From: Ruminococcus albus 7 = DSM 20455
GTDB lineage: Bacteria; Bacillota; Clostridia; Oscillospirales; Ruminococcaceae
DNA: 32,000 bases
Direction of reading: 5' to 3'
NCBI RefSeq assembly: GCF_000179635.2
Contig: NC_014833.1
Span: forward strand, 570,001 to 602,000
Part shown: positions 1 through 32,000 of the stretch, one piece after another
How the letters are laid out: each line of letters begins with the position of its first letter
How positions within the stretch are numbered: the stretch's first letter is position 1
Program-made: the position numbers and the translations under genes
The notes under the pieces: model-generated
What the model was told of the DNA's origin: nothing
What the model saw: only the letters and a program-made list of their open reading frames with translations
Database searches by the model: none

Positions 1-1
1 T

Positions 2-1600
2 GCAATATATGAAGTAAACTCAGCATATACGGGATATACCTTTGATACAAGAGGGTATCTGGTAAGATTTACCGTTACCGATGATGACGGCAAGCTGAAG
101 GCTGCTGCAGCTCCTCTGCAGGTGCTGTATCCCGAAACAAGGGAGTATGAGCCGGCTGAAAAGGCAGAGTTTGTTAACACCTACACATCTAAACCTACTG
201 ATACAGTGGCATTCCCTGATGTAGTAAAGATGTTCAGCGGTAAGGAAAGACCTGATGATAAGGTATTCAGCTTTACGATCTCTGCAAAGGACGGCAAGGA
301 CATACCTATGCCCGAGAACGATACCGTTACCATTGAGGGCACAGGCAAGGCTTCATTCGGCGGGGTCAAATACGATGCAGCAGGAGTATATGTATATGAG
401 ATAAAGGAAAATGATCTCGATGACAGCTACTCAGGCTACACCAAGGACAAAACAGTATATACATTCACAGTTACCGTTACCGATAACGACAGCATCCTTT
501 CGGCTGAAACCAAGCTTACAAAGGACGGTGCTGAGACAGCATCTGCAGAGTTCGTTAACGACTACAGTCCTATAGTTGCAGCTGTAGTTCCTCCTGTTGC
601 TGTCAAGGAGATCAAGGGCAACGATCCCGATGCTGACGAGCGCATCTTTACCTTTGAACTGGCAGCAGCTGAGGGAGAGTCAGTACCTATGCCTGAAAAG
701 ACAACTGCGACAGTAAAGGGCAGCGGTGAGGCTGATGCTTTCGGAACCATCGTCTATAATGAGCCCGGTACATACCGTTATGTTGTTTATGAAAAGGATC
801 TTGATGACAGCTATGCAGGCTATACCAAGGATGATGCTGTATACACCATGATCGTTAACGTCAGGGATGCAGGCGGAAGATATAAGGCTGTGTATACTCT
901 GGAAAAGAACGGCGAAAAGGTTGATGAACTCAGGTTCGTCAATACTTATCAGCCAGCTCCCGCAGAGGTTGATCTTGAGATCGAAAAGCAGATCGAGGGC
1001 ACAACTCCCGATGAGGACGAGACCTTTACCTTTGAGCTGACAGCTAAGGGCGGCGCTCCGCTGCCTGAAAATACAACTGCCAATGTTGCAGGCACAGGCA
1101 AGGTTTCTTTTGACAGCTGGTCATATACCGAGGCAGGCATTTATGTATATGAGGTACGTGAGATCGAAGGCAGAAATCCAAAGTACACCTACGATGAAGC
1201 TGTATATATAGTAACAGATACTGTATCCGATGAAGGCGGTGTGCTGACTGTGAGCAGGACTATCACCGACTTTGACGGTATACCTTCCGACAATGTGGTA
1301 TTCATAAATCGCTATGATGATGACTGGGATATCACAAGGGAAGAGGACAGCAGTGCGACACCAGCAGGCGGAGAAGAGTCCTCCGAAAGTTCAGAGGATT
1401 CAAGTGAAAATTCCTCCGAGGAAGAGTCTTCAAGCAGACCCGAGGACAGCAGCAAGGACAGCTCCTCAAAGTCAGACAGTTCTTCTTCCACTCCAAATAC
1501 ATCAAACCCCAATACAGGTGCAAAGAGCCTTGTGGGCGTTGAGATAGTGATGCTTGGAGCACTGGTATGCGTTATGAAGAAACGCAGGAACAGCAAGTAA
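2..1600 (+). CDS. Sortase-anchored surface protein, 5'-truncated by the window edge. It has tandem Spy0128/FctA-type pilin isopeptide-linkage domains, a Ser/Glu-rich stalk and a C-terminal sorting signal.
   Basis: The frame is open from nt 2 (AIYEVNSAYTGYTFDTRGYLVRFTVTDDDGKL...), so the listed start at 122 is internal. At least three ~135-aa repeats share FTFEL..(K/E)G...P(M/L)PE.T...V.G.G...F....Y...G.Y.Y.V.E......YT.D..VY...V.V.D, joined by FVN(T/D)Y linkers. The C-terminus has a SSESSEDSSENSSEEESS stalk, an NPNTG motif, the hydrophobic helix LVGVEIVMLGALVCV and a KKRRNSK tail. Confidence 0.8.
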   Translation, partial: AIYEVNSAYTGYTFDTRGYLVRFTVTDDDGKLKAAAAPLQVLYPETREYEPAEKAEFVNTYTSKPTDTVAFPDVVKMFSGKERPDDKVFSFTISAKDGKDIPMPENDTVTIEGTGKASFGGVKYDAAGVYVYEIKENDLDDSYSGYTKDKTVYTFTVTVTDNDSILSAETKLTKDGAETASAEFVNDYSPIVAAVVPPVAVKEIKGNDPDADERIFTFELAAAEGESVPMPEKTTATVKGSGEADAFGTIVYNEPGTYRYVVYEKDLDDSYAGYTKDDAVYTMIVNVRDAGGRYKAVYTLEKNGEKVDELRFVNTYQPAPAEVDLEIEKQIEGTTPDEDETFTFELTAKGGAPLPENTTANVAGTGKVSFDSWSYTEAGIYVYEVREIEGRNPKYTYDEAVYIVTDTVSDEGGVLTVSRTITDFDGIPSDNVVFINRYDDDWDITREEDSSATPAGGEESSESSEDSSENSSEEESSSRPEDSSKDSSSKSDSSSSTPNTSNPNTGAKSLVGVEIVMLGALVCVMKKRRNSK

Positions 1601-1620
1601 AAACAGCTGAGAAAAAAATA

Positions 1621-1656
1621 AGACACTTCTGCTTCAAAAGCAGGAGTGTCTTTTTG
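1621..1656 (+). terminator. Rho-independent terminator of the surface protein gene
   Basis: A 13-bp stem (agacacttctgct / agcaggagtgtct, one G-U pair) with a 5-nt loop is followed by TTTTT. It lies 20 nt after the stop codon. Confidence 0.75.
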
Positions 1657-1694
1657 TATGTCGGGTATAAGTTATAACAAGTACCATATGAACA

Positions 1695-1728
1695 TAAAAA
1701 AACACCGTTCAGATGAATCCGAACGGTG
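1695..1728 (-). terminator. Terminator downstream of tRNA-fMet
   Basis: An 8-bp stem (caccgttc / gaacggtg, 1703-1710 with 1721-1728) is followed on the minus strand by a 7-nt T run (A run 1696-1702 on the plus strand). Confidence 0.6.
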
Positions 1729-1733
1729 ATGGA

Positions 1734-1807
<74 letters not shown>

Positions 1808-1840
1808 ATATTTTTTTGTTCTCTCGTTGAGTACTTGTCT

Positions 1841-1869
1841 ATTATATCATAAATGAAAGTGATTGTCAA
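1841..1869 (-). promoter_or_regulatory. Consensus sigma-A promoter for tRNA-fMet
   Basis: On the minus strand: TTGACA (1869-1864), a 17-nt spacer, then TATAAT (1846-1841). It lies ~35 nt upstream of the mature tRNA 5' end. Confidence 0.6.
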
Positions 1870-2153
1870 TAGGGTTTCAAAAGAAAAATCAAAGTTTACT
1901 TTATGTTAACATTTATATGAAATGACTTTCTGTTGTTCTCTGCTTTGACGATCTTCCGTATGCCCTGATATGTAATAAATGCAACGATATTATACAATAT
2001 TAACATTTAAACCAGCGGAGCAGTCAGAACGGATGAGAAAGAAATTGTTTCGTTAAATAAACAAAATATATGGATGATCGGCTTATAAAGTCTGTTGCCA
2101 ATTGTGCATATATACAAAAATAAAGGTTAAAATTGTGAAATTAAGCCATTTAC

Positions 2154-2182
2154 TTGACAAATCACCACCGGAATAGTATAAT
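2154..2182 (+). promoter_or_regulatory. Orphan consensus sigma-A promoter (TTGACA-17-TATAAT)
   Basis: TTGACA is at 2154-2159, the spacer is exactly 17 nt, and TATAAT is at 2177-2182. No credible ORF follows. The next structure downstream is the hairpin at 2389-2412. Confidence 0.5.
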
Positions 2183-2388
2183 ATGTTTATAGAAAGAAAC
2201 AAAAGCGTTGTTGATCATCGTGAAGGCATTTGAATGCTTGTAAATATTATCATGTGGTAATCTGAATCGAGATCGTAAGAGATATGATAATATATATAAC
2301 GACGATATCTGATCAGCTGTTCCTCTCGTCAGCTGTTAATGATATGCTTATAGGGTAAAATGTTTTATAGATATTATGAAAGGGCTGA

Positions 2389-2412
2389 GCCTGCATACAA
2401 ACGTATGCAGGC
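2389..2412 (+). terminator. Perfect 10-bp hairpin (gcctgcatac-aaac-gtatgcaggc); weak terminator or insulator upstream of sigK
   Basis: The stem-loop was read directly. Only TTT follows it, so termination efficiency is uncertain. Confidence 0.4.
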
Positions 2413-2490
2413 TTTCGTCGTGTAATAATATGTGCTGTATCGTGAATATAATACAAAGTATAATATCCACCTGAACGGAGGTAGCTTTTT

Positions 2491-2874
2491 ATGCTGGTAC
2501 AGCTGTTGGAACTATTTGATATCATTACCCGGGGAGGGCTGTTTTTCGGTCTTCACCTTGACGGCAGGACAGTGTTTCCCCGTCCGCTCACAGCAGCCGA
2601 GGAAAGAGATTGCTTTGAGAAAATGTCCGAAGGCGATGCAGGGGCAAGGGACACTCTCATTCGTCACAATCTTCGCCTTGTGGCACATATAATAAAAAAG
2701 TACTACGCAAATTCTTCCGACCAGGACGATCTTATATCCATTGGTACTATAGGTCTTATCAAGGCGGTGCAGACCTTCGACTATACCAAAGGCACCCGTT
2801 TTGCCACCTACGGCAGCAGATGTGTTGAAAATGCTACACAATCACAACGGACATTTTCTTGTCAGATGATGTAA
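2491..2874 (+). pseudogene. sigK: 5' segment of pro-sigma-K (sporulation sigma factor). Homology ends after ...RCVEN at nt 2832/2833 and is followed by 14 unrelated codons and a stop.
   Basis: A GGAGG RBS lies 9 nt upstream of the ATG. A hydrophobic pro-peptide is followed by FPRPLTAAEE, GDAGARDTLIRHNLRLVAHIIKKY, DDLISIGTIGLIKAV and GTRFATYGSRCVEN. HNLRLVAHI.KK and FP.PL match SigK (B. subtilis EHNLRLVAHIVKKF, AFPQPLS) rather than SigE (ERNLRLVVYIARKF). The expected continuation EILMHLR and regions 3-4 are absent. Confidence 0.8.
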
Positions 2875-2930
2875 AAGATGTGCCCTTAATAGGCGAGTGG
2901 CGATTTTTACGCAGAGTAGAGAGCCGAATG

Positions 2931-3410
2931 TATACGCTGTACTCTACCCACACAAGCGGCAAAATAGTCACCCTTTATATTCACAGTTTTAAGCCGAAAA
3001 GAATACCCGATTTTGCGCTTAATGATAATTCCACAGTTTCAGACAGGTTGAAATTTTACAGGATAAGCTGTGGGCTCATGCAAAAAGAGATAGCCGCTCA
3101 AATTGGTGTAGACCGCACCACCTATGCCCGCTGGGAGAACAATGTGCTGTCGGCGTATCCGTTGGACAAGCTCACACTACTTGCAGAGATATTCGGGTGC
3201 AAAGTCACAGACTTGCTCGATGAGTACAATAAGTTCCTGATAAATGGGCAGGGAAGTTATATCAGAAACCTGCAAAAAAAGAAGTCTCTCACACGATGCA
3301 GGCTTGCAGAGCTGATGTCCGTTTCTGTCGGCCGTGTCAAGGATTGGGAGAGTGAGAGAAAGCGGGTCAGCATGAAGTGCTATGTGCGGTTGATGGAGAT
3401 AAACAAATAA
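2931..3410 (+). CDS. XRE-family transcriptional regulator with two helix-turn-helix modules (start uncertain: 2859 or 2931)
   Basis: The first HTH is LMQKEIAAQIGVDRTTYARWENN and the second is LTRCRLAELMSVSVGRVKDWESERKRVS. No convincing RBS precedes either candidate ATG. The longest ORF begins inside the sigK stub. Confidence 0.65.
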   Translation, partial: YTLYSTHTSGKIVTLYIHSFKPKRIPDFALNDNSTVSDRLKFYRISCGLMQKEIAAQIGVDRTTYARWENNVLSAYPLDKLTLLAEIFGCKVTDLLDEYNKFLINGQGSYIRNLQKKKSLTRCRLAELMSVSVGRVKDWESERKRVSMKCYVRLMEINK

Positions 3411-3544
3411 GACAGTGTATTTGCTGATATACCGAAACGGGCAGTACAATAAGACGGATACCCATATAGAAGTTTTGCCCCCAAGCGTTTAAGCGCTCAG
3501 GGCATTCTATTTTATACGGTTGCTAAGATAAACCAAATCAGAGT

Positions 3545-3943
3545 TTATAGACTTTTTAGCCCTTTTATAAATTTTGGAAAAACTGTCTGGTCAGTCATAA
3601 ATTCAAATTTAAGAATGTGGCTGCCTACATCACCCTGTATATCACCTGAAACCTTTATGTGTCCTGCCCGGTCGCAATTGAACACGATCTTATTACCATA
3701 ACCAATTTCAATAAATGTTACTTCTTTCCTCTTAAATGAAATCATTTCTTCAAGAGCTGTTATGAAATTCTGTAATTCCATATAATCATACTCACAGCCA
3801 TCTGCTATGCCAGAGAACACACCTGATCTCACTTTAATGTCAAATGCACAATTGTAAGGATTGCCATTTTTCTCCTCATCAACAGAATGGTGAAAATCTG
3901 CTATTTCAATATAATTTCCACAGTATTCAAGTCTGGCTTCCAT
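3545..3943 (-). CDS. Hypothetical cytoplasmic protein, 132 aa, no motif recognised
   Basis: This is an intact ORF with a GAGGT RBS ~10 nt upstream of the ATG. It is convergent with the XRE gene and has no signal peptide or TM segment. Confidence 0.55.
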   Translation of the reverse strand: MEARLEYCGNYIEIADFHHSVDEEKNGNPYNCAFDIKVRSGVFSGIADGCEYDYMELQNFITALEEMISFKRKEVTFIEIGYGNKIVFNCDRAGHIKVSGDIQGDVGSHILKFEFMTDQTVFPKFIKGLKSL

Positions 3944-4410
3944 AGATCTTATTACCTCAAAATTCCGATTTTGTTAGTAACAATTATAGCATAAAATCTC
4001 TGCACGGTCAATAGAAACGCCATAGTACTTCTGACTGTAAATCAGAAATACTATGGCTTAAAACTTCTATATGAGTATCTTTCTTAGGTACTGCCTGTAT
4101 TTTTGTCTTTATATTATCCGTTTGTTGTCTGATTTACGAAATCTGCTGATCTGTCCCGGAAATATTTTTCTGTTCAACATCTATCCGGCAGATTCCTTAT
4201 TATTCTCACAGCGCTATCCTGATAGTCAGTCTGCTTTTGGTGTAGCCCAAAATCGGCTAGTCTCTTGTTGTTTATTGCTCATTGACTGAGATCGCGTACA
4301 AGGACATAATAAGATATGTAGATAAAGTTCTGAAGTTTAAAGGCGATGAATGATTTATGAAACCTGGTTTGAATGGCAATTCCAGTCGGGTCTCAATTTT
4401 ATTAAAATCA

Positions 4411-4439
4411 TTGCAATTTGAAAAGTAATGTGATATAAT
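4411..4439 (+). promoter_or_regulatory. Candidate promoter of the GH9 cellulase gene
   Basis: TTGCAA (4411-4416), a 17-nt spacer, and an extended -10 TGaTATAAT (4431-4439). It lies ~150 nt upstream of the start codon. Confidence 0.5.
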
Positions 4440-4592
4440 ATCTATCGGACATAACAGCATAATGACGGTGAAATGTCCAACCTATTTATAATTTGTTATA
4501 ATTTGGCTATGGCTGTTTATGGTATATATGTCGTTTACTGTAACAGCCGCATCAGATTTACGTTCTTTTATTTTAAGGAGGTTCAAGAGATA

Positions 4593-7580
4593 ATGCAAAT
4601 GACAATGAAACGGATCGCCGCAGGGCTTGTGGCGATTACCGGCGCTTTATCGGCAACAGCCGCATCTGCACCTATGAGTGTGTTTGCAGAAGATGAACAG
4701 ATACTTATCCAGTCTGACTTCGATGAAGGCATAGGTCTTCCCTGGTACACCACCGAGAATGCCCCGGCACGGCAGGACTTCGATATTTCAGACGGCACTT
4801 ACACTGTAACGATACTGAACAACGATGGTCCCGAGTCAAGATGGGATCTTCAGTTAGGTTACAGAAATTTTGTGATAAAAAAGGGTCATACTTACAAGGT
4901 GCACTGGAAGGTCAATTCTTCCAATGAGGGTGAGATGTATACCCAGATCGGCAATTACAGCGGTACGGTCGAAGCATGGCACAACAACTGCGGCAATGAT
5001 GATTTCAATCAGACGTGGGACTGCGTACAGATCGCTAAAGGCGACAACGTCTTCGATGCTGAATTTACAGCTAAAGAAGATATTGGGCGTGCTGAATGGG
5101 TATTTCAATACGGCGGAAATGGTATGTTTCAGGATGTTGACTGCTTCCCAAACGGTACGGTCCTCAAATTCGATGATCTGTCTCTGATCGACACTACTCC
5201 CGGGGGCTGTATAACCGAAATCAAAAATAACGAGTGGGGCGTTGTAAGACCCGAAAGCAACGTTCGCCTGAATCAGATCGGTTACTATCCTCAGCTGGAA
5301 AAGAGGGCTTCTTACGTTACCGATGCTTCTTCACCTCTGCAGTTTGAGATCAGAGATAAGAACGGCAACGTTAAGTACACGGGCACAACAAAGGTATTCG
5401 GCAGCGATCCTGATTCAGGTACAGGTAAGACTACTACTGTTAAGATAGGTAGTCAGATCGTTACCAGACTCAAGGACAGCGGTTCTAATGTACATATCAT
5501 TGATTTCTCTGATTTCAGAACTGAGGGCGAGTACACGATATTCGTTAAGGATACAGTTGGCGTAAGCGGCACTCAGGTTCTGCTTAACAATGGTGCAAAC
5601 GATACAAGGCTCAGCGGTGATAAGCTTTTATGGACAAATCCCGTAACTATGAAAACTTATACGATGAACGAGAGCAGTACATTCAGGATAGACAGACAGA
5701 TCTATGATGATCAGCTGCTGAGGGATTCCATGAACTACTTCTATCAGAACCGTTCAGGTGTCCCGATAGAGTCTGAGTACATCACATCAGGTGATAAGTC
5801 TGCACTGGCACACAGCAGATATGGTCATAACCCCGATATGGCTTATGTACAAAGCAAATGGTTTAAATCTTATGACAGCGACTTCCGTGATGGCGAGAAG
5901 AATGAACAGATCGACGTTACAGGCGGATGGTACGCCGCAAACGACCACGGCAAGTACGTTGTCGAAGGCGGTTTCTCAGTATGGACACTTCAGAACGCTT
6001 ATGAGTTCTCCAAGAAGAGCGGCAATTCACACAAATGGACTAACGGCACGATAGCTGTGCCCGAAAATAAGGATAATGCTCCCGATATACTGGATGAAGC
6101 AAGGGTAGAGCTGGAGTGGATGTTCAAAATGATAAATGAGGACGGCTTCGTATATCATTCGGTGCAGGATCATAAATGGGCAGGTTTTCCGATCACACCC
6201 TGGATGGATGACACACAGCAGGGCTTTGAACCTGTCCGTATCGTCAGACCTCCTACGTATGCAGCCACATTTAACATGATCGCTTGTGCTGCACAGGCTT
6301 CACGTCTGTGGAAGGGCATAGATGACGACTTCTCAAAAGAGTGTCTGCAAAATGCACAGAACAGCTGGAAGGCTATCATGGCTAAGCAATCCAAATGGGA
6401 CGTTAAAAGGGGCTATCACTATTCTGATCCCTACTTTGCTCCTTCTGAATTCGGCGTAAACAACATTTTCGGTGACAACTATGTAGTTGACGATGCTTAC
6501 TGGGCAGCTTGTGAGCTTTATGCAACAACAGGTGACTCGGCTTACTATGATTTCTTAAAGGATAATGATCAGTCAGGTCAGGATAAGGCATTCAGCTTGA
6601 CTTCCTGCCTGAGCGGCGGCGAGAACGATCGATCGTTCGGTTCCTTCAATTGGGGCAATACTGCAGGTCTGGGCACCCTTTCACTCTACCTGAGCGACAA
6701 GACATCTTCTGCTGACAGGAAGACTATTGCCAATTCTATCCAAAATATTGCTGATCAATACCTTATTCAGATGAGTAATGAAGGCATGGGCATACCTTAC
6801 AAGAGTATGACTACCGAGGACTATATCGGTAGCGATAAACCAGCATTCACAGGTTATGAATACGGCTCCAACTCATTCGTTATCAACAATGCTATGGTCC
6901 TTGCCTATGCTTATGATACTGATAACAGCAAATATATTTATCGGAACGGTGCTGCTGAAGCACTTGATTACCTCTTCGGACGCAACGGTCTGGGCTTCTC
7001 TTATGTATCAGGCTACGGCGATAAGGCAATGAAATCGCCACACCACAGATACTGGGCAAACAGTATCGACCCGGACTTCCCGAAGGCACCCTCAGGTGTT
7101 CTTGCAGGCGGTCCCTGCTCAGATATGTATCATGATAATTACCTTCGTGGTCTCGGCTATAAAAGAGGCACTTTAGCTGATCAGAAGTACTATGTTGACA
7201 GTGCTGAGGCGTGGACTGTAAATGAGGTTTCCGTCAGCTTGAACGCTTCTCTGGTCTGGATGTCATCATTCATGAACGATCAGTTCGGCGGTCCGAAACC
7301 AGTCCCCTATCCTACCAACATTAAGGTCGATTACAGTGAGGAGTACCATCAGGTAAGATTTACCTGGGACAAGGTGGAAAACGCTGACAGATACGGCATA
7401 GCAGTTTATCTGGCAGGCAAGTGGAGAGTTCAGAAACAGGATATCACAGGCACTACCTACACTTCTCCCAAAAATCTGACTCCCGGCGTAACTTATAAGG
7501 TAGCGATTGCCGCAAGAGTGAACGGCAGATGGGATACTGAAAATGCTATCAAACGTGCTTGTACTGTTACTATAAAGTGA
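4593..7580 (+). CDS. Secreted family-9 glycoside hydrolase (endoglucanase/cellulase): signal peptide, CBM4_9-like module, Ig-like CelD_N module, GH9 catalytic domain, C-terminal Fn3-like module
   Basis: An AAGGAGG RBS lies ~10 nt upstream of ATG 4593. The signal peptide is MQMTMKRIAAGLVAITGALSATAASAPMSVFA. GH9 motifs are DVTGGWYAANDHGKYVVEGG, PHHRYWA and YYVDSAEAWTVNEVSVSLNASLVW. No dockerin is present. The upstream part of the 4473 ORF looks non-coding. Confidence 0.9.
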   Translation: MQMTMKRIAAGLVAITGALSATAASAPMSVFAEDEQILIQSDFDEGIGLPWYTTENAPARQDFDISDGTYTVTILNNDGPESRWDLQLGYRNFVIKKGHTYKVHWKVNSSNEGEMYTQIGNYSGTVEAWHNNCGNDDFNQTWDCVQIAKGDNVFDAEFTAKEDIGRAEWVFQYGGNGMFQDVDCFPNGTVLKFDDLSLIDTTPGGCITEIKNNEWGVVRPESNVRLNQIGYYPQLEKRASYVTDASSPLQFEIRDKNGNVKYTGTTKVFGSDPDSGTGKTTTVKIGSQIVTRLKDSGSNVHIIDFSDFRTEGEYTIFVKDTVGVSGTQVLLNNGANDTRLSGDKLLWTNPVTMKTYTMNESSTFRIDRQIYDDQLLRDSMNYFYQNRSGVPIESEYITSGDKSALAHSRYGHNPDMAYVQSKWFKSYDSDFRDGEKNEQIDVTGGWYAANDHGKYVVEGGFSVWTLQNAYEFSKKSGNSHKWTNGTIAVPENKDNAPDILDEARVELEWMFKMINEDGFVYHSVQDHKWAGFPITPWMDDTQQGFEPVRIVRPPTYAATFNMIACAAQASRLWKGIDDDFSKECLQNAQNSWKAIMAKQSKWDVKRGYHYSDPYFAPSEFGVNNIFGDNYVVDDAYWAACELYATTGDSAYYDFLKDNDQSGQDKAFSLTSCLSGGENDRSFGSFNWGNTAGLGTLSLYLSDKTSSADRKTIANSIQNIADQYLIQMSNEGMGIPYKSMTTEDYIGSDKPAFTGYEYGSNSFVINNAMVLAYAYDTDNSKYIYRNGAAEALDYLFGRNGLGFSYVSGYGDKAMKSPHHRYWANSIDPDFPKAPSGVLAGGPCSDMYHDNYLRGLGYKRGTLADQKYYVDSAEAWTVNEVSVSLNASLVWMSSFMNDQFGGPKPVPYPTNIKVDYSEEYHQVRFTWDKVENADRYGIAVYLAGKWRVQKQDITGTTYTSPKNLTPGVTYKVAIAARVNGRWDTENAIKRACTVTIK

Positions 7581-7610
7581 TAGACTAAATTGATATGATT
7601 TATTAAAAAA

Positions 7611-7648
7611 ACGGATAATCGTCCTAAGCAGACGACTATCCGTTTTTA
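7611..7648 (+). terminator. Rho-independent terminator of the GH9 gene
   Basis: A 13-bp stem (acggataatcgtc / gacgactatccgt, one mismatch) with a 7-nt loop, followed by TTTTT. Confidence 0.7.
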
Positions 7649-7747
7649 TTGATGCTTTAACGAAAATAAAACGGGTCTTTTATACTATCAGATAAAGCAT
7701 AATCTCTTCATGAGCGATGCTTTATTGATAAGAAACTTGCCGTTTTT

Positions 7748-8005
7748 TTATTGTTTAACAAATAAAGAAAATGTATCTTCGTTCAATACGCTCCAGCTGT
7801 ACCTGTCTCCTGTTTCTTTTTTTCCTTTAAACATTATGATCAACTTGGTTGAATTGTATTCTCCTTCCAGATGGCAATATATATGTTTATACTTATCAAT
7901 TAAAATATTACCATGTACAATTAATTCCTGATTTTCATCTGATTGATAACCTGCTTCCGATGCTTTGCGAAAAGTTTCATCTGCCAAATAATGACTGAAT
8001 AACAT
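7748..8005 (-). CDS. Hypothetical small protein, 85 aa
   Basis: An AGGTGG RBS lies just upstream of the ATG on the minus strand. The gene sits in an AT-rich islet and shows no recognisable motif. Confidence 0.5.
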   Translation of the reverse strand: MLFSHYLADETFRKASEAGYQSDENQELIVHGNILIDKYKHIYCHLEGEYNSTKLIIMFKGKKETGDRYSWSVLNEDTFSLFVKQ

Positions 8006-8666
8006 TTACCACCTATCTAGTATACTCCAATAAACTTCATAAATATATAATATATTTCGATTTGTTGAAGAATAGATAATATAAGCAACAGGCTATACCC
8101 GTGGTGAGTATATCACATGGAGTGTAGCCTGTTTTTTATGTCCGCGATTGCATTATACAAATTTTGCCACCTTTGGGCAGAGTAGTATCTTATGGCTTTA
8201 CAGAAAAACATACTGAGTTATCTGCACGTTGCTTACTATTTTAGAACTTTCAACAATCTTTCCACAAAGTATGAGTTTACCGCTTGACAGCGCCAAATTG
8301 TTTCTGTATAATAATCAGTGGCAGATATACCTTTATAATGTGTATATGTCAAATAACGAAATGGAGGTCATCTGGATTCGTATTATGACTATGTTAATAA
8401 CGAAATCAATGAAACAATAAGTGCTCTTAATCCTGACTGGGAGAAGGAAGTAGATAATATTAAAGAAATACTTAAAAGTCTCCCTGATGACAAGCGAGCA
8501 AAAGTGAAGACTGAAATATGTAACACTCTCACTAAAATTAAGGGAAAGTTATTAGATGGCGAGGTTATAATACATAACTGAGTGGAAGATTTGAATAGGA
8601 TTTCAAAGCCCAACATATTGTATTATTGTGCGATGAAAACGATTCTTGTTCATTATGAGGTACAAA

Positions 8667-9233
8667 ATGAATATTTGGAAAATAATAAAAAACGAAGGAT
8701 ACAATAATGCTTTTTTGATTGATTCAACCGGTAAACAGCATTTTGATTCGCCTTTAGATTTCAAAGAGATAAAAAATAACCCTCCAACACGCTTATTAAA
8801 AATCGAGGTAACCGATAAAGGATTTCCCGATATAATGAACTATTGGGGAATTAGCGGTACAGTAATCGTTAATTCCAAGGTGAAAGCACTGATAGAGCGT
8901 TACTACGGAACACTGCAAACACAGTTTTTGCCATGTATATGTTCAAACTGTCAAGATACGGAATTATGGATTTGGAACGTTTGTGAATATCATGATGTAT
9001 TGGATGTCCCAAAAAGCATTTGCGACAGAATTATTAATCTGCAAGGGAAAGAAGCAATAAAGTCGGTAGATAAATACGTATTCAAAAAAGAGGCTTTTGA
9101 TTTGGATTTCTTCAAAATCTATCTTGAAGAACGCAAATACAATACATATTTATTTGTATCAGACAGATTCAAGAAAATAATGGAAGAAAACAATGTAACC
9201 GGCTTGGCACTCGAAAAGGTTTATTCTATTTAA
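8667..9233 (+). CDS. Imm11/DUF1629-like protein (putative polymorphic-toxin immunity protein)
   Basis: The start is chosen at MNIWKII (GAGGT RBS 5 nt upstream). The pattern ...VNSKVKALIE....LQTQFLPC......ELWIWNV....DVLD..KS...........I......F....F....FK........YLFVSDRFKKIMEENNVTGLALEKV matches my recollection of the DUF1629 layout. This was not verified by search. Confidence 0.5.
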   Translation: MNIWKIIKNEGYNNAFLIDSTGKQHFDSPLDFKEIKNNPPTRLLKIEVTDKGFPDIMNYWGISGTVIVNSKVKALIERYYGTLQTQFLPCICSNCQDTELWIWNVCEYHDVLDVPKSICDRIINLQGKEAIKSVDKYVFKKEAFDLDFFKIYLEERKYNTYLFVSDRFKKIMEENNVTGLALEKVYSI

Positions 9234-9250
9234 TTAGGAGCAGACGAAAA

Positions 9251-9775
9251 ATGATAGATAATCAGGTTAATTTAAAGCAACAAAAACTTGCAATCGAAAA
9301 GAGTGCATTCTCCGATTCAAAAGCAGATATGTCTGATGTCAGCTTTGAAATAGGAAAAAGCAGTTATACTGCGAAGCTTTTCGGTTTTATCGTTTTATTT
9401 GCCATTTTCTTTGGAGTACGAACAATAGCAAGGCGTTATGTCGGAAATCCGAATATGACATTTTCAATTGGAGATATTATATTCTGGTGCTGTATAGGAA
9501 TGATCGCCATACTCGTTATTGTAACGTTCATCCGTGAGAAAAACAAGCCCACTATATCAGTTTTGGGTAAAAAACTATTTTATAACGGAAACTGTTGGAC
9601 AAGCGATGATATTTCATTTGTCAGGTGTACGAAGTGGTTTGAGCGGGTCGAGGTTTACTCAAATGGTAAGAAAGTATTGACTTTCCCATGGGAATTGGAT
9701 AATTCCGAGTTGTTTATTGCTTGGGTCAACAAATGCGGGATAACATTTGAAGATCATCGTATGAAGGCTTTTTAA
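9251..9775 (+). CDS. Hypothetical membrane protein (two TM helices plus a small C-terminal domain)
   Basis: An AGGAG RBS lies 9 nt upstream. TM segments are LFGFIVLFAIFFGV and IIFWCCIGMIAILVIVTFI. It starts 18 nt after the preceding gene. Confidence 0.6.
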   Translation: MIDNQVNLKQQKLAIEKSAFSDSKADMSDVSFEIGKSSYTAKLFGFIVLFAIFFGVRTIARRYVGNPNMTFSIGDIIFWCCIGMIAILVIVTFIREKNKPTISVLGKKLFYNGNCWTSDDISFVRCTKWFERVEVYSNGKKVLTFPWELDNSELFIAWVNKCGITFEDHRMKAF

Positions 9776-9776
9776 T

Positions 9777-9833
9777 ATCATAGGAGAAAACGGTGCCGGG
9801 AAAACAACTCTTATGTTTTATAATCGGCTATAA
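9777..9833 (+). pseudogene. ~18-codon relic of an ABC-transporter ATPase (Walker A only)
   Basis: Nt 9780-9830 translate to IGENGAGKTTLMFYNRL followed by a stop. GENGAGKTTL is a canonical P-loop. There is no start codon and no remainder of the gene. Confidence 0.4.
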
Positions 9834-9844
9834 TTTATCAAGAA

Positions 9845-10453
9845 ATGGGAGTGAGTATAGTGAGTGATTCAAATATAAAAGGGTTTCATAATATTACAAT
9901 GACTGGTAGACTATGTTATATTTTTATGTGCATAGAACGCTATTTGACTACTCTTTATCCCGAACGTGACTGGACACCTGTTTCAAAAAGAATGTGGCAA
10001 TGGACTACGCATTGGTGGAATGAATCGTGGGATATATACTCTCAAGCTGTTCCGGAATTTATACTTGAATTTGACACCTATGAAGAAACGAATGAGCGTT
10101 CATATGAAGGGAATTTAGATAAAGATGACTACGATGAAATTACTGCATTGTTCAGAGGAATTACAGACGGCAAGGGTACTGATGAATTATGTCAAGTTCT
10201 GATGATCCCCAGTGATTTTGGCAGTATATGTGAGGGCTCTTGTGTTGAGGGTGCTGAGCCTCTTGTAACTGAACTGATTGAGGACATAGAATCCATTCTA
10301 AAAAAACATAATATCCCATTCCCCGACAGAGCATCATTAAGTCATTTTGAATATGAAAGAGGCAAGCCCGTAGGACGTGAAGAAAAAGAACCGGGTTGGG
10401 GTGATTTTGAGAATACTGAATTCTTATCAATCATCTTGAATAAAACAACATGA
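9845..10453 (+). CDS. Hypothetical acidic cytoplasmic protein, 202 aa (start uncertain)
   Basis: This is an intact ORF on the same strand as the two preceding genes, followed by a strong terminator. No motif was recognised. Confidence 0.55.
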   Translation: MGVSIVSDSNIKGFHNITMTGRLCYIFMCIERYLTTLYPERDWTPVSKRMWQWTTHWWNESWDIYSQAVPEFILEFDTYEETNERSYEGNLDKDDYDEITALFRGITDGKGTDELCQVLMIPSDFGSICEGSCVEGAEPLVTELIEDIESILKKHNIPFPDRASLSHFEYERGKPVGREEKEPGWGDFENTEFLSIILNKTT

Positions 10454-10462
10454 TATTCTTCA

Positions 10463-10494
10463 AATGCAGAGCAACACCAGCTCTGCATTTTTTA
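10463..10494 (+). terminator. Rho-independent terminator of the three-gene islet
   Basis: A 10-bp perfect stem (aatgcagagc / gctctgcatt) with a 7-nt loop and a T run. Confidence 0.75.
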
Positions 10495-10646
10495 TGCCCG
10501 ATTCAAAATTCCCCATAACAATTTCACGATAAGAAAAGTTTTATGGCGCACCCAAGTTCATGCGCACTGCGAATAGACTTTTACCTCGAAAGTGCGCTAT
10601 AATTTTAGTGTGGGGCTGGAAGTTCAGCTCGACTAAAATTTCAGAA

Positions 10647-10811
10647 TATGACTATCCCTTTAGCACACCACCCAAAAATATCTTTATAACAAGGAAATAC
10701 TGAGTTGATGTTATCTTTCCCCCCGCCGTAGGCGGGGGAAAGATAAACGCCAACTATATTCAGTTCCCAATATAACATCGTTTATTTTGGTGTGTCAGCG
10801 GGATAACCACA
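10647..10811. mobile_element. 165-bp MITE derived from the adjacent IS1595-family element, flanked by an 8-bp target-site duplication TTTCAGAA
   Basis: The left end tatgactatccctttagcacaccac and the reverse complement of the right end tgtggttatcccgctgacacaccaa match the IS terminal repeats (catggttatccctttaacacaccac). TTTCAGAA occurs at 10639-10646 and 10812-10819. The element has no ORF and contains an internal GC hairpin at 10712-10745. Confidence 0.75.
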
Positions 10812-10980
10812 TTTCAGAATGATGGTGATGATATGGCTACGACTTCTATCGCTGAAAGAAGCGATGACGAAGAGCAACAGCGGCAGCCTGTTCCGATATT
10901 CTGAGGTTTTCAAAGCTGACTTCCTACACCGAGGAACAGCTACGAAAGAGCTTTTTTCCTGCAATAGCCATAATAAAAAA

Positions 10981-12003
10981 CATGGTTATCCCTTTAACAC
11001 ACCACAGATAATTTACAATGCTGTCCAAATAAACAGACCTCAAAAACCGGAAAATATAGTATAATAGTGACAGGAAACGAAAGGAGCTGTCGCTATGTCA
11101 AAAAGATTTCCGAAACCTGAGATCACACTTGATGGGATATACTCAAAGTTCGCAGATGAAAGCTTTTGCAAGGATTTTCTGCTTGATATCCGCTTTGAAA
11201 AGGGTTTTGCCTGCCCGTTTTGCGGTGGCTCTGAGTACCGCAGGATAAGGTCACGCCATCTGCTGCGCTGCAAGTTCTGTAAAGCAGATATATCCGCCAC
11301 AAACGGAACTTTTATGCACAGAACACATATTCCGCTCAGACTGTGGATAGTCACCGCATTCCTCATTATGAGCAACAAATGCAGCGTTTCTGCTGTTACG
11401 CTGATGAGGTCTTTGGGGGTGACCTACAAGACTGCATGGTACATCCTTCACCGCATCAGAAAAGCTATGAAATGCCGTGAAGAACGTTATTTGCTGGACG
11501 GAATCGTTGAACTTGATGACACGTATCTCGGTGCTCCGACTCACGGTAAAAAGCGTGGCAGAGGAACTGAAAAAGTCAAGATGATAGTAGCTTTGTCAAA
11601 GAACGCAGCAGGAAATCCCGAGTACGTTAAAATGAGCGATGTGCCGAATTTAAAGGGCATAACTGTGGGTAGATTTGCCAGGGATAATATCCGCGCAGGC
11701 TCGAAGATCGAGAGTGATAATGCTCGAAGTTACAAGAAACCGCTGGCACAGAAATACTTCCATGTTTTTGAGACATATGATCCGACAAGCGGTCAGCTGA
11801 ATTGGATGCATAAAGTTATATCAAACTTCAAAGCAATGATCATGGGAACTTACCACGGAAACGAAAAGATCCACACAGCGTTATATGCTGCCGAATACTG
11901 TTACAAATTCAACCGCCGAAAGCTCGGGAATAGTGCTTATTTACGGCTTTTAGCTGCTTTGGTGCAGTGATCTTACTTGTGGTGTGTTAAGGGGATAACC
12001 ATT
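10981..12003 (+). mobile_element. Complete IS1595-family insertion sequence (1023 bp) with ~26-bp imperfect terminal inverted repeats and an 8-bp target-site duplication ATAAAAAA
   Basis: IRL is catggttatccctttaacacaccaca. The reverse complement of IRR is aatggttatccccttaacacaccaca (23-24 of 26 identical). ATAAAAAA occurs at 10973-10980 and 12004-12011. Confidence 0.85.
11095..11970 (+). CDS. IS1595-family (ISXO2-like) DDE transposase with an N-terminal zinc ribbon
   Basis: AAGGAG RBS upstream. Zinc ribbon: CPFCGGSEYRRIRSRHLLRCKFCKADIS. ISXO2-like core: IVELDDTYLG...IVALSKN...IESDNARSY. The 291-aa ORF is intact. Confidence 0.88.
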   Translation: MSKRFPKPEITLDGIYSKFADESFCKDFLLDIRFEKGFACPFCGGSEYRRIRSRHLLRCKFCKADISATNGTFMHRTHIPLRLWIVTAFLIMSNKCSVSAVTLMRSLGVTYKTAWYILHRIRKAMKCREERYLLDGIVELDDTYLGAPTHGKKRGRGTEKVKMIVALSKNAAGNPEYVKMSDVPNLKGITVGRFARDNIRAGSKIESDNARSYKKPLAQKYFHVFETYDPTSGQLNWMHKVISNFKAMIMGTYHGNEKIHTALYAAEYCYKFNRRKLGNSAYLRLLAALVQ

Positions 12004-12010
12004 ATAAAAA

Positions 12011-12035
12011 ATGCAGTCGGCAATGTCGGCTGCAT
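12011..12035. terminator. Bidirectional hairpin terminator, serving the Crp/Fnr gene on the minus strand
   Basis: atgcagtcggc-aat-gtcggctgcat is flanked by A6 on the left and T5 on the right. The IS target duplication lies in the left A tract. Confidence 0.65.
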
Positions 12036-12040
12036 TTTTG

Positions 12041-12685
12041 TTATATGATCTCAAAATGGTTCTTCCTGCACCGTATTAATCTGTCACGCTGCATCTTGCT
12101 GAGTTCGTTGGAAAGCACCGAGCGTTCAACATTGAGGTAGTCCGCAAGCTGCTGACGGTCAAAGGGTATATCAAACTCACGGGAATGCTTCTGAACCGAT
12201 ACGGTATTAAGATACGCCATAATACGTCCACGCACCTGTCTCGGAGCAGTATGAAAGCTCCGGCTCGATAGGTGCAGATTTTTTCTTGTGGTGATAGTGA
12301 GAAGATTTGCAAGAAGTCTTGCCCTTATCGTATCGTTGAGGTCAGCGAGCGACTTCATGCTCAGAAAAACAACAGTGCAATCCTCAGCGGCGCAGACATC
12401 GACCAGCATAGGCACATCGGGCAGGAGTGCATAGCTTTCTGCAAAGAACTGTCCCTTACCTACAAGGTTGAGTATCGTGCGGTTTCCCCACATATCATTG
12501 CTTTCAATAGTAACGCTGCCTGCCGTGACAAAGCATAGTTTATCGGTGATCTCTCCCGAAGAAAAGATCATCGTACCTTTCTTATATTTCTTTTCGGCTG
12601 CATTAAGGGCTTTCATAAGCTCCGATATTTCGGTATCATCAAAGCCCTTGAACAGTATCGAATTATGCAAAACTGAAATATCCAT
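12041..12685 (-). CDS. Crp/Fnr-family transcriptional regulator (HcpR-like by context)
   Basis: It has an N-terminal cNMP-binding-type beta-barrel (FKGFDDTEISELM...GEITDKLCFVTAGSV) and a C-terminal HTH (RQQLADYLNVERSVLSNELSKMQRDRLI). It is divergent from the ferredoxin-hcp operon. Confidence 0.85.
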   Translation of the reverse strand: MDISVLHNSILFKGFDDTEISELMKALNAAEKKYKKGTMIFSSGEITDKLCFVTAGSVTIESNDMWGNRTILNLVGKGQFFAESYALLPDVPMLVDVCAAEDCTVVFLSMKSLADLNDTIRARLLANLLTITTRKNLHLSSRSFHTAPRQVRGRIMAYLNTVSVQKHSREFDIPFDRQQLADYLNVERSVLSNELSKMQRDRLIRCRKNHFEII

Positions 12686-12699
12686 ATTTCTCTCCCGAA

Positions 12700-12717
12700 A
12701 TGTTGTAATTACAACAT
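12700..12717. promoter_or_regulatory. Perfect 18-bp palindrome ATGTTGTAATTACAACAT, a Crp/Fnr-type operator (TGTTG-N6-CAACA geometry)
   Basis: Read directly in the 86-bp divergent intergenic region. A TATAAT at 12738-12743 would put the palindrome centre near -41.5 of the hcp-operon promoter, which is class II geometry. The TSS is assumed, not known. Confidence 0.6.
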
Positions 12718-12771
12718 ACTTTCTCCTTTGATTATACTATAATGGATACAGAAAGTCAAGGAGGTATGGCT

Positions 12772-13467
12772 ATGATACGAAAAATCATTGAGATAAACGA
12801 AGAAAAATGCAACGGCTGCGGTCTGTGTGCGAAGGCTTGCCATGAGGGTGCGATCGCTATTGTGAACGGCAAGGCTAAGCTCATGCGTGACGATTTCTGC
12901 GACGGCTTCGGTGAGTGTCTCCCTGCCTGTCCTATGGACGCTATCCACTTCACCGAGCGTGAAGCGGCGGCTTATGACGAAAAGGCTGTACAGGCAAGCA
13001 AGCAGAAGAAGTCCGCTTGCAGCGGTTTCACCTGTCCGGGTTCTGCATTGCAGAGCTTTACGCCAAAAGAAGATGACAGCGATGTTCGTGTTCCAAGCTG
13101 TCTGAGACAATTCCCGATACAGATAAAGCTCCTGCCCACAAATGCACCTTATTTCAACGGTGCTGATCTGCTGATTGCTGCCGATTGTACAGCTTACGCT
13201 TACGGAAACTTCCACCATGATTTTATCAAAGGCAGGATAACGCTCATCGGCTGTCCGAAGCTCGATGCCGTTGATTACGCTGAAAAGCTGACGGAGATAT
13301 TCCGTAATAACGATATAAAGAGTATTACTCTCACAAGAATGACAGTGCCGTGCTGCGGCGGTATGGAGTATGCGATAAAAAAAGCAATCGAAGCAAGCGG
13401 TAAGGATATTCCGCTTAAAATTGCAGTCATCTCGCCGGACGGCAGTATCGTTGAGATAAGAAAATAA
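12772..13467 (+). CDS. 4Fe-4S dicluster (ferredoxin-type) domain protein, co-transcribed with hcp
   Basis: [16 protein letters not shown] and [16 protein letters not shown] are two CxxCxxCxxxCP motifs. An AAGGAGG RBS lies 7 nt upstream of ATG 12772; in-frame ATGs at 12742 and 12766 are less well placed. Confidence 0.8.
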
Positions 13468-13481
13468 TGGAGGAATATATC

Positions 13482-15110
13482 ATGGAACAGAAAATGTTTT
13501 GCTATCAGTGTCAGGAAACAGCGGGCTGTAAAGGTTGTACCGCTTGCGGTGTCTGCGGTAAACAACCCGAAGTCGCAGTAATGCAGGACTTGCTTGTGTA
13601 CGTTACAAAGGGATTGTCTGCGGTGACAACTCAGCTCCGTGCAGAGGGAAAGACTGTCGATAAGACTGTTAATCATCTTATCAGCGTGAACCTGTTTATC
13701 ACGATCACCAATGCCAATTTCGATCTTGACAGTATTACCACTAAGGTTACTGAAACACTTGCAGTCAAAGAAGAATTGCTCGGACAGGTGCAGAATAAAG
13801 AATCACTCCCCGAAGCAGCTTTTTGGAACGGTTCGGACTATACCGAGAAAGCAAAGACTGTCGGCGTACTTGCAACAGAGAATGAGGATATACGCTCTCT
13901 GCGTGAGCTGATAACCTACGGTCTGAAAGGACTTGCGGCATATACAAAACACGCAAACGCTCTGCTGAATGATGATGAGAAGCTTGATGCTTTCTTACAG
14001 TCGGCTCTTGCTAAAACACTTGATGACAGTCTGTCGGTCGATGACCTTGTGGCTCTCACGCTGGAAGTCGGCAAGTACGGCGTTCAGGGTATGGCTGACC
14101 TTGATGCTGCAAATACTACAGCATACGGCAATCCTGAGATCACGACAGTTGATATCGGTGTCCGCAAAAATCCTGCAATACTGATCTCAGGTCACGATCT
14201 GAAAGACCTTGAAATGCTCCTTGAACAGACAAAGGACACGGGAGTTGATGTTTATACGCACTCGGAAATGCTGCCTGCGCATTATTATCCGTTCTTCAAA
14301 AAGTATCCGCATTTCGCAGGAAACTACGGCAATGCGTGGTGGAAGCAGAAAGAGGAATTTGAGAGCTTTAACGGTCCGGTGCTGATGACCACAAACTGCA
14401 TCGTTCCGCCGAAGGACAGCTACAAGGACAGGCTTTGGACAACAGGTGCCGCAGGCTATCCGGGCTGTAAGCATATTGACGCACCCTACGGCGAAGTAAA
14501 GGATTTCTCGCCGATCATCGAACAGGCTAAGAAATGTCCTCCGCCTACCGAGATCGAAACAGGCTCCATAATCGGCGGGTTTGCCCATGAACAGGTATTT
14601 GCACTTGCCGATACAGTTGTAGAAGCTGTAAAATCAGGGGCTATCCGCAAATTCGTAGTCATGGCAGGCTGTGACGGCAGAGCGAAGTCCAGAAGCTACT
14701 ATCAGGAATTCGTAGAGAAACTGCCGAAGGATACGGTCATTCTCACCGCAGGCTGTGCGAAGTACAAGTATAACAAGCTGGATCTTGGTGACATCGGCGG
14801 TATTCCGAGAGTTCTCGATGCAGGACAGTGCAATGATTCTTATTCTCTGGCGCTTATCGCTCTGAAGCTGAAAGAGGTATTCGGGCTTGATGATGTAAAT
14901 GATCTGCCTATTGTTTATAATATCTCTTGGTATGAGCAGAAAGCAGTCATCGTTCTCCTTGCTCTGCTGTATCTCGGAGTGAAGAATATTCACCTCGGAC
15001 CGACACTGCCTGCGTTCCTGTCTCCGAATGTGGCAAAGGTTCTTGTAGACAGCTTCGGCATTGCAGAAATTACAAACGTTGACGAGGATATGAGGATTTT
15101 CGGCTTATGA
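13482..15110 (+). CDS. hcp: Hybrid-cluster protein (hydroxylamine reductase / NO-detoxifying Hcp)
   Basis: The N-terminal cubane motif is [23 protein letters not shown]. The length is about 540 aa with conserved blocks ([21 protein letters not shown]). A GGAGG RBS lies 8 nt upstream of ATG 13482. Confidence 0.93.
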
Positions 15111-15883
15111 GAAGAAAAGACCGTGAAGTGACCGAGCTCAGCGAGATCATAGAGATCATGAAAAACTGCGATGCATGAAGACTGGCTCTGAATGATGACG
15201 GCTTTCCGTACATTCTGCCGCTGAATTTCGGTATGGCTGTAAACGGAAACGGAGCAATATCAATTTCAAAAGCTTATCTTGAGGGCGGTGCAAGCTTCCA
15301 AGATGAAACAGCACCTATCAGGGGGAATGTAAGGTTCGGTGAAAATACCTGCCGCAACCTTGTAACAGGTAAAGGGAACACCACCGATAAGAGCGAATTC
15401 TACTGGTTCGGCACAGGAGATGCAAACGGCATTATCCCACAGATCGATAAGACCCTCGCACAGATACCTCAGAATACTTTTGCAGTACCGAAAATCACAT
15501 ATAAAAACGGCAATGGCTTTGTAAATCTCACATGGACAGAGATCGATAACGCCGAAAAGTACGCTGTGTGCGGATACGCAGGTGGAAAATGGAAAATACT
15601 CGGCGAAGGTTACGGCACTTCTTTCACGCTTGACGATCTCAAATCTGGAACTGATTACAAGGTTGCTGTTATCGCAAAAATAAACGGAGAATGGAACATG
15701 GATTTCTCTAACGCCGTTGTGGTTTCTGTCGCTAAAAATGTATATCCAAAGGTGACAGCTGTTGAATACAGCGAGGAGTTTCATCAGTTCAGAATGAAAT
15801 GGACATCTGTTCCCAATGCTGAACAGTACGGTATCGCCGTAAAGCTTACAGGCAAACAATCGGCTCTAACGATACTATTATAA
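15107..15883 (+). pseudogene. Chimeric gene scar: the N-terminus of a PNPOx-like (Pyridox_ox_2) protein with an in-frame TGA, fused to a fragment of a secreted protein carrying one complete and one truncated Fn3-like module
   Basis: [44 protein letters not shown] is the typical N-terminus of PNPOx-family genes found after hcp. The stop is at 15176-15178, where a Cys is expected. After NFG the same frame continues into unrelated sequence and then the modules VPKITYKNGNGFVNLTWTEIDNAEKYAV... and YPKVTAVEYSEEFHQFRMKWTSVPNAEQYGIAVKLTGK, which end prematurely. Confidence 0.7.
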
Positions 15884-16107
15884 CCTTACGAAAAATATTC
15901 GTCAAGATAGCAAACAAAATATGTATATATTTCGACATTATACACAAAACAAAAGTTAAGCGTAAAACAGGTTTTTTATAAATGAACTGTTGCAATAAAA
16001 ACGCCTGTTTACGCCATTTGAGCTCATTTGAATAAAGGCTGGAAATAACTGTAAGAACACCTTTACGATGAATATTTTACAGAATATTAAACGTAAATAT
16101 AAATACA

Positions 16108-16137
16108 CCGTCTTTCGTTCATACAAGCGAAAGACGG
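16108..16137 (-). terminator. Terminator of the ABC exporter operon
   Basis: A 10-bp perfect stem (ccgtctttcg / cgaaagacgg) lies 19 nt downstream of the permease stop. The minus strand is T-rich after it. Confidence 0.6.
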
Positions 16138-16155
16138 CGGTAAAAGAAAGTAAAT

Positions 16156-18873
16156 CTATTCTCTGTTTTTAAGCACCTCGGCGGGGGTTATCCGCTTCAG
16201 CTTTCCTGTCAGCAAAGCAGTGCTGAAAAAGTATACCGCAAGCACTGCGACGTACAGTATCAGGTAAAGATATAGCGGAAAATCCAGCGCCATTGAGCAG
16301 GCAACATTCGGTATAAAACTCGGATAGATGCAGTCCATCAGGAATTTCGCCAGCGGTATGCATATCAGCCCGCCGACGGATACGATGAAAAGATTGCCGT
16401 TTAAGTACAGTCTGCGCACCTCTTTCGGGCAGTAGCCGAATATCTTCATAAGGGAGATACCAAAGGAACTGCGGTCTATCATCACGCCCATCATAAGGTA
16501 CATCACTACGACAAATATCACCGTTCCCGCGATCAGCAGAGTGTATACCAGCGGCTTCATCTGCTCTGTGAAAACGCCCGAACTCTTTTCGATATCAGCC
16601 GCGGTGGTGACGCTGTAAAGTCTGCCCGCATCGATATCAAGTTCATCTGCGGAATAGACAGCGTTGAAGTAGTCTTCGTCCTCGCCGAAAAGTTCACGCA
16701 TGGAGCCTATATCCATAAAGATCGTGAACCCCGGGGAATACTGCGCGATATCCGTCACGGTGAAAGTGTAGTCGCGGTCAGCCGCAGCATCGGTGAAAGT
16801 CACCCTGTCGCCGATATCATAGCCGAAACGCTGAACTAGGGAGTTGTTGATTACTGCCTTATTCACGCCCTTTTCAGGGTCAGCATCGAAGTACCTGCTG
16901 TTCTCGTTCAGACCGATCACCGTCACATCAAGGGTATGCCCCGTGGAGTCAGTGGAAAGTGTCTTGATGAAAGCGCTCTCTCCTCCTGTGGGGACTTCCT
17001 TTTCGGGATACTTATAGAGATACATATAGCCGTACTGTGTATCGGCTACGTTGTCATGCTTTACTGCCTGACACATCACCATACAGTCAAGACCCAGCAT
17101 CACCACCATCAGGGAGACCAGCATACCGAGGATAACCGTCACCGCCGAACGCAGTTCTCGCACCATCTGCCTTACACGGAACAGGGTCATAAAGTTTTTC
17201 GACCTGATATTGAATCTGCGGTAGTTTGAAGCGCTCTGTTCGTTTTTGATGAGGGAAAGTGCAGTCCTCGAAAGCTTGCTGTTTATCACAAGTGCATTAA
17301 CGATCGCCGAGATGATCGGTGGCAGTACAAGCCCGTACACAAGCAGATATGGCGCATAGCAGATATCGTACTGCGGCAGTGAGAAATAGCCATAGCTTGT
17401 CTGTAACCGCATACCGATGCCGACGGGTGAAAATCCAAGTGCTGTGCCGATTACTCCGCCGATGAATGCTATCAAAGTCGGAAGAGCTATGTAATGCCGC
17501 AGAAGGTCTTTTTTCTTAACACCCAGAGCGTACAGCGCACCGATGACAGGGGCTTCGCTCTCAACGCGGTGTACCACGAAAACAGATATCACGTAGCCGA
17601 AAAGGATAAGGACGATAACTCCCGCCGCAAGACCCGCGTTCTTGTCCATTATCACATCGTCTGCCGCGGCTTCTATGCGCTCGTTATCGCCGCGGGAAAC
17701 GAATGACACAAGGTTCCCGATGTCGATATCGAAAGCCGCATCAAGCAGTTCGTCAATTCCATCACGCAGTTCACGTGCGCCGCTGTTCAGTTCGGCTGAA
17801 CCCTCTTTTGCTTTGCCGACAGCGTCTGTGTACTCCGCAAGACCGTCACGGTAAGCGATTATACCCGAAATGCTGTCTTTCAGGTTTTTCAGTTCTTCTG
17901 ACTTTGATATCTTTATCAGCCTGTCAAGTTCTTCGGCGTAGTTTTCTTCCCTCAGTGTGACATTCATTCCTGCCGCTGACAGCTTTTCATTCGCCTGCGC
18001 AAAATAGGCATCAACAAGCTGCTGTGAAGCAGTTTTAAGTTCAGCACTGTGAGACTCCAGTTCGGTCATGCCGTCACTGAGTTCGGCAGTACCATCAGTC
18101 AGGGAGTTGACTCCGTCCTCTATCCTGCGTCTGTCGGAGAGGAGATCATCGATAGTTTCACGGAAATATTTATCCTCGACTTTCATATGATCAAGCTTGA
18201 CAGCGCGTATCTTCTCTTTCAGGTCATCATCGGTGACATCAGCCCCCAGCTTGTAGGCGTAGACATACTCCTCTGCGGTCAGACCGCCCTCGGCGCGGAT
18301 ATCCTCATAGCAATCATCCGTGACAAAAATAAGCCCGAAATACCGCGATTGCACAGCGGTATCGGAAAACTTTGCTTTCGGCTGATCGTAATCGGGCACA
18401 GTACCTATACCCGTGACCGTGAATCCATGTCCGCCCGCTGTTATGCTGTCCCCGATCTTCACGCCGTTTTCTGCGGCATAGCGCTTTTCGAGAATGCACT
18501 CCCCTGATTTTTCGGCAAGCCTGCCCTCATCGAGAATGATCTTATCGATATTTTCGCGGTTTTTGAACATTCTGAGCACGGTGTCCTCATCAACTGAAAG
18601 GTCGGTGTAGAACTCCGCCTGTATCTCGGTACCGCCCTCGGCAAGGGTATCGATCTCACTGTCGTTAAGGGGCAGAAACACTGTGAAGAAGCCGTCCTCG
18701 GTGTTGAATTCAGCCCGCTTTTCGACTGTGCCGTGCAGAACTGTTTCAGCAGAACCGACGATGCCCAGCACCAGAAAAATGCCCATGGCGATGACCAGTA
18801 TCAGGGCGGTATAACGCCCTATCCCTGCCCTGAGATCGCGGGGCAGACGCTTTTTAAGCACTCTGTTCATCAC
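16156..18873 (-). CDS. FtsX/MacB-type ABC transporter permease (905 aa, duplicated FtsX domains, large extracytoplasmic and coiled-coil region)
   Basis: It has an N-terminal TM segment (YTALILVIAMGIFLVLGIV), a long extracellular segment, two clusters of FtsX-type TM helices, and a 4-nt ATGA overlap with the upstream ATPase gene. Confidence 0.85.
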   Translation of the reverse strand: MMNRVLKKRLPRDLRAGIGRYTALILVIAMGIFLVLGIVGSAETVLHGTVEKRAEFNTEDGFFTVFLPLNDSEIDTLAEGGTEIQAEFYTDLSVDEDTVLRMFKNRENIDKIILDEGRLAEKSGECILEKRYAAENGVKIGDSITAGGHGFTVTGIGTVPDYDQPKAKFSDTAVQSRYFGLIFVTDDCYEDIRAEGGLTAEEYVYAYKLGADVTDDDLKEKIRAVKLDHMKVEDKYFRETIDDLLSDRRRIEDGVNSLTDGTAELSDGMTELESHSAELKTASQQLVDAYFAQANEKLSAAGMNVTLREENYAEELDRLIKISKSEELKNLKDSISGIIAYRDGLAEYTDAVGKAKEGSAELNSGARELRDGIDELLDAAFDIDIGNLVSFVSRGDNERIEAAADDVIMDKNAGLAAGVIVLILFGYVISVFVVHRVESEAPVIGALYALGVKKKDLLRHYIALPTLIAFIGGVIGTALGFSPVGIGMRLQTSYGYFSLPQYDICYAPYLLVYGLVLPPIISAIVNALVINSKLSRTALSLIKNEQSASNYRRFNIRSKNFMTLFRVRQMVRELRSAVTVILGMLVSLMVVMLGLDCMVMCQAVKHDNVADTQYGYMYLYKYPEKEVPTGGESAFIKTLSTDSTGHTLDVTVIGLNENSRYFDADPEKGVNKAVINNSLVQRFGYDIGDRVTFTDAAADRDYTFTVTDIAQYSPGFTIFMDIGSMRELFGEDEDYFNAVYSADELDIDAGRLYSVTTAADIEKSSGVFTEQMKPLVYTLLIAGTVIFVVVMYLMMGVMIDRSSFGISLMKIFGYCPKEVRRLYLNGNLFIVSVGGLICIPLAKFLMDCIYPSFIPNVACSMALDFPLYLYLILYVAVLAVYFFSTALLTGKLKRITPAEVLKNRE

Positions 18874-19571
18874 AAGTCCTCCAGTTCGGCGGCGGGAACT
18901 ATCTTTTCATTTTCGTAGTCCTTTATGATCTGACCGTCCTTGATAACGATGACCTTATGCACCATATTTTTTATGGAGTTATTGTGGGTGACTATCAGCA
19001 TTGTAGTGCCGTACTTTTTGTTTATCTTCTCAAGAAGTATCAGGATATCGCGGGAGGTCTTTGAATCAAGAGCGCCTGTAGGTTCGTCGCAAAGGAGAAG
19101 TTTCGGGTTTTTGATAAGGGCGCGGGCTATTGCACACCTCTGCTGCTGACCGCCCGAAAGCTGCGCGGGGAACTTGTTCTGATGTTCTGTCAGACCCAGA
19201 ACTTCCAGCAGTTCCTCCATATCAAGGGGAGAATCCGTCAGATATCCGCAGACCTGTATATTCTCTCTTACGGTGAGGTTAGGCACCAGATTATAGAACT
19301 GGAAAATAAATCCCAGATAGTCGCGGCGGTAGTCGGAAAGTTCAGCGGGGCGCAGACCGAATATCTCCTTGCCGTCTACCCTGACCGACCCCGAATCCAT
19401 AGTATCAAGTCCGCCGATGCAGTTGAGAAGCGTCGATTTTCCCGAACCGCTTGTACCCTGTATAACGCACATCTGCCCCTTTTCAACGGCGGTGCTGACA
19501 CCTTTCAGCACCTGAATATAGCTTGTGTCTTTGCCGTAGCTTTTCTTGACATCTTGTATCTCTAAAAACAT
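18870..19571 (-). CDS. ABC transporter ATP-binding protein (MacB/LolD-type)
   Basis: Walker A GTSGSGKST, signature LSGGQQQR, Walker B LLLCDEPTGALD, H-loop VTHN. Confidence 0.92.
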   Translation of the reverse strand: MFLEIQDVKKSYGKDTSYIQVLKGVSTAVEKGQMCVIQGTSGSGKSTLLNCIGGLDTMDSGSVRVDGKEIFGLRPAELSDYRRDYLGFIFQFYNLVPNLTVRENIQVCGYLTDSPLDMEELLEVLGLTEHQNKFPAQLSGGQQQRCAIARALIKNPKLLLCDEPTGALDSKTSRDILILLEKINKKYGTTMLIVTHNNSIKNMVHKVIVIKDGQIIKDYENEKIVPAAELEDL

Positions 19572-19649
19572 TTTTGTTTCCCCTTTCTAAGGTTAGAATA
19601 AGCTAACTAAAGTATATGATATAATGCGGGATAACCGCAGAATATCACG

Positions 19650-20279
19650 TCACACATCGTCTTCCAATGAATACTCCATCCACGCTTTTATCAGCAGATC
19701 CATAACGGGCTTTATGAAATGCAGAGCGCTGTCTCTGTTTTTTTCGTGCTGCATCATATGTATGAAAGCGTTTATCTGCACATGGGTCAGCCAGTGGAGC
19801 ATTTTTCTGTTGACCCGCTTGTTCGGCACGCAGGCGGCGTACTTTTCCGCAAGGGCGATATATGAGCTGTCCAGCTTATCGATAATGCCGTCAACGAATC
19901 TTTCGTACTTTGACCCTGCCGAACGGTCGAGGAGTATCGTCATCTCATCGTAGTGGTCATAGATGACATTTACGAGGGCTTCGCTGAAATCATCGTGGTC
20001 GCCGCTGTGATGCTCATATGTCAGCAGGTCGGCTTCTATATCGCGGGCGAAGTGGTTTTCAAGCACTGCATTCAGCCGAGCCAGTGCTTCACCCACCACG
20101 CCCTCAAACAATCCGTTTTTGTCTCCAAAAAAGAAGTATACAGCACCCGTAGTCAGCCCCGCCTCCGAGGATATTTTTCTGAGAGAAGCCTTCGTAAAGC
20201 CCTTTTCAAGGAACTCTCTTTTTGCGCACTCTACAAGCTTTTCGCGGCTCTCTTTATTATCTGTGATCTTTTCCGACAT
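19650..20279 (-). CDS. TetR/AcrR-family transcriptional repressor
   Basis: The N-terminal TetR HTH is KLVECAKREFLEKGFTKASLRKISSEAGLTTGAVYFFFGDKNGLF. It is the first gene of the tetR-ABC operon, and a GGAGG RBS is present. Confidence 0.88.
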   Translation of the reverse strand: MSEKITDNKESREKLVECAKREFLEKGFTKASLRKISSEAGLTTGAVYFFFGDKNGLFEGVVGEALARLNAVLENHFARDIEADLLTYEHHSGDHDDFSEALVNVIYDHYDEMTILLDRSAGSKYERFVDGIIDKLDSSYIALAEKYAACVPNKRVNRKMLHWLTHVQINAFIHMMQHEKNRDSALHFIKPVMDLLIKAWMEYSLEDDV

Positions 20280-20296
20280 GGTGTGTCCTCCTCTTG

Positions 20297-20349
20297 ATAA
20301 CAGTGTTACGTAACACTGTTATTTTAACTCATATTTGTTAGTTTGTCAA
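20297..20349 (-). promoter_or_regulatory. Promoter of the tetR-ABC operon with an overlapping perfect 26-bp palindromic operator
   Basis: On the minus strand: TTGACA (20349-20344), a 17-nt spacer, then TAAAAT (20326-20321). The palindrome ATAACAGTGTTAC|GTAACACTGTTAT (20297-20322) runs from the -10 region (2-nt overlap) across the expected transcription start. Confidence 0.7.
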
Positions 20350-20567
20350 GTTGGATCGGGGAGATTTGGTTATTTTGACTAAAATTATTTCGACGGTATG
20401 TGGCGGACGGAGTGGGGCTGGCCGATGGTTTTGTTTTGTGGGCATCGGTTTGCGAGTTCTGCAACAAAATCCTATCTCCAGCTCTCCGAGCTTACCAAAC
20501 GGCTATCGTTTTTCCTTTCTGAAATATGGTTATTAACCATTATATCATATTTCCGAATAAATTAAAA

Positions 20568-20615
20568 GACGGTATTCTCCCGGACACAAGGTCTGGAAGA
20601 TACCGTTTTGTTTTT
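20568..20615 (+). terminator. Orphan two-tier hairpin plus T tract (terminator-like) with no upstream gene
   Basis: The outer stem is acggtat / ataccgt, the inner stem is ccggac / gtctgg, and TTTTGTTTTT follows. The only upstream plus-strand ORF (20351-20536) looks non-coding. Confidence 0.5.
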
Positions 20616-20652
20616 GGTTTATCGCTGTTGTTTTTTCAGGAGCATTCTGCCC

Positions 20653-20771
20653 TGACAAATATAGTGGTCATCTTGACAAAATAGAGTGTCTGCACCTTGA
20701 CAGAACGAGTGCCTGCGTGACAAGATACGTTCACTTCTGGATGACAAATAAGGGGAGTGGTAATATTGACT
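20653..20771 (+). repeat. Six phased TGAC-core direct repeats: five TGACA(A/G)(A/G) copies at 20-25 bp spacing, with the sixth (TGACTT) lying in the -35 of the downstream promoter
   Basis: TGACAAA at 20653, TGACAAA at 20674, TGACAGA at 20698, TGACAAG at 20718, TGACAAA at 20742 and TTGACT at 20766. Several copies extend to TGACAAAWAKAGTG. Confidence 0.55.
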
Positions 20772-20795
20772 TTTATCGTTCTTTTGTGTTATAAT
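20766..20795 (+). promoter_or_regulatory. Promoter of the 80-aa membrane peptide gene
   Basis: TTGACT (20766-20771), an 18-nt spacer, and an extended -10 TGTTATAAT (20787-20795). An AAAGGAGG RBS follows at 20819-20826. Confidence 0.6.
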
Positions 20796-20836
20796 GTATA
20801 AAATCAAAAAGAACAGTAAAAAGGAGGTAAACTATC

Positions 20837-21079
20837 ATGTTGACGATCATATTTAATATTCCGGTGTTAATAGGCGTGTTCATTGTTGCTCTTTTCTTTT
20901 TTGCAGCAAGTAAAAGTAAAGCCATTAAGGTTGTGTCAGCAATCGTCATGGTGCTTACGGCTGCATCGATTTTAAGACTTCTGGTATTTACGCTTTCGAT
21001 GATTATAAGAGTTCTTTTGCCATTAATCATTATCATAGGTATCATATATGCAATTTATACTATAAAGAAAAAGAAGTGA
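20837..21079 (+). CDS. Small hydrophobic membrane protein, 80 aa (three predicted TM helices, KKKK tail)
   Basis: Strong RBS, own promoter and own terminator. The sequence MLTIIFNIPVLIGVFIVALFFFAAS...LLPLIIIIGIIYAIYTIKKKK is almost entirely hydrophobic. Confidence 0.65.
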   Translation: MLTIIFNIPVLIGVFIVALFFFAASKSKAIKVVSAIVMVLTAASILRLLVFTLSMIIRVLLPLIIIIGIIYAIYTIKKKK

Positions 21080-21085
21080 AATTCA

Positions 21086-21116
21086 AAAGGCAAGTTTGCA
21101 GCTTGCCTTTTTTATT
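21086..21116 (+). terminator. Rho-independent terminator of the membrane peptide gene
   Basis: aaggcaag-tttgcag-cttgcctt followed by a T run, immediately after the stop codon. Confidence 0.7.
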
Positions 21117-21978
21117 TTTACGGATAGTTTATCGTTGCCGTAGTATGACATCACCAAATCGATTGTTTATGGACATAAAAACAAGACCATGTATGAAAAA
21201 AATTTCTACATGGTCTTGCTTTTTGGTAAGGAAAGTCTTTCCGAGTGTGGATTTTTTATCGAATACTAAAATACAATATGTTATTTATTAACTTTGATAT
21301 TTAGATATAAAATATTATATATTGTATTTTATAAATATGCTGTGTATTGCTTTTTATATGTATTATATCTCATGCTTATTATCATGCAGATCGTTTGGTG
21401 CATGAAAGAATATTAAAACGAAAATACAGCCGCCGGGCAAAGAAAATATAAAACATAGATGCAGCTCTGCTCTCTTGTAAGGTGTCTAAAAATTAGACAG
21501 TAAAAAATCCTATCGTTTCATCCTACCTTCATTACATTTTTCCGTCATACTTCAAAATCAACCACCCACGAATACATTTCTCTAATACTCCGTTATTTTT
21601 CTGTATAAAAGAAAAGACCCCGCATAACGCTGAACCATAGGAGGCTCTTTTGTCATTGTAAGTTTTTACTGGCACGGTTCAAAAGATTGGTCGCTTTTGT
21701 TATGAAGCATTGAATCTATATTCATAAGGAGATAAATCATCAAGGAAAAGTTCCGCTCCGCAAATCGGCAAACTTGCATTTTTTAGTCATTTTACAGGTC
21801 TGATTAAGATCAACAATATCATATTTTTTTCAGTTCTTTATACGAGCAAAACTATTCGGATATCGGATTTTCCTAGAATCAATACTCAAAAAGAACAATT
21901 GGACAGATAAAGATTTATATGATAAAATAAAAAACATGGTAAATTGATCTGAAAACAAGGAAAGGGCTGAATTGAAAA

Positions 21979-23043
21979 ATGAAAAGATCAAAAGCATTAT
22001 TGGCATCGCTGCTGTTAGTTTTTTCATTAACAGGCTGTGCGGGAAAAAATGCATCGGCAGTTAGTTCACAAGAAAATGCTGATTCTTTGAAAATAGGCTA
22101 CCTGCCGTCCCCGGGGCATCTTCTCTATTTTGTTGCACAGGAGGAGGGCTTATTCAAAGATGAAGGGCTGAACACAGAGCTTGTTATGTTCGGTGAGAAC
22201 AATAGTGAACTTGCAGCTCTTGAATCAGGGAAGATAGACGTTGGTGCGTTTGGTTCAAGCGAACTAGTAACATATCTCGGTGACGGACATGAAATAACCG
22301 TGTTCGGCGGTGCTATGATCGCAGGTCACGGACTTATCGTCAAGCCTGAGTTAGTTGAGGGGATACCAGAGGAGGATTGGTCTCTGGATCTTCTTAAGGG
22401 CAAAAATATAGGCGTTGAGGGTGTTGACTCTGGATATATCGTTTATCGTTCGGCTGCAAAAAAACTGGGGCTTGAAGATTCAATAGAATTCAGTATATTT
22501 GCTGACGGAGCGGATGCTTACAATTCTCTGAAAAACGATGATATTGATGCGGCTATACTTTACGCACCTTACCGTATCCTTGCAGAGGACGAGGGCTATG
22601 TCATTCTTTCAAACAGCGGTACAGTATCAGGCTTTGAAGATCATGTCTGCTGCCGACAAGCTTCACTTACATCTTCACTTGAGAAAGATCCGGATACTTA
22701 TGAAGCATTCCTTCGTGCGCTTATCCGTGCATACCATTTTTATAAGACAGAACCCGACAAGACTATCAAGGATGTTCAGAAATATGTAGATGTGGATGAA
22801 GGATCACTCAGAAAAGACACATATGATTATGACAGCCAGATAGCAAATCCTGATCCTGATATCACAGGTATGACGAATTTTTATGATGCGCTTGTAGATA
22901 CCGGCTTTGTAAATGAGTTTGATATATCACATGGACTTTCCGCCGAGCTTTATGACAAGGCACTGAACGCTGTTGCTGCAGAAGATCCCGACGATGAGGT
23001 GTATAAATATCTTCTTGATTATCATAAGGAGAGAGACAAATGA
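21979..23043 (+). CDS. ABC transporter substrate-binding lipoprotein, NMT1/THI5-SsuA family (sulfonate/nitrate/taurine-type)
   Basis: The lipoprotein signal is MKRSKALLASLLLVFSLTGC (lipobox LTGC). The mature domain begins SLKIGYLPSPGHLLYFVAQEEGLFKDEGL, which is typical of the NMT1/SsuA periplasmic binding fold. Confidence 0.8.
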   Translation: MKRSKALLASLLLVFSLTGCAGKNASAVSSQENADSLKIGYLPSPGHLLYFVAQEEGLFKDEGLNTELVMFGENNSELAALESGKIDVGAFGSSELVTYLGDGHEITVFGGAMIAGHGLIVKPELVEGIPEEDWSLDLLKGKNIGVEGVDSGYIVYRSAAKKLGLEDSIEFSIFADGADAYNSLKNDDIDAAILYAPYRILAEDEGYVILSNSGTVSGFEDHVCCRQASLTSSLEKDPDTYEAFLRALIRAYHFYKTEPDKTIKDVQKYVDVDEGSLRKDTYDYDSQIANPDPDITGMTNFYDALVDTGFVNEFDISHGLSAELYDKALNAVAAEDPDDEVYKYLLDYHKERDK

Positions 23044-23960
23044 AAAGGGTCAAACGACTGCTCTCAGTGACACATATTTTATTTCTTGCCGCATTATTTA
23101 TACAATTTATGCCTTCACATACCAAAAAAATTGGAGATCCTAAATATTCTGCGGGATTGCTTTTGATATTGGAGATCGCTTATATCATACTTATCTTATT
23201 AAGGAGAAAGCAGGACAGAATTAAAACAACAAACGGTGTTTTTGGTGTGATATTTTCATTTATCGGGATATGGACGCTGCTTACTGCGAAATTTGTGCTT
23301 ATTCCGCAGGACATATTCAAGGCTCCCGATGTCGTGACCGAACAGTTTGTCAGCGATCTTCCTCGGTTAATGAATGATCTGGCTGTAAGTATGATAACGA
23401 TAACAACAGGATACGTACTTGCACTTATAACTGCGATACCGATAGGCTTATTCCTCGGCTGGAACGCACAGGTAGGTAAAGTAGGTGAGCAGATCGCTAA
23501 TTTTCTAGGCTCCATCCCACCTATCGTGTTTATTCCCTATACACTAGCTCTTCTGCCCACATTCAAAAGCTGCTCTATATTTGTTATTTTTATTACAGCT
23601 TTCTTTCCAATATTATCAGGAACGATGAGTGGAGTACAGAACATAAACAAAACTACTATTGAAAGTGCAAAGATATTCTGCCCGTCAAAAACGTATATGC
23701 TTTACAGTGTTCTGCTGCCTGCTTCGTTGCCGCAGATATTTGACGGCTGTAATATGGGATTGCTCCTGTCTTTTATCCTTCTCACTTCGGCAGAAATGAT
23801 AGGCGGAAACAGTGGTATCGGATTCTATATCCAGTACTACACCAATTTCGGAAATTTTACAAGAATAATGGTCGGTATCGTTTTTCTCGGAACGATCGTA
23901 ACTTTAGTCACTAATCTGGTGAAAGCAATTGAAGCGCGATTTCTGCGCTGGAAAAATTAG
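23040..23960 (+). CDS. ABC transporter permease (SsuC/TauC-like BPD_transp_1 family)
   Basis: There is an ATGA overlap with the binding-protein gene. It has about 7 TM helices and an EAA-type loop IESAKIFCPSKTYMLYSVLLPASLPQIFDG. Confidence 0.85.
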   Translation: MKRVKRLLSVTHILFLAALFIQFMPSHTKKIGDPKYSAGLLLILEIAYIILILLRRKQDRIKTTNGVFGVIFSFIGIWTLLTAKFVLIPQDIFKAPDVVTEQFVSDLPRLMNDLAVSMITITTGYVLALITAIPIGLFLGWNAQVGKVGEQIANFLGSIPPIVFIPYTLALLPTFKSCSIFVIFITAFFPILSGTMSGVQNINKTTIESAKIFCPSKTYMLYSVLLPASLPQIFDGCNMGLLLSFILLTSAEMIGGNSGIGFYIQYYTNFGNFTRIMVGIVFLGTIVTLVTNLVKAIEARFLRWKN

Positions 23961-23984
23961 TGATATTCAAAGGGAGAAAAAACT

Positions 23985-25553
23985 ATGGCTAAAAATATAC
24001 AACTTGATCTTGAAACAGTTCAGAACCGTGAAATGCGTCTTGGTTCGATAATATCATGGGACGGAAAAGCATCTGAACTTGTTGAACTGTCTCGTTATGA
24101 GGAACGTGCGCTCAGACATAAGGGAGAATGTCCTGGTGCAGGAAAAAACGGCGAAGGATGCCGTTTATGTGAACTTAATATGCCCTTTAACCAACAGAGT
24201 ATGTGTGCAAACTCCATAGCAGCCTGCCAGGCAGGTAATATCCGTGACTGCGTACTTATTCAGCATTCACCTGTGGGCTGTACAGCCAGAAATCCGGAAT
24301 TTAATCTTGCATTTCGCAATGGTCTGGAACGCCGCGGCATAGAACCTCGAAATATAAACATCATGACTACCAACCTTCTTGAAAATGACATGGTATTCGG
24401 TGCATCTGAAAAGCTGAAAAGAGCAGCAAGAGAAGCTTTTGAACGCTATAACCCAAAGGCTATATTCTTCTCTATGAGCTGTTCCACTGCGATAATAGGT
24501 GAAGACCTCAGCAGTATCGCAGCTGAGATGGAAGACGAACTTGGGATACCTGTTGCACCTATGCAGTGCGAAGGATTCCGTTCAAAGCACTGGTCAACAG
24601 GATTTGATATCTCACAGCACGCTGTCCTGAGACATATTGTAAATAAGAATCCGAAAAAGCAGCCAGATCTTATTAATATCGTCGCACTTTGGGGTACGGA
24701 TTATTTTACCGATATGCTCAAACCACTTGGGCTGAGAGTAAACTATATCATGGATATAGCAAGTTTTGACGAGCTTGCACAGACATCTGAAGCGGCTTGT
24801 ACTTCAACATTCTGTCATACTCTCGGTTCTTATTTTGCAACCGCTCTTGAAGAGGCTTATGGTGTACCACAGATAAGAGCTCCTCAGCCATACGGTTTTG
24901 CAGGTACGGATGCATGGCTTCGTGCTATCGCAAAGCAGGTAGGAAAAGAGAAAGAAGCAGAAGAGTATATCGCTGCCGAGCATGAACGTGTACGACCCAA
25001 AATAGAGGAACTGAAAGAAAAGCTTAAAGGCGTCAACGGTTTTGTGCTGACAGGTTCTTCTTATGCACATGGTCTTATATCTGTACTTCGTGATCTTGGT
25101 GTAACAGTTGATGGTTCTGTCGTATTCCATCATGATCCTGTATACGATGGAGGTTATGAAGAGCAGAACACACTGAAGACCCTTGTAGATAACTATGGTG
25201 ATATACCTCACTTTACAGTCAGCAAATGTCAGCCCTTCCAGCTCCCTGCACTTCTCAGCCGAGTGAAAGCAGATTTCATTATCATTCGTCACAACGGACT
25301 TGCTCCAAACGCCGCAAGAATGGGAATACCCTCTTTTGCCATAGGTGATGAACATTTCCCCGTAGGTTATGATGGTATGATACGTGTAGGTGAGGCAGTA
25401 CTTGACGTTCTTGCACGTAAAAAGATGAATCAGGTACTAAAGAGACACGTTGGGCTGCCATATAGTGACTGGTGGCTAAGTCAGAAGGATCCGTTTATTC
25501 TTGCAAAGCACCCCGAGGTGCTCGATGAAACTACTAAGGAGGTGCAGGACTAA
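23985..25553 (+). CDS. Nitrogenase component-1 alpha-like subunit (NifD/NifE-like, Oxidored_nitro family)
   Basis: By-eye alignment to A. vinelandii NifD: MCANS...HSPVGC (GCAYAG...HGPVGC), SCSTAIIGEDL (ECPIGLIGDDI), CEGFRS (CEGFRG), FCHTLGSYFATALEEAYGVPQ ([21 protein letters not shown]), GIPSFAIGDEHFPVGYDG ([21 protein letters not shown]). Confidence 0.85.
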   Translation: MAKNIQLDLETVQNREMRLGSIISWDGKASELVELSRYEERALRHKGECPGAGKNGEGCRLCELNMPFNQQSMCANSIAACQAGNIRDCVLIQHSPVGCTARNPEFNLAFRNGLERRGIEPRNINIMTTNLLENDMVFGASEKLKRAAREAFERYNPKAIFFSMSCSTAIIGEDLSSIAAEMEDELGIPVAPMQCEGFRSKHWSTGFDISQHAVLRHIVNKNPKKQPDLINIVALWGTDYFTDMLKPLGLRVNYIMDIASFDELAQTSEAACTSTFCHTLGSYFATALEEAYGVPQIRAPQPYGFAGTDAWLRAIAKQVGKEKEAEEYIAAEHERVRPKIEELKEKLKGVNGFVLTGSSYAHGLISVLRDLGVTVDGSVVFHHDPVYDGGYEEQNTLKTLVDNYGDIPHFTVSKCQPFQLPALLSRVKADFIIIRHNGLAPNAARMGIPSFAIGDEHFPVGYDGMIRVGEAVLDVLARKKMNQVLKRHVGLPYSDWWLSQKDPFILAKHPEVLDETTKEVQD

Positions 25554-26890
25554 TGGCTAAGAAAAAACATACAACGATCACTCATCCCCACTATGCGTGT
25601 GCCATTGGTGCGGCATATACAGTATCGGCTATCCCGGGGGCAGTTCCAGTGATCAACTGCGGTCCCGGATGCGTGGATCAGCAGTATTTTACAATGTCAT
25701 TCTGCAACGGCTTTCAGGGTTCGGCAGGTGCAGGCGGAGGCGATATCCCGGGTACTAATTCGGGAGAAAGTGAGATCGTTTTCGGCGGTGCAAAGAAACT
25801 GGACGGAGTTATAAAGTCAGCTCTGAAGATCATGAAAGGCGATCTGTTCGTAGTTCTGTCAGGCTGTTCTCCACAGCTTGTGGGAGATGATGTCGCATCA
25901 GTAATAAAACCATACCGCGAACAAGGGTATCCCATAGTTCATGCAGAGGTTCCCGGATTTAAGGGAAATAACCTGTGGGCACACGAGGAAGTCATTATTG
26001 CGATAATAGACCAGTTTGTGGGAGAAGCAAAGGGTATACGCCGCCGCAAGAAGCTTATCAATCTATGGATGGGAGCGCCTTACTTCAATACATTCTGGCG
26101 TGGAGATATCATTGAGATAAAACGTATACTCGAAGCCGCAGGCTTTGAAGTTAATGTGTTCTTCGGCAGTGAAAGCGCAGGTGTTTCAGAGTGGAAGAGT
26201 ATCCCGAAAGCAGCCTTTAATCTTGTGCTTTCTCCGTGGCTTGATCTGAAGGTAGCTAAACATCTTGAAAAAAAATACGATCAGCCTTATCTGCATATAC
26301 CTGTTATCCCTGTCGGTGAGGAGGCAACAACTGCTTTCCTGCGTCAGGTTGTGGAATTTGCAGATATAGATAATACAAAGGCTGAGAAATTCATAGAAAA
26401 GGAAGCAAAAAGATACTATTACTTCTTGGACCATTTTGCAGACTTTTTCGCAGAATACTGGTTCGGATTCCCTTCAAAGTTTGCTATTGTCGGAGATGCG
26501 GCATATAATATTGCACTTTCAAAATTCCTTGCAGACCAGTTGGGACTGATACCTGTAGGACAGATAATTTCAGATAATACTCCGGTCAAATACCGAGAAG
26601 ATGTTGCTGCTCTTTATACCGAGCTTTCCGAAGGTGTATACGGAAACGTTGAGTTTATTGAAGACGGTTATCTCATAGAGAAGAAATTATCTGGATTTGA
26701 TTTCGGAAACAGTACACCGCTTATCCTCGGTTCTTCATGGGAGCAGGATGTTGCAAAGGAAAAGAATGCCGTGCTGGTGGAAGTCGGTACAATAGCTACA
26801 GAGGAAGTAGTTCTGAACCGTACATATATCGGATATACTGGAGCACTTCAATTCATTGAAAAAGTTTATTCCGCAGCGGTCAGCGGTTAA
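25553..26890 (+). CDS. Nitrogenase component-1 beta-like subunit (NifK/NifN-like)
   Basis: A 1-nt TAATG overlap with the alpha-like gene and an AAGGAGG RBS. YACAIGAAYTVSAIPGAVPVINCGPGC parallels NifK ACQPLGA...HGSQGC. SGCSPQLVGDDV parallels TCMAEVIGDDL. Confidence 0.85.
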   Translation: MAKKKHTTITHPHYACAIGAAYTVSAIPGAVPVINCGPGCVDQQYFTMSFCNGFQGSAGAGGGDIPGTNSGESEIVFGGAKKLDGVIKSALKIMKGDLFVVLSGCSPQLVGDDVASVIKPYREQGYPIVHAEVPGFKGNNLWAHEEVIIAIIDQFVGEAKGIRRRKKLINLWMGAPYFNTFWRGDIIEIKRILEAAGFEVNVFFGSESAGVSEWKSIPKAAFNLVLSPWLDLKVAKHLEKKYDQPYLHIPVIPVGEEATTAFLRQVVEFADIDNTKAEKFIEKEAKRYYYFLDHFADFFAEYWFGFPSKFAIVGDAAYNIALSKFLADQLGLIPVGQIISDNTPVKYREDVAALYTELSEGVYGNVEFIEDGYLIEKKLSGFDFGNSTPLILGSSWEQDVAKEKNAVLVEVGTIATEEVVLNRTYIGYTGALQFIEKVYSAAVSG

Positions 26891-26905
26891 AATGTAGATA
26901 ACAAT

Positions 26906-26941
26906 AAAGCCTGAAAGCAGATAAAAACGCTTTCAGGCTTT
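26906..26941. terminator. Bidirectional terminator shared by the nif-like operon and the convergent lysR gene
   Basis: A 13-bp perfect stem (aaagcctgaaagc / gctttcaggcttt) with a 10-nt loop, flanked by A and T runs. Confidence 0.75.
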
Positions 26942-26945
26942 ACTA

Positions 26946-27866
26946 CTATTCTCGTAATTCAAGCTCTTTTCTTACTTCTTCAAGAAATCTTTTTCCCATA
27001 CTGCTAAGCTCGTTGTTTTTTTTGGTGATATATCCTATATTCATACTGCTCTGGATATTATCATCATCCTTGAAAGGTATCACAATGAACTGATCTCCAC
27101 AGAGTTTTTCGGAGTATATGCTCGAACACAATGTATATCCGTTCAGTCCTTCCATCAGATTCATCATTGTCGCACGGTCTGTAGCCTTGACTGTTTTCTG
27201 ATATGCGTGTTCGATAAGTATCTCCTCGGCAAAATATATCTCGTCCTCGTTACCCTGTTCAAATGACAGACAAGGATACGGGTCAAGCTGTTCAAAACCA
27301 AGCTCTTTTTCCTTTGCAAGCGGATGTGATCTTGCAAGATAAACACTTGCGGAACATACGATAAGTGAATGAAATTCTAGCTCGTTCTTTCGCAGCAACT
27401 TGTTTATCATACGCTGATTGGTATCACAGGTATAGATGATGCCTATCTCGCTTTTCATTGTACTAACGTCTTTTATCACATTTGCAGTTGCGGTTTCTCT
27501 CAGTGCCAGGTCAAATTTGTTAGAGTCGTAATGTTTTGCCATTTCTATGAAAGCCTTGACTGCAAAGGAGTAGTGCTGCATCGAAACAGCAAAGCGACGT
27601 CTGATATTCGTTTCCTCGCCGTATTCTTCCATTACATCTTCATACTGTTGATATACACGTTTTATCTTTTGTAAAAATTCATCTCCCTCGGCTGTCGGAA
27701 TAACACCTTTATGAGTACGGTGAAATATCTGTATTCCAAGCTCATTTTCCACATCACGCACAGCTCCGGTAAGTGTGGGTTGAGCTATGAATAATTTTTC
27801 AGCAGCCTTGTTCATTGATCGTGATTCAGCTATGGTAAGAAGATAATTGATCTGTTGTAAAGTCAT
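26946..27866 (-). CDS. LysR-family transcriptional regulator
   Basis: The start is chosen at MTLQQINYLL (GAGGTG RBS 9 nt upstream). The HTH is LQQINYLLTIAESRSMNKAAEKLFIAQPTLTGAVRDVENELGIQIFHRT, followed by a LysR substrate-binding domain. Confidence 0.88.
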   Translation of the reverse strand: MTLQQINYLLTIAESRSMNKAAEKLFIAQPTLTGAVRDVENELGIQIFHRTHKGVIPTAEGDEFLQKIKRVYQQYEDVMEEYGEETNIRRRFAVSMQHYSFAVKAFIEMAKHYDSNKFDLALRETATANVIKDVSTMKSEIGIIYTCDTNQRMINKLLRKNELEFHSLIVCSASVYLARSHPLAKEKELGFEQLDPYPCLSFEQGNEDEIYFAEEILIEHAYQKTVKATDRATMMNLMEGLNGYTLCSSIYSEKLCGDQFIVIPFKDDDNIQSSMNIGYITKKNNELSSMGKRFLEEVRKELELRE

Positions 27867-27945
27867 AAAATAAAGCACCTCGCAAAACAATCATAAGAAT
27901 AAATTTAAATTGCATTTTCATGAGTATATTATAACGTAAAAAATC

Positions 27946-27967
27946 TACTAATACAATATGATTAGTA
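27946..27967. promoter_or_regulatory. Inverted repeat TACTAAT-N8-ATTAGTA upstream of lysR (candidate autoregulatory box)
   Basis: Read directly. It lies 80-100 bp upstream of the lysR start. T-N11-A-type dyads are typical LysR sites. Confidence 0.35.
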
Positions 27968-28199
27968 TGAATATATATTAAATTATATCACAATTAACCT
28001 TATGAAGTTCATAGAAATCAATATGGCACATCAGCAACAGCTTGACAGCATCAAAAATTACATAAGTGATGTCAAGAAAACCGCTTCATTGGATAGTGAC
28101 AGCACCGAAATCTATGGTGAGCTTTTGAAGAAGGTAATAGCTCATGAAAATAAAACTGCTGCCTTTTATTTGAACTATGTATCGTTCGGATTCAGGATA

Positions 28200-28357
28200 A
28201 CATTTGCCGATGCAAGACGGCTCATTGATGATTACATCTATTTTTACAATCACTAGCGCATTCAACTCAAAAAAACTGACTCCGCTTGAATTGCGAAGTC
28301 AGTTTTAATTTGCCATAGGGGCTTTTTGGTGTTGTACGCACAATGTGGTGCGGTTCA
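28200..28357 (+). mobile_element. Right-end remnant of an IS3-family element: decayed transposase C-terminus plus terminal inverted repeat ending ...GGTTCA
   Basis: ARRLIDDYIYFYNH-stop-RIQLKK, then after a frameshift LTPLELRSQF-stop, matches the conserved IS3/IS150 OrfB tail (...Y..YYNHERIQ..L..L(T/S)P.EYR.Q). The reverse complement of 28328-28357 begins TGAACCGCACC, an IS3-type TG terminus. Confidence 0.5.
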
Positions 28358-28387
28358 GTATGACCTATTGGCGTTTAATTTTTACAG

Positions 28388-31199
28388 TTAATTAAACAGG
28401 TTCAAATCTCCATCAAAAGTTTCACCGTTAAAGATACTTCCCTGGAATATGATATTCTTAGCAATGATCCTTCCGTGAATATTGAAGTTGTTTGATTCGA
28501 TCCTTACTGTTCCGTTAGGAGCATAGATGATACCCTTGATATCCACATCAGTTGACCTGATAGTTATATCTTTTTCACTGCAAATAAGGATACCTTCATC
28601 GGATGATGAAGCAAAGCAGTTGCTGGGATCAATGATCAGGGATTTACTGCTGAATATATCAGAGTCAGCTACAACACTGTTTCCGTAGATCCTGAATTCA
28701 TTTTCGTTCTCACTTGTCCAGCCGTTTTCAATGCTGAGTATTGTTTCCTCTAATCTCGATTTAATTACACTCAGTACATCAGGGAATTCAATAAACTCAG
28801 AAGTGATCGGATCATTTTCAAGCAGTGTCTGCCAAGTATTGAACTGTGCTCCTGATACTGATGAACAATCACCTTCGACTGTAATAATAGAGCAGTTTGC
28901 TTCAACATTGGAATTTGAGTGCATACTGCCGTATACATTCATAAGCCAGCCGTTCATCTGAATACCCTTTATTGACGCATCATCATTCATAGAAAACAGA
29001 ACGTCGTCTCCCATAAATGAGAAATCAAAGCCGTCAAGCATAAAGCCATCGCCCGGTAATTCAATTGTCTGACCGTTCTCTGTTGTTACTTCATAAGTGA
29101 TAAGGTATTCCTTACCGCCTCTTGAAGTGAAATCATTTGCAGGAACAACACTGAATGAATCAGTATTGTTTTCTCCGATAGAGAGATCGATAACTTCTTC
29201 TCTTTCATAAACTACCTTTTCGTGTGCTGCGTCAATGATCCTGATATTGATCTTTCCATTTTCAATATCATATCTTCCGATGTTCTCGATATATCTGGTT
29301 ATATCAATATTCTCATCAGCCTTAAACAGCTTGCCTGATGTATTCAGATAACCTGTCAGCTCATACTGTGGCAATTCATGATGCATCACTTCGATAACGG
29401 CCTGGCTTTCAGACACCAATACGTCACCATCGTATACATTGGAAATTATAGTATACTGTCCTTCGGGCTGATCTGCAACATTCCATATCTCTGAAACTTC
29501 GACATAGCTCTTTGTCATGATCTCGCTGAGTGTTTTGGTGTATTCTGTGATCACATTGCCCTCAGGATCTGTGATCGTAATAACATTTGTAAGTCCCTTT
29601 GCGGCTCTTATATCTGAATTGTTATGGATCCTGTCGAAGATCTTTACGTCTTCATATTCGTAGTATGCTTCTTTATCAGTTGTGACCTGATTGGTGATCT
29701 TTCCTTCAGAGCCAATAACAGGGAGTGTTATCTTATCAAGTGTCTTGACTCTTGCGATGTTGTTTTCATCAGTATAATCAAGTCTGATGTTCTTTAAAAG
29801 TATAGCATCAATGCCTGATGTCAGATCATCAAGATCAATCGGTACTACAAAGCTGAGAGTTTCACCTTCGTGAAGTTCATCATACTGCTGAACAAAAGAT
29901 GAACCGTCAGGAAGTTCACCGGTTATAGCAAGGTCTGTTGCAATAACAGCATCAGCATCCGGAATACGTTTAGCTTCTTCTGTATCAATGATATTGTTCT
30001 TAATGGTATTGACAGCTGTTTTATCTGTATACTCATAGAAAGAAGCATTATCAGGGATAAGCTGAGCTATACTCTGGTACTGTTCCGTAGAGTCTTCATC
30101 GCCAAGTCCGATAAATGTTATTTTCTTATCAACTATCTTCTGTGCAACATTTTTCTGAACTTCCTCATCATCAAGATCTTCGATAGGCGTATCGCTAAGA
30201 CTTATAACATATCTGCTGTTGTCACTTTCAAAATTGTAATTGTCGAGAATATTCAGGAGCTTTTCGCCCTTGATGGTCTGCATAGTGATGTTGGCAAACG
30301 TGAAATATGATCTCTGACTGCAGCAATGACTTGCATGGCTTGTGATCGGTCCATAGCCATTGCCGTGGATATTAGGAAGCTCTGCGTTATCTATTACAAT
30401 GTCACCGCCATCCCAGAGGGAAACAGTGTCGCTGTTTGCAATGATCTTAATGTGATGTTCCGCATAAACATCCTTAAACTGGAATTTGCTGATCTCTTTT
30501 CCGGCATATCCTCTGTTTCTGAAAGAATCGAGATTCATCTCATCTAATTCATATAATCTCAATCCATCCCGCATTATGAGAACATAATATCCGCTGATCG
30601 TGTTTGCTTCAGCATCTATAGTAGTATTAAAGAGGAATCCACCTCCGTTCATACTATGCCAGTCAGTCTTATCACGCTGAATATCGAACGTAAATATCTT
30701 CTGAGAATCATTCTTATCGGGAACAAACAGGAAATCCTTATATGGGTCATACCTATATCCAAGCATCTGAATATTTGTATTATCAGATACTATATGTTTT
30801 GTATATCCTGACTGCGTATCATATCCCGGGTGATCATATTCTATCCATTCATGAGCGTCTTTCGCAGAAAGGAATGATGTTGAAACATTGCTGAGATGTG
30901 GAATAAGTTATATTATCATCCGAAACATCGTTAAAAGGAAGATCATCAGCCAGTGAAACATAGGGCTTTTCAGGATTGATCAAAGCGGAAATATCTGCCA
31001 TTACTGTTTCATAATTTTCAACAGTAACATTTGACAGCAATTCTTCAAGATCATTGTAACCCGAGATAACAGTGTCCCGATATTCAGAAAAATCAGCTGA
31101 ACCATCATCAGTATCACTTAATTCTTCAGTTGTCCGAGCTTTGAGGTCTGAGATCTGTTTGCTGAAATCAGCAACGCTTTTCTCTAGGGCAACACCGCA
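28388..31199 (-). pseudogene. Large multi-domain secreted/surface protein gene, inactivated. The 5' end is removed by the IS5-family insertion and a frameshift lies near 30851-30895. The remaining 792-aa ORF has no RBS at its first ATG.
   Basis: The 792-aa frame stays open upstream of ATG 30766 (LIPHLSNVSTSFLSAKDAHEWIEYDHPGYDTQSGYTKHIVSDNTNIQ-MLGYRYD) up to a stop near 30898. A second frame (30849-31199: LEKSVADFSKQISDLKARTTEEL...DDNITYS) overlaps it. The C-terminus (IKGIIYAPNGTVRIESNNFNIHGRIIAKNIIFQGSIFNG) resembles the tails of pilus/adhesin-associated beta-helix proteins. The central part is repetitive and Ig-like. Confidence 0.65.
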
Positions 31200-32000
31200 C
31201 AAATGACCTCTAAAGCAAGACATACCCCAAACAGATATGCCTGCCCAAGATCCTGTTCGCAGGGCGCACTTTATCAAGCCAGCAAGTTTTCTTGTCAGCC
31301 AGATAAAGATTCGCCAGCGCGAATATCATATTAAATTTGGCTTGTTGTTTTCGCAAGCCACGGTACCGCGTTCGTCGGAATCGGAACAGTCGCTTCACAA
31401 CTCCGAAAACGTGCTCGACCTTTGAACGTACTGTGGACTTCGCAAACTCTTCTATCTCAAAACCAACTGATCATTAGGCTCCAGTTTCTTCTTTGCACCG
31501 CGCCGGCGGTTGATGTGATACTCCCGCCCCTCTTTTTGCTTTTCCTCCGATATATGCTCCTCAACATTCAGATATCCCGAATCTCCGTATATTTCATCTT
31601 CATCGCCATCGATCACGTCATCGACGGCTTCCGTATCGTGTACATTTGCAGCGGTCGCCTTGACGTGGTGAACAAGGCCGGTGTCCTTATCGACACCGAT
31701 ATGCGCCTTGTATCCGAAATACCATTGATTGCCTTTCTTGACAGAATGCGCATCGGGGTCGCGCTGCCTGTCAGCATTTTTGTGGAGGAGGGCGCGGCAA
31801 TAAGTGTCGAATCGACGATAGTACCTTTCTTCAGGATGAGATGATTCTTATCCAGGATGCTGATGACCTGCGCGAATATCTGCTCTTGGATATTGTTGTC
31901 GATAAGCAGCTGTCTGAATCGGCCGATAGTATCGCCGTTGGGAACATCATCGGGAGATGATACGCCGCAGAAATCAGAGAAAGAGCGGCTGTCGAGTATC
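31200..32000 (-). mobile_element. IS5-family (IS5 group, DDE_Tnp_1) element running off the window. The transposase gene carries at least two frameshifts. The left boundary near 31200 is approximate.
   Basis: Minus-strand translation in three frames: NGDTIGRFRQLLIDNNIQEQIFAQVISILDKNHLILKKGTIVDSTLIAAPSST / KNADRQRDPDAHSVKKGNQWYFGYKAHIGVDKDTGLVHHVKATAANVHDTEAVDDVIDGDEDEIYGDSGY / STVRSKVEHVFGVVKRLFRFRRTRYRGLRKQQAKFNMIFALANLYLADKK. These are the canonical IS5 blocks. Confidence 0.8.

Follow-up and report, generated by a model that had tools for sequence, protein, structure and literature searches.

A putative skin-type intervening element splits the sigK gene of Ruminococcus albus 7

The stretch of DNA analyzed in this work (the window) comprises 32,000 nucleotides of the R. 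albus 7 genome. An ORF at 2491-2874 on its forward strand encodes 127 amino acids and is preceded by GGAGG 8 nt 5′ of the ATG. The deduced protein corresponds to SigK residues 1-114, followed by 13 residues unlike SigK and then a stop codon, and it is an exact match to ADU21055.1 / WP_013497247.1 of R. albus 7. Our search against NCBIfam matched it to the SigK family (TIGR02846) over profile positions 2-112 of 227 (E = 1.1e-39). Scored alone, the ORF reached 136.4 bits, under the curated cut-off of 298.65 bits, as expected because it is half a gene. Sigma70_r2 was its sole match in Pfam. When three full-length SigK proteins (two from relatives and one from B. subtilis) were used as tblastn queries against the window, the alignment reached nt 2832 (...RCVEN), and no sigma regions 3-4 were found in the 32 kb on either strand (tblastn, E <= 10). 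No recombinase gene was found at this left junction; domain searches identified an XRE-type regulator with two HTH domains as the first gene inside. These results bear out a preliminary description made from the sequence alone, which had reported a sigK gene with a GGAGG ribosome-binding site whose homology to SigK stops at nt 2833, regions 3-4 missing from the rest of the window, and an XRE regulator, not a recombinase gene, next to the junction. The features of the window are as follows.

2491-2832, + strand: sigK 5′ segment (spoIVCB equivalent) with the pro-peptide and sigma regions 1.2-2.4, codons 1-114 (TIGR02846, tblastn).
2806-2856, + strand: putative attL, with host half-site ...TGTGTTGAA, crossover AA at 2830-2831 and element half-site TGCTACACAATCACAACGG... 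(alignment of attL, attR and attB).
2833-2874, + strand: read-through tail ATQSQRTFSCQMM and stop, outside SigK, encoded by the element left arm (same tail in proteins P0001-P0008).
2928-3410, + strand: XRE-family regulator with two HTH domains, conserved left-end module, possible start at 2859 (Pfam HTH_3, E = 7e-13).
3545-3943, − strand: WapI-like immunity protein gene, variable cargo (Pfam PF24716, E = 9e-8).
4473-7580, + strand: GH9 cellulase with CelD_N and Glyco_hydro_9 (Pfam; NCBIfam CelK-like, E = 6e-139, below cut-off).
8646-10453, + strand: Imm11 immunity protein gene and two genes of unknown function (Pfam Imm11, E = 1.8e-9).
10650-10808, + strand: IS1595-family MITE (terminal inverted repeats).
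10984-12000, + strand: full IS1595-family copy, transposase at 11095-11970, 8-bp duplication ATAAAAAA (Pfam DDE_Tnp_IS1595, E = 1e-21; terminal inverted repeats).
12041-15110: Crp/Fnr regulator (− strand), ferredoxin-domain protein (+ strand) and hydroxylamine reductase/hybrid-cluster protein (+ strand) (Pfam).
16156-20279, − strand: FtsX/MacB-type ABC permease, ABC ATPase and TetR regulator (Pfam).
21471-27986: NMT1-type binding protein, permease, two nitrogenase-like proteins (Oxidored_nitro) and LysR regulator (− strand) (Pfam).
28388-32000, − strand: 792-aa protein (weak adhesin-like matches), small ORF and transposase remnant at 31210-31398 (Pfam).

The genes to the right of the junction are the atypical cargo noted earlier (cellulase, hcp, nitrogenase-like operon and IS elements), all of which were recovered by Pfam and NCBIfam searches. 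The hydroxylamine reductase scored 853 bits against NCBIfam PRK05290, above the cut-off, while the NCBIfam matches of the 21471-27986 cassette were all below cut-off; this cassette is 97.9% identical to R. albus 8 (blastn to locus L019). The GH9 cellulase is the cargo common to all the split genomes examined, and it lies inside the element in strain AR67, MAG RUI259 and MAG GCA_017619875.1. AR67, KH2T6 and RUI259 lack the segment 3452-4084, and one relative (L001) lacks the IS1595-family copy. No phage structural, packaging, or lysis genes were found by Pfam or PHROGs searches in the window cargo or in a homologous 16.9-kb element described below. The sole phage-type matches in the window cargo were the XRE protein, which matches PHROGs repressor/CII-like families, and one weak fn3-type match. 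We infer that the cargo is an accreted, IS-ridden island and not a prophage. The element extends beyond the window end.

Alignment of occupied and empty loci allowed the junction to be read base by base. The extent of attL given above, about 25 nt on each side, is an assumption taken from serine-integrase sites in general. In short form, the left site of the window reads GTTGAA-AA-TGCTACAC, the right site GTGTAGCA-AA-YGAGATAC, and the empty site of relatives GTTGAA-AA-YGAGATAC. The sites outside the window are as follows.

attR: ...GCGAGTGTAGCA-AA-YGAGATACTYATGCAT..., seen in L011, L013 and others.
attB (empty site): ...TGTGTTGAA-AA-YGAGATACTYATGCAT..., seen in L015-L019.
attP (putative): GTGTAGCA-AA-TGCTACAC, deduced from attL and attR.

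The attL and attR sites have a common core, AAAYG, between the inverted arms GCTACAC/GTGTAGC, near the place (2824-2837) at which the preliminary description had suggested looking for short direct repeats. In the deduced attP, a non-palindromic AA lies between perfect inverted arms of 8 bp, and the symmetry continues in part further out. A short non-palindromic core within inverted arms is the form expected of serine integrase sites. At the sequence level, both junctions thus fit this architecture, with the predicted crossover at the AA dinucleotide. The position of the crossover was fixed at AA by comparing a split locus (L049) with an intact one (L045), which are 99.49% identical over 10,341 gap-free nt; the similarity breaks off immediately past GTCGAAAA, where the occupied site continues with T and the empty one with C. 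This comparison also showed that occupied and empty alleles coexist within the same species. T2832 is therefore an element base, yet the Asn codon is preserved.

Joining the two halves gives an in-frame ...RCVEN/EILMHFR..., and the predicted attB is identical to that found in intact alleles. The predicted junction sequences are ...GTTGAAAATGAGATACTT... for attB and ...GAGTGTAGCAAATGCTACACAAT... for attP. In two intact proteins, P0260 and P0262, the N-terminal half is identical to that of the split protein P0002 and continues ...RCVEN/EILMHFRS..., so that excision would be precise and in frame. These proteins and L045 also supply the uninterrupted sigK that had been anticipated in sister strains.

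The preliminary description had further proposed that the 3′ half of sigK might lie elsewhere in the genome with a SpoIVCA-like large serine recombinase next to it, and both were located. By searching with the C-terminal half of a full-length relative, the 3′ half of R. albus 7 was identified as P0130 (ADU21089.1 / WP_013497280.1); many other ORFs consisting of the 3′ half only were returned by the search with this half. ADU21055.1 and ADU21089.1 are 34 accessions apart in R. albus 7 (ATCC 27210 = DSM 20455; chromosome 3,685,408 bp). This spacing implies about 33 protein genes between the sigK halves, of which about 25 fall in the window by a rough count. In the draft assembly of the same strain (GCA_000621285.1), the recombinase and the sigK 3′ half are found together on JHYT01000010.1 (L011), and JHYT01000069.1 of this draft is identical to window positions 15553-29161 at 13608 of 13609 nt. 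Locus L013 encodes a sigK 3′-half protein identical to that of R. albus 7, and its large serine recombinase gene ends at the sigK 3′ junction.

The recombinase contains the Pfam domains Resolvase, Recombinase, and Zn_ribbon_recom. Its gene lies directly before the 3′ half in L013, L024, L025, L026, and L048, and at the genome level in the same-strain draft and four sister genomes (AR67, KH2T6, MAG RUI259, and MAG GCA_017619875.1), each of the four also having one sigK N-terminal half that bears the same tail. It encodes about 564-607 aa and ends at attR in L013, L024, L026, and L048; its stop codon overlaps attR, and the sigK 3′ segment follows directly. Its best phage relatives are integrases of clostridial phages (36-42% identity), and its best NCBIfam matches were CcrB and XisF, both far under the cut-off. 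Some tblastn rows covering residues 58-230 seemed to reveal a partial duplicate of sigK, which was rejected after translation showed a spurious gapped extension into the C-terminus of the recombinase.

No overlap was found between the window end and the recombinase-end loci L013 and L050, and neither searches with the 792-aa protein nor a metagenome scan gave a contig joining the window end to the recombinase end. The length of the R. albus 7 element is estimated at about 35-40 kb, ending a few kb past the window. Its size and probable orientation are taken from the accession order and from the homologous 16.9-kb element; the sigK halves are in direct orientation in that homologue, and the same is predicted for R. 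albus 7, where the halves are 34 accessions apart.

This homologue is the complete element of GCA_017619875.1, which is 16,878 bp long. It contains the XRE gene, short-chain dehydrogenases, nitroreductases, an oxidoreductase, GH9, an acetyltransferase, two small ORFs, and the recombinase. Cargo content varies among the split genomes, and the sigK halves of R. albus SY3 are 75 accessions apart. Nucleotide identity between the window and AR67 rises from 63-85% over the sigK 5′ half to 95-100% from about nt 2834. The proportions of synonymous differences (pS) between split genomes were as follows.

XRE, element left end: pS 0.04-0.07.
Recombinase, element right end: pS 0.03-0.07.
sigK 5′ half, flank: pS 0.40-0.79.
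sigK 3′ half, flank: pS 0.41-0.55.
MatE, flank: pS 0.25-0.54.

Between species, the pS of XRE is thus 0.04-0.07, against 0.75-0.79 for the adjoining sigK 5′ half. By this measure the end modules are about ten times younger than the flanking chromosome, and they would be neighbours around attP in the excised circle. Their low pS relative to the flanks shows that the recombination module has recently spread or been exchanged between species. The recombinase, with a pN of 0.003-0.011, is under purifying selection. GH9 is more diverged than the end modules, with a host-like nucleotide identity of 87-92%.

In R. albus 8, sigK is intact, and the 10 kb upstream of it hold a GH9 gene and the nitrogenase-like/LysR cassette. 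This location, together with the host-like divergence of the cargo, indicates that the cargo history is more complex than a single insertion. The interval between this cassette and the sigK promoter is exactly where R. albus 8 has an IS1595-family MITE. In the close relative L017, the place of the MITE is taken by a 113-nt recombinase remnant (about 89% nucleotide identity) and a partial IS end, next to a CRISPR array. The layout in R. albus 8 might be read as ordinary chromosome that was trapped by a rearrangement to become the cargo. This reading is disfavoured by the MITE, the recombinase remnant of L017, and the presence of GH9 inside the 16.9-kb element, which together make a secondary IS-mediated recapture more likely. 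We hypothesize that in R. albus 8 an excised circle was recaptured beside the healed sigK via IS-mediated recombination, which disrupted the recombinase. The 10-mer TGAAAATGCT upstream of R. albus 8 sigK was considered as an att site; it sits inside the MITE and was taken as a chance occurrence.

R. albus and a large part of the Oscillospiraceae of rumen and gut are either uncultured or described in textbooks as non-spore-formers. Our analysis found an intact 5′ half and an intact 3′ half of sigK in each split genome that was examined. The dN/dS of the N-terminal half is 0.03-0.08 in split and intact genomes alike, with no stop and no frameshift. Most of this signal may predate the insertion, which is possible because the end modules are young. 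The sole comparison likely to reflect the time after insertion is that between KH2T6 and GCA_017619875.1, which are close and both split; their sigK 3′ halves have a pN of 0.000 and a pS of 0.051 (about 4 synonymous against 0 non-synonymous differences), and these counts, though small, are suggestive of constraint on the 3′ half after insertion. Among the best 120 homologues of the N-terminal half, 83 diverge right after RCxEN, 17 are intact, and 20 end earlier. The tails of the 83 have the form A[IT][LIV][ST]Q[RW].., which corresponds to a translation of the right arm in related attP sites. Likewise, about 100 of the best 120 homologues of the C-terminal half consist of the 3′ half only, most of them preceded by [RS]IAN, the translated left arm. 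The split form is the majority state among the nearest sigK homologues in the databases.

Taken together, the window likely contains the sigK 5′ segment of R. albus 7 and the attL of a skin-type sigK-intervening element, which has its recombinase and the sigK 3′ segment at the far end and would be excised developmentally. This agrees with the first of two alternatives in the preliminary description, one end of an element of more than 29 kb that intervenes in sigK, as a 3′ half and a recombinase occur in the same genome with matching att sites. Developmental excision in R. albus is proposed by analogy with C. difficile (PMC5025042) and B. subtilis (PMC6957869), from which the mechanism is drawn. 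The recombinase gene is preceded by a perfect TTGACA-17-TATAAT promoter with an extended −10 (TG), and the enzyme would probably be produced constitutively from this consensus sigma-A-type promoter. Excision (attL x attR) would require a directionality factor whose production is confined to the differentiating cell. The recombinase would then remove the element as a circle, restoring sigK in the terminally differentiating (mother) cell, while the germ-line copy of sigK would remain interrupted, as in B. subtilis and C. difficile. After the halves are joined, pro-sigma-K would be made and then processed. This factor might be the conserved XRE protein beside attL or, as a second candidate, the product of a conserved 60-aa ORF directly upstream of the recombinase, which is present in three of four genomes (absent in AR67) and has no family match. 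No sigma-70-type promoter was found before the sigK 5′ half, a result that would fit control by an alternative sigma factor. Inspection by eye of the sequences upstream of the sigK 5′ half and the 60-aa ORF gave no convincing match to sigma-E or sigma-K promoters.

The developmental setting in R. albus 7 is uncertain, because this strain is classed as non-sporogenous, and spmA/B, spoIIM, spoIIR, spoIIIAB/AF, spoIIIE, spoVE, yabQ, and yqfC are listed among its missing genes (PMC3533761). It is against this background that the element could be a plain integrative island, with sigK a neutral landing site that is simply inactivated in carriers and no developmentally timed excision. The missing core sporulation genes would fit such an island; so would a recombinase promoter that looks constitutive, and the recent date of the end modules (pS about 0.05) means that intact sigK halves need not show selection after insertion. 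We nevertheless regard a neutral landing site as unlikely. C. difficile pairs a constitutive recombinase with developmental control via a directionality factor (PMC5025042), at least eight diverged split alleles have no stop or frameshift in either half, and the one informative pair of close split genomes differs in its sigK 3′ half at about 4 synonymous and 0 non-synonymous sites. Moreover, the split in 83 of the best 120 N-half and about 100 of the best 120 C-half homologues is hard to square with repeated inactivation, because these lineages otherwise keep sigK at a dN/dS of 0.03-0.08.

A decayed or rearranged sigK, the second alternative of the preliminary description, would make the 5′ half a pseudogene fragment with no functional partner. 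The 3′ half is indeed missing from the window, IS elements and remnants lie nearby, and the host is reported to be asporogenous (PMC3533761), but the same genome has an intact 3′ half, a matching att site, and an intact recombinase. The join is also precise and in frame, and the dN/dS of the N-terminal half (0.05-0.08) points to strong purifying selection on sigK, with intact halves in every split genome examined, so that a relic is very improbable. There is next to no chance that nt 2833 is an assembly breakpoint or chimera, which had been raised at the outset as an outcome that would overturn the reading as an intervening element. Draft assemblies of this region do often break, whether at IS1595, near attR, or within the gene for the 792-aa protein; against this, the junction was seen on more than 15 independently assembled contigs, and it is identical in the isolates R. 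albus 7, AR67, KH2T6, and SY3, in MAGs, and in many metagenome contigs of different projects.

The 'sigma-70 family' ORFs ADU21055.1 and ADU21089.1 should be annotated as the two halves of one sigK, and many similar half-genes in rumen and gut metagenomes are likewise halves of sigK. That a species classed as non-sporogenous has an intact sigK switch, and one that has spread recently, argues for a continuing role of sigma-K. It can be put forward only as a tentative and rather doubtful extension that R. albus and many rumen and gut Oscillospiraceae, with sigK routinely split at codon 114/115 by a single family of serine-recombinase elements, depend on programmed sigK excision for a sigma-K terminal differentiation (cryptic sporulation or similar), with the module sweeping through species and the cargo, including GH9, discarded from the differentiating cell. 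The attB and attP junctions provide a simple PCR assay for whether and when R. albus differentiates. The elements described here also illustrate clearly, in nature, how a recombination module (regulator, att site, and recombinase) moves between species independently of its cargo, as had been proposed on the basis of work with B. subtilis (PMC6957869). For genome engineering, the recombinase and its short defined sites add one more candidate serine integrase.

Elements that intervene in sigK are well known from B. subtilis (skin), C. difficile (skin(Cd)), C. tetani, C. perfringens (phiS63), and the B. cereus group. By every structural feature that could be compared at the sequence level, the R. 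albus element appears to be a further member of this type. It leaves the principle of such elements unchanged; what is notable is the listing of its host as a non-spore-former and its metabolic, non-phage cargo. Full-text literature searches (main texts) gave no paper in which a split sigK is connected with Ruminococcus. A survey by Galperin and co-workers covering 15 species described 15 skin elements of 2.6-48 kb with 2-67 genes, in which spoIVCA was always at the edge, usually just upstream of spoIIIC, and no other gene was common to the elements; Ruminococcus has 0 occurrences in its main text (bioRxiv 10.1101/2022.02.25.481979). The R. albus recombinase is similarly located at the edge, directly upstream of the 3′ fragment.

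The skin element of B. subtilis 168 (spoIVCB/spoIIIC, SpoIVCA, and Skr) resembles that of R. albus in that tens of kb part the two sigK halves, a short core common to both att sites lies between inverted arms, and pro-sigma-K retains its N-terminal pro-peptide. Directly before the R. albus recombinase gene there is a small ORF, in the position of skr (PMC6957869). However, the site in R. albus is at codon 114/115 (nt 340-341), whereas the AATGA core of B. subtilis is further downstream; B. cereus AH820 has this core too, at nt 423, and the core of phiS63, at nt 427, matches it (PMC10745906, PMC3442830). A placement of the B. subtilis skin site at the same position (...CIEN/EILM...) was rejected in view of these core positions. 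The comparison with B. subtilis skin drawn in the preliminary description therefore holds for the arrangement but not for the site in sigK. Furthermore, the B. subtilis recombinase gene abuts the 5′ half in opposite orientation, whereas in R. albus it abuts the 3′ half in the same orientation; its promoter is of the sigma-E type, whereas that of R. albus looks sigma-A-type; and the R. albus cargo is not prophage-like.

In C. difficile, skin(Cd) (CD1231 and CD1234) combines a sigma-A-type recombinase promoter with excision gated by a small directionality factor, which is the logic proposed here for R. albus (PMC5025042). In contrast to the R. albus element, skin(Cd) is prophage-like and 14.6 kb long, and C. 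difficile sigma-K has no pro-peptide while the R. albus SigK has one. A homologue of CD1234 was not identified in this analysis.

Also similar are island IV in sigK of B. cereus biovar anthracis (22 kb), which has a serine recombinase and assorted cargo with no phage structural genes (PMC10745906), and the gin element in gerE of B. cereus ATCC 10987, which has the same combination (PMC5595907). These two differ from the R. albus element in their Bacilli hosts, their sites, and their cargo, which includes restriction-modification genes where R. albus has a cellulase and redox genes. The fdxN element of Anabaena (XisF) is found in cyanobacterial heterocysts and in another target gene, and the XisF score of the R. 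albus recombinase is far below the family cut-off; it is nevertheless similar in that a large serine recombinase excises the element developmentally, rebuilding a gene in a terminally differentiated cell.

The insertion sequences and related remnants found in the window were as follows.

10984-12000: IS1595-family insertion sequence, flanked by an 8-bp target duplication, ATAAAAAA
10650-10808: MITE of 160 nt, with the same terminal repeats as the IS1595-family element
28002-28256 and 31210-31398 (-): probable transposase remnants

The MITE lies about 175 nt upstream of the full IS1595-family copy. The metagenome relative L001 lacks this full copy, and in the same strain's draft assembly a contig break coincides with it. 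Regarding the probable remnants, the one at 28002-28256 is an 84-aa ORF ending in ...LIDDYIYFYNH, for which a search gave no family match, and the one at 31210-31398 is a 62-aa ORF that gave a weak C-terminal match to DDE_Tnp_1_6 (E = 8.6e-4).

Three further genes were noted in the left part of the window.

3545-3943 (-): WapI-like immunity gene, polymorphic-toxin type
8646-9233 (+): Imm11 immunity gene, polymorphic-toxin type
9251-9775 (+): ORF of 174 aa

Both immunity genes are orphans: neither has a toxin gene close by. AR67, KH2T6, and RUI259, three related genomes with a split sigK, all lack the WapI segment (3452-4084). The 174-aa ORF matched Spore_YabQ (E = 0.0047) and DUF6560 only faintly, below threshold; yabQ is among the genes reported absent in R. 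albus 7, and the resemblance is probably due to chance.

At the recombinase end of the element, two features were identified in L013, a contig whose sigK 3'-half protein is identical to that of R. albus 7.

L013 1580-1762: conserved ORF of 60 aa, absent from AR67
L013 1810-1838: sigma-70 promoter with perfect consensus, TTGACA-17-TATAAT, and a TG

The order is 60-aa ORF, hairpin, promoter, and recombinase, whose start codon lies about 50 nt after the promoter. Metagenome and draft contigs with the sigK 3' half (L011, L012, and L014) often begin 50-600 nt from attR, and those with the 5' half stop within a few kb of attL, a pattern consistent with an assembly graph that branches where an element is polymorphic or repeated.

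Part of the cargo is shared with R. albus 8.

21471-27986: 6.5-kb cassette of an NMT1-type binding protein, a permease, two nitrogenase-like proteins, and LysR

This cassette is 97.9% identical between the two species at the nucleotide level and has sharp edges, whereas sigK and MatE are only about 71-74% identical, which implies that it was exchanged between species recently. At its left edge is a non-coding stretch of roughly 160 nt (21402-21564) containing the palindrome TGTCTAAAAATTAGACA; the stretch recurs at an unrelated position in the close relative L017 (169-330, 95.7% identity) and could represent either a mobile repeat of small size or an operator.

In R. albus 8, sigK is uninterrupted, and directly upstream of it are the GH9 gene and nitrogenase-like/LysR cassette (L019 1-10700) that are element cargo in R. 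albus 7. An IS1595-family MITE separates these genes from the sigK promoter (IRL at 9773, IRR at 9872-9893). At the equivalent position, L017 (3300-3700) has a 113-nt recombinase remnant, adjoined by a CRISPR array and cas2. The cargo beside an intact sigK, the MITE, and the L017 remnant together suggest that an excised element may have been recaptured via an IS beside a healed sigK.

Follow-up and report, generated by a model that had tools for sequence, protein, structure and literature searches.

The methylthio-alkane reductase (Mar) of Rhodospirillum rubrum (MarBHDK) is a nitrogenase-like enzyme of group IV-C that salvages sulfur by reductively cleaving carbon-sulfur (C-S) bonds, turning DMS, ethyl methyl sulfide or methylthio-ethanol into methanethiol and a hydrocarbon. 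Its expression at low sulfate requires the LysR-type regulator SalR. The Mar substrates so far known are volatile, so an importer should be unnecessary. In R. palustris, the D/K paralogues Mar2 and NflDK3 share 52-65% identity with canonical Mar and have retained every cluster ligand. Sulfur limitation induces both pairs, whose genes are located among sulfur-assimilation and transport genes (bioRxiv 10.64898/2026.08.20.746119). The isethionate reductase (Isr) of Rhodobacter capsulatus (IsrBHDK with ssuCAB, group IV-F) is another nitrogenase-like system for anaerobic organosulfur assimilation, linked in function to an importer of the SsuABC type and regulated jointly with it. According to a 2026 review, IsrD lacks the L-cluster Cys/His ligands and is divergent at the P-cluster Cys (PMC13474568). 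The literature already records Mar homologues in Bacillota, and also that they occur in the company of sulfonate-transport and sulfur genes. Of the cultured rumen genomes, about 23% have genes for 'nitrogenases', yet N2 fixation in the rumen is negligible.

In the model rumen cellulose degrader Ruminococcus albus 7, two genes labelled merely 'nitrogenase component 1' belong to a four-gene operon with an adjacent regulator gene (Rumal_0520-0524, Table 1). Positions refer to the window, i.e., the whole 32,000-nucleotide stretch of DNA that was analysed. Like R. rubrum MarBHDK, the locus encodes full-length D and K subunits with the ligands of the P-cluster and the [Fe8S9C] cluster, the Arg-His Loop I and the active-site residues, and it lies in a sulfur-metabolism context close to a LysR-family regulator gene. 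In contrast to R. rubrum, marH and marB are absent, and D/K are coupled to the binding protein and permease of an importer. NflDK3, judged by its description, is likewise a D/K-only locus adjoining a transporter, but close homologues of Mar2 and NflDK3 have been reported from Alphaproteobacteria only, and Mar2 has an I/S/S/F channel (bioRxiv 10.64898/2026.08.20.746119). Unlike the R. albus locus, Isr has its own H and B genes, a complete ABC transporter and a predicted [4Fe-4S] cluster. We consider it likely that Rumal_0520-0523 form a LysR-controlled sulfur/methionine-salvage module of the MarDK type, a sister branch within a known family. This explanation rests on Mar homology, on the conserved ligands and hallmark residues, on the way the operon is built and co-expressed, and on purifying selection, gene context and a shared cis-element. 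Beyond these data we infer that the chemistry is C-S cleavage, what the substrate is, which partners act in trans and that sulfur limitation is the signal.

Table 1. Features of the R. albus 7 module (window coordinates)
Feature	Position	Strand	Basis
Conserved module: promoter region, four-gene operon and LysR gene	21471..27986		blastn against L014, L015, L016
Candidate LysR-type (T-N11-A) operator, TATC-N9-TAGA	21861..21877	+	conservation in aligned loci
Predicted promoter, -35 and extended -10	21898..21928	+	consensus scan, conservation
Substrate-binding lipoprotein, Rumal_0520, ADU21072, NMT1/SsuA family	21979..23043	+	Pfam, NCBIfam, lipobox LTGC
ABC importer permease, Rumal_0521, ADU21073, NitT/TauT family, 306-aa form	23040..23960	+	BPD_transp_1
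MarD-like catalytic alpha subunit, Rumal_0522, ADU21074	23985..25553	+	full-length match to 9fmg_A/9d9u_A
MarK-like beta subunit, Rumal_0523, ADU21075	25553..26890	+	match to 9d9u_C/9fmg MarK
13-bp-stem hairpin, putative bidirectional terminator	26906..26941		sequence read, RNA fold
LysR-family regulator, Rumal_0524, ADU21076, convergent to operon	26946..27866	-	HTH_1 and LysR_substrate
Small ORF, Rumal_0525, 84 aa, divergent from LysR gene	28002..28256	+	ORF; RNA-seq co-variation

The four-gene operon and the convergent lysR gene are exactly as the original prediction described them. The junctions consist of an ATGA overlap, a 24-nt gap and a TAATG overlap, with a Shine-Dalgarno-like sequence before each. 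The predicted identities of the products were also borne out: genes 1 and 2 match the NMT1/SsuA and BPD_transp_1 families of binding lipoproteins and permeases, and Rumal_0522 and Rumal_0523 are both PF00148 proteins (250 and 206 bits), i.e., nitrogenase component-1 homologues. The reported hairpin is real, its role as a bidirectional terminator being putative. It is a perfect 13-bp inverted repeat (26906-26918 and 26929-26941, 10-nt loop) between two convergent stop codons and folds as RNA at -22.5 kcal/mol (z = -7.98), a stability equalled by none of 200 shuffles. In blastn searches with the window, identity was 97.9% to L014 over 21471-27986, 91% to L015 over 21794-27885 and 79% to L016 over 22088-27890. 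The conserved module is the sole block common to R. albus strains and related Ruminococcus, and its flanks vary from genome to genome.

Judged by sequence, the products of genes 3 and 4 are closely homologous to R. rubrum MarD and MarK, known from the MarDK2H2 structure (PDB 9FMG); 9D9U, with a near-identical sequence, is probably R. rubrum Mar too. Rumal_0522 matches 9fmg_A and 9d9u_A over its full length with 655 bits, against at most 143 bits for NifD. Rumal_0523 likewise matches 9d9u_C/9fmg MarK over its full length with 545 bits, against at most 70 bits for VnfK/NifK. The P-cluster cysteines 74, 99 and 166 of Rumal_0522 correspond to R. rubrum Cys66, Cys91 and Cys158 and are present in 91 of 91 aligned sequences. 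The L-cluster ligands Cys277 and His436, the latter with Arg435 in the motif IIIRHNG, correspond to R. rubrum Cys270 and Arg428-His429, and these columns are invariant. Arg428-His429 ('Loop I') is a proposed Mar hallmark (PMC12552129). The active-site residues C81-Q82, H202, W203, F207, F381 and H383 are the equivalents of R. rubrum Cys73-Gln74, His194, Trp195, Phe199, Phe374 and His375, and the HWSFFH pattern is absent from just 5 of the 91 aligned family sequences. In Rumal_0523, every Cys in the aligned N-terminal region is conserved relative to MarK. The novelty first claimed for this architecture, as functionally uncharacterised, was overstated, since the pair is a full-length Mar homologue with all the hallmarks, 57% identical to characterised R. 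rubrum MarD in Rumal_0522, and such homologues were already known from Bacillota; Mar had been cited there as a distant comparison only.

Rumal_0520 matches Pfam NMT1 (60 bits), NMT1_2 (50 bits) and the NCBIfam model SsuA_fam (88 bits, below the cutoff of 163.5), and its best solved relative reaches 34 bits only. Rumal_0521 matches BPD_transp_1 with 50 bits, and the NtrB, SaoP and TauC models all match it below cutoff. Because none of the scores comes close to its curated equivalog cutoff, the specificity of the importer is not assignable from the models. The lipoprotein fold, the permease domain and the conserved ATPase-coupling loop are shared with SsuABC/TauABC (NitT/TauT) importers, from which the R. 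albus operon differs in these low scores and in having no ATPase gene. The long permease start, which overlaps the binding-protein stop, is supported by the conservation of residues 1-306 in L016, L018 and L019. The lack of an ABC ATPase had been predicted for all 32 kb; it stands for a cognate SsuB-type ATPase, which is found neither in the operon nor in the Ruminococcus subclade loci, but a MacB-type ABC_tran ATPase (119 bits) is encoded at 18870-19571 (-). This gene overlaps a MacB/FtsX permease gene (16156-18873) and adjoins a TetR gene, and is therefore part of a separate exporter-type system. An ATPase gene is present at loci in Succinivibrio, L020, Acetobacterium and Tyzzerella. The volatility of the Mar substrates known so far counts against importer-fed salvage.

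As predicted, no NifH-, NifB-, NifEN- or NifV-like ORF was found among the window ORFs of at least 120 aa. Relaxed tblastn gave no remnants of nifX, marB or marH, and marH and marB are also missing from the 10-kb flanks in R. albus 8 and AR67. The claimed absence of an Fe protein holds for the window but not for the genome: each R. albus genome has one NifH-type gene, which in R. albus 7 is Rumal_2437. No R. albus protein is included among the closest MarH or MarB relatives, and this weighs against the proposed salvage module. The absence of H and B beside D/K is less distinctive than first thought, as it is seen in 14 of 37 well-flanked family loci. In R. rubrum, other Fe proteins failed to replace MarH, an observation that counts against an Fe protein in trans in R. 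albus.

In the closest relatives (91-96% MarD identity), nifX-marB-marH adjoins the cassette of binding protein, permease, D and K, and MetK, Cys/Met PLP enzymes and cysteine synthase are encoded nearby. L016, L018 and L019 are loci with nifX-marB-marH beside the cassette. The Fe protein of these relatives scores 480 bits to clostridial NifH versus 292 bits to R. rubrum MarH. As Fe proteins beside Mar-like loci resemble clostridial NifH, nifH surveys would count them as diazotroph markers. The NifB-type protein is a short radical-SAM protein of 291 aa, and a separate NifX-like protein has 123 aa. In Ruminococcus sp. HUN007, several binding proteins and two D/K pairs share one X-B-H set and one ATPase. 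Succinivibrio has two D/K types, both recorded on a 288,260 bp contig: one is linked to an importer and has no H/B, and the other belongs to a marB-D-K-H locus.

All genes of the module are under strong purifying selection, with dN/dS values of 0.04-0.09 for the binding protein, 0.010-0.025 for MarD, 0.018-0.043 for MarK and 0.04-0.13 for LysR. In lineages without H/B in cis, dN/dS is 0.01-0.09, and the MarD range holds at dS up to 0.4 between such strains. In published RNA-seq data, Rumal_0520-0523 co-vary about 32-fold, in the same direction as cysteine synthase A, and neighbouring genes do not. These data contradict the possibility, raised with the original prediction, that expression of the transporter genes is not linked to that of the nif-like genes.

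Rumal_0524 (HTH_1 62 bits, LysR_substrate 35 bits) probably regulates the operon, and its role may be analogous to that of SalR in R. rubrum. LysR homologues with 63-89% identity adjoin Mar-like loci in many Ruminococcus genomes. The predicted promoter has 10 of 12 consensus matches plus TG. It consists of the -35 element ATTGGACA (21898-21905), a 17-nt spacer and the extended -10 TGaTAAAAT (21920-21928), followed by a leader of about 43 nt to the ATG. No Rfam element was found upstream of the operon. Six loci whose flanks otherwise cannot be aligned all have ATTGGACA unchanged, and the extended -10 is conserved among them. Upstream of the conserved -35, at a distance of about 22 nt, there is a TATC-N9-nAnA box; the centre of the candidate operator is about 67 nt upstream of the point where transcription is predicted to start. 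Neither TATC nor parts of the second half-site vary among the six aligned loci, L019 having a perfect TATC-N9-GATA dyad; from this pattern we infer that LysR would bind at the candidate operator. A regular expression for box plus promoter matched 37 times in loci totalling 1.24 Mb, compared with 2.05 times in shuffled sequence (18-fold). In relatives, the composite element precedes operons of binding protein and MarDK, MarDK paralogues, nifX-marB-marH, metK, Cys/Met PLP enzyme genes and the LysR gene. With this 45-nt signature, the entire sulfur regulon could be mapped, and with it the missing partners in trans. The Mar-like D/K pair, the sulfur/methionine neighbours, the LysR box shared with metK and Cys/Met genes and the co-expression lend good support to the initial view of a reductase for an imported small molecule, probably in organosulfur salvage under LysR control and not in N2 fixation.

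In the proposed salvage pathway, the lipoprotein and the NitT/TauT-type permease would import an organosulfur compound with an ABC ATPase encoded elsewhere. A MarDK-type heterotetramer with a P-cluster and an [Fe8S9C] L-type cluster would reductively cleave a C-S bond of this compound or a derivative, and the released thiol (e.g., methanethiol) or sulfide would be assimilated by Cys/Met enzymes. Electrons would come from an ATP-dependent NifH-type Fe protein in trans, most probably Rumal_2437, and the cluster would be built by NifB/NifX-type proteins also encoded in trans. The LysR-type regulator would activate the operon via the conserved operator/promoter, most likely under sulfur limitation.

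Several other explanations have to be weighed. Pfam calls both proteins nitrogenase component 1, and the best NCBIfam models are NifD and NifE, as expected for a true nitrogenase or a NifEN-type cofactor scaffold of a nif regulon elsewhere. The equivalog scores are, however, far below cutoff (NifD 145 vs 654, NifE 153 vs 505, NifK 88 vs 427, NifN 33 vs 327), and the scores to Mar are four to five times those to any nitrogenase. Furthermore, the N2-reduction residues Val70, Gln191 and His195 of NifD are replaced in Rumal_0522 by Cys-Gln, Trp and Phe, as in Mar, and the cluster His ligand sits on the Mar-type loop instead of the nitrogenase loop. Together with the sulfur context, this effectively refutes such an identity, to which we give next to no credence. 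It is also very improbable that the locus is a decaying orphan, non-functional after losing marH and marB. The nifX-marB-marH genes of the nearest relatives are indeed missing in three R. albus strains, and the binding-protein gene of AR67 has its start codon shifted by an insertion of 8 nt. Yet the window genes contain no stops or frameshifts, MarD is tightly constrained between strains that both lack H/B in cis, and the operon is expressed in a coordinated manner at high levels, peaking at about 3500 normalised counts. A sulfonate reductase like Isr, fed by the SsuA-like importer, would fit the importer proteins, whose best-scoring models are those of the sulfonate, taurine and nitrate families, and the co-regulation of Isr with ssuCAB. 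We regard it as improbable, since Rumal_0522 keeps the ligands that IsrD, known here by description, loses (PMC13474568), and has the Mar-specific Arg-His loop; moreover, the transporter matches are all far under the curated cutoffs.

An ordinary Mar isozyme is a more serious competitor, though still an unlikely one. Such an enzyme would act on DMS, ethyl methyl sulfide or methylthio-ethanol, and the importer would bring in a polar precursor (e.g., DMSP) or an unrelated sulfur compound of the same regulon. The catalytic hallmark residues are all identical to those of R. rubrum Mar, D/K lack an adjoining transporter in many members of the same clade, and the R. palustris Mar loci are also found among sulfonate-transport genes. 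On the other hand, translational coupling ties the genes for the binding protein and permease to D/K in both R. albus and Succinivibrio. The nearest solved proteins to Rumal_0522 are Mar, but in a neighbour-joining tree built without IV-D/E/F reference sequences it falls in a sister clade (99.5% bootstrap), and R. rubrum MarD groups with another clostridial paralogue (70% identity, 100% bootstrap). Three of four channel residues differ, being I/C/F/A in Rumal_0522 versus M/C/Y/I in canonical Mar (Met70, Cys73, Tyr98, Ile101). The same positions vary between R. palustris isozymes having different substrates (bioRxiv 10.64898/2026.08.20.746119). C. kluyveri and Ca. Clostridium eludens encode an R. 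albus-type D plus that second paralogue with the canonical M-C-Y-I channel, and the presence of two types in one clostridium therefore argues for different substrates. NflDK3, similarly distant from Mar, was inactive on the compounds tried (bioRxiv 10.64898/2026.08.20.746119); its inactivity, the 57% identity and the altered channel count against Mar-type chemistry in R. albus.

The re-annotation as Mar-type sulfur salvage offers an explanation for the puzzle of rumen 'nitrogenases' without N2 fixation, and the R. albus type defines a sister clade of Mar whose substrate channel differs and which coexists with canonical Mar in some clostridia. More tentatively, and with somewhat less than even confidence, we suggest that the I-C-F-A/G clade comprises functionally distinct C-S (or related) reductases, widespread in rumen and gut Bacillota, Succinivibrio and Fibrobacter. 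They would act on a non-volatile organosulfur substrate delivered by an importer, with an Fe protein of the NifH type instead of the MarH type shared in trans among D/K modules. If so, much of the rumen 'putative nitrogenase' or nifH signal would be sulfur salvage, and methane, ethylene and other hydrocarbons could arise independently of methanogens. As Mar-type chemistry yields methane, ethane or ethylene, its activity in rumen bacteria would be relevant to hydrocarbon emission by non-methanogens.

Next to the regulator gene, the small ORF Rumal_0525 had no Pfam match and was assigned to no family. It is tentatively considered part of the system, its RNA-seq values (4.3, 151.7, 12.9 and 16) following the same pattern as those of Rumal_0520-0523.

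Genes 3 and 4 of the operon (Rumal_0522 and Rumal_0523) resemble methylthio-alkane reductase (Mar), the nitrogenase-like enzyme with which Rhodospirillum rubrum cleaves C-S bonds. Against all PDB sequences, gene 3 matched 9fmg_A and 9d9u_A over its full length with 655 bits, and NifD, NifE, VnfD and AnfD with at most 143 bits. Gene 4 scored 545 bits against MarD's partner chain and at most 70 bits against VnfK/NifK. Entry 9FMG is the MarDK2H2 complex of R. rubrum Mar. Nitrogenase component-1 domains were found in both proteins (250 bits in gene 3, 206 bits in gene 4; Pfam, NCBIfam), and both remained far under every cutoff of the NCBIfam equivalogs for nitrogenase, NifEN, DPOR and CfbD. In R. 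rubrum numbering, the P-cluster cysteines 66/91/158, the [Fe8S9C]-cluster ligands Cys270 and His429, and the active-site residues Cys73-Gln74, His194, Trp195, Phe199, Phe374 and His375 are all retained in the window's MarD-like protein. Its cluster His ligand sits in an IIIRHNG motif (residue count against 9FMG), and it has the Arg428-His429 loop, which the paper on the Mar structure proposed as the hallmark separating Mar from nitrogenases. Among 91 family members, the cluster ligands are invariant and the same active-site residues are found in all but five. On this homology and these ligand and hallmark residues, genes 3 and 4 are predicted to be a Mar-type catalytic component (D/K pair). 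The Mar scores and the conserved Mar residues exclude a nitrogenase, a NifEN scaffold and an unplaced "group IV and beyond" enzyme.

The structural description in the original prediction was essentially right: the ORFs, the hairpin, the LysR gene and the junctions (ATGA overlap, 24-nt gap, TAATG overlap) were all recovered on inspection, and a Shine-Dalgarno-like sequence precedes each operon start at the junctions. Gene 1 (Rumal_0520) encodes a binding protein of the NMT1/SsuA type that carries an LTGC lipobox, and gene 2 (Rumal_0521) a nitrate/taurine/sulfonate-type permease with a BPD_transp_1 domain (Pfam, NCBIfam). The five proteins match ADU21072-ADU21076 of R. albus 7 (ATCC 27210) exactly; they are labelled there only "NMT1/THI5-like", "binding-protein-dependent transport", "nitrogenase component 1" (twice) and "LysR family", and the genes are named Rumal_0520-0524 in the RNA-seq table of Greening et al. 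The same cassette occurs in R. albus 8 and AR67 with 94-99.6% protein identity. In the RefSeq re-annotation, the permease is cut to 237 aa (WP_242837759.1), with which the ATGA overlap would vanish. Residues 1-69 are conserved in three close relatives (L016, L018 and L019; overall identity 71-74%), which supports the 306-aa form as the probable one.

Features of the window and their coordinates
Feature	Position	Strand	Details
Pilin-like protein	122-1600		FctA/Spy0128-type, isopeptide
tRNA gene	1734-1807
GH9 cellulase	4473-7580		CBM4_9 and CelD_N domains
Strain-variable region	7914-21471		~13.5 kb
Imm11-type immunity genes	within 7914-21471
IS1595 transposase	11095-11970
Crp-ferredoxin-hybrid cluster protein genes	12041-15110
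MacB/TetR unit	16156-20279	-	MacB/FtsX permease (905 aa), overlapping ABC ATPase (233 aa), TetR regulator
ABC ATPase of this unit	18870-19571	-
Small hydrophobic ORF	20837-21079
Terminator-like hairpins with T-runs	21085-21111 and ~21182-21218	+	3' of the small hydrophobic ORF
Cassette shared by compared strains	roughly 21471-27986
TATC-N9-nAnA element	21861-21877		22 nt upstream of -35; six-locus alignment
Promoter	21898-21928		-35 and extended -10
Binding protein (gene 1)	21979-23043	+	ORF, 354 aa
Permease (gene 2)	23040-23960	+	ORF, 306 aa
MarD-like (gene 3)	23985-25553	+	ORF, 522 aa
MarK-like (gene 4)	25553-26890	+	ORF, 445 aa
Perfect 13-bp inverted repeat	26906-26918 / 26929-26941		between operon and LysR stop codons; predicted fold -22.5 kcal/mol, z = -8
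LysR gene (Rumal_0524)	26946-27866	-	convergent with operon; HTH_1 and LysR substrate-binding domain
ACTAAT-N8-ATTAGT inverted repeat	27947-27966		between LysR gene and Rumal_0525
Rumal_0525	28002-28256	+	84 aa, no family; divergent from LysR gene

Mar homologues are chiefly known from Pseudomonadota and Bacillota, and MAR systems were described as "likely present in Clostridia, Fibrobacter and Negativicutes". The window MarD-like protein shares 57% identity with R. rubrum MarD. In a neighbour-joining MarD tree (200 bootstraps), R. rubrum MarD pairs with another clostridial paralogue, the second D/K pair of C. kluyveri and Ca. Clostridium eludens (100% bootstrap, 70% identity). The window protein lies inside a 23-taxon sister clade supported at 99.5%, of which the published literature holds no experimentally tested member. 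The two groups also differ in the residues at a set of four substrate-channel positions, which a study in R. palustris tied to the differing specificities of the Mar1 and Mar2 isozymes. These positions read M-C-Y-I in R. rubrum and its clostridial paralogue and I-C-F-A in the window; the remaining sister clade has I-C-F-A/G, M-C-L-S or I-T-I-T. C. kluyveri carries both D/K types within one super-cluster, which argues that the two types may differ in substrate. Since the substrates known for Mar are volatile, the importer-coupled operon and the changed channel are the chief reasons to suspect a different substrate here.

The absence of NifH-, NifB- and NifEN-like genes was correctly stated for the window, in which no such ORF occurs among those of at least 120 aa. 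In the nearest relatives, genes for a 123-aa NifX-like protein, a 291-aa radical-SAM NifB-type protein and an Fe protein adjoin the same binding protein-permease-D-K(-LysR) cassette. They are divergent and immediately upstream of it in L016 (96% MarD identity) and downstream in L018 and L019 (92%). When the window was searched by relaxed tblastn, no traces of nifX, marB or marH emerged, and the genes are also absent at the cassettes of R. albus 8 and AR67. In a survey of 78 species-representative loci (local tblastn), 14 of the 37 D/K genes flanked by 6 kb or more on each side had neither Fe protein (H) nor NifB-type maturase (B) in cis, e.g., in C. pasteurianum, C. tyrobutyricum, R. flavefaciens FD-1 and ND2009, and Succinivibrio. 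A single NifX-NifB-Fe protein set and a single ABC ATPase accompany two D/K pairs, three binding proteins and Cys/Met genes in Ruminococcus sp. HUN007. In Succinivibrio, a D/K-only locus is tied to an importer, and a second D/K type is found in marB-D-K-H loci of related genomes. Both cases may serve as precedents for the sharing of components among D/K modules.

The claim that an Fe protein is lacking holds within the window, but not genome-wide: exactly one NifH-type gene is listed per R. albus genome (Rumal_2437, CUS_5275 and RASY3_00450; Greening et al., Table S2). A literature search on these three genes gave no match, and nothing was obtained from the Dos Santos 2012 census or the Christopherson 2014 supplement. 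The best 120 MarH and best 120 MarB relatives, like the largest clusters, included R. flavefaciens and HUN007 isolates, with no R. albus among the matches listed, and a plasmid collection searched with MarD and MarH gave no R. albus match. The Fe protein beside the nearest relative's locus (L016:5545-6402) scored 480 bits against C. pasteurianum NifH versus 292 bits against R. rubrum MarH, as is representative of the equivalent genes at other Ruminococcus Mar-like loci, and it shares ~82% identity with C. butyricum NifH. By these comparisons, the predicted reductase partner in the sister clade is NifH-like, not MarH-like. This explains why surveys based on nifH class these organisms as nitrogenase-encoding, and in rumen and gut such searches for diazotrophs would score these Fe-protein genes as nitrogenase. 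A 5.6-kb ENA contig (k141_794432, locus L093) carries the nifX-marB-Fe protein unit of HUN007 in identical form, next to Bro-N and HTH genes. No D/K is present on this contig, so the genes for maturation and reductase also stand apart from D/K, and their surroundings may be mobile.

According to Table S7 of Greening 2019, R. albus 7 has another sulfur-linked D/K locus, Rumal_1939-1946, which is not part of the window. It comprises an ABC ATPase (Rumal_1940), an NlpA/MetQ-type lipoprotein (Rumal_1941), an interrupting IS110 transposase (Rumal_1942), a "nitrogenase component 1" pair (Rumal_1943-44), cysteine synthase A (Rumal_1945) and a NifX-like protein (Rumal_1946).

As for the transporter half, the original prediction found no ABC ATPase in the 32 kb, which was wrong. 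Nevertheless, the ATPase present overlaps a MacB/FtsX permease and adjoins a TetR gene, and hence belongs to a separate exporter-type unit. An ATPase gene adjoins the cassette in Succinivibrio, a Lachnospiraceae MAG, Acetobacterium and Tyzzerella; throughout the Ruminococcus subclade it is absent, even in members with H/B in cis. The ATPase-coupling loop of the permease is kept with or without an adjoining ATPase gene. The kept loop and the subclade-wide absence point to an ATPase probably supplied in trans rather than to decay. Compared with solved structures, the best match of the binding protein reached 34 bits, too remote for ligand inference.

Between R. albus strains, all without H/B in cis, dN/dS was 0.010-0.025 for MarD (5 nonsynonymous versus 110 synonymous changes against AR67), 0.018-0.043 for MarK, 0.04-0.06 for the binding protein, 0.06-0.09 for the permease and 0.05-0.13 for LysR. 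In AR67 (L015, ~7988-8000), an 8-nt insertion in an A-rich run puts the binding-protein ATG out of frame, and no in-frame ATG, GTG or TTG occurs before residue 58. Either the start codon is truly damaged or the homopolymer was misassembled; purifying selection acts on the remainder of the gene.

Expression was followed in the strain 7 RNA-seq data of Greening et al. (normalised counts, two pure-culture replicates followed by two co-culture samples). Counts were 56.6, 1853, 243 and 276 for Rumal_0520, 47.1, 1657, 181 and 221 for Rumal_0521, 74.9, 2434, 265 and 308 for Rumal_0522, and 112, 3545, 379 and 449 for Rumal_0523. The four genes thus keep constant proportions over a ~32-fold swing, direct evidence that the transporter and reductase genes are co-transcribed or co-regulated and strongly inducible. 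The LysR gene follows an unlike pattern (477, 412, 268, 272), and the upstream neighbours Rumal_0517-0519 have no operon-like pattern. Rumal_0525 co-varies with the operon (4.3, 152, 13, 16; ~35-fold), cysteine synthase A Rumal_0078 moves in the same direction (8383, 18960, 1254, 1282), and the second D/K locus is weakly expressed with the same replicate pattern. This shared swing is consistent with a response to sulfur status.

The two terminator-like hairpins upstream would insulate the operon from upstream transcription. They are followed by ~640 bp of AT-rich non-coding DNA with no recognisable element. Rfam matched no riboswitch or leader RNA in the upstream AT-rich gap of 900 bp at gathering thresholds, and its E-value mode gave only sub-threshold noise. 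An alignment of six related loci, whose flanks are otherwise unalignable, revealed a conserved promoter with the -35 box ATTGGACA, a 17-nt spacer and an extended -10, TGnTAnAAT. The TATC-N9-nAnA element upstream, a perfect TATC-N9-GATA dyad in L019, is shaped and placed as a LysR-type T-N11-A box should be, and is a candidate for one. The composite TATC-N9-[GT]A[GT]A-N21-ATTGGACA, with a spacing of nearly always 45 nt, matched 37 times in 1.24 Mb of loci versus 2.05 in shuffles. The LysR half-site alone is not enriched in the window (11 matches versus 6 expected), so only the composite element is informative. Directly 3' of it lie binding protein-permease-MarDK operons, MarDK paralogues, nifX-marB-marH units, metK (three loci), a Cys/Met PLP enzyme (two loci) and LysR itself. 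The composite element appears to define a methionine/sulfur regulon of Ruminococcus which includes the window operon. In R. rubrum, Mar expression requires the LysR-type SalR at low sulfate, and the window LysR would be a good analogue in role. The inverted repeat between the LysR gene and Rumal_0525 could be a candidate LysR autoregulatory site; in L016, no Rumal_0525 counterpart lies beside LysR.

The Mar homology, the regulon element and the co-expression all support the guess that the operon serves LysR-controlled organosulfur salvage. The novelty is lower than claimed: the Mar family was already known (function since 2020, structure published in 2025), importer links and D/K-only loci are recurrent, a NifH-type Fe protein is encoded elsewhere in the genome, and co-expression data exist. 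Three points are new: a sister clade without a characterised member, with a distinct substrate channel and a predicted NifH-type partner; a conserved operator/promoter that would define its regulon; and the prospect that rumen "nitrogenases" may have to be re-read as sulfur-salvage systems.

The cassette is the only DNA common to the compared strains. Its flanks differ in every genome, so it behaves as a self-contained module. The same module of LysR, ATPase, binding protein, permease, D and K was observed in the gammaproteobacterium Succinivibrio dextrinosolvens (L012/L021). The MarD of this species shares 76-77% identity with the Ruminococcus protein, above many Clostridia, which suggests that the module may have moved horizontally among rumen bacteria. 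R. albus 8 lacks the ~13.5 kb upstream of the cassette and has its GH9 cellulase gene directly beside the mar-like genes, which marks a strain-variable region. Within it, Rumal_0517 of the MacB/TetR unit is expressed at a very low level (2-5 RNA-seq counts). The pilin-like protein, the GH9 cellulase and the tRNA gene elsewhere in the window are all compatible with a cellulolytic Ruminococcus.
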